This document shows, in pieces, positions 1-64,000 of a stretch of DNA of 64,000 bases (position 1 is its first letter; each line of letters opens with the position of its first letter). The notes under the pieces are model-generated. The model ran no database searches. It had not been told where the DNA came from and saw only the letters and a program-made list of their open reading frames with translations. The DNA comes from an uncultured Pseudomonadota bacterium (GTDB lineage: Bacteria > Oederibacteriota > Muellerivitia > Muellerivitales > Muellerivitaceae). The stretch is taken from positions 15,339 to 79,338 of the forward strand of contig CAWJKT010000018.1 of NCBI GenBank assembly GCA_963843375.1, given 5' to 3'. Position numbers and translations under genes: made by a program.

Positions 1-1995
1 GTTTCAAACACCCCAACCAATACGGCAACGGCAACGGCAACGGGCACGCCGACGAATACCCCAACAGGTACCGCCACCGATACCGTCACCAATACCCCAA
101 CCGATACAGCCACCCAAACTCAAACGAATACGCCGACAAACACGGCCACCCTGACGCCCACGGGCACACCGACCAATACGACGACAGATACAGCGACTAA
201 TACACTAACGGCCACGGCCACTTCCTCGGCAACAGCCACTGCGACCGGTACGCCCACGAACACTGCGACCAACACACCCACTTCCACGACAACGGCCACG
301 CCTACGAATACGACCACATCTACTGCTACGGGTACGTCCACGAATACAACGACCAGTACCCCAACTTCGACTATGACGCCCACGGCCACGAATACGGCCA
401 CTTCCACGGCCACCGGCACTTCCACTAAAACGGCGACGAATAGCCCCACCGCAACCGCAAGTAGCACTGCGACCCACACCACTACTTTTACCTTTACAGG
501 TACTCCTACCCGCACACTGACTTCTACAGCCACTTTTACACCCACCGCGACCCTGACCAACAGCCCGACTTTCACCGTGACCGCCACAGCCACGAAGACC
601 GCTACCAACACGCCGACCTATACATTCACCTATACGGCCACTCCGTCACCCACATTCACCATGACCTTTACGCCGACTCCAACGCCTTTCCTGACCTTGT
701 CGAAGACCGCTCCGGCCACGGCCCAACCCTTGAGCGACGTTCCCTATACCTTGACTTATTCAAACCTGAATTCAGCTGGAGTTTCCGATGTGGTGGTCAC
801 CGATTCCTTGCCAGCAACAACGGCGGGTACCTATGTCACCGGATCTGCTTCCGGTGGAGGGGTTTATAATTCCGCAACCAACCTTCTGACTTGGACAATT
901 CCCTATGTTCCGGGAAATACGACAGTCCAACTGACATATGAATTGCAAATGGCCATGATGGCGGCCGAATACAACCCAGTGGTGAATACCGCCCAATTGA
1001 CTTACTTTGGAGGTGGAGTCGTCACGGCTACAAATTCAGTCAGTATTATTGGAAATTATGTAGTCAATCTATCCGTCTATAACGGTGCTGGCGAAATCAT
1101 CAAGACCATCGCCGTCTTTACGACCAACATTCCGATTTCAGATTTTTCCGTGACCGGAGGAGTTATCACCACAAACTCGGGCGTCGCCCAGTTCTTCTAC
1201 AACGGGATTCTTATTGGAAGCTGGGATGCGACGTCCACATCGGGCCAGAAAGTGACCAACGGCGACTACATGGTGAAAATAAATAGCACCGATCCCATGG
1301 GTGTGGTCACGACCGTAATTCATGATGTCACGGTTGATATCAGCAGCAGCACCCTGCAAATCGCGGTGTACAACGGAGCCGGGGAAGCCGTGAAGACTTT
1401 CAGCCAGGCGCAGTTGGCGAATCTGTTGACGGGCGGTTCCATCCTGCCATCGGATTACAACGTCACCGCAGCGAAGCTCTCGAGCCAGACCATCGACCCG
1501 ACTTATGGAGCACCCACAAGCGCGGATAATTTGCTCACTATCACTCTGGGTTCTGGCGACAGCTTTACTTGGAATGGAAGGGGAAACAACGGGGCAATCT
1601 TAACACCCGGCGTCTACTTCATCGAAATCCAGTCCCAACTTCCAGGTCAAGCGTCCCAGCAGATCACAATGGAAATTCGTGTAATCGCAAACAATTCCAA
1701 TAATGTCTCGGGAATTGTTCTGGGCCCCAATCCAATCCATTTGAGCCAAACCACCCAGGCACAATTCTTTATCAATAACACGAACCTTCAATTCGACACG
1801 GTTCAAGTCCGGCTCTATACCGTGGCGGGCGAACTGATGAAGACACTCGTGAGTGAGCCAGGGAATCCCTCAGTGGTAGTTTGGGATCTCAGCGGTGGCG
1901 GGGTCGCAAGCGGTGCCTATTTAGCGGTGGTGGAACTTCAATCCAATGGCGGCCTCGTTGGAAGGCAAATCTTAAGAGTGGTGGTTCTCCACTAA
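1..1995 (+). CDS. 5'-truncated Thr/Pro-rich secreted protein with DUF11-like domain, FlgD-Ig-like repeats and C-terminal T9SS-CTD-like domain
   Basis: Frame 1 is open from base 1 as TPTNT/TATAT repeats; LTLSKT...YTLTYSN...VVVTDSLP is DUF11-like; C-terminus GPNP...LYTVAGE...WD...VASGAY...RVVVLH. Confidence 0.8.
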   Translation, partial: VSNTPTNTATATATGTPTNTPTGTATDTVTNTPTDTATQTQTNTPTNTATLTPTGTPTNTTTDTATNTLTATATSSATATATGTPTNTATNTPTSTTTATPTNTTTSTATGTSTNTTTSTPTSTMTPTATNTATSTATGTSTKTATNSPTATASSTATHTTTFTFTGTPTRTLTSTATFTPTATLTNSPTFTVTATATKTATNTPTYTFTYTATPSPTFTMTFTPTPTPFLTLSKTAPATAQPLSDVPYTLTYSNLNSAGVSDVVVTDSLPATTAGTYVTGSASGGGVYNSATNLLTWTIPYVPGNTTVQLTYELQMAMMAAEYNPVVNTAQLTYFGGGVVTATNSVSIIGNYVVNLSVYNGAGEIIKTIAVFTTNIPISDFSVTGGVITTNSGVAQFFYNGILIGSWDATSTSGQKVTNGDYMVKINSTDPMGVVTTVIHDVTVDISSSTLQIAVYNGAGEAVKTFSQAQLANLLTGGSILPSDYNVTAAKLSSQTIDPTYGAPTSADNLLTITLGSGDSFTWNGRGNNGAILTPGVYFIEIQSQLPGQASQQITMEIRVIANNSNNVSGIVLGPNPIHLSQTTQAQFFINNTNLQFDTVQVRLYTVAGELMKTLVSEPGNPSVVVWDLSGGGVASGAYLAVVELQSNGGLVGRQILRVVVLH

Positions 1996-2101
1996 CCCGC
2001 CGCTGGGTGGTTCAAGCTTTTTCGGCGGGGGCACTAAAATTCCGTTAAAAATTTCCAAATCCCGCTAAAATTCAATTATTCTTTACCCATCCATTTAAAA
2101 G

Positions 2102-2710
2102 GTGGGCTATTTGGCGGCGACTGAAAAAAAGGGCAAAAAAGGAAAAAGTTTAAAGTTTTTATTCGGCTATTTGGCGGGTTTTTCTTGCTGGTTGGTGGGC
2201 CTTCCCTGTTTTGAAGAGGACTCCCAAGGCCGGGTGTTTCTTTCATGGCCTAAACTCCTAAAACATCTCAGAAAAGTATTTTTGTGGGCCTTGGAACTGA
2301 CCCTTCTTTACCATCTGTTTGGGATGTACTTTAACTGGCTCTTGGGGGCCACTAGCCCCGAAAAAGTTACGGCGATCCTAGTCAAGTCGGTCGCCTTTCT
2401 TTACGTGAAGGTTTTTTGGCCCAGGGTTTTACCTGAAATTCTTCCCGGCCTCCATGTGTTCTTGTGCCCTCAATGCTACCAACGGCAAACCTTCAAGTTC
2501 CTGCCGGTTTCATTCCGTTATGGATTTTTCGTGACCTATCTTTGCCGGTATTGCTCTTGCCTAGTCGATGGATGGGGAAAACAGATTTTTTATCCTTCAT
2601 CGGTTTCCTTTAAGGATTTGGTCCCGAATTTAGTTAAAACCCTGGTCCCGGTTTTAGTGGTTTTAGCCCTGGGAATGGCGGGGTTCGAGGTGTTTTGGAG
2701 AAATTTTTAA
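2102..2710 (+). CDS. Hypothetical membrane protein with CxxC...CxxC (possible Zn ribbon)
   Basis: Hydrophobic segments; CPQC and CRYC motifs. Confidence 0.55.
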   Translation: MGYLAATEKKGKKGKSLKFLFGYLAGFSCWLVGLPCFEEDSQGRVFLSWPKLLKHLRKVFLWALELTLLYHLFGMYFNWLLGATSPEKVTAILVKSVAFLYVKVFWPRVLPEILPGLHVFLCPQCYQRQTFKFLPVSFRYGFFVTYLCRYCSCLVDGWGKQIFYPSSVSFKDLVPNLVKTLVPVLVVLALGMAGFEVFWRNF

Positions 2711-2766
2711 CGATTTTCAATGACCATCGAGTCTCGCCCTGAAGTCCATTGGAGATTAGGCAAGCA

Positions 2767-3336
2767 TTAATGCGGGTGAGGCTTAAAAAAATACATCAGG
2801 ATGATTAAAACCAACAGTAAAAATCCCAATATTACCGGAAATCGATTCCAAAAGGGAACCGTAATCGAGGACAGTTTGGAGGATAAAAAGGCCTTCGCCT
2901 TCTCGTCCAGGAAATCGACGGGAATGGAAATGGTTGCTCCGGTAGGGGAGATTATCCTCCAAAGTTTTCCGTTTTTTCGGAGACCCTTGAATATCGCCCA
3001 GGGATTTTTCACCGAACCCAATTCCGATTGAATCACCAGGCCCTCGTCCGTCATGCGGTACTTCATCACCGGTGATTTCAGCTTTTTGATCTGGGTTAGA
3101 CTTTTGGAATAGGCCGAATAGAGCAGAAAGCAAAGAAATAGGGGGATGGCCACGGCGGGCAAATAGGACAGATAGGTCTTCCAGTCAGGAACGCCACCCC
3201 GGGAAATAAAGATGTAAATATTGCTGATTAATGCAAGAAAAACGAAGATGACTATAAAGATTAAAGGACGAAACTGGTAATACAAAGTCCACTTCACTAG
3301 CCGTGGTGTAAGAGTTACGGTGATTTCGCGATCCAT
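2767..3336 (-). CDS. YcxB-like membrane protein
   Basis: Two N-terminal TM segments then YRMTDEGLVIQSELG..PW..F..L, typical of the YcxB C-domain; AGGAGG Shine-Dalgarno upstream. Confidence 0.65.
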   Translation of the reverse strand: MDREITVTLTPRLVKWTLYYQFRPLIFIVIFVFLALISNIYIFISRGGVPDWKTYLSYLPAVAIPLFLCFLLYSAYSKSLTQIKKLKSPVMKYRMTDEGLVIQSELGSVKNPWAIFKGLRKNGKLWRIISPTGATISIPVDFLDEKAKAFLSSKLSSITVPFWNRFPVILGFLLLVLIILMYFFKPHPH

Positions 3337-3392
3337 TTTATGGCCCTCCTAATTTTTTTTATTTTCGTCCAATGTTTCCGCGTTTTTTTTGT

Positions 3393-3422
3393 TTGTCCAG
3401 GATGAATCCCCTGATTGGACAA
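3393..3422. repeat. Outlying copy of the 30-bp 12-6-12 dyad site
   Basis: TTGTCCAGGATG-AATCCC-CTGATTGGACAA; arms match the array consensus, spacer differs. Confidence 0.6.
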
Positions 3423-3617
3423 TGCTTGATTGGCCAATAAAAGTTTTCCACTATTGGGTAACCATTTAGGTCATTTTATATAATAGTAGACTCATTCTAT
3501 ATTATTCAGTAGCGGGCTAAACCTCCCAACAACCCCATAAAGCCATTAGGTTATGTTCCTGATTCATCCGCGAGTGTGATACAGTAATAAAAGCATTGCG
3601 AAGCAAGGAGGTACAAA

Positions 3618-3665
3618 ATGGCAAAGAAAGTAAAGAAAACCGCAAAGGGCAAAAAGAGATTCTAA
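3618..3665 (+). CDS. 15-aa Lys-rich peptide MAKKVKKTAKGKKRF
   Basis: AAGGAGG six nt upstream of ATG; intrinsic terminator downstream. Confidence 0.55.
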   Translation: MAKKVKKTAKGKKRF

Positions 3666-3714
3666 CAGGGTGGTTGAAAACTGATTAATAAATACACCGA
3701 TAGTTTTTAACCCT

Positions 3715-3742
3715 AGCCCGAGCGACTCGTTCGGGCTTTTTT
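3715..3742 (+). terminator. Intrinsic terminator
   Basis: AGCCCGAGC...GTTCGGGCT followed by a T run. Confidence 0.75.
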
Positions 3743-3814
3743 ATGACCTTTTTTTCATTCAACTATCAAATCAAGAAAAAAGCCCAAATTTACTGTATAT
3801 ATAATGAAAGCGCA

Positions 3815-3843
3815 TTGACATTTAACCCCGCTCTTCGCAAACT
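3815..3843 (+). promoter_or_regulatory. Putative sigma70 promoter for yccA
   Basis: TTGACA-17 nt-CAAACT. Confidence 0.4.
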
Positions 3844-3875
3844 AAATAAGCAATCATTAAACAAGGAGGAACTTC

Positions 3876-4571
3876 ATGGGCCTTTTAACTCAAGATCAAC
3901 CTATCGCATCAAGTGTCGTTTCCGAAGACGCCCCCACCCAGATGGCTTTTCTTCAGAAAGTTTATTCCCTTTTCTTATTGGGATTGGCTGTGGCCGCCGG
4001 AGGGGCGTTCATAACAATGACGAACCCCGATGTCGCTCGGGCGGTGATGGGACATTTCATTATCGGTATGGTTGTTTACTTCGGGGTCTTTTTTCTGGCC
4101 ATGGCTGTACGCCGGAAGCCCGGTATTAACGTAGTGGCCCTGCTTTCCTTTACCTTCGTTAGCGGTGCTTTTTTGGCGCCTGTACTCATGTTCGCCGTTC
4201 TTAAAACCGGCAATATGGACGTAGTATTCCAGGCTGCTGGCATCACGGGCTCCATTTTCGTTGGGTTGACAGCCTACACCTTCATTTCAAAAAAGGACTT
4301 TTCGTTCCTCGGCGGCATAGTCTACGTGGGCCTTTTTGCGGTGATGGGCATCATGCTGGTGAACATCTTCGTCCAAAGTCAAGCCGCCGACATGGCCGTC
4401 TCCTGGATCGGTTCGGTTTTGTTTTCCCTCTTCATACTTTTTGACACCTCCCGCATCATGCGCACCCACGAGAGCGACGAATATGTGAGCGGGGCCTTAA
4501 GTCTCTACTTGGACTTCATCAATCTTTTCCTCTTTATCTTGCGCCTCCTTTCGGGTGGCCGTCGAAACTAA
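3876..4571 (+). CDS. yccA: Bax inhibitor-1/YccA family membrane protein
   Basis: FLQKVY start, KKDFSFLG, ILFDTSRI and ALSLYLDFINLF motifs. Confidence 0.9.
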   Translation: MGLLTQDQPIASSVVSEDAPTQMAFLQKVYSLFLLGLAVAAGGAFITMTNPDVARAVMGHFIIGMVVYFGVFFLAMAVRRKPGINVVALLSFTFVSGAFLAPVLMFAVLKTGNMDVVFQAAGITGSIFVGLTAYTFISKKDFSFLGGIVYVGLFAVMGIMLVNIFVQSQAADMAVSWIGSVLFSLFILFDTSRIMRTHESDEYVSGALSLYLDFINLFLFILRLLSGGRRN

Positions 4572-4664
4572 TCTTTTTTTTGAATTAGCACTGTCAAACC
4601 CTGCGCCTTGCCCCATGGGTAAAAATAGCTGGCTAATCCCTTGTAAAATACTCGTCAAAACAAG

Positions 4665-4691
4665 AAGCCCTGTGATTTCACCGGGCTTTTT
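4665..4691 (+). terminator. Intrinsic terminator
   Basis: AAGCCCTG...CCGGGCTTTTT. Confidence 0.6.
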
Positions 4692-4919
4692 GTTTTCCTG
4701 TATTGAAAAGGTCTAGTGCGAGTTTCATCGCTCTTCGGAAAACACAATGTGGAGGTCGACAAGGTTTGTAAAAATCCCCTTGGAGTTTAACGAAAAAGGA
4801 CTAGGGGTGGATGTAAGGAGCGAGAGCACTTTTTCCCACAACAAGTGTAAAGTTTCCATAAAAGGAAAAGTTTGTAATTCGAGATCGATTCTGAAGGTCT
4901 GGAGAAAGGATAAAATCTG

Positions 4920-6425
4920 TTGAGGGGGGCTATCAAATTCATAGCGACACTTTTTCCTGACCCCATACGGCTATCGTTACTGAGCCTCTTGGTGGCCGCA
5001 ATACTGCCTTTCCCTCTTTTTGCCAAAGAGTCAAAGGCCGATAGCTTTTTGGGTGTTTGGGGCGTTAAAGTGAATGATTCCGAAGGGCCTGATCGAAACG
5101 ACCGTTTCGTGATCCAGATCAGGAAAAACAAGAAAGAGGATATAGCGGTTTATTTTCAAAACCTAGACGATCTGGGTGGTGGGGAAAATATGCTATTGGA
5201 TCAAGCCACTTGGAAAGGCAATGAGTTAGACGCTGAAAATCACTTCCTGGCCTTAAACCTGATGCCTGACACCTCGGGGATCCTCTTGAAAGGGACACTG
5301 AAGACCTTGGCCGATGGAAAAATTTACCCCATCAGCTTTAGTCGAAAGTTGGACTTCACTCTTCCCCGGGTAGACGCCAATGGAATGGCCATCACCACGT
5401 ATTCTTATCAACTTCCTTCAACTCTTTTAGACGGATGGAAGGTGGGGGATTTAAGGCAAAGCGCCCTGGATCCAAAAATTATCGAAACAGGCGTCGATCA
5501 AATCCTCAACCAGAAATTCCCTTATATTGAAAGCTTGGTCGTCGTTCAAAAAGGCCAATTGTTGTTGGACGAATATTTTAAGGGCCTCGGACCCGGCGAC
5601 AGCCACCAGTTGCAATCCGCTACTAAGTCAGTCCTCTCTATCCTTTTTGGTATCGCCCAAGACCAGGGTTTGGTGAACGAGACCGAAAGGCTTTACAACT
5701 ATTTCCCGGAATACCGCACCCGACCCGGGTGGCAAAAAGATAAGGATTTGATTACGCTGGACGACCTGATGACCATGACCTCGGGACTGGCCTGTGATGA
5801 CTGGACTCCCTCCCAAGATTGCAGTCAGGAGATAGTGACATCCCCGGATTTGCTCTCTTTTGTCCTTTCCCAGCAATTGGTAAACGAGCCTGAGGAACAT
5901 TTCACCTATTGCACCTGCTGCCTGGAACCCCTGGGAGCAATCATCGCCCTCAAGAGCGGTATGTCTGTGCCGGATTTCGCCCAAAAATACCTTTATGATC
6001 CTCTGGGCATTCAAGCTCACGACTGGTGGACTGCCCCCCACCAAGTCACTGAGGTTGGGGGGAGCCATTGGTTGAAGCCCAGGGATATGGCCAAGCTGGG
6101 GACTTTGTTTTTGAACAAAGGTAAATGGAATGGCCGGCAGGTAATTTCGCGGGAATGGGTGGAAGCCTCCACTCAAATCCAGGGACCCACTCCCAAAGAA
6201 CTCCCTTGGAATTACGGTTATTTATGGTGGATGGAAAATATGCCGTTCAAAAACAAAAAGATCCATGTTTTTTTCGCGGCTGGGAATGGCGAGCAATTTA
6301 TTTTCGTGGCACCCGATTTGGATTTGGTCTGTGTCATGACCGGGGACAATTATAAAAATACCCATATTGTCGGGGACCCGAGCGTTGAATTTTTCCAAAC
6401 GTACATTCTTGGGGCTTTTAGGTAA
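4920..6425 (+). CDS. Secreted serine hydrolase, beta-lactamase-related (NylB/class C-like)
   Basis: SATK (SxxK), LMTMTSGL, KPRDMAKLG.LFLNKG.W.G.Q, YGYLWW. Confidence 0.85.
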   Translation: MRGAIKFIATLFPDPIRLSLLSLLVAAILPFPLFAKESKADSFLGVWGVKVNDSEGPDRNDRFVIQIRKNKKEDIAVYFQNLDDLGGGENMLLDQATWKGNELDAENHFLALNLMPDTSGILLKGTLKTLADGKIYPISFSRKLDFTLPRVDANGMAITTYSYQLPSTLLDGWKVGDLRQSALDPKIIETGVDQILNQKFPYIESLVVVQKGQLLLDEYFKGLGPGDSHQLQSATKSVLSILFGIAQDQGLVNETERLYNYFPEYRTRPGWQKDKDLITLDDLMTMTSGLACDDWTPSQDCSQEIVTSPDLLSFVLSQQLVNEPEEHFTYCTCCLEPLGAIIALKSGMSVPDFAQKYLYDPLGIQAHDWWTAPHQVTEVGGSHWLKPRDMAKLGTLFLNKGKWNGRQVISREWVEASTQIQGPTPKELPWNYGYLWWMENMPFKNKKIHVFFAAGNGEQFIFVAPDLDLVCVMTGDNYKNTHIVGDPSVEFFQTYILGAFR

Positions 6426-6437
6426 GGTATTCCATTT

Positions 6438-7196
6438 ATGCTAATCAAATCATTTGTTGCGATTTTTTTTTCGCTTTCAGTTTTGTGTTTTGCCGACGGT
6501 CCACTTTTAGACCACAACAGCCAGGTAGTTGCTTACACGGATTTAAAAGGAAACGGCTTAAAGGAGAAAGTGATTCTCAATGGAAGCCCGTACAATAACC
6601 TAGGCGATTATTATTTCAAAAGCCTCAAAATATTCGAAGACGTCCGATTGGTTTATGAGTTCGATTCTGGAGATGGATTCGATGAAGTTACAGTAGATCA
6701 TTATGTCGTCGCCCCTTTGAGAAACAGCCGAAAATCCCAAATTTTAATACTACTTCGCGGTTCGGACGCAGTGGAATCAAACCTGAAAATCATTGAATGG
6801 GATGGCCAAAAATACGTTGAAACCTTGAACGAGCATTGTCGAACAGCGGATGTCCAGGATCTGGAAAAGAAAGGGGAGTTCCAAATGATTCTGGGCCAAA
6901 GGGACCAAATACCCCATATATATGATTATGATTCCCACTTGGGGGGATACGCCGTCTCGGATCAAAAACACTTAAGTTTCTTTAAAAAATTAATTAAAGA
7001 ATACGAATCTGATTTAGCGGAGGATTATCAAGATAGCACTAGGCTCGTAAAGCTGAAAAAAATCGCTGATGCGGCCAAATTGGTAGGGGACATTGCAAAA
7101 GAAAAAGACGCTCGGCACAGGTTGAGCGAATTGCGGGACAAAATGGCGCAAAACAATAGTTCTTCAAAAGATTCCATCGAACAGACAAAACAATAA
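6438..7196 (+). CDS. Hypothetical secreted protein
   Basis: Signal-peptide-like N-terminus; 252-aa ORF directly after the hydrolase. Confidence 0.65.
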   Translation: MLIKSFVAIFFSLSVLCFADGPLLDHNSQVVAYTDLKGNGLKEKVILNGSPYNNLGDYYFKSLKIFEDVRLVYEFDSGDGFDEVTVDHYVVAPLRNSRKSQILILLRGSDAVESNLKIIEWDGQKYVETLNEHCRTADVQDLEKKGEFQMILGQRDQIPHIYDYDSHLGGYAVSDQKHLSFFKKLIKEYESDLAEDYQDSTRLVKLKKIADAAKLVGDIAKEKDARHRLSELRDKMAQNNSSSKDSIEQTKQ

Positions 7197-7638
7197 TTCC
7201 TTAGCCAACATCAGGCATGAGTTCACCAAAATAAATAATTCAAATCCATTTAAAACTGCAAAGCGTTGAAATGATAGAGAACCGTACTTATTCAACTGTC
7301 CTAGAATCGATTATCAATATCAGGACAGTTTTCCAACAAAAGAGAGGATGAGCCGGGATTTAGATAAATGGTTTAACCAACAATAGCTATTTGTTTATAA
7401 AGAGTCGAATACCTCATATGGATGTGATGTCGGCGACGGTTTTGGAGATTCGACACCGAACTTCTTCATTTTAGGTTTCCAAAAAAATAATGTTCCAAAC
7501 AAAAAAATGCATTTATTAACAAACACTTAATAATCTATTTATTAAAATTAGCAGTAAAACAATCGCAGCTATTGGAATGAATAATGCATAAGTAATACTT
7601 CTCGTTGAAGGCCTCAAGATCAGCTCTTAAGCTGAGGA

Positions 7639-8478
7639 ATGAGTTTTCAAATGGGTCCACAATATCTAATGGAGTCTGAAGCGGAATCAAAGCGCCTCCT
7701 TGTCAAAAACTACCAAGAGAAAACTGTGGAACAACTTATCGAGACCGGAATCCAAAACCTGCCCAGGGGATCTCATTTCGTCGATGCGGGTTGTGGTGTT
7801 GGTCATGTAGCGGAAGTTATGGGCTGCCTCCTCAAAAATTCCATCGAGATTCCCCAGATAACACTCCTCGATTTTTCCGAAAAAAGATTGTCTGGGGCCA
7901 AATCCCGTCTGGAAAAAGCTTCTGATGTGGATTATCACTACATTTCTTGCGATTTGACCCACATCCCCCTTTCGTCCCATTCGGTCGATTATGTTTTCTG
8001 CCGGTTCGTTTTTGAATATCTCTCCAATCCCCAGGCTACATTTGATGAGTTATACCGAATCCTCAAGCCGGGCGGGAAATTGGTAGTGGGGGATTTGGAT
8101 TACAACTGCATGACTCACTATCCACTCGATCCTCAAATTGAGGCGGATCTTTTGAGCCTAGTGCAGACTCTTGAGGAAAAAAAACTTTTCGATCCCTACG
8201 CGGGCCGAAAACTTTATTCCTTCTTCCACCGAGCTCAACTTGAAGACATTCAGGTTCATCTGCATGATCACCATCTTTTCTATGGGGATTTATCCCCCTC
8301 CGATGAATTCAACTGGTTGGCCAAAATCGACAGGTTGATCGAGTACCAAAATGAAGGGAGTCTCAGGTTCTCATTTGACCTGAAGGATTTTAAACGAAGA
8401 TTTTTTAATTTTTTGAGATTTCCGGGACGATTTAGTTACACGCCGCTCATTCTTGTGGAAGGAAGGAGGCCGATATGA
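7639..8478 (+). CDS. Class I SAM-dependent methyltransferase
   Basis: VDAGCGVG motif I, DYVFCRFVFEYL, RILKPGG. Confidence 0.9.
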   Translation: MSFQMGPQYLMESEAESKRLLVKNYQEKTVEQLIETGIQNLPRGSHFVDAGCGVGHVAEVMGCLLKNSIEIPQITLLDFSEKRLSGAKSRLEKASDVDYHYISCDLTHIPLSSHSVDYVFCRFVFEYLSNPQATFDELYRILKPGGKLVVGDLDYNCMTHYPLDPQIEADLLSLVQTLEEKKLFDPYAGRKLYSFFHRAQLEDIQVHLHDHHLFYGDLSPSDEFNWLAKIDRLIEYQNEGSLRFSFDLKDFKRRFFNFLRFPGRFSYTPLILVEGRRPI

Positions 8479-10659
8479 CCGCGGCCGAAACGGAAAAGCA
8501 CTTGATGACAGACAGGGTCTTGGAACACAGCATTTTTTCCAACCGGCCCATTTACATCATGGACAAAAATGATCCAGACAAGAAATCCTCCTTTTTCGTG
8601 GAAGAAATTCTTAAAGATTGTTTTATCGCAGAGGTCGGCCCCGAGAATTTCACTAAGGTAAAGCGCGAGAGCCTGAAGGCTAAGGACCTCCAGGTGGTGA
8701 TTGGACACAAGGACCAGGCTTTTATCTTTTCCTCCCAACTCATGGATTCTTTAGAGGAAACTCCGAGCAAAAAGAAGAAAAAAAGAACACATTTCTTCTT
8801 CCGGAAACCCCCAACAGGCGAGTTGAAGAACCAAAGGGTGGCTACCCGATTCGCCCTCAATAACAATTCCTTTTTGCTGAAGGCGGAGATCAAGGTTACG
8901 AGCAAGCTTGGCGATTTTACATTCGAGACCCGTCACCTTGTGGACCTGAGCCAAACTTCCCTGACGTTGTTCCTGGATCGCACCCAGGGGCTGGTCCTAC
9001 CCGGGGACAGGGTCAAGTCCCTTACGCTTTACAGCCAAAATGAGATTGTCCTAGAAACAGAAGGTTCTGTTCTGCGCACCGACATGAAGCGGGTGAGCGA
9101 GCAGATCGGGAACAGTTATTTCGCAGTCATTGAGATGAAGCGGGAGCCCGTACCAACCCAATGGCCTCTTTCGGAGCAAAACGGCACTTGGGGTATCCGC
9201 ATGGACCGGAACAAAGCTTTCGTCGAGGCAGAGCACTCAATCTTACAGGGATACGGGTTTTCAGGCGAGGTCCGGTACCTTTCTACTTCTAACGTTTCTT
9301 TTTCCGTCGAGAAACAGGAGATACCTTTTGTCGCCGGTATGGTCTTCAACGACATCTACATTAACATCCCCCCCAACGATCTAAAGCTCAAGGCCTGTCT
9401 TCAGATCACTCATTGTAATTCGGAGAATGATCCGGAGGGGAGTTGGTGCGTGGTTTACGGGAAATTCCTTGGCATGTCAATTGACCTAATCAAAGCGGTC
9501 AACCGCCTGAAGGACGGGCTTATCGACCTGCGACTGGTGGAAGCGCAAAGGGAGGATTTTGACCAACTCATGGAGTTCTTCTTCGATACGGGGTTCATCT
9601 ATTCCGCCAAGCGAAAGCAACTCCAGAAGTACTCCGAGGGTGTGAAACGAACCAACCTGAAACTGCTCAAGTCTGATGGCGCCATCATCAAAAAGGTCAT
9701 CTTCAAGGACCACCGCGAAATCAAGGGACATATCTCTGCTCTGAGGTTCTTTGACCGCGCATGGTTGGTTCAGCACATGATGACGCATAACACGCCCGGA
9801 ACGGCAATCGCCCGAGCCATTCTCAATTCCATCTCAAATTTCTTTCAGGACCCCGCCGCCAACCGAAAGGTCGGTACTAATTTCGTGACTTGCTACTACC
9901 AGCCGGGCAATCTCTATCCGGAGATGGTTTTCGGGGAGACCCAGCGAATGGTCGCCAATCCGGATATTTGCGGCATAACTGACCTGGATTTCTGCGTCTC
10001 GGCTGCGGCGGAAACCGGGCCTGAAGAATGTGAGGGGAAAATCAAGGATCAAATGTCATGAGGCCCAAGCCCGAGGATCTGGCGCGCCTGGAATGCCTTT
10101 TGGTGACCCAAGGACATTTCTTTCCCATCCGCATTGAGGGGCTCACCGCCGAGGGAATGACGAAACTCGAAGTGTCCGAGGAATACCGGAAAATTGGCCT
10201 TTACCGCCACCGCCGAGTTTTCGTTGCCAGGGATTCGGATGGGGAGGCCTTTATGCGATTTGCAACTATTCCTCTCCGGGTTGCAACCTGTCGGAACTGA
10301 CGAACTCCTTCCGTTTTTATTATTCCGGCTCAGGGTCGCAGCCTTCCGCGGAGGTGGCCAATGCGCTCAGCCAGCATGTCCTTTCCACTTACCGGGAAAC
10401 GGAGATGAACGCCCCGGCCTTGCTATTGGGTGCCAACCAATTGATACCGGACAAATTCAAAAAAATCCGAAAATACCGTTACTGGTATTTCGACGCAGCA
10501 TTCTGCGACCTTTTTAAGAGAGTTTCCGAATTCAACCTTACCAATGCGAAGGAGATCCTAAAGAAGCTCAGGGCGGGAACCGATTCTGAGAGCGCCAATT
10601 TTGGAAAAACAAATCCAGAAACGATAGACAAAAAGGACAAGAAATATGAGTCTGTCTAG
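8475..10659 (+). CDS. Large protein with PilZ-like N-terminal and possible GNAT-like C-terminal region; two frameshifts (~10050, ~10250)
   Basis: ORFs 8475-10061, 10058-10300 and the frame ending 10659 join into one protein (FFFDTGFIY, WLVQH, YAICNYSSPGCNLSELTN); domain names are from family recall. Confidence 0.55.
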
Positions 10660-12796
10660 CGGCAAACCCTTCTATTCCGACAGGTTCTACAATGTCAAGA
10701 TTATGAGGACCTATGTCGCTTACCTGAAGGAAAAGTGTCTTTGGCCTAATGAGAAGATCGAGCATTTGTTCGATCTCTGCCACTGCGACATCACTTTCCT
10801 GGACTCGGAGGACAATTGGTTCGACCAGGACTTGGCGGATAGCTTTTTCGAGAAGGTTCAGAAGATGACGGGTGATGACCAAATCGCCTATAAGGTCGGC
10901 AGCTACGGCTTTTCCGCCTATGCCCGGGGCATCTCTGGAAGGTTGATTCAGGGTTTCGCCACGCCCCAGGTAATTTTTCAGAATATCGGTAAGAATTCCA
11001 TGGCCTATAGCCGTGGAGCGGTTCTTAGTCCATTGAGTGTTACGTCCAAGTCCGCCGTTTTAAGGTGTACTCCGGTGGAAGGGTGCGATGAAAAACCCTA
11101 TCAGTGTCTGAATCGCAAAGGAATGCTGGAATCAGTGCCGCTTTATTTCGGTTGCAAAGAGTCTCGGATCGTGGAAAGCAAGTGCATCCACTGGGGCGAC
11201 AAATATTGCGAGTACTTAATTGAATGGAAGAACATGACATTTTTCCCCCGGCTCGCGATCACTACCGCGACCGGCGGCGCCATCTTTGTGACGGCCTGTC
11301 TACTTACCCAAAGCCCTCTTTTTTCACTGGCCATAGGGGCTGGAATGGGTCTCTTGGCCGACTTCTGGCTCCTCAGCCGTACTGTGAAAGTTTTGAGGGA
11401 ATTGATCGTGGAAAAAGACAACGCGCTCCAGGAGTCTTTGCGGATCTTCAACAGGCGCTACGAGGAAAGCGCTTTGAAGCAGAACCTCATCTTCAGCGCC
11501 TTCCAGTCCCTCTCAGTGGAAGAACTATGCCTTAAGACGGCGACTACTACCAAGGAAATCATGAAATTTGACCGGGTGTTGATCATGCTCAGCGACAAGG
11601 AACGTAATGTTCTCAAAACCGGAGCTGCGGTTGGTTTCAAGGGGAATCTGAAGGAGATCGTGGAAATGGCTGAATTCAATATCGACCCCAACAATACCAC
11701 GGGCTTTTTTATCAGCGTTTACAACACTCGGAAGCCGCTTTTCCTCCGCGATATCCCTCATAAAATGAGCAAATTAAGTCCCCGAAGCCAGCAGCTTCTG
11801 AAACTGATGGGGACGAAAGCTTTTATCGTTGTCCCGATCGTCACTTCCGACAAAGCGGTCGGCGTGATGGCCGTGGAAAACTTGGATGAATCCAGGCCCC
11901 TAATTAACGACGACATGGATATCCTCATGGAGATATCGAATTTGATGGGGCTCATCATCCCCAACGTCAAGAATTTCATCGCCATCAAAAAATCGGAGAA
12001 ACTTGCCAAGTCCCTTGAGGCGCAGGAACGTCAGCTCCGGCAGATTTTCCAAAAGTTTATACCGGGCGAGGCGGTTTCTCGTCTCCAACACTATGGAAGC
12101 GAGTTCCTCACCGTTCAAAAACGAATGGTCGACGTTATGTTCGTGGATATCGTGGGTTTTACCAGCTTTAGCGAAACGATTCCCCCGGAGGAAGTAGCTG
12201 ATATCCTTAATATTTATATCCATGAGGTCCAGGAAACGGTCGACCTTTATGGGGGTAGGATCAACAAGATTATAGGCGACGGGTTACTCATCTATTTTGA
12301 GGACGTGGGTCCTAATTCGATTTGCGCCGGATACGCCATCCTGCAGGCCTGCAAAACGATTAACGAACGTTTGACTGCGAAGGGTTATCCCCCTGTCTCC
12401 ATTGGAGTTGGAGCGCACCGAGGTATTTGCAGCATTGGCTATATCGGGACGAAAGAACGACTGGATTACACCCTTATTGGCGACACGGTTAACGTAGCTT
12501 CGCGCATCGAGGGCTATACCCGGAAGATCGGCCCGGACACCTTTTGCTTTTCCTCGACTTTAATTGAAGCGGCGAAAGATTTTGAATATGTTTCCAAAGG
12601 GAAAGTTCCATTGAAGGGAAGAGAAGAATCAATCGAGGTACTGCAACTTTTGAAACCCTTGAAGAAAACAAAAAAGGGACTGCTCAAGCCTGTTATTAAA
12701 CACTTATCTAAGGAAGAGTCCAAACCGGAGTTCACAGGAAAGATCGGCCAGGAATTTCGGGAGATTGAGAAGCCTGCCATAGGTCGGTTCAACTAA
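10646..12796 (+). CDS. Membrane class III adenylate cyclase with V4R-like N-terminal sensor, 2 TM, GAF
   Basis: CIHWGDKYCEY V4R-like motif; GAF (FIVVPI..VGVMAVEN); cyclase FVDIVGFT, NKIIGDG, DYTLIGDTVNVASR. Confidence 0.9.
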   Translation: MSLSSGKPFYSDRFYNVKIMRTYVAYLKEKCLWPNEKIEHLFDLCHCDITFLDSEDNWFDQDLADSFFEKVQKMTGDDQIAYKVGSYGFSAYARGISGRLIQGFATPQVIFQNIGKNSMAYSRGAVLSPLSVTSKSAVLRCTPVEGCDEKPYQCLNRKGMLESVPLYFGCKESRIVESKCIHWGDKYCEYLIEWKNMTFFPRLAITTATGGAIFVTACLLTQSPLFSLAIGAGMGLLADFWLLSRTVKVLRELIVEKDNALQESLRIFNRRYEESALKQNLIFSAFQSLSVEELCLKTATTTKEIMKFDRVLIMLSDKERNVLKTGAAVGFKGNLKEIVEMAEFNIDPNNTTGFFISVYNTRKPLFLRDIPHKMSKLSPRSQQLLKLMGTKAFIVVPIVTSDKAVGVMAVENLDESRPLINDDMDILMEISNLMGLIIPNVKNFIAIKKSEKLAKSLEAQERQLRQIFQKFIPGEAVSRLQHYGSEFLTVQKRMVDVMFVDIVGFTSFSETIPPEEVADILNIYIHEVQETVDLYGGRINKIIGDGLLIYFEDVGPNSICAGYAILQACKTINERLTAKGYPPVSIGVGAHRGICSIGYIGTKERLDYTLIGDTVNVASRIEGYTRKIGPDTFCFSSTLIEAAKDFEYVSKGKVPLKGREESIEVLQLLKPLKKTKKGLLKPVIKHLSKEESKPEFTGKIGQEFREIEKPAIGRFN

Positions 12797-13116
12797 AAAC
12801 CGCTTTTTCTCGGTTGATAAATTGTCTTTTTGTGATCCTTTGGCCGAAAAAAGAATATCCTGTTCCGAAAACGATATTTGGTTGCAACACTTTCCCGGAA
12901 GGTCGTTAAAATTCCAGTGTTAATGCAAAACCCAAATAATTATCGTTAAACCCTGTTCGAATTTCCTGCCCAGTCCTATTCTAGAAACAGATCAAGTTTG
13001 TGTGACCGGCTTCCCTTTTTAACCGTTTTAAAAAGGGGGCCATCTCGTTTTCTTTGTTGGCTGATCAAAGTAAGCGGGACCGCAATCCCCCTCAGCCGTC
13101 CATAAGGAGGTACTTC

Positions 13117-14376
13117 ATGACCGATCCAGCGGGTGGTTTCTCGCAGGTCGTTCTTTCGGTCCTTTTCTTTCCAACCTTTTTTGAAAATAACATGATTATT
13201 TTTGCTTGGGGAGCTGCGGATCCCGGCTGGCTGATGGCGGCCAAGCGGGTCTTGCTGCTTTTGCCCGTGGGCGCGGTGATCACCAGCCTCTGGGTCAGTG
13301 TCCTTTGCATTCTCTCGGTGGTGGTCCGCCAGAAACGTAAGGACTTCTTCCAGGCGTTTCTTCTGACTTGGTGGGACTTGGGCAAATCGATTTTCGCCTT
13401 TTGGGGCGGTTTTTTGAAATTTTTCCTTGTTCTTGCCAATTCGCTTTTCGCTTTTCTGCGGGTCCTTGTGACGGGGCTTTGGCTTTTGATACAGGATATT
13501 CTGTTGGCGCCGTTTCGTCTCATCAAGACCGTGGCGTCAAACATTTCAGCACCTGGTATTCCATGGATCGCGGTGACCTTGACGCTGGTCTGGTGCTTGG
13601 TGGAAGCGGTCATTTTCACTTACGTCATGACGCCTCTTGTTATGGACACTTTGTCCAATATGACGGGCGGAGACTTGACCGAAGCCGTTATCCGCATACC
13701 GCTTTTTCTCTTCCTGCTATTCCTGGTTTTGGGAAGCTATGCGGTACTTTCCAACTGGACGGAGGTCGTTAAAAGCCGCAACGTCGGAGCCATCGTTAAG
13801 ATTACGGTGGTGGAATTGGTAGCGGTTATGGTGGAAGTACTGTTCCTTTACCGGGAACTGGTGGATTCGCTGGTGCCCTGGTTCGCCCAACACGCTTCCA
13901 AGGATTTCGACCTGGGGATCGGCGGTACCCTGGGCATCGCCGTTTTGGCATGGTTGGGAGTGAGGGGCTTGACTTGGTTCCTTTTCGCGTCCCACGGTGT
14001 GCCCATCATTACGGCTGTTATACAAGGTAGGGGATTGAAGCCCACCGAGGCTGGAGAAAAGGCGCAAATCAAAGATACCTTCGCCTATACGGGGGGGTTT
14101 TATTACCACCTCAAAACAGACATAAAGTTCATCCAGGAAAAGGGAGACGAGCTTTTGGGTGCTTTTGTCCTGCCTCCGCTGCAAGTGCTCTCGGCGGTTC
14201 TCAATTTTTTTACCCTGCTGGTGGCGGGGCATCATCTTTTTTCCATCCCATTTAAGAGTTTCCGGGACGTGATGCATTCGAAGGAACTGCTCCAACCTTC
14301 TCCCGCACACAAAGAGCGGCGGGAGACAAAACGGCCAAAACCAGAATCCTCCGCAACCTTGGAGGTGAAGCCATGA
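13117..14376 (+). CDS. Polytopic membrane protein of unknown function
   Basis: Many TM segments; AGGAGG before ATG 13117. Confidence 0.75.
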   Translation: MTDPAGGFSQVVLSVLFFPTFFENNMIIFAWGAADPGWLMAAKRVLLLLPVGAVITSLWVSVLCILSVVVRQKRKDFFQAFLLTWWDLGKSIFAFWGGFLKFFLVLANSLFAFLRVLVTGLWLLIQDILLAPFRLIKTVASNISAPGIPWIAVTLTLVWCLVEAVIFTYVMTPLVMDTLSNMTGGDLTEAVIRIPLFLFLLFLVLGSYAVLSNWTEVVKSRNVGAIVKITVVELVAVMVEVLFLYRELVDSLVPWFAQHASKDFDLGIGGTLGIAVLAWLGVRGLTWFLFASHGVPIITAVIQGRGLKPTEAGEKAQIKDTFAYTGGFYYHLKTDIKFIQEKGDELLGAFVLPPLQVLSAVLNFFTLLVAGHHLFSIPFKSFRDVMHSKELLQPSPAHKERRETKRPKPESSATLEVKP

Positions 14377-15152
14377 ACCGGCCTCTCTTTTTTCGATCGG
14401 CCTTGGTCGGTGCCGGACTCCTCTTCCTGTCGGGGTGCTCCTTCTTTAATTTCAATGAGGCACCCCAGCCCCGCATGGTGATGTTCGTGGGTGTGGACAT
14501 CAGCGGGTCTTTCTTAAAAGGGAAATATTTCGACGATTCGATGGATTTCCTGGCCCATTACCTATACGCCCATTTGAACGGTCTAGGGGGTTTAGAGGTT
14601 CCCAAGGCCCTTTTTGTGGGCTCTTTGGGGGGAAAACGGCCGGGGGAACCTAAGGTCTTTTATCCGATCGAAACCTTCCAAGGCAAATCGGTCTCGGAAA
14701 TCGACGACAAGTTGAAGGAGATTTTCCCCAAAAACAAGTTGGATCCCTATACGGATTACAACGCCTTCCTTGAACAGGTATCCGACATGGTTAAGGACCG
14801 GAAAATGGTCTTGAAACCCATTTCAGTGGTCATGGTGAGCGACGGCGAACTGGATGTGCCGAGTAAAAATGGACGCCATGACTACCGCAGCATCGATTTT
14901 TACCCTATGGAAAAGCTTTCCCGTAATATCACCGTGAGGCTGCTTTACACAAACCCTACGGTGGGGAAGAAATGGGAAGACGAGATTCCACGGCAGCGGG
15001 TAAAAGTTTGGACCCAGGACGCAGAAGTTTTAACGACCTGGAAGGACCCCAAGATCTTCCAGCCGGATCAGCCAATCGACAAACAGGACAAGTTCTTCGC
15101 CTGGTTGAAGGACAATGTGGATTTTAGCGTGAGAATGAAAAGGGTGGATTGA
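14373..15152 (+). CDS. Lipoprotein with vWA-like MIDAS motif
   Basis: Lipobox LSGC; VGVDISGS (DxSxS), TD, VMVSDG; start overlaps the upstream stop. Confidence 0.7.
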   Translation: MNRPLFFRSALVGAGLLFLSGCSFFNFNEAPQPRMVMFVGVDISGSFLKGKYFDDSMDFLAHYLYAHLNGLGGLEVPKALFVGSLGGKRPGEPKVFYPIETFQGKSVSEIDDKLKEIFPKNKLDPYTDYNAFLEQVSDMVKDRKMVLKPISVVMVSDGELDVPSKNGRHDYRSIDFYPMEKLSRNITVRLLYTNPTVGKKWEDEIPRQRVKVWTQDAEVLTTWKDPKIFQPDQPIDKQDKFFAWLKDNVDFSVRMKRVD

Positions 15153-15183
15153 AGTTTTCGTAGGGTCGGAATCTAAAGACTTA

Positions 15184-15217
15184 CCCCGGCGTCTTTCGAG
15201 ATGCCCGGGGTTTTTTA
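15184..15217. terminator. Intrinsic terminator between convergent genes
   Basis: CCCCGGCGTCT...AGATGCCCGGGG followed by T run. Confidence 0.65.
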
Positions 15218-15279
15218 TTTTAAAAACAGACGGCCAGAGCGTTAAGGTGGAGAAACGACTGATGGCTACAAATAGGGTT

Positions 15280-16425
15280 CTAAGGGATTTGTTGTTTTTT
15301 GGAAAAGATGGAGGCGACGATTTCGGCGAAGCGGCTGGGGACTTCCAGCTTGCGGGGCTCATCGCCGATAATTGGCTTATCGAACAAAGCGTAAACCTGA
15401 TTGATTCCCACGTCCTTATACCAAGCAAGGCCCGATTCCATGGCGCCAACGATGGCAATGCAGGGAATTCCCATTTTTTTTGCCATCTGAGCGACCGCCA
15501 CGGGAGCTTTTCCTTCTCGGCTGGATTTGTCCAAAAGGCCCTCACCCGTAATCACTAAGTCACAGCCCTTCATTTGGTCTTCTAATTTGAGGGTTTGGGC
15601 CACAAAGTCAAAACCGCTTTCCAGGTTTGCTCCTAATGCCAGGAGGGCCATTCCCATTCCCCCGGCGGCGCCCGACCCTTTTTCGTTTTTCAAAAGCATT
15701 CCGCAGGCTTTCGATAGGACCCCTTCAAATTGGTAAAGACCCTTTTCCAACTCTTCGATGGCGTCGGGTGTGGCACCTTTTTGGGGACCGAAGAACCGAG
15801 CTGCTCCACTATCCCCCAAGATAGGGACATTGACATCGACTAAACCTATTACATCGATCCCTTTGAGGAGGAGTTGGATGGGTTCCAAATCAATGGATTG
15901 GATCAGTGGAAGATGCTTTCCGGAAAGCCCCTTGGGAGGCAAAGTGCCTTTAGCCTTGAAGGTCGCCCCTAAAGCCTGAAGGAAACCAAGACCTCCGTCG
16001 ATCGTGGCGCTTCCTCCTAAAGAGATCTTCAAATGGCGGACTCCATGTTTTTTGACTGCTTCGGAAACCAGTTCGCCCGCTCCATAGGTCGTAGTTTCCA
16101 TAGGGTTTCGTTCTTCGGGTGTAAGGCGGAAAAGGCCAGAAGCTTGGGCCATTTCGATAATGCCGGTATCTTTTTGGGGCAATTGGGCGATGCCGTATTG
16201 GGCTTGTTTGGGCCGCATGAGAGGGTCGTTGACTGTGGTGGTAAGGGTCTTCCCTTTCAGAAGATATATGATGGAAGTCAAGGTGCCTTCGCCGCCATCG
16301 GCCACTGGGCAGAGACGAATTTGGGCATCGGGAAGGTTTTTTTGGATTTGGTTTCTGAGAATGACCGCGACTTCTTGGGCTGTCGAGACTCCCTTGAACT
16401 TATCGGGGGCAATAAGGATTTTCAT
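15280..16425 (-). CDS. glxK: Glycerate kinase (GlxK/GarK family)
   Basis: MKILIAPDKFKG, PVADGGEGT, GGSAT.DGG.G, GAAGG, ITGEG. Confidence 0.92.
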   Translation of the reverse strand: MKILIAPDKFKGVSTAQEVAVILRNQIQKNLPDAQIRLCPVADGGEGTLTSIIYLLKGKTLTTTVNDPLMRPKQAQYGIAQLPQKDTGIIEMAQASGLFRLTPEERNPMETTTYGAGELVSEAVKKHGVRHLKISLGGSATIDGGLGFLQALGATFKAKGTLPPKGLSGKHLPLIQSIDLEPIQLLLKGIDVIGLVDVNVPILGDSGAARFFGPQKGATPDAIEELEKGLYQFEGVLSKACGMLLKNEKGSGAAGGMGMALLALGANLESGFDFVAQTLKLEDQMKGCDLVITGEGLLDKSSREGKAPVAVAQMAKKMGIPCIAIVGAMESGLAWYKDVGINQVYALFDKPIIGDEPRKLEVPSRFAEIVASIFSKKQQIP

Positions 16426-16562
16426 AAGCTCCTATCACGGTTAGTCTTGATTCGCTTTCCTCTTTGGCTTTGAGGGGTATAAAATCCTTTTAAGCCAACC
16501 GGCACGGCTTTGCTCATTCTTGCCGAACTACCTGTTTACCGGGACTATTTTAGGGGGGAAAA

Positions 16563-18546
16563 ATGACTCCGCAAGATCAATCCATTACTTCTTTACAAAA
16601 AGATTCCCTAGCTTTTCCACCTCCCCAGGCTTTGGCGGCCAAGGCCTATATCGGGACTTTCGAGAAATACAAGGCAATGTATGAGCGTTCGCTGAAAGAC
16701 TCCCACGGTTTTTGGCTTGAACAAGCCCTTCAGGAACTGCAATGGTTTAAAAAACCGACTCAAACCCTGGAATACACTTGGGATACCCCCAAACGCATGG
16801 TTCAACATACCTGGTTCGCGGACGGTGAGTTGAATGTTTCGGTAAATTGTCTCGACCGGCATTTAACAGGCCCGACAAAGGATAAGGTCGCAATCCTGTG
16901 GCAGGGTGAAAAAGACGAAGAGGTCCGAAGCCTTACCTATGCCGAACTTCACAAATTAGTCTGCCAGTTCTCCAATGTCCTGCTTTCAAAGGGGATCAAA
17001 AAAGGTGACCGGGTTTGCGTCTATATGCCCATGGTGCCCGAGGCGGCGGTGGCCCTGCTGGCTTGTGCCCGCATCGGAGCCATCCATTCCGTCGTGTTCG
17101 CTGGTTTTTCGGCTGAGTCTCTCAAGAGCCGCATCCAGGATTCCGACAACGTTGCGATTGTAACCGCCGATGTGGGGTTTAGGGCGGGAAGAACCATCGC
17201 CCTTAAAAATATCGTGGATGAATCACTGAAAGAGTGCCCGATGATCAAGAACGTTATTGTCTTCCAGAGGGGGGACGGAAAAGTCGAAATGAGAGCGGGG
17301 CGAGACCACTGGTGGCACGAAGAGATGAAGAACGCCAGTCCTGAACACCGGGCTGAACCTATGAAAGCGGAAGACCCTCTTTTTATCCTTTATACGTCCG
17401 GATCCACCGGCAAACCCAAGGGGGTATTGCATACCACGGCGGGTTACCTGTTGTGGGTGGCCATGACCCACCGTTATATTTTTGACTACCACCCCCAAGA
17501 CCTCTATTGGTGTACAGCGGATATCGGATGGGTCACAGGCCATAGCTATATCGTATATGGACCACTGGCTAACGGGGCCACCTCGATGATGTTCGAAGGG
17601 GTTCCCAATTATCCCGACCCGGGGCGTTTTTGGCAGGTTGTCTCCAAACATAAAGTTAACATCTTTTATACGGCTCCCACGGCCATCCGGGCCCTGATGC
17701 GGGAGGGAGAAGATTGGCCAAGGAAGTATGATTTGAGTTCCTTGAAAATTCTGGGTTCGGTCGGTGAGCCCATTAACCCAGAAGCATGGCTTTGGTATCA
17801 CCGAAATGTGGGACGGGGGAATTGTCCCATAGTGGATACCTGGTGGCAGACCGAAACCGGGGGATTTATGATTACCCCTTTGCCGGGAAGCTCATACGCT
17901 CAAACCCGGCAGCGCCTCCAGGCCTTTTTTTGGGGTTGAACCAGTAGTTCTTCGGGACGATGGCACGGAATGCAAATCCAATGAAGGGGGAAAACTTTGC
18001 ATCAAGAAACCCTGGCCCGGCATGATGCGCACAACTTGGGGTGACCACGAGAGGTTTATCAATACCTATTTTTCAACATTCAATAATGTTTATTTCACCG
18101 GGGATGGATGCCGTATCGACCAAGACGGCGACTACTGGCTTTTGGGACGAGTAGACGATGTGGTCAATATCTCGGGACATCGGATTGGGACTGCCGAGGT
18201 GGAAAGCGCCCTGGTTTCATTTTCGAAAGTTTCGGAGGCCGCGGTGGTGGGTTATCCTCATGACATTAAAGGTCAGGCCCTTTACGCGTATGTCACCTTA
18301 AAGGAAGGTGTGAGGCGGGACGAGGAGATCAAGAAAGAACTGATCCAACATGTGCGAAAGGAAATTGGACCCATAGCCCAGCCAGATAAAATCCAATTCG
18401 CAGACGGGCTGCCAAAAACCCGGAGTGGAAAAATCATGCGCCGGATATTGAGGAAGATTGCTGAAAACGACACTGGCAACTTAGGGGATACGAGTACCTT
18501 GGCTGATCCATCGGTGGTGGACAAACTCGTGGAAGGGAAGCAATGA
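16563..18546 (+). CDS. acs: Acetyl-CoA synthetase, one frameshift near 17887
   Basis: [38 protein letters not shown]; removing one A restores [11 protein letters not shown]. Confidence 0.95.
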
Positions 18547-18731
18547 AGATTTGTCGGCCTTCGGCGGCCAGTCGAACCCCTGACCCGAAATAAACTGGAA
18601 TTTTGGCCTGGTCGATGGGATGGGAGTCTATCGAAACAAATATCTCTTTGAATACGTCATAATATTAAGTATTAGGGAAGGGAAGCTAACCTTCGTGCAA
18701 TAATAGCCCATGCAATCCATGAGAGGGTATT

Positions 18732-19910
18732 ATGAAAAAAATATTGGTTATCTTGTTTGCTTTATCTTTAATGCCGGGCGCTTTGGTTTTGGCCCAGGAT
18801 GGTGGAGGCCGGAGGAGCGATGAGGGCAACGGGGGTAAATCCGGCTCTGGTAGCGGAGTTCCATCTAGGAAGCACTCCAGGGGTCCTAAAAACCATAAAA
18901 ATCCGGGTGGTCGGAATAATGGAGGAAGTGGCTCCAATTCTTCCTCGGGGGGCTCTTGGAATGGGAACGCAAGTGACACCATGCCGCATCATTTCAGCTC
19001 AAACCAGCCTGAAAATCATGCTGGAAACGGATTTTCCAGCCCCCAAAACAACTCTAACCATGCGGGTGGAAGTTTCAACCATTCGGGACGGGTTCCGTCC
19101 AACTTAAGGCAAATGGGGATCAGGCATATGCCTGCGCCCCTTAGCAAAAGTAGGATGCTGACCGCCGATCCCCAACACTCTTCCATTGTTCGGCCGCAAG
19201 TGGGTCCCAGGGGACAGGTTTTGAACGCCTCGGTGATTGCGCCCACGAGCACAAACGCGGTTTTGATTCGAAACAATTTAACATCAATCAATCACAGTCC
19301 CGCCGTCATGGCCCAAATCAACATTTACAACAACCATGAAACGGTCGCCGGCCGGTATTACTGGCATAACTGGAATGGAACCAATTACTGTCATTATTAT
19401 GACTCGTGGGGATACCATTGGTATGGTTGGTATTGGGGCAATACCTGTTTTTGGTCCAGGTGGTATGGAAACAATTGGTGGTGGTATGACCCGGGTTATG
19501 CCCGTTGGTGCTATTGGTATGACGGTTACTGGTGGTGGCAAGATCCTTACCAAAACGTGGTTTATGTTTATAACAATGGCGAATACGATTCCACGGCCGC
19601 AAATGGAGCGCCGGTAGCCGCTAACGGGGCATCGGCACCCGCGGGTCCATCCGCCGAAGTCGACTATAAGAGCACCGATGGCAGCCGCATGGTCAAGGTC
19701 CTCGGCGACGACGCCTTTCTTTACGATACGGTCGATACCGTCAATAACAAACCGTTCTATTTGGCTTCGGGTGTAAATAATGTCAAATTCTCCGATACAA
19801 ATAATGGCCAGCCACTGCAAATCATGCTGACCTTTAATAATGGCACGACTGAAACGTTTGATTCCGATGGTAATCCTATTAACAACGGTTCAAGCGCGCC
19901 CAGCCATTAA
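18732..19910 (+). CDS. Secreted hypothetical protein with G/N/S-rich region and W/Y-rich segment
   Basis: Signal peptide; composition. Confidence 0.75.
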   Translation: MKKILVILFALSLMPGALVLAQDGGGRRSDEGNGGKSGSGSGVPSRKHSRGPKNHKNPGGRNNGGSGSNSSSGGSWNGNASDTMPHHFSSNQPENHAGNGFSSPQNNSNHAGGSFNHSGRVPSNLRQMGIRHMPAPLSKSRMLTADPQHSSIVRPQVGPRGQVLNASVIAPTSTNAVLIRNNLTSINHSPAVMAQINIYNNHETVAGRYYWHNWNGTNYCHYYDSWGYHWYGWYWGNTCFWSRWYGNNWWWYDPGYARWCYWYDGYWWWQDPYQNVVYVYNNGEYDSTAANGAPVAANGASAPAGPSAEVDYKSTDGSRMVKVLGDDAFLYDTVDTVNNKPFYLASGVNNVKFSDTNNGQPLQIMLTFNNGTTETFDSDGNPINNGSSAPSH

Positions 19911-19961
19911 ACGGTTCAAAAGCTTCTTGGGTTTACGGATTAACTTGCCCGGAGTTTAAAA

Positions 19962-20144
19962 ATGAATTTTCAAGCCTTTGAAAAGTGGTTGAAGAATTTA
20001 AGCGAGGCCGATCGGTCTTATCTTCATCATCATCCGGAATGGAAAAGGGAATATCAAAAAATCCAGGAAGCGGGGGTTCTTTCCAAGGGTTTTATTGAAA
20101 AAACCATGGAAGTTCTGGAAGGTGGTTCTGAAAGTGAAACCTAA
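19962..20144 (+). CDS. Small hypothetical protein
   Basis: GGAG Shine-Dalgarno; 60-aa ORF. Confidence 0.5.
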   Translation: MNFQAFEKWLKNLSEADRSYLHHHPEWKREYQKIQEAGVLSKGFIEKTMEVLEGGSESET

Positions 20145-20256
20145 ACTCCTTGAAGACATGAATTGGATTTAATGACAACCTGCCCGCCTTTTTTTGTGAA
20201 TAATGGAATCTTAAGTTCGTAAATTCTCGACCGATGCATCGGTTTATTTAATATGA

Positions 20257-20997
20257 TTGTGGTGGCTCGCGTTGATCGATCCCGACCATAGAAAGGTTGA
20301 TCGTATGGATGATCCTTGGGATGGTTTCAATTCGCGGAAGAAAGGGTCCGGCCTTTTTGCCCTTTCATTGCTTTTAATCCTTATCCCATCCATGTTTTGG
20401 GGAAAAGGTGTTTATCAGGTGATGGCGGCGGCCGATCGTTCCTGCAGGTCGATTGATACTTTGGTGAAATCCAACGCCGTATCAATCCTTTACGTCGCGG
20501 ACAACGCTTCCGATGGGAAATCCAACTGGGAAAAGTTCGATACCCTCGAAGAAGCTAAAAAAGCTGGTTCCGGCGGTTACTCCAGAAGCGCGAAAGTATA
20601 TTTTAATAATTCTTTGGTAGTTCGAGTTGATTTGGAATTGAAAAGCCCGTCCAAAGAATGGGTCCATTATATCCGTTATTATTTTCGTGATGATGGAACC
20701 CTGGAAAAATCAAGTTCTGATTTCCGAAGATTCGGCGCCTATGATCAAGAGCGGGGCATGGAGCAGGAATTTTTGGTTAAGGTCCTTAGGGACAAATATT
20801 TCGATTTGATGGGGAAGATGGTTAAAAAAGGGAGCCCCCGTTTTTTTAACATGAGCACCATGAGAGAAATGAAGAATGTCGTTTACACAGACGGACCTTG
20901 GCCCATTTATGCCAAAACCTTACAACTTCCTTTTGCTGGGATTTTAAAACCGGTCGAAACCCCCGCTCTTTCGAACCATGGGGAAACCATTCGATAA
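20257..20997 (+). CDS. Hypothetical exported protein (start uncertain)
   Basis: Hydrophobic segment near the N-terminus; long ORF. Confidence 0.6.
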   Translation: MWWLALIDPDHRKVDRMDDPWDGFNSRKKGSGLFALSLLLILIPSMFWGKGVYQVMAAADRSCRSIDTLVKSNAVSILYVADNASDGKSNWEKFDTLEEAKKAGSGGYSRSAKVYFNNSLVVRVDLELKSPSKEWVHYIRYYFRDDGTLEKSSSDFRRFGAYDQERGMEQEFLVKVLRDKYFDLMGKMVKKGSPRFFNMSTMREMKNVVYTDGPWPIYAKTLQLPFAGILKPVETPALSNHGETIR

Positions 20998-21340
20998 TTT
21001 AACCCCTGGTTTTCCCTCCTGTTGTGGTCCAATCGGCCTTCCTGGCCGTAGCCTATTGAGCTAAGTGAAACCGATCGCCGTTAACAATTAGGCTAAAAGT
21101 AAACCCTTTTGTTCAACGGGATTGTCCATTTCTACAAACCTGTTTTGTTTTCCAGGTGACAATCAAAATTTAAGTCCTAAAGCCTTTAAAAACCCTTGAA
21201 CTAACATTCCACTTGGCGCTACTCTTGCATCTCTTCTTAGCTGTTCTATGCCTATCAACGCTTCGCCTTTTTCACTTTTGTCAAAGTAGGGCTGTTTAAA
21301 GCTGGTAAGCCGCTTATCAATCTGACAAGGAGCCAAACGC

Positions 21341-23510
<2,170 letters not shown>

Positions 23511-23527
23511 GTCACTTGTCGTAACTC

Positions 23528-23562
23528 AAAAGGGCTGTTCCTGTAAGGGGACGGCCCTTTTT
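23528..23562. terminator. Bidirectional intrinsic terminator
   Basis: AAAAGGGCTGTTCC...GGGACGGCCCTTTT. Confidence 0.75.
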
Positions 23563-23565
23563 ATT

Positions 23566-23820
23566 TTAATTTCGTGAAATGCCCAGGACTTCCTGTATTT
23601 GTTGGAACCTGGGGTTGATGAGAATTTTCCCGCCTATTTCCACGGTCGGAATCACCCTTTTTCCATTGGTATAACTCAGCATAGTTTGATGGGCCGATTT
23701 ATCCTTCTCAATATCCTTTTCTTCATAAGGGATGTTGTTTTCCTTTAGCTGGGTTTTAAGCCTGCGACAATCCCCGCACCAGGAAGTGGTATAAACAATC
23801 ATTTTTTCGGCCATGACCAT
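23566..23820 (-). CDS. Glutaredoxin/mycoredoxin-like protein
   Basis: YTTSWCGDC, IPTV, NP. Confidence 0.85.
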   Translation of the reverse strand: MVMAEKMIVYTTSWCGDCRRLKTQLKENNIPYEEKDIEKDKSAHQTMLSYTNGKRVIPTVEIGGKILINPRFQQIQEVLGISRN

Positions 23821-23960
23821 CCTTAGGAAAAAGATTTACACCGTCATGGTCGGTCGGGGACTCAAAAGTTTCAAGTGGCTTAGAGGTAGATCGGTGCTTG
23901 TTTTTTACATTCGGCTTTGGTTATAAAAGGCCCGGTATTAAAACTGGGGAAGGAAATGAA

Positions 23961-24737
23961 ATGAGAAAAGAACTGGTTGTGTTTTTGCTCGGTTTCTTGA
24001 TTTGGGGCTCCGCCGGCGCAAAGATGGTGACCCAAGCGGTCGATTATCAGGACGGAGAAATCACCCTGGAAGGCTATTTGGCCTATGACGATTCCATTCA
24101 CGGCAAACGGCCCGGCATCCTGGTGGTGCACGAGTGGAACGGTTTGGGGCCTTATGTCCAAGGTCGTTGCGAACAGCTGGCAAAATTGGGTTACGTGGCC
24201 TTCGCACCTGATATATATGGAAAAGGGGTCAGGCCTTCGACTTTCGATGCCTGCAAGGCGGAATCGTCGAAGTATTACGCGAATCGGAATCTGCTTCGTA
24301 AAAGGGTGAACCTGGGATTGGATCAACTGGAGAAAAACGAGATGGTCGACAGGACGAAAATCGCGGCCATCGGTTATTGTTTCGGCGGCGCCACCGTATT
24401 GGAATTGGGAAGAAGCGGGGCCGATATCGCCGGAATAGTCACCTTTCACGGCGGACTCGATAATCCTAGTCCTCTCGACGCCAAGAACATCAAGGCCAAG
24501 GTCCTCATTTGCCAAGGCGGGGCGGACAAGTTCACACTCCCCGCGATGCCGGGGTTTAAAAAGGAAATGGATGACGCGAAAGTTGATTACAAGATCGTCA
24601 CTTATGATGGCGCGGTCCATGGTTTCACCAACCCCGACAACAAAGGGACGGTTCCTGGTTTGAAATACGACGCCAAAGCCGACAAGGCTTCCTGGAATGA
24701 GATGAAAAAATTTTTCGAGAAGATATTTAAATCATAA
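23961..24737 (+). CDS. Dienelactone hydrolase family protein
   Basis: HEWNGL, GYCFGG, HGFTNP. Confidence 0.9.
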   Translation: MRKELVVFLLGFLIWGSAGAKMVTQAVDYQDGEITLEGYLAYDDSIHGKRPGILVVHEWNGLGPYVQGRCEQLAKLGYVAFAPDIYGKGVRPSTFDACKAESSKYYANRNLLRKRVNLGLDQLEKNEMVDRTKIAAIGYCFGGATVLELGRSGADIAGIVTFHGGLDNPSPLDAKNIKAKVLICQGGADKFTLPAMPGFKKEMDDAKVDYKIVTYDGAVHGFTNPDNKGTVPGLKYDAKADKASWNEMKKFFEKIFKS

Positions 24738-24749
24738 TGATCGACACTT

Positions 24750-25925
24750 TTAAAAGCCCCGATCCCGAAGAGGATCAGGGCTTTTTTTATTTTCGGGGAA
24801 TTTTATTCCCGAAAAGGGGATTTGGCTTGGCCGGTGTTTTTTGGAGGGGTTTTCGTTTTTTTCCAAAACCCAACGGCGAAGCTTGTTTTGAGCGCTGGCG
24901 AAGGGTAATTGGACTAGTTCTTTGCCGGTCACCCATTTGAAATCCTTGGGAAGCTTAGGATTTTTCGGCGGGATGGATTGGAAAAACCTCAAACGAATTT
25001 TATGATGCGTAATTTGATGGCGGACTTCCAAGGAAGGCCGACTATCGGATTTTGTTTTTAGTTCCTTTTCTAACTTGAGACGGGCGTCCTCGAAGGTTTT
25101 TCCCTCGACGCTGGGGAATTCCCACATTCCCTTCAGCCACTTTTCTTCCTGCGAGCGTTTTTTAACCAAGAACAGTCCTTTTTGTTCTATTGAAAAAGCG
25201 GCCATCCAGATTTCCACGGCTTCTTGGGACTTTGGCATTTCCGGCAATTCGCTTTGAAGTCCCTTTTGGGAGGCACCGCATTGGGATTGAAAGGGGCAAA
25301 GAAGGCATTTGGGATTATCCGGCAGGCAAAGGGTGGCGCCCAATTCCATGATCGCCTGGTTAAAATCCCCGGGACGTTCCTTGGAAATCAAGTTTTTGGC
25401 CAGATCCCAAACTTTTTGGTGGCCCTCCCCCGCCTTCAGGTTACCCCGTAAAATAAAAAGCCGCGAGAAAACCCGGATGACATTGCCATCCACCACCGGG
25501 AAAGGTTTTTGGAAACCAATGGAGAGTACGGCCCCCGCGCTATAGGGGCCGACTCCCGGAAGCTTAGTGATTTCTTCCAGAGTGTCGGGAAGTTTTCCAT
25601 TGTAATCCCGCATTACCATTTGGGCCGTGGCATGGAGATTCCGAGCCCGGCGGTAATAACCAAGTCCTTCCCAAAGTTTTAGCACTTTTTCTTCTTTGGT
25701 CTTGGCGAGAGATTTCCAATTAGGAAGTTCCTTCAGGAATCGGAGGTAATAAGGAATAACCGTCTTTACCTGTGTTTGCTGAAGCATCATCTCGGAAACG
25801 AAAGTGGCGTAAGGATCGTTGATGTCGCGCCAAGGCAGGTCCCGCTTATTGCGGTCATACCAATGGAGAAGCTGTTTTTGGAAAAGCGCGGGGTCCTGGA
25901 ATTTTTCGTCGGTGGAACGTGCCAT
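24750..25925 (-). CDS. mutY: A/G-specific adenine glycosylase
   Basis: RDLPWR, SEMMLQQTQV, WEGLGYYRRARNL, HhH-GPD, C-x6-C-x2-C-x5-C cluster. Confidence 0.95.
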   Translation of the reverse strand: MARSTDEKFQDPALFQKQLLHWYDRNKRDLPWRDINDPYATFVSEMMLQQTQVKTVIPYYLRFLKELPNWKSLAKTKEEKVLKLWEGLGYYRRARNLHATAQMVMRDYNGKLPDTLEEITKLPGVGPYSAGAVLSIGFQKPFPVVDGNVIRVFSRLFILRGNLKAGEGHQKVWDLAKNLISKERPGDFNQAIMELGATLCLPDNPKCLLCPFQSQCGASQKGLQSELPEMPKSQEAVEIWMAAFSIEQKGLFLVKKRSQEEKWLKGMWEFPSVEGKTFEDARLKLEKELKTKSDSRPSLEVRHQITHHKIRLRFFQSIPPKNPKLPKDFKWVTGKELVQLPFASAQNKLRRWVLEKNENPSKKHRPSQIPFSGIKFPENKKSPDPLRDRGF

Positions 25926-27682
25926 TAGATGAATTGGGTTACTTCAAAGGTTTTCAAGGGCTCCATGGATCCTTTGACGGCAATTGGATTCAAAGAATTG
26001 GCTTTTGCCTTGGTTTTGATTCTTTCATAAGTTTCCTCGGAAACGACGGTTTGGCCCGGGGCCGCCATGGAACAAAGGCGAGTCACCACGTGAAGGGCTT
26101 CTCCGATAATGCTGTAATCAAAATGTTTGTTGGATCCCAAATTGCCCGCAACAACCGTACCTGTATGGATTCCAATCCCAACCGTGAAAGGGGGATAGCC
26201 TTTTTTGATCCGGGAAATGTTAAAATCCCTCAAGGTCTCCTGAATTTCCAAAGCGGCTTTTACCGCGCGGGTTTCCTTATCCTCGTGGGTGAAAGGCGCT
26301 CCCCATACGGCGATAGCCGTATCGCCGATGAATCTATCCAACATTCCTTCGTATTTAAAAACAACATCATTGATGATGCTGAAATATTGATTTAGCGCTT
26401 CCACGAGGGCTTCTGGCGCCATGTTTTCGCTCAGGGTGTTAAACCCTTTAAGGTCAGCCCGCATTAAGGTGCACTCGCGCCTTTCTCCTTTAAGCGCGAA
26501 ATAATCCTTCTCGGCGAGTATCTTCCGTGCCGCCTGGGGATCCACCACTTTGCCTAAAATCAGGGATATCCGTTCCTTTTCTTTCAGGCTTTCCAGCATT
26601 TCCCGCAGAGCGCTACCCAATCGCCCCCATTCGGTCCAGGGATCATGGGAGATGGAAACATTTAGATTTCCCTGGGCTATACCGATAATTGATAGGAGAA
26701 GCCCATTGAACGAATGGATATAAAACTTTATCCCGGCCAATACCAATAAAACCTCGAGGAAAAGAAACAAGAGGCCGGTTTTGAATAGGCTCTTTTGGGG
26801 TGTTCCCTCCACGGTTTGAATTTGTTTCACCGGTTGAAAGACCGCTAGGTAAGCGGCGGGTTTTTGATCCAACCCCAAAAGGGGTAGCCCTTGGGTGAGA
26901 AATGTTGCGGGACCCATGGAGATGGAACAAGCTTCCGGAAGATTCGTGGTTTCCAGAATCAAGGGGTAATTGATCGGGGGAGGTGGAATAGTGGCCGTGC
27001 ACCAGGTTTGGGATTGGGAATAAAGGGCGATGTCATTGACGGAGGCCTTTTTAAAGGATTTCATGAAGTTATCGTCGAGTTTGGATCCGACGGCCACCAC
27101 TCCCAAAATTTTATCCTTGCCTTCAACGGGGACCAAAAGAGTAAGAAAGGTCGAGCTTTGGAATGTGAAAAGTCCGCCTACTTTGGACCCCGCCAAAGCC
27201 ACTTCCATTCCAGGCCATTCCTTGACGGAGGCCAAGATGAGTTTTTTGGTTTTGGAATGGGATTTGGTTTTTTTGACGACCACAGTGTGTGAAGGGGATG
27301 GAGTGGGTTTTGGAATACCTAGATTGTCATAAAGGACCTCTCCGTCCTTATTCGTCAGCACGAAAAAGGCAGAGGGATATTCGACCAATTCAGATTCGCC
27401 CATTTTCTTGAAAGGTGTTAACGAAGTAACTGGACCCGAAAGGGCGGTTTTAAGGCTCTCTTTGGCTGTGAAATGGAGCGCATTTAGGAGGTTGTGGTTG
27501 AATTCCTTGTCATAACTTCCGGATAAGCTATTGAGGCTTTGGGTGAGGGCGGGCTGGGGATCGTTCACGATGGTGGTCTTAATACTTCTTTTCAAAATCG
27601 AGGAAGTGATCCAGGTAAAAAGGGCCATGGGAAGAATGGCAATACAAAACAAGATCACCGGCACCAAGCGGAAGTTTTTCAA
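25925..27682 (-). CDS. Membrane class III nucleotide cyclase (extracellular sensor, HAMP, cyclase)
   Basis: ADLKGFN, DRFIGD, GIGIHTG, DYSIIGEALHVVTRL. Confidence 0.85.
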   Translation of the reverse strand: MKNFRLVPVILFCIAILPMALFTWITSSILKRSIKTTIVNDPQPALTQSLNSLSGSYDKEFNHNLLNALHFTAKESLKTALSGPVTSLTPFKKMGESELVEYPSAFFVLTNKDGEVLYDNLGIPKPTPSPSHTVVVKKTKSHSKTKKLILASVKEWPGMEVALAGSKVGGLFTFQSSTFLTLLVPVEGKDKILGVVAVGSKLDDNFMKSFKKASVNDIALYSQSQTWCTATIPPPPINYPLILETTNLPEACSISMGPATFLTQGLPLLGLDQKPAAYLAVFQPVKQIQTVEGTPQKSLFKTGLLFLFLEVLLVLAGIKFYIHSFNGLLLSIIGIAQGNLNVSISHDPWTEWGRLGSALREMLESLKEKERISLILGKVVDPQAARKILAEKDYFALKGERRECTLMRADLKGFNTLSENMAPEALVEALNQYFSIINDVVFKYEGMLDRFIGDTAIAVWGAPFTHEDKETRAVKAALEIQETLRDFNISRIKKGYPPFTVGIGIHTGTVVAGNLGSNKHFDYSIIGEALHVVTRLCSMAAPGQTVVSEETYERIKTKAKANSLNPIAVKGSMEPLKTFEVTQFI

Positions 27683-27767
27683 GTTTTGAGGCCCTTCTTT
27701 GGGAAAGCTGAGTGAGTAATGACAGCTACTATATTAAGGTTCCTGAAAAATTCAATCTTCCCGCCCC

Positions 27768-29561
27768 TTAATGAATATAGCCCCCTTTTTGGAGGTTCCA
27801 TAGTTTCCGGTATAACCCGGGTTTTCGGATCAGGGTCTTATGCGTTCCTTGTTGGACCACCTTGCCCTTGTCCAGCACGACGATGTTATCGGCGCTCATG
27901 ATAGTGGAGAGCCGGTGCGCGATCAGGATGGAGGTGCGTCCCTTCATCAAGTCCTGAAGGCCTTTCTGGATTTCGTTTTCCGTTTCGGAATCCAGGGAGG
28001 AGGTGGCCTCGTCCAAAACTAATATTTTTTTGTCCGCCAGAAGGGCGCGCGCGATGGAGACGCGCTGTTTTTCCCCTCCTGACAGTTTGACGCCGCGCTC
28101 TCCTACGATCGTATTTTCCTTTGAGGGGAGGCTTGCGATGAATTTCTCCAGTTGGGCGAATCGAATGGCGGAAAAGATTTGGGCCCTGGAAGCCTCGGGA
28201 TTGGAAAAGGCGATATTGTTATAAATCGTGTCGTCAAACAGGATGCATTCCTGGGGAACCATGCTCAGACTGTCTCTCAACGACCCCTGGGTCACTTCCG
28301 CGATATTTGTGCCGTCAATGGTAATGGTCCCTGCCTCCAGGTCGTAAAGCCGGTAAAGAAGGCGGATCAGGGTTGTCTTTCCGGCTCCCGAGGGGCCGAC
28401 GATAGCCACTTTTTGGTGGGGTGGTATTTTCAAGGAAAAACCAGAAAGGATGGGACGTTTTTTATAAGTGAAAGTCACCTCCCGGAAATGGATAGCGCCC
28501 TGGGACACCTGTAAGGGTTTGGCGCCCGATTTATCCTTGATCTCGTTTTCGATTTTTCCGTACTGAAACAGGTCCTCGAAATCTGCCGTGGTACGGTAAA
28601 GGTTACGGATGCCATAAACGAATCCTGAAAGATGACTTACGAGAGTGCCGAAGGTCGTGTAAATAAAAACGAAGGTGCCGATGCTGATGGTCCCTTCGAT
28701 CAGGCTGTGTACAGAGAAATAAATCAAGAAAAAGGTCCCTAATCCCAGGATGCCGATTTGTCCGGATTCCAAAATTTTATAGTAATTCCAAAAATCCAAT
28801 TGAAGTTGCTTGGTCATTTCACTCAATTGGTTGAAGCGGTTTTTGATGTAGTTTTCTTTCGCGAAATACTTGATGGAGTCTATGTTTGTGAAGACGTCGG
28901 CGATATTGCCCTTTTCCAGGTCGGACATGTTGTTGAACCGGGCGTTAGACCTTCTTTGCTTCTCGTTCAGGAACAGAGAGAAGGCGATATAAGCGGCGGT
29001 CGTGAAGAAAACCACTATTCCCACGGGCAGGGTGAAGTAAAAAATAGAGCCGCTGACTAAAATCATTTGAAAGAAAAGGGGGAGGATTTGGAAGATGAAG
29101 ACGTCCGTCATGGTTTCCGCCGCGCCCGAACTCCTGGAGAGCCGGGAAATCAGAGAGCCGGTCTTGTGGGAACTGTGGAAACCGTGGGAAAGTTCTAGGA
29201 GATGGTTGAAGTAATAGCGTTTGATGTCGGTGATTAGGTCCGTTTCAAGCTGGTTGGTGAAACGCAAATGGACCCATCGTCCCAAGGCCCGTGCCGCCGG
29301 GATTGCCAACATGACGGCAAAAAGAGTGGTCAGGGAATGGGTGAGTGATTCCAAGGTGATTTGATGATGGGTATATTGGGTTCCGATGTCGACGATCAAT
29401 TTGAAAACGTAATTGAAGGCCAACTCGAGGGAATTCAAGACAAACACCAGGAAAACGAGAAAGAGAGCCGCTCCCTTATATTTCTTCAGGAATCCGAAAT
29501 AAACTCCCAGGTTATATTTGAAGTCAATGACTTCCTTGTCGGAAACTTCGATGACGGCCAC
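27768..29561 (-). CDS. ABC exporter, fused permease/ATPase
   Basis: GPSGAGKT, LSGGEKQR, LDEATSSLD, IAHRLST. Confidence 0.92.
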   Translation of the reverse strand: MAVIEVSDKEVIDFKYNLGVYFGFLKKYKGAALFLVFLVFVLNSLELAFNYVFKLIVDIGTQYTHHQITLESLTHSLTTLFAVMLAIPAARALGRWVHLRFTNQLETDLITDIKRYYFNHLLELSHGFHSSHKTGSLISRLSRSSGAAETMTDVFIFQILPLFFQMILVSGSIFYFTLPVGIVVFFTTAAYIAFSLFLNEKQRRSNARFNNMSDLEKGNIADVFTNIDSIKYFAKENYIKNRFNQLSEMTKQLQLDFWNYYKILESGQIGILGLGTFFLIYFSVHSLIEGTISIGTFVFIYTTFGTLVSHLSGFVYGIRNLYRTTADFEDLFQYGKIENEIKDKSGAKPLQVSQGAIHFREVTFTYKKRPILSGFSLKIPPHQKVAIVGPSGAGKTTLIRLLYRLYDLEAGTITIDGTNIAEVTQGSLRDSLSMVPQECILFDDTIYNNIAFSNPEASRAQIFSAIRFAQLEKFIASLPSKENTIVGERGVKLSGGEKQRVSIARALLADKKILVLDEATSSLDSETENEIQKGLQDLMKGRTSILIAHRLSTIMSADNIVVLDKGKVVQQGTHKTLIRKPGLYRKLWNLQKGGYIH

Positions 29562-29710
29562 GTTTTAATACTCCAGCTTTATTATTGATCAAAATAAATG
29601 ATTCGAAAGGATTTATGACTAGGGGGTTACTTTAAAGGAGAGGGCGGCAGGGTGTAAAGGATACCGGAGAGTGGCCCGGGCGGACAGGCTATTGAAGGGG
29701 CAAAATAAAA

Positions 29711-29742
29711 AAACGGATGGGTATTGGGCGGCCCATCCGTTT
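29711..29742 (-). terminator. Intrinsic terminator of the small secreted protein gene
   Basis: AAACGGATGGG...CCCATCCGTTT with an upstream A run. Confidence 0.6.
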
Positions 29743-29762
29743 GGAAAGAGAATAGTGTGGAA

Positions 29763-29960
29763 TTATTTAGTCGGACCGGTGCTGTTGGAGGCGGGACCGG
29801 TACTGTTAGTAGTGGGGCCCTTGGAACCCTTCTTGTGTCCGTGGTGGTGATTGCTGCATTTCTTTCCGCTGCAGGCAGGCGAGGTTCCGTCCGCCAAAGC
29901 AATACCTGAAACCGCAGCCGTGAAAAACATTGCCAAGCCGAGTGCTATTATTTTTTTCAT
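29763..29960 (-). CDS. Small secreted protein (His/Lys-rich, two Cys)
   Basis: Signal peptide MKKIIALGL...ALA; AAGGAG upstream. Confidence 0.7.
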   Translation of the reverse strand: MKKIIALGLAMFFTAAVSGIALADGTSPACSGKKCSNHHHGHKKGSKGPTTNSTGPASNSTGPTK

Positions 29961-30158
29961 TTTTATCTCTCCTTTTGGAATTTAAGAGCTTCGCGATTCT
30001 CTTAAAATTTGGACGCGCGGTTTCCGAAAAAGTGTCGTCGTTTTAGCATGAATCAAATTAGAAATATCCCGTCTTTTATACCTATTTCTTGACCATCCAT
30101 TTTTAAAATGGATATCATAGGAACCAGCCTCCCGTATAAACCGCTTGAAAGAGAAATT

Positions 30159-30899
30159 ATGGCCCTGCAACAAGAGCTGGAAAAAAGCGGTTCTTGGCTG
30201 TTCAGGTATCGATCTTTTGTCCCTCTTCTGGTCGTTCCTTTATGCGCCTTTTGTTTGTATTCTTCCAGCGATTTCACCCGCACTCATCTCAATAACGACG
30301 GATGGCAATTCGTTTGTTTGATCCTCTCTTTTATTGGTTTCGCGATTCGGGTCATCACCGTGGGGTATGCGGCCAGGGGAACTTCCGGGCGAAACACGAC
30401 ACGCCAAGTGGCGGATAGCTTGAACACGACTGGAATGTATTCCATTGTCCGAAATCCTTTGTATATCGGGAATTATTTAATTCTCTTGGGTTTTTTGGGG
30501 GTTTTTCAAAATCTGTGGCTGGTGTTATTAATCACGGCTCTTTATCTTCTTTTTTATGAGCGGATCATCATGGCGGAGGAATTGTTCTTAAGGCAGCGTT
30601 TTGGCAAAACCTTTGAGAAATGGGCCTATAAAACCCCCGCCTTTTTCCCCCGGTATTCCCAATGGAGTTCCTCCAAGAATTCTTTTTCCTGGAAAGAGGT
30701 TCTCTCTCGGGAATACAACGCTTTCTTCGTCATCACTACTTTTTTTTCAGTGGCCGATTTGATTTTTGAATCCAGTTCCGTCCACCAATGGACCATGAAG
30801 CCGGTTTGGATGGGTATCTTCATCACAGGGGTTGTGGTACTAATCGGTTTGCGAACCTTGAAACGCTCGACTCGGGCCCTGAAGGATGCGGGACGGTAA
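30159..30899 (+). CDS. ICMT/PEMT-family membrane methyltransferase, LmtA-like
   Basis: WLFRYRS, TSGRNT..QVADSLNTTGMYSIVRNPLYIGN, ERII..EE. Confidence 0.75.
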   Translation: MALQQELEKSGSWLFRYRSFVPLLVVPLCAFCLYSSSDFTRTHLNNDGWQFVCLILSFIGFAIRVITVGYAARGTSGRNTTRQVADSLNTTGMYSIVRNPLYIGNYLILLGFLGVFQNLWLVLLITALYLLFYERIIMAEELFLRQRFGKTFEKWAYKTPAFFPRYSQWSSSKNSFSWKEVLSREYNAFFVITTFFSVADLIFESSSVHQWTMKPVWMGIFITGVVVLIGLRTLKRSTRALKDAGR

Positions 30900-30974
30900 T
30901 TTTTATAAAAGCCGCCTAAAAGGTGCTCCCGGATTTGATAAAGCATAGGACCCTTTTTTGAAAAACAAATATTT

Positions 30975-31562
30975 TTGCTTCGTATCCTTTTTGTTCTTGG
31001 GAACCCTCTTAAGCATTCAGGCGCTTGGCGCAGAAACCGTTGTTCCCACAAATCCAACTCCACCGCCCTGGAGTTCACGGTGGGGGGATACGATACCCCC
31101 AACGGCGGTTATTATGATTTCAATGGAAATCTAGTGAACCTTCCCGATTGGGGTTATGGTCTTGGCCTAGGTATCAAGACGAACTTGTCCGAGCCGATTC
31201 CCGGGGTTTTTTTCCAGGGGCTTTCGAGCCTGACCTTTTCCCAGGATGAATATGAAACTTCCCCAACGACCGTTAACAGTCAAAACGTACAGGTCGGTTT
31301 TTCGGACAACGATTCTCAACGATAAAGCCTCACGCTTTTTTTGGGAACGGGATTTGAGGCTTTTTTACCTTATTTTAAGAATTTCTCCGTGGAAGGAAAT
31401 GTCGGGATTTCGTTGAATTCAAACTGGAACCAAAACAAAGTCACCTATAATCCCGCCGTCGCTTCCTACACGAATTATTTGAGTTCCACTCAAACAGGCA
31501 CGGTGTCCTTCACAAACAGCAGTTTTTCAATATTGAACCTAGCCGTCCATTATTATTTTTAA
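30975..31562 (+). pseudogene. Outer-membrane beta-barrel-like protein with in-frame TAA at 31323
   Basis: Both ORF halves are in the same frame; alternating beta pattern; C-terminal ...VHYYF. Confidence 0.55.
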
Positions 31563-31845
31563 CCAAAACCTCCCTGAGAGGTTTGCAATTCTAAGAATCG
31601 GGATTTGAAGTCGACTATGACCCCATGGGTAAATCAACCTCCACTCCGACCCCCACGAATTACAAGACCAACACTTCCACCGGCACTGTGACAAATACGC
31701 TTACCGATACGTCAACTTCCACGGCTTCCACCTCTTAAACTGAAATTTTTTTTGAAGTCGAGTGGGTTTTCCATCGTTCTTCACCTGAAATAGGTGTTTA
31801 ATCATTGAAACTGGACAAAAAAGATGGAGGTTAAAGAAGTTTTAG

Positions 31846-31877
31846 CCGTCCACGCCGGGGGGACCCGGTTTGGACGA
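31846..31877 (+). repeat. Dyad site 1
   Basis: CCGTCCACGCCG-GGGGGACC-CGGTTTGGACGA (G run possibly over-called). Confidence 0.75.
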
Positions 31878-32001
31878 TCTTTGACACGCCAAAAAGCCGT
31901 AAAAAGGCTATTTAAGCTGCCCACGATTGGGCCCTTGTCGCGAAATAAACAAACGATGTTCGACACTATAAATTGAGGGAAAAATAATTTTGGGGTGTCT
32001 T

Positions 32002-33093
32002 ATGAAAAGTTATCTAGGTTTTTTACTCGCGTTTTCCGCCTTTGGGATACTTAGTTTTGAGGGCTGTACAAAGACGTCAACGCTGACCGAACCCGTAGCC
32101 AGCGCTCTCTCCTGGAAAACCATGGGAAGCCCTTTCAGCACCGGAACGGTCTACTGGAACTCGATTTACGTTACCAACGGCACGCCCTATATCGTTTTCG
32201 CCCAACCTTCAAGCTACGACCTTTCAGTCGACGAATACACGGGTGGCTCCTGGGTACCTGTGGGCAGCCCGTCTTTTAGCCCCGAGGCCAGTTTCCAAAA
32301 TATCACGGTCTATAACGGTATGCCTTACGTGGGTTTTGAGCAGTCTACTAACGGCGGGGTGGCCTCGGTGATGGATTTAACGGGCGGAACGTGGAACTAC
32401 GTAGGGGGTGGGAACCTAACAACGACCCAAACCGTTTATGATTCCATGGCCATCGGGTCCGATGGAACGGTTTATATGGCCTTCGATGATTCCACGGGCA
32501 ACACCGCAGTCATGAGCAACAGCGGGGGCACCTGGAAACAATTGGGTGGTGACCTTTCCACCGGCGGTTCCAACTATGTTTGGATGGCCATGAATGGCAC
32601 CACGCCCTACGTGGCTTACCAAGACGAAGGCGCCGGAGGCAAGGCGACGGTCATGACCTGGAACGGAAGTTCTTGGACTCCCGTGGGCACGCCGGGCATT
32701 TCCCAGGGCGAGGCTTATGACGTGGTCCTCAGCGTCAGCAACGGCACACCCTATATTTCCTACCAGGACGGCAGCAACAACTTGGGCATCAGCGTGATGA
32801 AGTTCAACGGAAGTTCCTGGGCCTACTTGGGAGCACCGGGTTTTACTAATCAATGCGATTATCAGTCGATTTTCGTGGACAACGGAGTTCCCTATCTTGC
32901 GTACGAGGACAAGATTGCCGGAAGCGGAAAGGGCATCGTGGTGAAGTATATCTTATCGGCCTGGGTGACCGTAGGAAGCGCGGACTTTACGCCTGAAGTG
33001 ATGGAGGACGTTTCCCTCTACGTTGACAACGGCACGCCTTACGTAATCTACGACATTGGTCCTCCGGGTTTCCGGGTGATGGGCTACTACTAA
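32002..33093 (+). CDS. Lipoprotein with repeated beta-propeller-like units (GTPYVAY..D...W..VG)
   Basis: Lipobox-like FEGC; about seven ~47-aa repeats. Confidence 0.8.
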   Translation: MKSYLGFLLAFSAFGILSFEGCTKTSTLTEPVASALSWKTMGSPFSTGTVYWNSIYVTNGTPYIVFAQPSSYDLSVDEYTGGSWVPVGSPSFSPEASFQNITVYNGMPYVGFEQSTNGGVASVMDLTGGTWNYVGGGNLTTTQTVYDSMAIGSDGTVYMAFDDSTGNTAVMSNSGGTWKQLGGDLSTGGSNYVWMAMNGTTPYVAYQDEGAGGKATVMTWNGSSWTPVGTPGISQGEAYDVVLSVSNGTPYISYQDGSNNLGISVMKFNGSSWAYLGAPGFTNQCDYQSIFVDNGVPYLAYEDKIAGSGKGIVVKYILSAWVTVGSADFTPEVMEDVSLYVDNGTPYVIYDIGPPGFRVMGYY

Positions 33094-33152
33094 GAAAACA
33101 ACGTAGCCAATTCTCCACTTTTGGCGATGATGCGGTTCCGCTATTCTTTTGA

Positions 33153-33182
33153 TTGTTCAAAACGGGGGCCTAGAGTGGACAT
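33153..33182 (+). repeat. Dyad site 2
   Basis: TTGTTCAAAACG-GGGGCC-TAGAGTGGACAT. Confidence 0.7.
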
Positions 33183-33286
33183 GTAAAAAGAAAACTTTGA
33201 TGCTTATTTTTTCTTCGAATCCACTAGACTTTCTCATGGTCAAAAATAACTTTTAAAGAGTCAAACAATTCCTGAATAATCCGTAG

Positions 33287-33630
33287 CATCTACAAACCCT
33301 AGCCTTTGTAGCGTCAGCGTTTTTAGCAGGCTTGGTGGCGGTAGGTTATGCGGGTCTTTTTAAAATATTTGAGGGTTTTTATCACCAAATTTCAACGGCT
33401 CATCCCTTTGGATTTGGTTCTGGACCCCTCTTTGCCTGCTGGCTGGCTGGGCCATGGTTTATTTTCTTGCGACGGATGGTGTTGACGGACTTTTGTCTAT
33501 CAAAGTAGTGGAGAATTTGAGGAATGTTCGCCAGCAGGAGATCGAATTTTTCAAGCAGAACGGTCAAAAACAAATCACTCCCGACCAAGAGAGCCAGTTG
33601 ACGGCAATGTTGCAAAGGAATCCGATCTAA
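33287..33630 (+). pseudogene. Decayed membrane-protein fragment resembling a ClC channel N-terminus
   Basis: LAFVASAFLAGLVAVGYAGLF...HP (frameshift) LWIWFWTPLCLLAGW; no GSGIP or remainder. Confidence 0.4.
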
Positions 33631-33683
33631 ATAAAAATCATATTTAATGCCCGATCAGCGGCATTTCCAACATTCCGATTCTT

Positions 33684-33713
33684 CCCTCCGTAACGGGAGC
33701 CCGTTGCGGACAA
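33684..33713 (+). repeat. Dyad site 3 (degenerate)
   Basis: CCCTCCGTAACG-GGAGCC-CGTTGCGGACAA. Confidence 0.5.
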
Positions 33714-34059
33714 ATTTATTCGGGAAACCCCAACGGAATAATTCTAGGTTTAACCTTCCAGTTGTCGTTGGAACCGGTTCCATTTTAAAAAAATGAGCTC
33801 AGGTTTTTTTTACGGGATAAAAATTAAGATCGAAGTGGAAAGGAGTTGGCTGCAAAGGATATGATGCCAAGTAATTTCTGGACGATTTCGAAGCCCTAAT
33901 AAAAAAGAACCCCAGAGTACAGAATTTTCGTAGTAAGGTTTTTGACGCTGAAAAATAAATAAATTTCTTTCTGGCTTCCCGCACTACTTGACCTCTGGGG
34001 TAAAAAAAATTTAATTTAGAACATCTTAAAACGTTATTTTAAAAGAAAGGTCCCCGCCC

Positions 34060-36309
34060 TTGAAGCCGATCCTTCCTTCCGGCCCCGCCGGAACCCTTTT
34101 AAGGGTCTTCTTTCTTCTCTTGTCCGGTCTTTGGGTTTCCCAAGCGGTGGCTCAGACCACCGCCACCTGCGCCCAGTACGATACCATCAGCACGACCGGT
34201 TCCCCCGCCTACAACGTTCAGACAAATTATTGGAACGAAGGCACTTGCGCGGGCACCCAATGCGTGACCATCAACGACGCCACCGGGGCGTTCGGTGTCA
34301 CCGAGGCCACATTCAACTGCGGATCCACCGTGGCCAGCTATCCCTCCATTTATTATGGTTGCCACTTCGGCGATGCCAGCCCCGGCACCAATCTCCCCAT
34401 GCTGGTCAGCAACCTTACCTGTGTCACCTCCAGTTGGAATTTCACCCCTCCTGCGGACACGACGGGGGATTCCTTCGATATCGCCTATGACATCTGGTTC
34501 GCCCCCGCCAGCCAACCTACCTGCGCCGATGACAGTGGCGGTTACGACAATGGAGCGGAGCTGATGATTTGGTTGAACTATGTGGGCGACACGCCCCTGC
34601 CTACGGCTTCGGTGACCGTTGCCACTGGCATTTCCCTGGCCGGATATACATGGAACATCTATGAAACACCTTCGTCTACCCTCGGGTGGACTTACATGTC
34701 CTACCAAATTACCCCTAACGTCACCTCGGTTAGCAACTTGGATCTCTTGGACTTCTTTAAGGACGCCCTTTCCCGGGGTTTTATCGAAAATACTTGGTAT
34801 CTCGCCGCCGTCGAGGCCGGCGACGAGTTGAGGACGGGGGGGGTGCCTTTTGTCAGCAACTCCTACTCGGTGGCCGTCAATAGCGGTTGCACCGTCGTAC
34901 CCACCTCCACTCCCGGCAATACCTCCACGGCCACTCCGACCTTTACCTTCAGTTCCACTCCCTCCTCCACGGCCAGCGCCACGCCTACTTCAACGAAAAC
35001 CGTCACCAGCACCCCAACAAACATTTTTACGAACAGCCCGACGAGTACCCCGACCTCCACAGTGACGTATAGTTTGACGCCCACTCCTTCACGCACTGCC
35101 AGTGCCACGCCGACCTCGACGAAAGCTCCCACCAGCACCTCAACCGCCACGCAGACGGATAGTCCGACTCAAACTTCGACGGATTCGACGACCCCGACCG
35201 ATACCAACACCGCGACTGTTACGCCGTCCCTCACCGCTTCGGCTTCACCGACGCCAACTGCCACCAGTTCGCCCACTACAACTTCCACCGATAGCCCGAC
35301 CAATACGTCCACGAACACGGCAACCTCAACACCTACTTTCACTCCGACGAATAGTCCCGTGGCCACACCGACTCATACCATGACTAGCACGCCCACTCCG
35401 ACTCCGCCTACGACCTATACCGCTACGAATACACCCGTCTATACCGAAGCCAACACGGCGACCAGCACGGCAACAACGACTGCCACCAATACGGGCACGA
35501 ATACGGCAACGTATTCCGCGACAACAAGCCCCACCAAAACATCTACGGCGACCGCTACCAACTCTCAAACCAATATATCGACCGCCACCCCGACCAACAC
35601 AGCCACCAATAGTCTGACGGCCACCTCTACGAACAGTCCTACTTCAACCTCGACCCTTACCCCCACCGTCACCCCAACCCTTACGAACACCGAAACCAAC
35701 AGCCCGACCCAAACCCCAAGTAGCACGGAGACCCTTCCTCCCACCAACACCCTTACCAATAGCCCGACGGGCACTTTTACGTATTCGATGACCGCTTCGC
35801 CGTCCTTCACGGCTTCGCCTACGCAAACGGCTACCACGACGAACACGCCAACCGCGACAGCTTCGGCCACGCCATTCTTGACTCTCGCTGCGTCCAATAG
35901 CTCCACCTCCACGGCCGTCCCCACTTCCACTAATAGTCCTACGCTCACCAACTCACCGACGGTGACGAACAACGCTACAGTTTCGACCACACCCACAAAA
36001 TCCCCGACCCAAGTCTCGACGGGGGTTGTCATAGGAATTCCTTATCCCAATCCCGTGAAGGGTTCGGGCCCAGTGACCCTCCCGCTACAATTACCCCCCG
36101 GCTCCACGTTCGAATGGAGCGTTTTTACGACAGCCTTCCGCAAGGTCCTGGATATTCCCAATCCCATTTTGGGCGATAGCGCGGTCCTAGTCTGGAACTT
36201 GGACGATGCTTGGGGAAAACCGGTGGCCAGCGGTCTTTACTACCTGAGGGTCCAGGTCGCCGGTCCGGTCAAAACCTCCAAAATTCTGAAGGTTCTGGTG
36301 ATCCGCTAA
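34060..36309 (+). CDS. GH12 endoglucanase with Thr/Pro linker and T9SS-CTD-like tail
   Basis: NYWN, SYPSIYYGCHFG, AYDIWF, ELMIW nucleophile, WYL..VEAGDE; tail YPNP...VASGLYY...KVLVIR. Confidence 0.88.
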   Translation: MKPILPSGPAGTLLRVFFLLLSGLWVSQAVAQTTATCAQYDTISTTGSPAYNVQTNYWNEGTCAGTQCVTINDATGAFGVTEATFNCGSTVASYPSIYYGCHFGDASPGTNLPMLVSNLTCVTSSWNFTPPADTTGDSFDIAYDIWFAPASQPTCADDSGGYDNGAELMIWLNYVGDTPLPTASVTVATGISLAGYTWNIYETPSSTLGWTYMSYQITPNVTSVSNLDLLDFFKDALSRGFIENTWYLAAVEAGDELRTGGVPFVSNSYSVAVNSGCTVVPTSTPGNTSTATPTFTFSSTPSSTASATPTSTKTVTSTPTNIFTNSPTSTPTSTVTYSLTPTPSRTASATPTSTKAPTSTSTATQTDSPTQTSTDSTTPTDTNTATVTPSLTASASPTPTATSSPTTTSTDSPTNTSTNTATSTPTFTPTNSPVATPTHTMTSTPTPTPPTTYTATNTPVYTEANTATSTATTTATNTGTNTATYSATTSPTKTSTATATNSQTNISTATPTNTATNSLTATSTNSPTSTSTLTPTVTPTLTNTETNSPTQTPSSTETLPPTNTLTNSPTGTFTYSMTASPSFTASPTQTATTTNTPTATASATPFLTLAASNSSTSTAVPTSTNSPTLTNSPTVTNNATVSTTPTKSPTQVSTGVVIGIPYPNPVKGSGPVTLPLQLPPGSTFEWSVFTTAFRKVLDIPNPILGDSAVLVWNLDDAWGKPVASGLYYLRVQVAGPVKTSKILKVLVIR

Positions 36310-36372
36310 AGCAGTCCGCTGAAATGAAAATTTTTATCTGAAATAAAGTTCATTAAAAATCTTGAAAAGTGT

Positions 36373-36402
36373 TTGTCCACGACGGAGACTCAGATTGGAT
36401 GA
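36373..36402 (+). repeat. Dyad site 4
   Basis: TTGTCCACGACG-GAGACT-CAGATTGGATGA. Confidence 0.8.
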
Positions 36403-37038
36403 AAGTTTTCGGTAATTTGGATTTGAAAAGACGGTTATCTCGGGTTTGGATGTCAGGATAAAAAATTATGGTAATTGTCTCTTACTTCTTTTGGCGGCGG
36501 ACCTAGGTTACCCGTCACATTTAACCGTCCAGGAATCGATATCCGAGTCTCCCTAAGAAGTCAAATGAACCACGATTGGAAGGAGATTCGTCAAATTTGG
36601 GTCAATTTTGTCCGGGGTTTGAATTATTTTTGAAATTTTCGACTTAATCCATCAGACTTTTTCCTTGGCATTAAATATGCCCTGTAAAAGTGCCAATGTT
36701 AAAAATAGGCATTGGGTGAAAGAACTTTTATGATAACGGGGGTTCCAGTATTTCTGGGGCTAAACTATTTAAAAATCAATTTTTGACCTGATTAAATTTC
36801 AGATATTTATTTATGGAGTCTATGGGTGCCTTGTTCGCGGATTCTATTACGTGGTGGTGACCACCCCGGAGAGAAGGCGTTCCATCGGGAAACTGCTGAT
36901 TTTGAGATGAATCCCTAATAATAGACATAGATCGACTTCTTGAATTGGCTTGCGAGTAGACAAATATATTTCTTTAGTAAATATTTTATTTGAAATTAGT
37001 CAGGGCTGATTAAAAATCAAGCCAAATGAATATTTTTG

Positions 37039-37068
37039 TTGTACACGATGGGGACCCGTAATGGACAA
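37039..37068 (+). repeat. Dyad site 5
   Basis: TTGTACACGATG-GGGACC-CGTAATGGACAA. Confidence 0.85.
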
Positions 37069-37098
37069 TCAAACCTTTAAAATGAAAGAACGGTTTTC

Positions 37099-37596
37099 GT
37101 GAATTATCTAACCCTCTTTGACATAACAACCGTAGGGTATAAGTCCCTGCCTTCCTTAGGACCCGGCTTTATCATTTTCTGTGTTGGGTTGCTGGTTTTT
37201 TTCGCCAATGAAAAGTTAAAAAATAGGATTTTTGGACCGTTTTGGACTAAGTCAAGGTTAAGGATCTTTTCAATCATTTATACCGGTTTTGCGGCTCTTT
37301 TTTCTATTTCCGGATTAGTACATACCTACTCTGATTATTCCAGACTGAAAAGCGCATTTTTGAACAATCAGTGTGAAATAGTCGAGGGTGTGGTCACTCA
37401 ATTCGTACCCATGCCCGTTACAGGCCATGCCGATGAAAGTTTTACCGTAAACAATCATAGTTTTAGGTATTCAGATTACGAATTAACGGCGGGATTCAAT
37501 AATACACAATCCCATGGTGGGCCGATCAAAGCAGGCTTACAAGTTCGTATTCATTGTCTAGGGAACGAAATCGCAAAATTGGAAATCGCCAGATAA
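37099..37596 (+). CDS. Hypothetical membrane protein (2 TM plus beta domain)
   Basis: ORF fills the space between sites 5 and 6. Confidence 0.75.
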   Translation: MNYLTLFDITTVGYKSLPSLGPGFIIFCVGLLVFFANEKLKNRIFGPFWTKSRLRIFSIIYTGFAALFSISGLVHTYSDYSRLKSAFLNNQCEIVEGVVTQFVPMPVTGHADESFTVNNHSFRYSDYELTAGFNNTQSHGGPIKAGLQVRIHCLGNEIAKLEIAR

Positions 37597-37625
37597 AAGA
37601 AAACGTGAACAAACGGTTTTCGGGA

Positions 37626-37655
37626 TTGTCCACGGCGGGGACGCAGAAGGAACAA
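37626..37655 (+). repeat. Dyad site 6
   Basis: TTGTCCACGGCG-GGGACG-CAGAAGGAACAA. Confidence 0.8.
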
Positions 37656-37695
37656 TTGCAAAGAGATTAAATGAGGTTCTTGGGAGGGAGTATTT

Positions 37696-38523
37696 ATGAT
37701 TTTTTTGAAGTTTCCATTTCTTTGCCTAATTGCGGCATTGGGTATTTATTTTGTAAATTTTAAATATGGAATTTCACAAACAAATCCAACCCCAGAAATG
37801 AACGTTCCAATCACGATTCTGCAAAAACCTGTCCTGGTACGATTGAAACAAACAAAAGATGATGTTTTCTTAATCAGTGTTGATTTCGGAAAAGACCATT
37901 TTTCTTTCAAGTCCGAAGGCTATGACAATTCCTTGCCCGAATATTTAAAAACGTTCGGGTGGAAAGAAAATTATTTATTTGTTCATCAGTGGAATGGTTG
38001 TGGGAGTTGCCATAAAGGGGTTGTGGATCGGGTTTATAAAATCATAAACGGTCATCTGGTTGAATTGGGTGAAATACGGTCGCCCGAAGATGCGAAATCC
38101 CCTGGGGAAGAATATAACAATGGTTTATTTGAAGATTTGTATAACAAGTTTGAGGGCACTGATTTAACAGCGCATGTACATAGTCCCGATATGTTATTAG
38201 CGTTGAGGGAAAGTGAGGGAAAGTTGCTTGTCGATTTGCGTGAAACATGGTTAAAAAATGAAACTGAGTATTTAGAAACGAACGGCAAACTCGAAGCGTT
38301 TTCCACCCCGACTGGCAAAGAAAACGATCGACAAGAATCACCACTTTGGATGATTTTGGGAAACGGTGTTGTGGCCAAATATTGCAAAAAGAGCAAAGAG
38401 TTAAATAAAACAATGCAACAGGCCAAAAGGCTTTTAACGAACGAAGATATTAAAAAAATTAGATCTGTTTTGAATGAAGTTATTCCTGGAGAATTAAGTC
38501 CTAGAGAAGATGAAATGCCCTAA
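37696..38523 (+). CDS. Hypothetical exported protein
   Basis: GGGAG Shine-Dalgarno, N-terminal hydrophobic segment, AT-rich. Confidence 0.75.
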   Translation: MIFLKFPFLCLIAALGIYFVNFKYGISQTNPTPEMNVPITILQKPVLVRLKQTKDDVFLISVDFGKDHFSFKSEGYDNSLPEYLKTFGWKENYLFVHQWNGCGSCHKGVVDRVYKIINGHLVELGEIRSPEDAKSPGEEYNNGLFEDLYNKFEGTDLTAHVHSPDMLLALRESEGKLLVDLRETWLKNETEYLETNGKLEAFSTPTGKENDRQESPLWMILGNGVVAKYCKKSKELNKTMQQAKRLLTNEDIKKIRSVLNEVIPGELSPREDEMP

Positions 38524-38530
38524 TGGGTGG

Positions 38531-38560
38531 TTGTCCACGGCGGGGAACCGTCGTGGACAG
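38531..38560 (+). repeat. Dyad site 7
   Basis: TTGTCCACGGCG-GGGAAC-CGTCGTGGACAG. Confidence 0.85.
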
Positions 38561-38752
38561 GTAAAGTAAGATGATATTATGTGACTGCCACAAATCGACC
38601 TAATTTTTTGTATTAAAATTGTTTTTAGAGGTATGCCGGTATTTGTGCGATTTAAGGATAAAACAAGAAGTGATAATAATTTGTTAAATTTGTCCGAAGG
38701 GTCAAAAAGTCATTGGACTTTCTTGAAGAATTATTAGAATGTAAATATATGG

Positions 38753-41700
38753 TTGTCAGATATTTTTTTGGGGTCAATAGTGTTTTATAAAGTAGGTATA
38801 TCTTTCTTTAAAAAAAATATTTTTTTCCTTTCGTTTGCTTGTGCTATTTGGCTGTTTGGGCATGACGCCGCAGCTCAAACTTTCCCGCTACCCATCCCAA
38901 CCGTTTGTATTTGCTTGGACAGCGGGGATGGGGGGGATTTGATTGTCTCGGATGTGGCCAATCCCCAGGATGTGGGTTCCATCGCACCCGTGGTTAGCGT
39001 GAACCCCTATCCAGGTTGGTTTCCTGCCTGCGGAAATTCCAACTTTATTTCGGATAACACTGCGGGGTTAGTTACGCCTGCGACAAGTGAAGACACCAAC
39101 CAAATTGTTGTCCAAAGAACACTCAACCTTAGTTCCTTAACTGCCTCTCAACTGGCCCAAGTGACTTTCAGCCTTAGCGTCAAAGCAGACGACGCCATAA
39201 CGGTTATCGTGAATAACAATTCCGGCAGTCCGGCATTGAGCTGCGGGGGGGTGAGTTTACCGGCTTGTTTTCTCAACGGTTGCGACACGCTAACGGGCAC
39301 CAATAGCGGCGCTTTTCAAAACCAATTCACTGCCGGCTTTAACACTGTCGATTTCGTCATCCAGGATATTTACGGCGGCCATATCGCGGGGGATTTTGAG
39401 CTTTGCGCCTGTTATCCGGCGCCTTCGCCCACGGCCACCTTAACCCCCACCGAAACCTCAACCAACACCCAAACGAATACCGACACCTTGACCCCAACCA
39501 GTTCCACAACCTACACTCCCAGCCCGACGCCGACACTCACTCCCACTCCGACCGCAACCAACACCCAAACGAATACCGACACCTTGACACCGACCAGTTC
39601 CGCCACCTACACACCCAGCCTGACGCCGACCATCACTCTTACCCTTACCCCCACCGATACAGCCACGAATACGCCCACCTCAACTCCGCCGGGTTGCTAT
39701 AGCTTGTCGCAAGTCCTGCCTATCAATAAATCCGTGGCGCCCGCAAGGATCCAGGGACCTTCGGACGTGGCGGTAGACCCCACAACGGGGGACTTATTCA
39801 CCGTGGGTTCAGATAATGCGAAAGCCGGATTTTCTAACCAGATCGTGGTGAAGTCCGACCCTGCGGGGAACTTTATCATGTCCTGGGCCGTTCCCGGCGT
39901 GGCGATGGCGGCCCATCTAAGCACGGATTTGAATGGAAACGTTTATGTGGGATACCAAACGACGGCTGGGCGGAATTTCGTCCAAGAATACAGTTCCGTT
40001 GGAACGCCCATCGGCGGTCCTCTGGGCCCCTTCGGCACGATCGATCTCTTTATGGCGAACGACCCAGTTACCGGAGACCTCTATGTGCTGGATGGTTACC
40101 TGGTCTATCGTTATGGCCCGGGCAATGTATCCTTGGGCCCACCCTTCACCCTTTCCCGGACGTTATTCCGTTCGGGAGCAACCACCGGCATCGCCATCGA
40201 CGGATCCCAGAACATCTATATCGGGGACAACGGCACGCGAAGCGTGGTGGAGATCAGCGAAACGACAGGCCTCCTTGAAAAAACCATTTCCTTGCCGGTC
40301 GGTAGCGGAGTAGAGGACCTAGCTTGGGATCAGGCTACGAACCAACTTATCGTTGGTTATATCAACCATTTCCAGGCGATCGACAGCAATGGAAACTTGG
40401 CGGGCACCTTTGCGGGTTCCGGTCAATTCACCGATTTGACGGGAGTGGGAGTTGACCCCAACGGCTGTGTCCTGGCGACCGTCGACACGAGTAGGGACGT
40501 AGAACGTTGGTGCCCTTGCTACCTCCCAACGAAAACTCCAACCGATTCGCCTACCGCCACTCCAACCCTAACTCCGGAAGCCACCGCCTGTTTCAAATAC
40601 GTTTCGGTCCTGGGGGCCTTTGGCGGCGGGGCGGCTCCGGGAGACCTAGCACTGCCGTACACCGACACGGTGGACGGATCGGGCAATGTTTTTGTGCTTA
40701 ACGGTTCGGCGGGGAATAAAACCCTTATCACTAAATACAATTCCGCGGGGAAATATGTCCTTCAATGGACCGTCCCATTCAATGACGGACCGGGGGGCTT
40801 CATCGCCGCCAACAGCAAGGGCGATGTTTACCTAGTCTATCCAACAGGAGATGGCGTTTACTCGATCCAAGAATACGGCCCAACCGGTATGCCCCTCGGG
40901 GTCCCCTTCGGCCCCCTTGACAACGTAGCGGGTATCGCTATCGGCCCGGGCGATCGGCTGTATGTCCGAACCTTTCCCCCCACGAACGAAGGTCAAGGAG
41001 ATGTTTGGGTCTACAACTCCTCCAACGTCCTCTTGCCCGACAGTTCATTTACTTACCCCGGCCCAGGCGGCGGATTCGGGATCACCGTGGATCTTTCAGG
41101 TAATGTTTATCTTGCAGGTATTGAGAATGGAATGCGGGAATACAATGCCGGCGGGCAATTGATCAATCAATTCAAGGCGAATTCGGCCGTGCAAATCGCC
41201 TTTGACAATGTGACAAATGAGGTCCTGTCCACGGACGGCTCCAAGGTTTATATCTATAGCCCGGGCGGGCTATCCTTGGGATCTTTCGGAGTTGCCGGGA
41301 CGGGCCCCGGAAAGTTTATTTATGCCGACGCGGTCGCTGTGGACCAGTCCACTGGCTGCGCCTATGTAGTGGATCCGGACCAGCAAGTGGTGGAGAAGTG
41401 GTGCCCGTGCGGATCTGGCGGCACCTCAACAAACACCGCTACCAATTCGCCCACCTTCACTGTGAGCCAAACAAGGACGTCTACGGGCACTTCGACAGTT
41501 ACTTTCACCTTAACCTTGACAGGGACCTTTACAGCCACCCCAACTCCCACCCCTTCACCGATCCCTTCCAACACTCCAATAAGCTCGGCTACCTCCACGG
41601 CATTCTCGACGGCCACCGGTTCGCCCACTCCTAGCCCCACTCCGACGGAAACTCTGAGTCCCACGGGAACGGAGACCCCCACCCCGACAGAGACCAATAC

Positions 41701-43120
41701 CGCCACGAATACGGCGACCCTTTCCCCAACCCTTAGCCTTACCCCAACGGAATCCAATACGCAAACAAATTCAGCCACCCTTACCCCTACTTTTAGCGTT
41801 ACCCCGACGGCTTCCCCGACAACCACCGGTTCGGTCACCTCCACGGCAACCTTTACCCCAACCTTAAGCTCCACTTTAACGGCAACCTTGACTGCGACCA
41901 CTACTTCCACTTTCACCATAACTTCAACTGCGGCTTGCAAATGTGTCGGGTCATTTACTTCCTCCCGGGACGTGAACAATATCCTCTTTCCGGCTCCAGG
42001 AGAATTTTGTTATTTCGTCAATCTGGGTATAACTTTCTCAACATGTTCGGGAAATATCCCCGTTTCTTTCTATGCCACCAGTACGAACGGAGACATATAT
42101 ACTCCCAGCACTATATCGATCACCCTTTCCTCGGCCAATAATTTTACCTTCGAAGAACCGGTCACCTTTTGCGGACCACTGGTCCCGGGAAATGTCATCA
42201 CCATATTCGCCGCCTTTCCGGGAACTTGTTATGAGACCACCAATTTTGGAACCGAAACCGTCGTCGCCCCTACTCCTACTCCAACGATTACTTCCACCCC
42301 CAGCTGTAGCTGTTCTTCCTTTAACTTTAACTCTTGCGCGACGAGTGCAACCTCGATCGGTTCACAGTCGGGCTGCTACAAGGTTTTAGTGAATTATCAA
42401 TGGACAAGTTGCGCATTGCTCACCGGGTTCCCGGTTTCTTTCTTTGTGACCTCGGCCAGCGGCGATTACACCATCAGTCCGGATTCGGTTACTTTCGGCG
42501 CCTGTGGGGCTGTGCCCTGTGCGGGGGCGGTGGCGGATTTCCCCTTCACCATTTGTGGCCCGTCGTTAAGCGGAAATCCAGTGACCATCAATTTCCTCAA
42601 TCCCAGCGGAACCCTTTGCGACGGACCGGGTCAATGCGGACCTATCTTGTTGCCCACTTTTACCACCACTCCCACTGCCACGAAATTGCCGACTAACTCG
42701 CCAACCCCGACACCGACCTTTACACCCACCAGTACACCTATCGCGATGGCCATGGCTTCCCGGTCAGACTTCATACAAGCCTCAAGGTTGAATCCGAACT
42801 CCACCGGGAGCCCCTCCAACACTTCCGGGTTGTTGGGGAATGTGGCGGCCCTGCCCAACCTTTCAAGAGGGTTCGAGCCGATCAAGTTCGAGGTTATTCT
42901 GGGACATCCGGCCCAGTTAACTCTTATCATCTATAGTTTGTCTGGGGAGAACCTTTATTCGACAGTTTGGGAAGGTAACGCTGGAGTGAACCAATGGGTT
43001 TGGAATCTGGAAAACCGCTTTTCCCAACAAGTGGCCAGTGGACTTTATATTTATTTGATCGAGGCCAACGACGGGCAAATACGAGAATTGGAAACGGGAA
43101 AACTGGTTATCCTTCACTAG
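38753..43120 (+). CDS. Large secreted protein: beta-sandwich, two NHL-like beta-propellers, Thr-rich linkers, Cys-rich domains, T9SS-CTD-like tail
   Basis: [26 protein letters not shown] repeats; tail LPN...IYSLSGE...WNL...VASGLYIY...KLVILH. Confidence 0.8.
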
Positions 43121-43219
43121 AATGTTTAATGCAGGTTTTCTAATCTTCGGCTTACTGGAAACAAAATCATTTTTGAAAGGACAGGAACGCACTTGGGTTT
43201 ATTTGAGTAAGTAAATAAG

Positions 43220-43249
43220 TTATCCACGATGGGGAGCCGGATTGGACAA
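43220..43249 (+). repeat. Dyad site 8
   Basis: TTATCCACGATG-GGGAGC-CGGATTGGACAA. Confidence 0.85.
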
Positions 43250-43270
43250 GTTTCTTCGAGGGAGTATTAA

Positions 43271-43369
43271 ATGAAACGGTGTATTTTGACCGGTAGCCGG
43301 GTTCCGGTAAGGCGTCGATACTCCACGCCCTGAAGGCGGAAGGCTATCCGGCCATCAAGGAGGCATTAG
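43271..43369 (+). pseudogene. 5' remnant of an AAA_28-like P-loop ATPase
   Basis: MKRCILTGS(frameshift)PGSGKASILHALKAEGYPAIKEA. Confidence 0.5.
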
Positions 43370-44047
43370 GTGAAGCGTTGTTTCCTTTTGCTGTTCCTGG
43401 CCTGTTTTCAGGTGTCCCTCGCCTGGGGGCAGGCAGAGTATTCCCTCCCCAATTCCGGGCAAATCCAGGTAGGTTCGAATTATTTTGGACAATCGTTGGG
43501 CCTCTCCTATTCCCGGGATTTGGCCGGGCCCCTTTGGGCCGATTTCGCCCTGGAGACCCAAAGCATTTCTTTCCAGTCGGTCGCTGGCCAGACTTTTTTC
43601 GTGTTTAACAACAATTCCTACACTAATTTCAATATCGGCCTGGACGTCCATGATTTCGTCACAATGGACCTATCCTTCCACCGCTCTGATAAATGAGTTT
43701 TCCGTATCCTCAATTCGCTGGCGGTCGGCATCACCCATTTTGACATGACCTTCCACCTTTCCTTCAACGGGGCGGACCCTTCCGATACTTTCCAGGGGCA
43801 GAGGGACATTTCCGCTTTCGCGCTTTATACGGACCTTCACCTGCTCGATTTTTACCCGCCTCACGACAAACTCTTCTTTTCTCTGGGAATCAAGGGCAAT
43901 ACCGCCTTCCTTTCCAGCCCGCAAACGGTGAACGCCACGGATGGTTCGGGGGGAACCGCCTTTATTTCCTATTCCAGCGGGAACGGAGGGGCGATCATGT
44001 TTCCGGATTTGGAATTGTACCTAGGCCTTGGCTATGGTTTCGAATGA
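43370..44047 (+). CDS. Outer-membrane beta-barrel-like protein, frameshift near 43680
   Basis: Signal peptide; second ORF ends LYLGLGYGFE. Confidence 0.6.
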
Positions 44048-44076
44048 TCGGGAGTAAATACGGAAAGCGGAGGGGG

Positions 44077-44106
44077 CTGTCCACGGCGGGGACCCGGATT
44101 GTACAA
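44077..44106 (+). repeat. Dyad site 9
   Basis: CTGTCCACGGCG-GGGACC-CGGATTGTACAA. Confidence 0.85.
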
Positions 44107-44125
44107 AATTAACCGGAGATAAGAT

Positions 44126-44368
44126 TTGAAAATATTTAATAAATCCGTTCCTGTTCCAGTCTTAATAATTTTTTTAGGGTGGTTGGCTTTAATCTTTCAA
44201 GTATTTTTTTTCACGTTGGGCATGAGAATCGTTACCGATTGGGAAATTCGTTTTCTTTTATCCATGGGCATTGACCCGAAAGTTTTTTGGTGGATTTTCA
44301 TTTTTTTAGTTGTGGTAATAAGTCCATTCTTTCTGAAGTATTACAACGATATCGAGAAAAAGAAATAG
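44126..44368 (+). CDS. Small 2-TM membrane protein
   Basis: GGAG upstream of TTG start; fills the space between sites 9 and 10. Confidence 0.65.
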   Translation: MKIFNKSVPVPVLIIFLGWLALIFQVFFFTLGMRIVTDWEIRFLLSMGIDPKVFWWIFIFLVVVISPFFLKYYNDIEKKK

Positions 44369-44394
44369 TTGAGGTTTGGGGTGAAAGGTGGAGA

Positions 44395-44424
44395 TTGTTC
44401 GCGACGGGGACCCGGATTGGACAG
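44395..44424 (+). repeat. Dyad site 10
   Basis: TTGTTCGCGACG-GGGACC-CGGATTGGACAG. Confidence 0.85.
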
Positions 44425-44529
44425 CGTGCCAGGATCAAGGATGCAGCAGCCAGCAGGTGCGGTTCGATATGAACCAAGTCCTGACGGGGTAACCGCCCGA
44501 GGGCCCCGAAGTCAACCTCCGTGGCAAGG

Positions 44530-44589
44530 AGCAATATCGTTTTTTTTTTTTTTTTTTTTTTTTTTGTACACGTTCAGCTTCGTATTGCT
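44530..44589. other. Nanopore ligation-adapter scar marking a chimeric junction
   Basis: AGCAATATCG, T26, GTACACGTTCAGCTTCGTATTGCT versus adapter AGCAATACGT and TGTACTTCGTTCAGTTACGTATTGCT; abrupt GC change. Confidence 0.9.
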
Positions 44590-45405
44590 TACTTCCTCGT
44601 CGACGACCCGCGCTACGTCACCGGCCAGTTCAATGCGCACATGGCGAGCTGCCTCCTCCTGCAGGCCGACGAAGCTGTTTGGGCCGCAGACAAAGCGGCC
44701 GAAGGACGGCTCAAGGGCCTCATCACTTCGCCTATCCAACAAATCGAGGCAAAGGGCGTCGACCCGATCCGGCTCAAAAACTACGTCCGGCTCATCATGA
44801 CCTCGAACGAACCATGGGTCGTTCCGGCCGGTCGGGACGAACGCCGCTTCGCCGTGCTCGACGTCGACCCGCGTTGCGCCGGCAACCACGCCTATTTCGC
44901 CGAGATGGAGGCGGAGCTGCGCGACGGCGGCTATGCGGCGCTGCTCCATGACCTGCTCGCCTTCGACCTCGACAGCGTCAACCTCCGCGTCACCCCCAAG
45001 ACTGAGGCGCTCCTCTACCAGAAAGAGCGCACGCTCGACCCGATCAGCGCCTGGTGGCTCGATCGGCTCGTCGCCGGCCACACGACGCGCGCCGGCGACG
45101 CGTGGGAGCCGTACCTGCCCACGAAAACGCTGTTCGACGATTATCTCACGACGGCGGACAAGGTCGGCGTCAAGCGGAAGGCAGACGAGACCATTTTCGG
45201 CCAGGACCTGCGCAAGCTGATGCCGGGAATCGACAGGAAGAAGCGGATCATCGGGGCTGTTCGGACTTGGTGCTACCTAATCCCCTGTCTCGCCGAGTGC
45301 CGCGCCGCCTGGGATGAGGCCATGGGCCAGACCCGCGATTGGCCGCCGGAAGACGAAGACGAGCCGGATTGGCCTGGCGAGAGAGCGGGGTCGGCCGATT
45401 TTTGA
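44590..45405 (+). CDS. 5'-truncated phage primase-helicase C-terminal part (DUF5906/D5-like)
   Basis: GQFNAH...LLQADE...LKGLIT...IEAKG.D...IMTSN...ERRF. Confidence 0.8.
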   Translation, partial: YFLVDDPRYVTGQFNAHMASCLLLQADEAVWAADKAAEGRLKGLITSPIQQIEAKGVDPIRLKNYVRLIMTSNEPWVVPAGRDERRFAVLDVDPRCAGNHAYFAEMEAELRDGGYAALLHDLLAFDLDSVNLRVTPKTEALLYQKERTLDPISAWWLDRLVAGHTTRAGDAWEPYLPTKTLFDDYLTTADKVGVKRKADETIFGQDLRKLMPGIDRKKRIIGAVRTWCYLIPCLAECRAAWDEAMGQTRDWPPEDEDEPDWPGERAGSADF

Positions 45406-45417
45406 AAAACCCGACGC

Positions 45418-45668
45418 GCCCCACCTGCCCCACCTGCCGCGGAAGGTGGGGCGCGGAAAAAGGATAGACGAAACAACGATGTGCCCCACCTGCCCCACCT
45501 GCCCCACCTGTTTCCTCGCGCGTGCGCGCGAGCGTGCGCCCCAGGTAGGACTACCTTTTCCACTTTTTCTCAAAATAGGTGGGGCAGGTGGGGCAGGTGG
45601 GGCAACGCCTTTTCCGTCAACGGGTTGCACGCGCCCCACCTCAAACGGAAGGTGGGGCAAGGTGGGGC
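45418..45668. repeat. Iteron-like cluster, 12 copies of GCCCCACCT in both orientations (putative origin)
   Basis: Six forward and six reverse copies directly after the primase gene. Confidence 0.75.
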
Positions 45669-45882
45669 GCGGCCGGGGCGACTGCGCCCGAGAGGACCTA
45701 TCGACGATCGCGCCGCGGTATCGCGCTAGAACGCGCGCCACCGTGGCGCGCATTGGATATGCGCTTCAGTGTGAAGCGCATATCGCCAAGCTGCTCCGCC
45801 GTGAGGACGCCTGTCGGTCCAGGGGTTTGGGCCACGGTGGCGCAAACCCCGCCACGTGGGCGGTCACCCGCCGGTCGCCGCC

Positions 45883-46245
45883 GTGATCTCGGAAGACGCG
45901 CTCGCTCCCCGCGCTCGCGTCGCCGAGGTTGCGGCGGCGCTTTGCCTGTCGCCACGTGCGGTGCAGGCGATGGCGGCGCGCGGCGACTTGCCGGGCGCGG
46001 CGCAGATCGGCAAGCTATGGACGTTCGATCGAGAAAAGTTGCGGCGCTTCATCGCCGCCAAGGAGCGCGCATGCGCGAGCGAAACCTCTACCAGCGGGGC
46101 GGCATTTGGTGGTTGCGAGCCTCCGTCGACGGAGTCGAACGCCGCGAAAGTTTACGAACGCGCGATGTCAAGACTGCTCGGAGGATCCGGGACGCGCGGA
46201 TCGAGGCGTTCACCGCGGCTGCGTTCCGGGGCGAAAAGCGCGTAA
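45883..46245 (+). CDS. Excisionase-like HTH protein
   Basis: VAEVAAALCLSPRAVQAMAARGDLPGAAQIGKLWTF; overlaps the integrase start. Confidence 0.7.
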   Translation: MISEDALAPRARVAEVAAALCLSPRAVQAMAARGDLPGAAQIGKLWTFDREKLRRFIAAKERACASETSTSGAAFGGCEPPSTESNAAKVYERAMSRLLGGSGTRGSRRSPRLRSGAKSA

Positions 46246-47129
46246 GCTGGAAAGAGGCGGTCGCCGCCTGGGCTGAGCATGAGGCCGTCCAGATCGCGCC
46301 GTCGACGGCCAGGCGCTACGCGGTCAGCCTCCTGCAGTGCGAGCCGTTCCTCGAGTTCGTTCGCCGTCGACGAGATCGACGGAAAGTCCATCTCAGCGCT
46401 GATCGCCGGGCGACGGAAGCTCGGGGCGACCCCGGCGACGGTCCGCCGCGACCTGACGGCGGTCTCCCGGGTCCTCGAGCACGCCGAGGCCGAGGGCTGG
46501 CGGGAGGGCAACCCGACGCTGTCGAAGAGGAAGCTGCTCAAGGAGCGCCGCGACCCGATCGTCCTTCCCGAGCGGGCGGCGATCGAGGCCGTGATCGACG
46601 CAGCCACGCCCCGCTTCGGCGCGCTGATCCGCGCCGCCGAGCTCACCGGCGCACGCCAGGACGAGCTCGTGCGCGCGACTTGGCGGGCCTTCAACCCGCG
46701 CGCCGCCACGCTCGAGATCATCGGCAAGGGAAGGAAGCGCCGCACCATCCGCCTCGACGAAGCCGCGGCGGCACATTTTCGGCACAGCCGCGGACCCTCG
46801 GCGCCGAGCAGCGGATATTCTGCCGCGAGGGCGGCCTGCCGTTCGCCCAGGCCGCGAGCGACTTCACCCATCTGCGCCGCCAGGTCGAGGCCCAGGCCGA
46901 GCGAGAGGGCCAGCCTTTTCGCCGCTTCCGCTTTCATGACCTGCGCCATCTCTACGCCGTCGAGGCCCTCCGCCGAGGCGTCGGGATCTATGACCTGTCG
47001 AAGCATTTGGGGCACACGTCGGTGAAGACAACCGAGATCTATCTTGCCTTCCTGACCTCGGATGAGGCAGAACGAGCCAAGGCCTCGACGGCACAAATTC
47101 CGGCACAGTCACGGCGGTTCGCAGGCTGA
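46071..47129 (+). CDS. int: Tyrosine integrase, two frameshifts
   Basis: TGAR..EL, GKGRK.R, FHDLRH, LGHTSVKTTEIY. Confidence 0.9.
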   Translation: MRERNLYQRGGIWWLRASVDGVERRESLRTRDVKTARRIRDARIEAFTAAAFRGEKRVSWKEAVAAWAEHEAVQIAPSTARRYAVSLLQCEPFLEFVRRRRDRRKVHLSADRRATEARGDPGDGPPRPDGGLPGPRARRGRGLAGGQPDAVEEEAAQGAPRPDRPSRAGGDRGRDRRSHAPLRRADPRRRAHRRTPGRARARDLAGLQPARRHARDHRQGKEAPHHPPRRSRGGTFSAQPRTLGAEQRIFCREGGLPFAQAASDFTHLRRQVEAQAEREGQPFRRFRFHDLRHLYAVEALRRGVGIYDLSKHLGHTSVKTTEIYLAFLTSDEAERAKASTAQIPAQSRRFAG

Positions 47130-47163
47130 GCAACCGAGGTAAGCCGTTGAAGTCGCTTAAGAA

Positions 47164-47253
47164 GGAAGGATGGCCGAGTGGTTTAAGGCAGCGGTCTTGA
47201 AAACCGCCGTGGGGGCAACCCCACCGTGAGTTCGAATCTCACTCCTTCCGCCA
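47164..47253 (+). tRNA. tRNA-Ser(UGA)
   Basis: GGAAGGA/TCCTTCC acceptor, GCGGT-CTTGAAA-ACCGC anticodon arm, long variable arm, GTTCGAATC, encoded CCA. Confidence 0.97.
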
Positions 47254-47406
47254 TTGAGCAACTTAACTAGTTGAAAATGTTTGATTTATTTCTCTACCCC
47301 TCGTCGTGCGCACAAACATGCGTCCAAGCCTCGTCCGGCTTTCTTCGGATTACGTGGGACGCTAAGGTCTCCTTCCCTACCAGGTAGAAATCATCGGGAG
47401 GATCTG

Positions 47407-47718
47407 ATGACGCAAAATACTGAGCGCGAGGATAAAATCCAGGCCGTGTTCAACGAGGCAGTGGAAACGGCTAAGGTCACGCTTCCGTGGTATGTGCGTG
47501 TGGGTTTTCCAGAAAATTCAGACGCCGCCACCGTCACTATTACGTTTTACGGCGTAAAAGGACCTTTTGACGTAACCTTTTTTGTTAAGCCAGACGATGG
47601 TATAATTGCGAAGCGGCCCGACGGCAGATTAATAGCCGGAGTAGGCAATTTATACGATGACAATGTCGCAGACGCGGCCGCTCACATCATGAAAGCTGTG
47701 GCCGACGAACAGGCGTGA
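47407..47718 (+). CDS. Hypothetical protein
   Basis: GGAGG before ATG; lower GC than its surroundings. Confidence 0.55.
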   Translation: MTQNTEREDKIQAVFNEAVETAKVTLPWYVRVGFPENSDAATVTITFYGVKGPFDVTFFVKPDDGIIAKRPDGRLIAGVGNLYDDNVADAAAHIMKAVADEQA

Positions 47719-47800
47719 GAACCGCCCCAAAGGACTCTTCCCTGTCCTGGCACCAGGGCCGCAGTGCGCGCCACGATCGCGCCGCGGCGATGGGTGCAAC

Positions 47801-47995
47801 TCAGGACGATGCGCCACCCCTGGCCACGGAATGAACCTCGCGCCCGTAGGCGTCGAGCACGCGCATGGTGACGGCGTCGGGCGGCCAATCCGCGTCCACA
47901 ATAAGCTCGATCACACGCGTGACGTTTTGAGCGGTGTCGATCCATTCACGAATGACTTTGCCCGCACCGTCGAGGAATTGGATTCGGTATTGCAT
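47801..47995 (-). CDS. Small hypothetical protein
   Basis: 64-aa ORF, protein-like composition. Confidence 0.5.
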   Translation of the reverse strand: MQYRIQFLDGAGKVIREWIDTAQNVTRVIELIVDADWPPDAVTMRVLDAYGREVHSVARGGASS

Positions 47996-47996
47996 G

Positions 47997-48263
47997 TCAG
48001 CGGTCCCAAGGGCGGCGCTCGAGCATCCGGGTTGCAGTGTCGAGGCCGATCCTCTTCCCCGTCATGCGCGCCACGATGAGCGCGACGCGCCGCCAGTGCT
48101 CAGGCGTCCGGCCGGCGTGCGTTGTCCCATCCGGCAGGACCACGTCACGCTGCCGCCAACGGGCCTCCGCATAGGCCCTGCCACCATGGTCGCGGATCAA
48201 GGCCTCGGCGTCGGCCTGCGCCAGCCGTTCGGCTTCTTTGCGGCGCCGGAGCCATCGCAGCAT
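47997..48263 (-). CDS. Small hypothetical protein (MLRWLRRRKEA...)
   Basis: Purine-rich Shine-Dalgarno; adjacent to the next minus-strand ORF. Confidence 0.45.
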   Translation of the reverse strand: MLRWLRRRKEAERLAQADAEALIRDHGGRAYAEARWRQRDVVLPDGTTHAGRTPEHWRRVALIVARMTGKRIGLDTATRMLERRPWDR

Positions 48264-48363
48264 TTCCGGTCCCCCTTGCGCACGCTCTTGTCCGCCCATA
48301 CCTGCGCCGCAGTGTCCAAACTGTCCAGCGCCGCAAAAGATCGGCGAGCCCGAGCCTCTCAAC

Positions 48364-48579
48364 ATGATCCGCATCGCCATCACTGAGGCCGCCCTCGTCG
48401 CCATCGGCGAGATCCTGCCGGAAGGAACCGTGCTGCAGATAGACCGACGCCGCGGGCAATGCTTCATCCACCTCGAGGAGGCGATCGTCGATCGTCTTGG
48501 GGCCATGCGCGGGCCGCGGGAGAGCTATTCCGACGTCATCTTTCGACTCGCTCAACTGGAGGCGAACCGGCTCGCCTGA
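48364..48579 (+). CDS. Small hypothetical protein (…RGPRESYSDVIFRL, RHH/antitoxin-like end)
   Basis: ESYSDVI.RL motif. Confidence 0.5.
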   Translation: MIRIAITEAALVAIGEILPEGTVLQIDRRRGQCFIHLEEAIVDRLGAMRGPRESYSDVIFRLAQLEANRLA

Positions 48580-48723
48580 AACCAAACGTCTTCGCGCTCG
48601 GAATGCCCCGTTCCGGCGTCTTGCGGCGGGACAGGATGCCTGAACACGACTGATGATAGTTCTGTTGACACAATCTCTGTGGTTGCATATTCTTCGGTTC
48701 GGGACAGAACGGGGGATTGTGCA

Positions 48724-48918
48724 ATGAGAACACTGGTGGTTGCGGTTTGGCTGTGTACCATGGCGGCAACGGCGGCGCAGGCCGCACCAACTTGTTCGGC
48801 ATGTGGCATTATCCATCCCGCGCCGGCTCCTGAAATCGGCGCTGGCCTTCCTACCCTGCTGGCAGTCGGCGGTGTCTTGCTTGTGGCGCGGCTCTTGAGG
48901 CGTGGGCAGCGAGCCTAA
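48724..48918 (+). CDS. Tiny secreted protein with PEP-CTERM-like tail
   Basis: Signal peptide, CSAC, APAPEIGAGLP, TM, RLLRR. Confidence 0.6.
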   Translation: MRTLVVAVWLCTMAATAAQAAPTCSACGIIHPAPAPEIGAGLPTLLAVGGVLLVARLLRRGQRA

Positions 48919-49113
48919 AAAACCGACCTTCGGACTAGGTCGTCATTTCGCAGGATCAGGGCCCTCGACGTCAAGCCTCCGCCAGGCGGGGACCGCGGGG
49001 AGGCTAGCGTGACGGTTTGATGGCAGGCGCCGCCGCGCGCTCAGTTGGCGTTCCGCCAATATCTCCCACCCCGCAAGTCAGAGGAGGGTGGCAGCAAGGA
49101 GGAGGTAAACGTG

Positions 49114-49308
49114 ATGACCAAGATTGCAGTCTTCGCGCTGATCGCAGTCGGCCTAGTCGTGACCAGCGCCCCGGCCCTCGCCAACTGCGGAGGACACTGT
49201 CAGCAGATGAAGGTGTGCGGAGCCCAAGTGAGAGCCAAGGGCACCGCCAAGGCTCAGTTTCAGGCCGAGTACAACAAGTGCATGGCTGACCCGCACAATT
49301 ACAAGTGA
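49114..49308 (+). CDS. Small secreted Cys-containing protein
   Basis: AGGAGG upstream, signal peptide, four Cys. Confidence 0.6.
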   Translation: MTKIAVFALIAVGLVVTSAPALANCGGHCQQMKVCGAQVRAKGTAKAQFQAEYNKCMADPHNYK

Positions 49309-49479
49309 CCGTTGCACTCGGCCGTGAGCGAACAAAAAGCCCCGCTCCGGCGCGAACTGGAGCGGGGCAATGGTGGCGCGCCATTGCTGGGGGGCGTAAA
49401 TGCGCGCCGACGCTGATCCTACCATGACGGCGTGAGTGGTGACATGCAAAAAGGCGCGGCCGAAGCCACCCATGCGCGC

Positions 49480-49698
49480 CTATGCGATCATGACCTTCCC
49501 TGGCGCCGCCGAAACGATCGAAATCAGCTCGCTCGTCTGCTTGCCTTCCGAGTTTGCGAGAGTGAGCGAACCATGCGGGTGCAGTGCGCGGGCGATCATC
49601 ACCAGATCGGATGTTCCGTAGCGCCTCGCGTCGAGCCTGAGGGAGGCCCCGGCCTGCGCCAGGCGCATCAAGTCGGCAGGACTCTTCCCCTCAATCAT
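49480..49698 (-). CDS. Small hypothetical protein with internal repeat
   Basis: DLMRLA/DLVMIA/ELISIV repeats. Confidence 0.5.
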   Translation of the reverse strand: MIEGKSPADLMRLAQAGASLRLDARRYGTSDLVMIARALHPHGSLTLANSEGKQTSELISIVSAAPGKVMIA

Positions 49699-50126
49699 AT
49701 CGCACGAGCCTTTTTCTGCAGGCTCAAGAGACTGTCCTCAGTATCGGAAATTTTTCAAGACGGTTTAGGATGGAGCGGCCCGTCGAACGAAAAGCCCCGC
49801 TCCAGGCGAGCAGAGCGGGGCACAGTCGGCGCGTATCGCTGGCCGGATCGCGTCCGGCTAGACGAGGAGCTGGCGACGCGACGGCTGTCCACGGTGTGGC
49901 GCGCCGCTTCCGCGCCCCTCATTGGTTATTAGCCGCCACGCGCGAGTGAATGTCCATCGCTTAATAGCGCAGGGACAAAAAAACCCCGCCCCAGGGCGAG
50001 CGGGAGCGGGGCAAGGTGGCGCGCCTCCAGGGTTGGGGGGGTCAACAGGCGCGCCAGTCGAAGGAAATGCGGCGGCGCTTGCGTTGTTCCCGGCCAACAG
50101 ATTGGCAACCTCAATGGACTGGCCAC

Positions 50127-50486
50127 TCATTGCTTCAGGAAAGTGTCGACCGCAATTGCAACAGCGCCGTATTCGGCGTGGATCAGCGGCAGGGTCGTCT
50201 CAATCAGACAGAGAGTGTTCAAATATTCGAGATTTTGCATGAACCCTTCGGCGATTCCGGGCGACCTTGCAAGGGCCTCGCGGGCGTCGGTCTCGTCCTC
50301 GACGGCCTCATCGAAAGACCGCTCGTAGGCGTCGTAGCTCGCGAAATCAGTCTCTTTCATGGCCCAGACCCTTTTTTGCGCGCGCCAGTGGGCCATCATG
50401 AGAGGGCGCCGATCGGGACGAGCCCTCTCTATGATGGAGGTGAGCGTCGCCAGATGGGCGGTATATTCCTTTGGATCGTAAGCCAT
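50127..50486 (-). CDS. Hypothetical protein
   Basis: GGAGG upstream; 119 aa. Confidence 0.6.
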   Translation of the reverse strand: MAYDPKEYTAHLATLTSIIERARPDRRPLMMAHWRAQKRVWAMKETDFASYDAYERSFDEAVEDETDAREALARSPGIAEGFMQNLEYLNTLCLIETTLPLIHAEYGAVAIAVDTFLKQ

Positions 50487-51305
50487 CGTTTCCTCCAGTT
50501 ACGGCTCTCAGGCTGAGAGCCACGAAGTATTATCTGCGCGATTAAACTGAATGTCAACCTGTTAGCGCAGAACAGCTGGCAACTCCAAGAATTGTTCAAT
50601 TAGCAACGTCTTGCTAATCTGACAATCATTGCCAGATACATCAACTCTATTGCGCGATTGACATTGCACCAGTTGCGCTATTCCCTAGGTGAAATCGCAA
50701 CGCGTTGCTGAAAACACAATTTGCGTCGCTCGGCGCGCCCCGGCGGGTTGGTCTTTCCGGCCCGACGTTAATGTGAGAACATCCGGACCGCTTGTCGAGA
50801 AGGCGTGGGCGGAGGGGCGGAGGGCCATTAGTGCACGGATATTGGCAATTCCGGACGGAGCACGGTGCCTTTCGGATCGTGCCCGACGCCGCTCAATTCG
50901 TCGCTTTCTTCGAAAGTGAACCTTTGGGGTCTTACGCTTCCGCGGAACAGGCGCTTGAAGACCTGGTCGGCGGCTCCACGGCTTGGCCGTCAATCGGAGA
51001 TCCGGCCAATTTTGGGTTACCCGACGATCTCAGCGAATGGGAGTTCATGCGGGCGCTGAACTGATGGCGCGCCATTGCGTTTTTGGCAACGCGCGCCTCG
51101 GATTGCGGATAGGCAAGCAACAATCAATCGACGGAGCCTATCGACTGACCGTTGATCATAGGAACACTCTATGAAGGTGTCGAGGATGAAGGCTCAATTC
51201 TTTACAACCCAGCATGCCCGGTCGCGCCCGGGCGAAATGTACGCGCCGTGCGCGTCACTTGCGCCGGGCGACGTCAGAAAGCCAGTAGCGGCCAGAATTT
51301 CATTT

Positions 51306-53399
51306 TTAATGTGCGGCCATATCTGCGCTGCGACAGAGGCGCCGTCGACCAGGACTGTGATCGGAGTTTGATTGATTTATCACTGGCGCGATGTTGATCG
51401 GCTTGCTCAGGCCTTGCGCCCGCGTGACCATGAGGCCCTGCTCGCGACCGAGTTCTGGATCATTTAGGCCGGTGTATCCTGCGCCGCGTAGGGCTTTGCT
51501 GGCGCGGCTGGCGTTCCAATAGTCCTGAAGAAGGCCCGGGTAGGGCGGCGTCTGCCAGTCTTGAATGCGGACGCCGCCCCCTGCGTATTTGCGGGGAACA
51601 ATGACCTGAGGCCCGGCAGACGCGGGAGACGACCCTCCGCCGAACAGTAGGTCGTAGATGGCGTTGCGGTGGGTCCAGAGCTCGTACCCGCCCGCAGCCG
51701 CGGCCCCCCAGAGACCCAGGCGGCCGAGCATGCCCAGGCCGCCCGCGCCAGCCGCGCCTGCGCCGCCTAGACCGACCAATGACGCCAAGCGGCCGAGACC
51801 CCAGCGCGCGCCAACGGCGAGGCCAACATCGGTTGAGACGGCCTGGGCTTTTCCACTGATGGTCGGAAACGTATCGGTCACGGCTTTTATCGCGTGCAGC
51901 GCCGCGTCAAGCTGCTTCAGCCCCGCTACGACGGGCGGGAGGATCACCGCGCCAAGGTCGATCAGCACGGACTGCAGGGCGCCCCACGTTGATCGAAACT
52001 GAACGTCGGGCGCGTTCGCCTGCGCTCGCGCCCAGTAATCGCGAATTGCCGGGAAATTTGCCATTTCCTGCCGCGTTTGGCCCAGGATCTTCTCGACGAT
52101 CGGATCGCCGAGAAAAGAGAGCGCGCCTGACCCCTGCGCGCCAAAGACCTGGCGCTCTGAGACGAGCCGTTGCGCCGGGGTCATTCCCTGGTAGGCCCTG
52201 GCGGCCGTGTCGATCAGTTTGAAGAAGTCCGGAGCGCCATTGTCACCGAGGAACGTCGGCTGCCCGTGCGCGTCGACGAGGCCGAATGCGTGCAATCCCT
52301 TCTCGTGCGCTTCGAAGAGCCTTTTCGACATCAGGCTGGTGCCGGGCAAGGCCCGGATACCCAGCTCTCTAAGCCAAGTGCCTGCTTTTGTTGATAAAAT
52401 TCCCCCGCGCTGCATCGCGGTCATCGCGAGCATGACTGCGTCCGGATCATAGCCGCCGCCGACAAGCGTCGGGATTGCATACCCGGCTGCCTTGGTCATC
52501 GCCGCCAGGTTAAGCGGGTCAATGCTGCTGAGGTAGGTGAAGTCTCGCATGATATGGCGAAGCTGCTCGGGGCCGTATTGCCGGCGCATATGCGCCAGGC
52601 CGATAATCGCCTCGATCCCCTCGGTGACCGTCGTGCCCTTCTGCCTCGCCTCCGCCGCTGCACCCTGAAGGAGATCGGGCAGGAGGTCGAGCCGCTGCCC
52701 GAAGGGCATGCCGGCCAGTTGTTGCATCGCTTTCAGCGAAGCCGCGTCGAGCTCCCTCAGCGGCGCGCCGGTCGTCGCCATGGCGCTGGTGATTGCCTGG
52801 CGGAACGCTCGGAACAGCGGGTCGTCTCGAAGCGCGCCCTTTGGAAGGATGTTGGCCGTGGTGAAAAGCTTCTGCGCCGTCGATTCGATTTCGCCCTCTT
52901 CGTAGGCGCCGTACCCGAGCAAGCCGAGACTGGCGAGGGCGGCGTTCGAGCGCCCCAGATGCGCGTGAAAACCGCCTGGAATTGCGACGCTCGGGCCGGT
53001 AACACCAGGGATTGCGCCGTGGCCGCCGCCTCCACCAACGCGCGGCACGCCCGCCGCCGCGATCGCGCGCGATGCTGCGCCGATGCTCGCCATTTCAGCC
53101 TTCATGGCCTTCAAGGAGGGGATCGCCGACGCCGCTCCGGTGTCAACAGACGAGAAGGTGGATCGCATGCCGGCCGCCGCCTCGCCTCCGGCCATCTTGA
53201 TGAGCGCCAATTGTTCATTTACGCCGGCGAGGCCCTCGGTAGCGCCGGTGAAGCGTATCGCGCCGATCGACGCCAACTGCTCGCGGACTTTCGCGGTCTG
53301 GGCGTCAATTTTGCTGAACAGGTCGGATATCCTCGTAAGGACCGACGAGGCGCGATCTATGACAGTGAAACTGGCTGCAACTTCATAACTTGTTGGCAT
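51306..53399 (-). CDS. Tail tape-measure-like protein
   Basis: Long Ala/Gly-rich helical protein; GILSTKAGTWLREL and VFGAQG resemble TP901-type core. Confidence 0.65.
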   Translation of the reverse strand: MPTSYEVAASFTVIDRASSVLTRISDLFSKIDAQTAKVREQLASIGAIRFTGATEGLAGVNEQLALIKMAGGEAAAGMRSTFSSVDTGAASAIPSLKAMKAEMASIGAASRAIAAAGVPRVGGGGGHGAIPGVTGPSVAIPGGFHAHLGRSNAALASLGLLGYGAYEEGEIESTAQKLFTTANILPKGALRDDPLFRAFRQAITSAMATTGAPLRELDAASLKAMQQLAGMPFGQRLDLLPDLLQGAAAEARQKGTTVTEGIEAIIGLAHMRRQYGPEQLRHIMRDFTYLSSIDPLNLAAMTKAAGYAIPTLVGGGYDPDAVMLAMTAMQRGGILSTKAGTWLRELGIRALPGTSLMSKRLFEAHEKGLHAFGLVDAHGQPTFLGDNGAPDFFKLIDTAARAYQGMTPAQRLVSERQVFGAQGSGALSFLGDPIVEKILGQTRQEMANFPAIRDYWARAQANAPDVQFRSTWGALQSVLIDLGAVILPPVVAGLKQLDAALHAIKAVTDTFPTISGKAQAVSTDVGLAVGARWGLGRLASLVGLGGAGAAGAGGLGMLGRLGLWGAAAAGGYELWTHRNAIYDLLFGGGSSPASAGPQVIVPRKYAGGGVRIQDWQTPPYPGLLQDYWNASRASKALRGAGYTGLNDPELGREQGLMVTRAQGLSKPINIAPVINQSNSDHSPGRRRLCRSADMAAH

Positions 53400-53405
53400 T
53401 GTTTT

Positions 53406-53808
53406 CTATTTCCCCTCCAGAATTTCCACTGCGAACGCGCTGAAGATCTCCGCAGCCGGCGCTTCCGACCGCGACATTGCCAACGCCAAAAACGGCCGTG
53501 GAGGTTGGTGCACCGTCCCTAATTCGAACCAGAGAGCGTTTTTGTCGTTGCTGCCAATGACGCCCTCGGCGCCGCCGGGAATCGCGTGAGCCTCAGCTTC
53601 GATCGAACTCGCGCATCGCCCCTGTCTCGATCCCAGGAGTATCCGCAGCCTTTCTCTCAAGCGTTCGCGGCGACAGCGCGGGCCAGCCTTCCTGATAAAC
53701 GCCGAGAAGGGATTTTGCGTCCTCGGCGAGGACGGTCACCAATTTCGCCGTCGGAGCGACAAGATCGGCGCGCGCGCGACCGGCCGCGACATCCAAAATT
53801 CGCGCCAT
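53406..53808 (-). CDS. HK97 gp10-like/virion morphogenesis protein, frameshifted
   Basis: WPALSPRTLERK...ETGAMR then VIGSN...WFELGTVHQPPRPFL. Confidence 0.6.
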
Positions 53809-55980
53809 CTCAAGGCAGGTGATCAGATGTAGCCCCCCGTTGGCGGCGCGCCCGTATTTGGAGAAACGAACGCGCCGCCGCCCCGCGCCGGAACCGCCAA
53901 GTTCAGCGCGGGGGAGTTCAAAAAATTCTAATCGGGCGCTGAAGCGCCATTTTCATGAGCTGTAGCGGGCTCGTTTCGACCTCGACGCCGATCGCTCTAC
54001 CAGAGCCTTCGCCTTCGACGCCTGCTGCGGAGGCGCGGCGCGCTCGCGCGCGACCTGCGACGAGGATCTTATCCATGTTCGGGGGTTTGCCGGCCGGGCG
54101 TCGCTTCGATCAGTGCGCAGATCCGCCGGAGTTCGGAGAGCGAGTGACCGCCCGTTTTGCGGAGCTCTGCCGCCATCATCATCGGCCTTCTCCCCTCGGC
54201 GGCCAGGGCCTCAGCGGAATGCCGCGCACGAGTTCCTTGACGCCGTCTGCCGGCCTCGCGGGCGGCGTAGGCGGAAACGGCGGCTGGCCGTCCTGGACGA
54301 TCTGGCCCGTGGCTGGGATAGGCGTCACCGGCGTCGGCGCGGGCTTCGACCGGGGGCGACCGTCACGGGCCCCGCGGGCGGGTTCTTCACAGGGTTCCCG
54401 CGGGTTGTAGCCGGAGAGTCGTGGGTGCATGCCGCCGTTTCCCCGGGTACGGATTTGCCATTTGTTGTCCTTTCAAGTGTGGGCGCCGTTGTCAGTGGAC
54501 TGTCGCCGTCGCTAGACTTCTTAGGCGCTGGTAGTTGACCAGTTGGTGAGGCGGCATCGTCTTTTGCGATGTGAGCCTCAATCTCGCCGCCGAGACCGGC
54601 GCGCTCGAGCGCCCCAACGACTTGTCGGAGCTGCTCGTCGAGAGTTTCGAATTCTGCGCGCGCGGCGGCGACCTGGCGGTCGAGCTCGGCGAGCCTCTTT
54701 GCGCATCCGCGCTCGGCCTCGGCGGCCTTCTCGGCTTCCTCGCGTCGCGCTGCGCCTCGAGTTTTTGCTCGAAGGACGCTGATCAGCAGCGTGAGGGCCG
54801 TGATCCATCGTCGGAGCCGGCGCGTTCGCTACGTTGCTTTTTGTCGTTGCATGTGGGAAACATCCTCTGAAAATCTCTCGTTTGAAATGCGCGATCGGCT
54901 AGTCTCGTCCTCGCGTCGGTCGAGCGCCCGTTCGGCGCGCCTCTGGCGGCGTTGCGGGGCGTCATCTGGTCGAGCTCTCGCTTCACCTCGGCGGCGATGC
55001 GCGCCCGCTCGTTGATGTCGCCAACGAGGTCGGGGCGAACCATCGCCTCGATCAGATCGATCGCGGCGGTGGTGACGGCCGCGCGCGCCTCGTTGTGAGA
55101 ATTCATTGCCTCGGTTCGGCAGGCGAACAGTGCGTCCCGAATTGCGTCAGACCGCTGGGCGCCGGCCAGCAAGGCCTTCGCCGCCTCGCAGGCGGCTTAT
55201 GTGCAAGTCGGCCGCCTCGACAAGTCAGCGCGACGCGGACTTTCTCCGCAAAAATCTCGTCGCTGATCCGGCGGAAATCCGCGTTCAGCGCCAACTGGCG
55301 CGGCTCGACCGCCTTCGCGCCGTTCACCGCAGAAGCAAGCGACGCAGCCGCGGCGACGCGCTTGCGCGCCAAGGCTTCGCGCGCTCGGCTATGTGCGGCG
55401 ACTGGCGTCGGGCCCCTCGCAGCGTAGTCGCCCAAGGCGCGACCAGGCGGCTTTTTCGGCCTCAGTCGATCGCGGCCTGCTCTGCGTCCAGACGCGGCAA
55501 GGTCGCGCTCGGCCGATAGGCGGGCTTCGTCGACTTTTTGAAAGCGCGCGAACTCCGCCTCGACGGCGTCGCGCTCGGCATAGAGCGCCGCAAGCGGATC
55601 GGTTTCGGTTGCGGGGAACGGGAGAACTTCGGCGGTCATCATGCTTAGGCTCCGAGATTCTGTTGGGAAAAGCGGTGGTCATGGCCATCACGGCGGGCTC
55701 TTGCGCTGGGCTGAGGCGTTTGAAGCCGGCGGCGATCAGCGGGCCCGGCGTCCGTCTTCAGTCACTTCGATAATCCGGTCGGTTAGGAACGGCAAGTTCC
55801 TTGCCGCTCAGAAGCCTGAACATGGAGACGCCGGAGAGGCGCCAAGAGCCGCACCATCGGGCCGGCGGGCTTGGCTCGTCGCCTCGCCGGCGAGCTGCGC
55901 GATAATAATTCCAACCATCCGTCCGCGACGCCGCTTGCGGACGTCAGCACGAGAGCCGCCGCGGCAGCATTACAACGTCA

Positions 55981-57340
55981 TCATGGGCGTCCGGGCCCAT
56001 GGTCAACCGAGTCCCGGCCGCCGCGGCTCGTACGGCGCTCGAGGCCAGCAAATTGTGCGACCATCCGCGCATTGTCGAGCAGGTCGACGCGGCCTGAGTT
56101 GAGCAGCGGGAGGAAGGCGAGATAGATCTCGCTGCGGTTCATGCCGGCCGGCTCATAGCTGATCCCGTGCACCGAGAAACGCTCGCGTGGCCACTCGCCG
56201 GCATATCGATCGCCCGTGACCGTTGAGATGCGGTAGCTTTCAGAAACGTCTCGCGAACTCGGCGACAGACCGAGTCCGGGCTGAAAATGGCGGCTTGACG
56301 TTCGAAGATGCAATCGAGCATAGCCGCTCGCCCTCGCGATGCGCGACGCCATGGTCATCGAGTTGCTGGATCCGCCGCTGGGATCGACGAAGCCGACATA
56401 CGAGACGCCAGCGAGCGGCGGCGCGCACCGATGACTGCCGCGCGACACGGCCGCCTCGATCGCGTCGCGTCGAGACGAAAGCGCCAATGTCGCTTGCGGA
56501 ACTCGGCGCCATATTCAGCCGAGGCCGACTCGGGATCGGCCTCGAAAGCACGATCGACGACGCTCTGAGGGAGGCTTGGATTCATGGTTCGCGACGGCGC
56601 TTTCGCGACCAAGATCAACGGATGGCCGGCGGGGCCATAGTGTCGCTTAAATGTGTCGTAGAGCGCGCCCCGCTTCGCGTGCGGGCTTGAGATGCAAATC
56701 AGCGGGCCGCCCGTCGTCGCCAGCGCTGGACGCAGCGCTCGCAGGATCTCTACGTCCGGATTTGCCGCGACGTCACCGTCGGTTCGCCAAAAGGCAATCT
56801 CGTCGCCGATCGCGCCGACCGCACACATCGCCTCGGATCGTTCGGAAGCTCAGCCGGCCGGACTGTGATGTCGACGCCCGTCGTACAGCGAGATGGAATC
56901 CGCCGTCTACACTCTCGACAAGGGCCTAGAGATGCGGCGAGCCGTTGTGAAGACGCCCGCAATGTAATTGAATGCCTGGCGCCGCCTGCGCCGTGCTGAC
57001 GCGGCCATGACCGGCAGCACGCCGCGCTCGCCCGGCGCCAGGACGTCGCGATGGTCGATACAGGCGCGCCAGATACCCCGCCAGGATGCCCGCCGCGCGG
57101 GTTTTGCCGCCTCGACTGTCCGATGATGGCCCAGAACTCTTCGACCATCTCCAGCGGCTCGCGCTCGCGGCCTGTCGGGCCTTGAACACCTCGCGCTCGC
57201 TCATCCGTCAGTTCCTCCCCACGATCGCAATCAAGAAGCACGCGCCAGGCGGCGCCAACAGTCGCCCGCGAGCAGCGCTGCCGAAGTACCCGAGGATCGT
57301 CGAGCGCCTCCCGCATGGTGACGAGCTTCCGGAGCCTCAT
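55981..57340 (-). CDS. Terminase large subunit-like protein, multiple frameshifts
   Basis: RGGKT Walker A, IGDEIAFW Walker B, ISSP, EYGAEF, FVDPSGG, VTGDRYAGEW. Confidence 0.7.
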
Positions 57341-57547
57341 CGGCGTGCCTCCCGGCGCTCAGGGAGCCGCAGAGAATCCCGCCGCGAAATCTTTTCTTGG
57401 CGCGCTGCTACAGGAACGCGCGAAAAGGGTTTTTCATTTTTGGTCTCAGCGGTGCGCTGCGCACCAGGCCGAGGACATTCTGTGCGGCGGGATATTTTTG
57501 CCGGCGTGGCCCTGGCTCGCAGCTAAGCCGTCGGTTTTCTAGGCCTT

Positions 57548-57814
57548 TCACGGCGCGACACTCCGCGCCAGCGGGCGAGAGAAGTGCTCAGCGAGAGGGC
57601 TGGTCGGCCTCTGCACGGCGGCCTTGAGACCGAGCTCCTTCAGCATCAGGCGAAGGCTATTGCTTAGCCCGCCGTATGTCCTGGCGTCGTGAGACGTCCA
57701 GCTTCCTGCGTCGAGCTTGGCGTCAAAGGCCTCGAGGCGGAGCGTGTATCTGGCGATCCGCCGAATGAGCAGCTTCTGCCCAAAGCTCGGCGAACCTCCG
57801 ACCTGCGCGGTCAA
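57548..57814 (-). CDS. Small helical protein upstream of terminase (TerS candidate; true start probably upstream)
   Basis: Position; SNSLRLMLKELGL. Confidence 0.45.
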   Translation of the reverse strand: MTAQVGGSPSFGQKLLIRRIARYTLRLEAFDAKLDAGSWTSHDARTYGGLSNSLRLMLKELGLKAAVQRPTSPLAEHFSRPLARSVAP

Positions 57815-58341
57815 TTCAGCCTCGCATTTGCGCAGGAATTTCCCCTCCCGCGATCGGCCGTCAAACTCATCGCCAAGCGAGCCGCGCGTGAGTGCGCGGC
57901 AGTGAGGGCCGACTGCGTCGGGTATTCGAGGGTGAAGCGTTCATGCTCATGCGGTGAGTATGAGGCAAAGCGGCGAACGCGGACAGAACAATTTGTGCGT
58001 AGACGTGTACGTCGCTCGGACCTTGCGGGACAAAATGCCAGCGATTTCCTAGATGAATGCCGGCACCTATGGCGGAGACAACCTCCGTCGAACCTCATCG
58101 GCCAGCCCTCTGGCGGCGCTGGAAAACTGCAGCCGGGCGGCGCGTCCCGGCGGCGCGGTCGAGCCCGCACTGCCGGAGCGCGGCGTCTCGCCGGCCGGAT
58201 GGCGGTCGAGCGCGCCGGAACCACGCGCGGCGCAATAAGGCGATTGTCCGGACACGGCCCGCGAGGGTGCGCTTGGCTTCGCGTTGCCAGCGATGGGCCA
58301 CGGATGGTCGAGCCGATGAGGCGGGCGAGGTTGCAGCCTAA

Positions 58342-58473
58342 GCGAACGGAGCGAACGCGGCGAACGGAGCGAACGTTTTGTCACACCTCGTTCGGAGCGA
58401 ACGCGAACGGAGCGAACGTAGGGCCTTATAAAAGGCCCCGTTCGTTCGGTCGCTGCGTTCGGTCGGTTCGCGT
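58342..58473. repeat. Iteron-like GCGAACG repeats around a palindrome (putative origin)
   Basis: Seven GCGAACG, then GGGCCTT-ATAA-AAGGCCC, then inverted CGTTCG copies. Confidence 0.7.
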
Positions 58474-59739
58474 TCACGGCTGGACGAGCGGCCAGAGGAA
58501 CGTCGCCGCGGCCTCGGCGTCACCTATCTCGCGGGCGTTCATAAGTTCCGCGGCAAGCGCGGCTTTGACGCTCCGGCTGAAGGCGGCGCGCTTCGCATCG
58601 GCGTTGTCGGCCTCGTACGTCTTCATGAACTCGGCCCGCACGGCTTCCCTTTCGGCAGCGAGGACTTCTGGTCCGTCGACGAACGGGCGCATTCGTTTGC
58701 CCGATGATGTCAGGGCGTAGTCGAGCGCCTTCTTGAATATCGCGAGCGACCTCGGCCAACGCTTCGCCCTCGCAGGCTCGTCGGCTGGGCGCGTAGTGGC
58801 GTGTTCGTCCCAGTCGACAACGAGCGTCGTCACCGCGTCGTAGCCCGCATTCTCGTAGACGATGACCTCTCGCATCTTGAACGGGATCGCCTCGCCCGTC
58901 GGCGCGCCGCGGACCTTGCGGACTGCCAGGCGCGAATTGCTTACGTTGCCGGCTATGTCCCGGTCACCGAGCAGCGCGAGCACGGCGTCGGCGGCGCCCT
59001 CCTTGGCGGAGGAATTGCGCGTTCCGGTCGTGACGTCCTTGCCGAAATGGTCGACGGCGAGGACGAACGCTTCGGCCTCTCTTGCTGCAGCGTCGAGCAC
59101 GCTCATCACGCGCTGAGCTTCTGCAGCATCGTTCGCGTCCCGAAACTGAGATGCGACCATGAGAGTGTCGATTATGACCAGCGCGAGCGGCAGGCTGAAG
59201 CGCGCCTCAAGGGCGCGGCGGGCCTCCGCCACGATCGCGCATAGCGTTTCCGCAGCGTCATCGGCCGTGAGGCGCGGGCAAGTCTCGATCCAGGCGAATG
59301 GCAAGCGCGTCGGGTCGACGGGTTTAGCATCGCGAAAGTTTTCGATCCTCGCGATCTTGTCGCGCGCGATTCCCTCGAGGCGCACGCGGACCTCGTCCTG
59401 TCCTTCGGCAGCGACGAATAAGACGGCGCCCTGGCGCATGACGGCGCGCCCAGCGAAGGGAGTTTTCGTCATGACGCCTCGGGCCAGGTCCTTCGCGAGG
59501 AAGGACTTGTACGTACCCCATTGGCCGGCCAAGATGCCCTTGCCCACTTTCGGGATCGTCTTGTTGACGAGCCATTCTTTCAGCGGCGCGTCGTCGACGT
59601 CGCCGTGGAACTTGAGCGGATACGCCGCAGCTTTCGCCTTTGAGGCCGCCTCGTCGAGTTGCGCCTCGAATGTGGCGAGGCTCATCATTGGCGGGATAGG
59701 CGTTGCGCCAGCTCCGTCGTCAAAATGGGATTTCGTCAT
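58474..59739 (-). CDS. AAA_25/RepA-like replicative helicase
   Basis: GQWGTYKS, FVAAEG, VIIDTL, VDHFGKD, RNSSA. Confidence 0.85.
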   Translation of the reverse strand: MTKSHFDDGAGATPIPPMMSLATFEAQLDEAASKAKAAAYPLKFHGDVDDAPLKEWLVNKTIPKVGKGILAGQWGTYKSFLAKDLARGVMTKTPFAGRAVMRQGAVLFVAAEGQDEVRVRLEGIARDKIARIENFRDAKPVDPTRLPFAWIETCPRLTADDAAETLCAIVAEARRALEARFSLPLALVIIDTLMVASQFRDANDAAEAQRVMSVLDAAAREAEAFVLAVDHFGKDVTTGTRNSSAKEGAADAVLALLGDRDIAGNVSNSRLAVRKVRGAPTGEAIPFKMREVIVYENAGYDAVTTLVVDWDEHATTRPADEPARAKRWPRSLAIFKKALDYALTSSGKRMRPFVDGPEVLAAEREAVRAEFMKTYEADNADAKRAAFSRSVKAALAAELMNAREIGDAEAAATFLWPLVQP

Positions 59740-60124
59740 TGATCGGCGCCCGCTCGCGTTCCCACGGGGCCGGCCCGTCTCCTATCTGCTTCGTAGGTGC
59801 TGCCCAGGTCGCCTGCCCCGACGAGGCCGCGAGGCGAGCGACGGCGCCCTGGTCGATCGTCCGCGTGCCACGTGCCGGCGCTCTGGCGGAAGGCAGCTTG
59901 TCTGCCATCGGCTTCGCTTCCCGCGGCTTCGGCTTCAGCGCCAGGACGCGGTCGGCGGTCAGCTTCAGCTTAAGCCTGGTCTCGCCGTTGCCATTCGTAT
60001 GTCTCGACGTGGAGTGCGCCCGACTGCCGAAAGCGAGGCGCCATCGGTCAGAGCCCTCAAGCGCTTCCCTAGCGCTATCCGAGAAGGTGACGACTTCCCA
60101 ATATTCGAGAGCGCTGCCGTTCAC
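59720..60124 (-). CDS. SSB-like small protein (5' part frameshifted)
   Basis: C-terminal NDEIPF acidic tail; position next to helicase. Confidence 0.5.
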   Translation of the reverse strand: MNGSALEYWEVVTFSDSAREALEGSDRWRLAFGSRAHSTSRHTNGNGETRLKLKLTADRVLALKPKPREAKPMADKLPSARAPARGTRTIDQGAVARLAASSGQATWAAPTKQIGDGPAPWERERAPINDEIPF

Positions 60125-60221
60125 GACTCTCGACTTGAAGGCCGTCAGCGTGCCTCCGGTCTTTGTCGGAAAGGTCCGCGGCTTCTCCGGACCAGTCGGC
60201 CGAGGATTTGCGGCGAGGAGC

Positions 60222-61667
60222 TCATGGCTCGCCTCCGTATCGCTTTCGTCGTATCAGAGCCCGCGTCATCTCTGCCCACGACCAATCCGAAGAACAGAGG
60301 ACGCCTTTCTTGACGACGTCGATTTGCGGCTCCGGGACAACGATCGGCGGGAGGGCGCCGTAGTCGATCCGGCCGCACGCCGCGACGAGGTCTGCGTTGA
60401 TCTGCTCGACCTGGTCGCGGAGCTGGTTGGTAACCTGCTCGAGGCGGTCGCGAAGCTCGCCGAGAGATTCAGCAGCGCCCTCGCGGATGAGATCGACGTC
60501 GGCGCCGATCTGCTCGTCTATGGCCTGCCATGCATCTGTCTCCCAGGCGTCTCGCGCGCGCCAGACGCGTTGATCGAGCGTGTCGTCGAAGTAGGGCTTA
60601 ACCGCCTCTTCGACGATCTCACGCAGCACGCCTGGCCGGAGCGCTTGCAGAGCGTCGATTTCGGTTTGCTCTCGGCCGAAGGCTTCGCGCCAGCGGTCGG
60701 CACGGCGCTCGGTCTCCTTCAGCGGCGTGGACGGGAGGTCGAAGTCGACGGCCTGCTCGGCGGTGAGCGCGACCGGAACAACCTCGAAGTTGAGATCGGG
60801 GAACTCGAGGTCGCGAAGCGCCTGAAGCTTGCGCCCGATCGAGACAGGCATCTGGAAACCAGCCGGGTCGAAGTCGGACAATGTGAAAACGACCATCACT
60901 CGGCCGTCTTCGGCGCCGCGCTTCGCCATGGCGTAGATCAGCGTATCGGAGATCTCGCCGGTCGGGAGGAACAGGTCCGCCTGGTAGCGGCGGCATAGCG
61001 GGCGGAGGACAGCGCCGAGCGATGATTTTTCGCCGAAGAAGACCAAGTTGTATGGTTGCCGCCCAAAGAAGCCGCTGACGTTGACGCTGACCGAGACGCC
61101 CCTAGACGAAATCTCCTCGGGATACGGGATGGGGACGTAGAAACCGGCTTCGACGATCGGCCTTGGATTTTCGAACGCCTCTCGAGGTGTGAACTCCGGC
61201 TCGTCATTTCGATTGTCGACGATTTGATCAAACGGGGTGAAGCCGAGCCACCGCGCCGCCTTCGCCGCAGTCTCAGACAACCACGACCAATCGGCAAAGC
61301 TGTTGACGTATGGCCTGCCATTCGGCTTCAGCACATCGCCACGCACCACAAGGCTATAGTGAAGACCGCGGAGGTGAGTCGTTCGATCGCCGATCTGTTC
61401 GGCGAACCATGCTCCGTCGATTCGCCCGGCGGGAGTATCGGCTCGGTAGGGATCGTTTTGATTGGCAAGCACAGTGAGAGCGCCGAGGCTGACGCCTTCA
61501 CGCTCGCACTCCGCCTCGAGGCGCGTCTTAAGCGTGCTGCTCTTCGCTTGAACCGCCTCGGCTGCTATGCTATCTTTTTGATTGAGCTGGTCGCCAAACT
61601 GCTCAACCTTCGAAGGCGCGTTCCCTGAAGACTCAGGGGCGCGCCTTCTGCATTGTGAGCGCGCCAT
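60222..61667 (-). CDS. TOPRIM-like protein (Topo VI-A/DUF2399-like)
   Basis: LRGLHY, FFGEKS, LSDFDPAG, EIDAL. Confidence 0.6.
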   Translation of the reverse strand: MARSQCRRRAPESSGNAPSKVEQFGDQLNQKDSIAAEAVQAKSSTLKTRLEAECEREGVSLGALTVLANQNDPYRADTPAGRIDGAWFAEQIGDRTTHLRGLHYSLVVRGDVLKPNGRPYVNSFADWSWLSETAAKAARWLGFTPFDQIVDNRNDEPEFTPREAFENPRPIVEAGFYVPIPYPEEISSRGVSVSVNVSGFFGRQPYNLVFFGEKSSLGAVLRPLCRRYQADLFLPTGEISDTLIYAMAKRGAEDGRVMVVFTLSDFDPAGFQMPVSIGRKLQALRDLEFPDLNFEVVPVALTAEQAVDFDLPSTPLKETERRADRWREAFGREQTEIDALQALRPGVLREIVEEAVKPYFDDTLDQRVWRARDAWETDAWQAIDEQIGADVDLIREGAAESLGELRDRLEQVTNQLRDQVEQINADLVAACGRIDYGALPPIVVPEPQIDVVKKGVLCSSDWSWAEMTRALIRRKRYGGEP

Positions 61668-61670
61668 CGA

Positions 61671-61874
61671 TCACGCCGCGCCTTGCGTCTGGCGCTCGAC
61701 GGCGCGCTTTTGAATCGCTTCGATCTCGTCCTCAAACCATCCGACGATGCGCCCGTCCGGGTCGAGTTTGTGCGGCTTCGGAAACTTGCCGCGTTTTATC
61801 TTTTCGTACAGCGTCGAATTGGAATATCCGGTCGCGGCCAGGACGGCCGGCTTTCTCAGCACTTTGCGAACCAT
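61671..61874 (-). CDS. alpA: AlpA family regulator
   Basis: VLRKPAVLAATGYSNSTLYEKIKRGKFPKP...VGWFEDEI. Confidence 0.88.
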   Translation of the reverse strand: MVRKVLRKPAVLAATGYSNSTLYEKIKRGKFPKPHKLDPDGRIVGWFEDEIEAIQKRAVERQTQGAA

Positions 61875-61964
61875 GGGAGTTCTCCTCGTCCAGCGGGATT
61901 GCACGGGACGCGGAGAGATTTGTCAGCGCGGGTCGAATAGGTCGATCCCGTAAAGCTGCTTCGT

Positions 61965-62570
61965 TTAGCTACGTGAAGCTGGTTCGTTTCCTGAAATTTT
62001 GCCTGCCAACGTCCCGGCGTGAATCATTTCGCTTATGTGGGTCTTCAGCGTCTTGTGCGACGGCGCCTTTGGATCCAGGAGCTTCCAACTATTTTCAATC
62101 TCGCTCGCAATCGTGTCCTGAGACGCCGAGGGATCCCTGGTCCGGGCGACTCTCGCGAGCTCTTCCGCGTGCGGAACCCATGGACGATTGGCCCGCCTTG
62201 TCTGGCCGCCCTTCTTGCCGCCTCTCACCGAGCGCGCAACGTGCTCCTTCTTGTTCGCATAGATCTCAGCGCTGCCGCTTATGGTTCCGCGGCTTCCGGC
62301 GTAGAAGCATGCGCTCATGAGATACCAAAGCATCTCGTAGCCGTGGGTCGCGATTGAAGGCTTCCCCGCCGCCGCGAGCGTCGCGATAAAGTTTTTGTCG
62401 AGCTGATCGAACGAGTACAGGTTGCGCCGAGCGAGTTCCAGCGCCTCGCGATCGCCATCCGTCAGCGTAGGTGCCTGGAGTCCGAGGTCGATAATTTCCT
62501 TCACATGGCTCAGAAAGGAGACGGTTCTGCCACGGGCTGCTGCCCAATCTCGCGGATCGTAGGCGTCCAT
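61965..62570 (-). CDS. Hypothetical protein between int and alpA
   Basis: 201-aa ORF in the usual satellite position. Confidence 0.6.
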   Translation of the reverse strand: MDAYDPRDWAAARGRTVSFLSHVKEIIDLGLQAPTLTDGDREALELARRNLYSFDQLDKNFIATLAAAGKPSIATHGYEMLWYLMSACFYAGSRGTISGSAEIYANKKEHVARSVRGGKKGGQTRRANRPWVPHAEELARVARTRDPSASQDTIASEIENSWKLLDPKAPSHKTLKTHISEMIHAGTLAGKISGNEPASRS

Positions 62571-62573
62571 CGC

Positions 62574-63842
62574 TCAAGCCCGCCCACGAAATCGGCGTGA
62601 CGTTGTCGCCCCGCTCCGCGGGCGGGCCCTCGCAAAAGTCGGCCCAATCGGCCATGAGGCGACGACGCTTCTCCATCATATCGCCCCGGCGGTAGGCGGC
62701 CTCGACCTTGTCACCGACCGCGTGCGCCAGGGCGAGCTCGAGCATCTCGTTGGGAAAGGCAGTCTGCTCCGCTCCCCAATCCCGGAAACTCGACCGGAAG
62801 CCATGCACCGTGACGCCCTTCCCCCGCATGCCGCTGACAAGTTCGAGCATCGCCATGTTCGAGAGCGGCTTGCCGGCGCGCGCGCCGGGGAAAATGAACT
62901 CGCCGTCCTGAGGAAGGTCCGCCAGGACCTCGAGCGCTCGATTCGAGAGCGGGACACGATGTTCCTTGCCCGCCTTCATCCGCTCGGCCGGGACGGTCCA
63001 GAGTTTCTCCTGCGAGGTCAATCTCGCTCCATCGGGCTCCGATGATCTCGCCCGTCCTGGCGGCTGTGAGGATCGTGAATTCCAGCGCCCGGGCGGACAC
63101 GCCTTGCTTCCCGCGAAGTTCTCCCATGAACGCGGGAAGGTCCGCGTAGGCCACGCGTCGTGGTGCTCGACGGCCTTGATCTTCGTCGGTTGAGGAAGCG
63201 TCTTGTCGAGGTATCCACGCCAGCGCGCGGGATTATCGCCCTCGCGGTAGCTGCGGACCCGTGCCCAATCGAGCACGGCCTCGATGCGTCCGCGGATGCG
63301 GCTCGCGGACTCGGCGTCTTTGTCCAGATCGGTTCAAGCACCTTCAAGACGAGGCCGGTATCGATCGCCGAGACGGGCAGAGCGTTGATCGATTCTGTCG
63401 CTGCCGGGAATCGAGGACTGCCGCGCTTCGTCTCGTTGAAGGTCGCGAACCACTGGTCCGCGTGTTTTTCGTTTTTCCAGCCGGCGCGGTTCGCGGCGAT
63501 GTATCTGTCGGCGCATTCCTTAAAGGAAACGGCCTTGGCCGCCTCGGCCTTGCGGCGGCCCCGCTCAGCCTTCTCGGCCTCGATGGGGTCGATCCCCTTC
63601 CGGACGGCCTTGCGGGCTTCCTTTGCCGCCTCGCGGGCCTCGGCGAGGCTGACGGTGTGAGTGGCGCCGAGACCCATCTTCCTGGCGACGCCATCGAGCA
63701 TGAACCGGAAAATCCACGACGTAGTCCCGAACTCGCTGACCTGCAGATAGAGGCCGTGCCCATCCCCATGCAGGCCGGCTTTGACGCCCGGCTTCGACAA
63801 TTCCGCGACACGGCGAGCAGAAAGCTTGTTTGCAGCACGCAT
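62574..63842 (-). CDS. int: P4-like tyrosine integrase with Arm-DNA-binding domain, frameshifted
   Basis: DGHGLYLQV, SLAEARE, TAARTGE, MKAGKEHRVPLS, HGFRSSFRDW, LAH...AY. Confidence 0.92.
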
Positions 63843-64000
63843 AGGAGTCGAACTCCGCGACGAACGAATCTACGCACAAATGTACGCCGCATTCTGTCGG
63901 ACGTCAACGGATATTGTCGGAAGGGTAAACGTGGGAAAGAGGCCGGAGTTATCGGAGTTTCCGGGCCTTACGGGACGCGGTCGGACTCAGGAAAACGGAC

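Follow-up and report, generated by a model that had tools for sequence, protein, structure and literature searches.

An array of apparently mobile gene cassettes bounded by 30-bp sites in an uncultured soil bacterium, with a short serine recombinase as candidate enzyme

The DNA analysed here (the window) is a stretch of 64,000 nucleotides from the genome of an uncultured soil bacterium (G000). Its conserved chromosomal flank (25925..30899) carries, according to Pfam, a cyclase (-), an ABC transporter (-) and a PEMT-like methyltransferase (+). Positions 29007-30866 match G001:C4:48087-49952, in a genome of the same genus, at 78%, and beyond them synteny with that genome is gone. Between 31.8 and 44.4 kb follows an array of + strand genes separated by copies of a 30-bp site. 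Where the initial annotation had counted ten intergenic copies, we find seven that are clear (36373 to 44395) and three that are weak (31848, 33153 and 33684).

The array begins with a weak or degenerate site at 31848..31877 (+), which had been counted as site 1; it has nine mismatches to the consensus of the initial annotation and, read by eye, an extra central G. It is followed by an ORF of 367 aa with a lipoprotein-like N-terminus (31990..33093, +, GC 0.54), a weak site copy (33153..33182, +, score 17 of 22) and the remnant of a truncated cassette gene (33207..33465, +). This remnant corresponds to the 5' 260 bp of a 454-aa gene and is 81% identical to L013:1501-1760, from another genus, where the gene is intact and is followed by a site at L013:2896. 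The next site-like copy, probably the third of the initial annotation, is weak and scores better on the - strand (33684..33713, score 16 of 22). An ORF of 749 aa with a signal-like N-terminus (34060..36309, +, GC 0.58) leads to the site at 36373..36402 (+), found by both mismatch scan and score. The unit between this site and the one at 37039..37068 (+) holds no ORF of at least 60 aa. A membrane-like ORF of 165 aa (37099..37596, +, GC 0.40) comes next, then a site with the right arm ..AGAAGGAACAA (37626..37655, +), an ORF of 275 aa (37696..38523, +, GC 0.37) and a site with nearly perfect arms, the only one in the window that folds well (38531..38560, +). The largest cassette ORF, of 1455 aa and with a signal-like N-terminus (38753..43120, +, GC 0.54), precedes a site with a B-type right arm (43220..43249, +). 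A cassette with two small ORFs of 108 and 100 aa (43370..44047, +), another site with a B-type right arm (44077..44106, +) and a membrane-like ORF of 80 aa (44126..44368, +, GC 0.32) lead to the last site of the array (44395..44424, +).

Base composition differs between cassettes, as had been noticed before (window ORF GC 0.32 to 0.58). The earlier description of the cargo as unrelated and mostly envelope or secreted stands as far as the N-termini go, which are mostly hydrophobic and signal-like in the translations read by eye; none of the eight window cassette ORFs has a Pfam family above the cut-off.

Directly after the last site begins a truncated group II intron unit, represented by its first ~103 nt (44425..44527, +). 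It is identical at 131 of 134 nt to G000:C9:252484-252617, where Rfam finds RF02003 and RF00029, and the same intron-unit end recurs in two other genomes (G005 and G008), often at contig ends. The remainder of the window (44528..64000) is unrelated DNA of 65% GC outside the array, with a DUF5906 protein, an integrase (45579-47129), a tRNA-Ser (47164-47250) and a phage tail protein. This DNA has matches in none of 15 family genomes, and read depth is about zero at 44525-46928 in four runs that cover 29500-44524. The integrase, which would be the neighbouring recombinase that the initial annotation wished to identify, finds no support as the enzyme of the array.

From 63 good copies in the genome, the site is defined as a discrete 30-mer without conserved flanks and with the consensus TTGTCCACGACGGG-GA-CCCGTCGTGGACAA. 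The two arms and the asymmetric centre described earlier are retained, but the proposed 12-6-12 layout is better written as 14-2-14. The central GA is asymmetric and this dinucleotide is the sole asymmetry of perfect copies, so that a serine-type crossover fits at least as well as a 6-bp spacer. A second arm type, CCCGGATTGGACAA, is common as the right arm among window sites. With the consensus of the initial annotation, only three window sites are found at up to 3 mismatches (0 expected, 100 shuffles); at up to 9 mismatches, the + strand yields 31848, 33153, 36373, 37039, 37626, 38531, 43220, 44077 and 44395, together with the isolated 3393. Window sites were also scored on a 22-point scale. 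The isolated copy at 3393..3422, assigned to the - strand, is site-like, has B-type arms and lies outside the array.

The sites were said to lie 7-99 bp past stop codons, and the measured gaps fall in the same range: 59 nt for 33153, 63 for 36373, 29 for 37626, 7 for 38531, 99 for 43220, 29 for 44077 and 26 for 44395. The two exceptions named, sites 1 and 5 (31848 and 37039), have no ORF close upstream. The housekeeping block at 13-31 kb, described as free of sites, contains nothing scoring at least 16 of 22.

Across the genome, 55 of the 63 copies have a neighbour within 5 kb (mean 8.8 and maximum 20 for random placement, 500 trials), and the nearest neighbour has the same orientation in 53 of these 55. 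The upstream gene is co-oriented with the site in 54 of 63 cases, at a median stop-codon-to-site distance of 30.5 bp. The sites are neither scattered after housekeeping genes nor held at fixed promoter positions, two patterns that the initial annotation had set against its own reading. At least six cassette arrays are present in G000, with units of one or few genes, mostly co-oriented. Toxin-antitoxin pairs, GNAT acetyltransferases, small oxidoreductases and ORFans are frequent in their cargo, and its GC spans 0.31 to 0.61; this make-up is typical of cassette arrays. The site is found in 20 of 24 other searched genomes of the same family (candidate phylum FCPU426) and in none of the 15 genomes from eight other families, and the reversed-pattern control of the genome search gave 0.

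Judged by comparison of genome sequences, the cassettes are mobile. Conserved gene order in relatives had been named as an argument against mobility; instead, homologous units stand in different arrays, orders and genera. For example, five units of G000 match same-genus G001 from site to site at 75-90%, in different arrays and with unrelated flanks. Individual cassettes of the C9 array have counterparts in many genera that match from one site to the next at 75-91%, compared to 68-70% for core DNA, and in G010:C55 two cassettes stand in swapped order. A unit of 12.2 kb is 98.9% identical between G000 and G001, compared to 78% for core DNA, and its right breakpoint falls inside a site, after position 20. 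At the locus of the window itself, G001 has its own sites and different cargo. Such site-to-site units in different arrays support the earlier proposal of a site-specific system, distinct from the classical integron, that captures and stacks genes. Within the window, a contig of run X2 departs inside the site 37626..37655, with a loose end at 37646 whose 30 nt are those of the site G000 C6:54280, from its right arm into its downstream flank, and loose ends 'before' 38531 occur in runs X2, X5 and X6.

No pair among 309 sites shares both flanks. In pairs sharing only the upstream flank (n=29), left-arm mismatch at positions 8-11 is.03-.17 compared to a background of.10-.33, and the right arm is at background (.38-.62 vs.50-.58). 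The 45 pairs that have just the downstream flank in common display the reverse pattern, with.20-.31 at positions 20-23; about 30 of them form one cluster, the recombinase 3' end, and the linkage pairs of both kinds are few and not independent. The rare A19 goes with the downstream flank, and positions 20-30 segregate with it. Each cassette thus keeps the arms that adjoin it, the left arm of the site after it and the right arm of the site before it, which makes the crossover central. This linkage places it between positions 12 and 18, where a tyrosine recombinase with a 6-8 bp spacer would fit equally.

Just one recombinase is physically tied to the sites, and its gene lies on another contig than the window. 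This serine recombinase of 275-283 aa, without a zinc-ribbon and coiled-coil part, is the best candidate enzyme. It matches PF00239 (E 4e-21) and, at residues 186-272 of 280, PF07508 (E 2.5e-15). PF13408 (zinc ribbon and coiled coil) is absent in five of five short forms and present in four of four long relatives, and tblastn found no C-terminal remnant in G000. All 19 cluster representatives at 70-98% identity have this length of 275-283 aa, and dN/dS of 0.04-0.16 in all 27 evaluable of 36 pairs indicates purifying selection. Alignment columns R17, S19, S20, D88, R89 and R92, which we take to be the serine-recombinase active-site residues, are invariant. Identity to relatives of 506-509 aa is 57%. 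Assignment to the small serine recombinases (~185-200 aa, C-terminal HTH) was rejected on length and because PF07508 replaces the HTH.

Neighbourhood analysis covered 41 of 87 recombinase loci. A site lies 8-110 bp past the recombinase stop codon in all seven evaluable close relatives, and after the gene in none of 31 relatives at 63% identity or below, 22 of which are 471-555 aa long. Truncated copies or 3'-end remnants of the recombinase abut sites in G042 (three), G018 (two), G001 and G021. In the structure of LI integrase, the zinc-ribbon domain covers half-site bp 16-24 in attP and 11-19 in attB (PMC3783163). If the zinc ribbon reads the outer half-site in this manner, a recombinase domain alone would need only a short half-site.

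Several observations count against this enzyme. Of 31 family genomes, only 5 have the short recombinase intact. Five genomes that are rich in sites (G023, G021, G005, G010 and G016) have no PF00239 match, and G018, with ~100 sites, has only short-form fragments and two unrelated small resolvases. Sites are nevertheless near-perfect in those genomes, which would be unexpected if they were enzyme-less relics. The short recombinase gene might be mere cargo, or a selfish unit lodging at array ends. In G000, the site adjoining the recombinase is split by a group II intron, which we also counted against the enzyme.

On balance, we lean towards arrays of mobile cassettes on 30-bp duplex sites that are recombined by the short serine recombinase at the central GA. 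Units are excised, inserted and reshuffled by conservative site-specific recombination, as the genome comparisons show, and the crossover falls in the site centre, so that each arm remains with the cassette next to it, the left arm upstream and the right arm downstream. The enzyme would derive from large serine integrases via loss of the zinc-ribbon and coiled-coil part and would bind each short half-site via its recombinase domain alone, cutting at the central GA, whose asymmetry would set site polarity. Its gene closes one array on the 3' side, where it is convergent with the cassettes and directly followed by a site that may be the preferred insertion point, and the enzyme would act in trans on the remaining arrays. 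Most genomes of the family have arrays without an intact gene; these may hold integrase-less relics (CALIN-like), or the gene may have been lost in assembly and binning.

It is unlikely, though a serious competitor, that the same mobile arrays are served by a tyrosine recombinase or other enzyme acting in trans on a 12-6-12 site of the dif/lox/Xer type, with the short serine recombinase as cargo or selfish passenger. Besides sharing the crossover window, this explanation provides the other enzyme that site-rich genomes without a PF00239 match need if their arrays are active, and site-rich genomes have 6-7 tyrosine recombinases of ~370 aa compared to one each in two checked site-less genomes. 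However, a tRNA gene lies within 4 kb of 9 of 12 checked tyrosine-recombinase loci in G000, the usual setting of island integrases. Three further tyrosine recombinases lie side by side at C8:95.8-98.2 kb, apart from the arrays, and none stands at an array end. IntI is absent in G000 (TIGR02249 best 47.5 bits vs a cut-off of 265; genome 80% complete), and G001 (99% complete, 5 contigs) has only eight PF00589 matches, with lengths as in G000. The dif-like tyrosine recombinase suggested by the initial annotation finds no support.

Very improbable, and largely refuted already, is the idea that the 30-mers are REP-like or terminator-like hairpins of RNA or single-stranded DNA, possibly spread by a RAYT-type transposase, that gather in accessory islands and are not recombination sites. 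Perfect copies do form a strong hairpin (-13.7 kcal/mol, z -5.5), sites lie just past stop codons, and group II introns, which target hairpins, insert at them. Nevertheless, at each of the 14 arm pairs the Watson-Crick count is what independently varying arms would give (no covariation), arms are fully complementary in only 42 of 309 sites, and four of five tested window sites fold no better than shuffles. These results argue for duplex half-sites and against attC-like hairpins, REPs or terminators. For an intrinsic terminator (GC-rich hairpin and T-run), the T-run and a conserved 3' flank are missing, and the flank is A-rich. The sites are also clustered, not dispersed, homology between genomes begins and ends at them, and their arms assort with the flanks. 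A single Y1 transposase match (PF01797) was obtained; its 20.8 bits fall short of the cut-off (23), and it lies near none of the sites.

Operators of one transcription factor over an accessory-gene regulon have a slimmer chance still: a dyad-symmetric 30-mer does stand upstream of many genes and is kept across a family, but sites lie anywhere from -8 to 1116 bp before the following start (median 64), often leaving too little room for a promoter, the position is tied to the stop codon of the preceding gene and not to the following one, the sites bound units that move between arrays and genomes, and the polarity kept among neighbours is something a symmetric operator does not need. Least probable of all is a classical integron array without integrase (CALIN) and with unusually short attC sites, which the co-oriented cassettes, the integron-like cargo and a B-type arm reading ATTGGAC (6 of 7 letters of the attC box consensus GTTRRRY) would suit, but which conflicts with a length of 30 bp, too short for the R''-L''...L'-R' layout, with the missing folding constraint and IntI, and with positions 20-22 going with the downstream cassette, which places the crossover elsewhere than at G|TT of the R' box.

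We see about an even chance that the arrays represent a second, independent invention of the integron principle: a serine recombinase reduced to its catalytic and recombinase domains, one 30-bp duplex site with a polar central GA, and single-gene cassettes shuffled in several chromosomal arrays without attP/attB directionality control and exchanged among genera of an uncultured soil phylum. No description of such a system was found within the full-text literature collection searched. Gene-cassette platforms are known essentially from integrons, with a tyrosine integrase and folded attC; the arrays would show that a simple duplex site, probably served by another enzyme class, can support the same architecture. 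Tools keyed to IntI and attC would miss the system, which has neither, and the cassette gene pools of uncultured soil phyla would be undercounted. If true, a serine recombinase that acts on one minimal 30-bp site without a directionality factor would be useful for genome engineering, and would inform the question of how large serine integrases are controlled by their zinc-ribbon and coiled-coil part.

Parts of this architecture are found in several known systems. In the hix and gix sites of Hin and Gin, the crossover takes place in 2 bp between inverted half-sites, and the asymmetry of these 2 bp makes the site polar; here too two inverted half-sites flank a polar 2-bp centre. Hin and Gin, however, are invertases of ~190 aa with an HTH domain that need an enhancer and Fis and invert a single segment, whereas here arrays are built. 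In SCC/SCCmec elements, serine recombinases (CcrAB/CcrC) drive the tandem stacking of 'cassettes' between repeated sites, much as proposed here. SCC units measure tens of kb, bring full-length ccr genes of their own and target the end of one gene, rlmH. In the present system a unit often consists of a single gene, arrays are numerous, and the candidate enzyme is of a short form.

The pdif sites alternate in orientation and use host Xer tyrosine recombinases, in contrast to the co-orientation of 53 of 55 neighbouring sites here. Neither G000 nor G001 showed an Xer-type recombinase of ~300 aa, and nothing was found to link the sites to Xer. The likeness lies in short two-armed sites that bound shuffling accessory gene modules: on Acinetobacter plasmids, dif/pdif sites of ~28 bp for XerC/XerD delimit such modules (PMC6449649, PMC13141974). 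Large serine integrases (A118/LI, phiC31, Bxb1) share with our system the catalytic and recombinase domains of the candidate and a pseudo-palindromic site with a central dinucleotide; they differ in having a zinc-ribbon and coiled-coil part, missing in the candidate, that reads the outer half-site and determines attP x attB directionality, and in their attP/attB pairs of 40-50 bp, compared to 30-bp sites all of one kind (PMC3783163).

Integrons (sedentary chromosomal integrons and CALINs, with IntI, attI and attC) resemble the arrays in cassette organization: their cassettes are co-oriented and mostly poor in promoters, and each ends, on its 3' side, in one recombination site. Further likenesses are toxin-antitoxin, acetyltransferase and ORFan cargo, cassette order shuffled between relatives, and many arrays without a nearby enzyme gene. 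Group II introns are lodged at the sites in both systems, the parallel being the IIC introns at attC sites (IIC-attC). The differences concern the site, the crossover and the enzyme. A folded attC of 55-140 nt is replaced by a 30-bp duplex dyad without pairing constraint, and the crossover at G|TT of R', which keeps nearly the whole site upstream, by a central one that leaves positions 20-30 with the downstream flank. While integrons have the IntI tyrosine integrase, divergent at the 5' end with a Pc promoter, the candidate here is a serine recombinase, convergent at the 3' end, and there are several arrays per genome.

With the consensus proposed in the initial annotation and up to three mismatches, three sites are found in the window, where none is expected by chance. 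Looser matching brings the + strand count between 31848 and 44395 to nine, besides a lone copy at 3393, and a tenth, weak copy lies at 33684. The observation of a site array is confirmed: seven of the ten sites described are clear (36373, 37039, 37626, 38531, 43220, 44077 and 44395) and the other three are degenerate. The distance of 7-99 nt from stop codon to site is reproduced with the ORFs called here, and the reported difference in base composition between cassettes corresponds to a measured GC content of 0.32-0.58.

Based on an alignment of 63 good copies from the whole source genome (G000), the site is a discrete 30-mer, with flanks that lack conservation and the consensus TTGTCCACGACGGG-GA-CCCGTCGTGGACAA. 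A second type of arm, TTGTCCAATCCGGG (complement CCCGGATTGGACAA), is also used, and the two types occur in all four left/right pairings in this genome. The lone site-like 30-mer (3393-3422), far from the arrays, has arms of the second type on both sides and a differing centre. About 70 bp preceding some sites with a second-type right arm are alike (..TTTATTTGAATAAG..) despite different cassettes (window 43150-43249; contig C6, 47247-47349; contig C9, ~244750-244829). This stretch may be a conserved cassette tail or the end of a small shared ORF.

The dyad is a duplex site rather than a hairpin. Across 309 sites from ten genomes, Watson-Crick counts at each of the 14 arm pairs equal the expectation for independent arms (for example, 161 observed compared to 169.7 expected for pair 11-20), and the arms are fully complementary in only 42. 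The central GA is present in 297. Among five window sites folded, 38531 alone folds well (-13.7 kcal/mol), the others (36373, 37039, 43220 and 44077) folding no better than shuffles. The alignment of G000 copies contains no T-run and the genome no RAYT gene. On these grounds we exclude the REP, terminator, structured-RNA and attC readings. Rfam at gathering thresholds reports only a tRNA in the window, and no match at E<=1 in 44200-45000. The left arm is much more uniform than the right: CGAC occupies positions 8-11 in 189 of the 309 sites, GTCG positions 20-23 in 88.

The sites are strongly clustered. In G000, 55 of 63 lie no more than 5 kb from a neighbour (random placement: mean 8.8, maximum 20 in 500 trials), and 53 of these 55 share the orientation of the nearest neighbour. 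The gene upstream is co-oriented with the site in 54 of 63 cases, at a median stop codon-to-site distance of 30.5 bp. Arrays are found on contigs C6 (two), C9 (two), C10 and C18, the last being that of the window, which spans C18:15339-79338. Beyond G000, the site is present in 20 of the 24 other genomes of the family searched; a second family, represented by one genome, has a single copy with one mismatch. No match came from 15 genomes of eight more families of the phylum, from the viral contigs scanned or from a reversed-pattern control.

Genome comparisons show that the units move. Between G000 and a genome of the same genus (G001), five units align from site to site at 75-90% identity while lying in different arrays with unrelated neighbours. 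When a 17-kb piece of the C9 array was compared with 30 family genomes, single cassettes matched from site to site at 75-91% in many genera; for the core DNA adjoining the window, identity is 68-70% with those genera and 78% with G001. On contig C55 of another family member (G010), two cassettes are in reverse order relative to G000. At the window locus, synteny with G001 stops after a PEMT-like gene; beyond it, G001 carries sites of its own and other cargo. A gene that G010 has in full, with a site behind it, is cut down to its 5' end in window 33207-33465. No pair among the 309 sites has both flanks in common. Taken together, a cassette array is a highly probable reading of this locus.

A 12.2-kb block of 55-60% GC is found both in G000 (C9, 114033-126248) and in G001 (C1, 382841-395056). 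Its 98.9% overall identity (99.97% in the right 7 kb), compared to about 78% for core DNA, argues for a recent transfer. On the right it ends inside a site that both genomes share through position 20, including a rare left arm (ACACT) and the centre, and in which the right arms differ. The left end is not at a site, and GTCCACG lies a few nucleotides inside. Beside a site, 130 bp (C9, 113904-114033) are 87% identical to G001 (C4, 144453-144580), inverted relative to the array.

In site pairs sharing only the upstream flank (n=29), left arms agree and right arms are at background. In those sharing only the downstream flank (n=45, about 30 of them from one cluster and so not independent), right arms agree, and a rare A19 travels with this flank. 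From this arm-flank linkage and the breakpoint of the 12.2-kb unit, the exchange point can be placed between positions 12 and 18, which rules out a crossover of the integron type, close to the 3' end of the site. A reading of the contig at 37646 as evidence for a crossover to the right of position 18 was dropped since the aligner may have overrun a mismatch.

This crossover window is equally consistent with a tyrosine recombinase whose spacer is 6-8 bp. G000 has no IntI, and none of its 14 PF00589 matches is at an array end. Tyrosine recombinases near arrays were rejected: the sites 1.5-3.8 kb from three of them are only weak and degenerate, and most such genes adjoin tRNA genes (within 4 kb at 9 of 12 G000 loci checked). 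Paralogous tyrosine integrases of ~370 aa occur at C6:226593, C10:182882, C4:33545, C11:206771, C11:50020, C8:179897 and C1:37669, in every case with a tRNA gene no more than 4 kb away. G001 has integrases of equal lengths, and the two family members checked that lack the site have one each. At C8:95843-98242, genes for three tyrosine recombinases (465, 358 and 431 aa) lie side by side and resemble a recombinase-in-trio element. G001 (99% complete, 5 contigs) has eight PF00589 matches, none of XerC/XerD size (about 300 aa).

As the enzyme of the arrays we lean towards a short serine recombinase. In both G000 and G001, the gene for a protein of ~280 aa closes one array on its 3' side and runs convergently to the cassettes; the two copies of the protein are 77% identical. 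It consists of PF00239 and PF07508 and ends where its long relatives (506-559 aa, 47-57% identical) run on into PF13408. The zinc-ribbon half of these relatives has no match in G000, so a gene split by the array was rejected. The 19 cluster representatives at 70-98% identity all fall within 275-283 aa, and most lie on contigs below 5 kb. Because dN/dS is 0.04-0.16 (27 of 36 pairs, those with computable dS) and the columns that we take to be catalytic residues are invariant, the short form is a maintained protein rather than a dying fragment.

The analysis covered 41 of the 87 related loci: one set of 7 in full and the best 34 of 80 in another. A site lies 8-110 bp past the stop codon in all seven close relatives with enough downstream sequence; in three further ones the contig ends too soon after the stop codon. 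Among the analysed relatives at 63% identity or less, none of 31 has a site, and 22 are 471-555 aa long. A position-weight matrix of the site finds nothing of at least 12 bits near 11 long serine-integrase relatives. N-terminally truncated copies or bare 3' ends of the gene abut sites in several family genomes (G042, three; G018, two; G001; G021), each with a different cassette upstream, as would be expected if the junction between recombinase 3' end and site were the insertion point. Upstream of the gene, only ~260 bp and a ~50-bp promoter-proximal stretch are common to three genomes, and nothing there is shared with G000 or G001. There is no conserved partner gene, and no neighbour has a Pfam family. 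In the LI integrase structure (PMC3783163), it is the zinc-ribbon domain that recognises bp 16-24 or 11-19 of the half-site. Without this domain, the inner ~14 bp of each half-site should suffice, which would give a site of about 30 bp.

Against this assignment, an intact gene is found in only 5 of 31 family genomes. Five genomes with 13-35 site-pattern matches each (G023, G021, G005, G010 and G016) have no PF00239 match, and G018 has only fragments of the short form plus two unrelated small resolvases. Assembly may partly explain the absent gene, since arrays end many contigs and the gene is mostly on tiny contigs. Among assemblies of at most 30 contigs with at least 10 known sites, G001 has an intact gene and G012 and G021 are without; the gene is also intact in G042 and G045 (at most 30 contigs, sites uncounted).

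At the right end of the window array, the 103 nt past the last site (44425-44527) come from an ORF-less group II intron of which only the 5' part remains. They match, at 98% identity, the beginning of the copy at C9:252515-253296, which follows the site at C9:252485. The ORF-less intron begins 1-2 nt past a site, and an intron encoding a reverse transcriptase (C9, ~135163-137110) lies between positions 12 and 13 of the recombinase-proximal site, which it splits. The sites serve as targets of group II introns.

After 44527 the GC content rises to 65% for 19.5 kb (44528-64000), a stretch that encodes a DUF5906 primase-like protein, an integrase (45579-47129), tRNA-Ser(tga) (47164-47250) and a phage minor tail protein (51306-53399), and that has no match in 15 family genomes. 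The integrase belongs to this DNA and is not the enzyme of the array. Four public runs, drawn from three studies, cover the array and have almost no depth at 44525-46928, no more than a hint of a break between array and high-GC DNA. This DNA may be a strain-specific insertion (prophage) or a chimeric join at the repeated intron.

Loose contig ends in four public runs fall at the site edges 37646, 38531 and 44395. They are compatible with alternative junctions in the population, though some could stem from contigs of paralogous sites, and contigs cannot show absence. Four joints within the genes for 749-aa and 1455-aa proteins (35324-35455, 35324-41693, 35432-41692 and 39680-41693), with short sides of 21-25 nt, were rejected as cassette events and taken as internal repeats or other organisms.

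Pfam assigns no family above cut-off to any of the eight window cassette ORFs, most of which open with a signal-like hydrophobic stretch (translations read by eye). The other arrays of G000 carry many toxin-antitoxin genes (Phd/PIN, RelB/YafQ, HigB, PemK, VapB/PIN, BrnA), together with GNAT acetyltransferases, aldo-keto reductases, DoxX, YCII and RibD_C proteins, and large secreted NHL, malectin and glycoside-hydrolase proteins. One C6 array contains an IS30-like transposase (HTH_38 and rve; 48843-49742), adjoined by a 68-bp remnant (48615-48682) that resembles the recombinase 3' end plus a site.

A full-text literature search returned no description of serine-recombinase cassette arrays or of the 30-bp site. 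Integrons have group II introns that target attC, in parallel to the introns at these sites, and the usual cargo of integron arrays is also that of the other arrays of G000.
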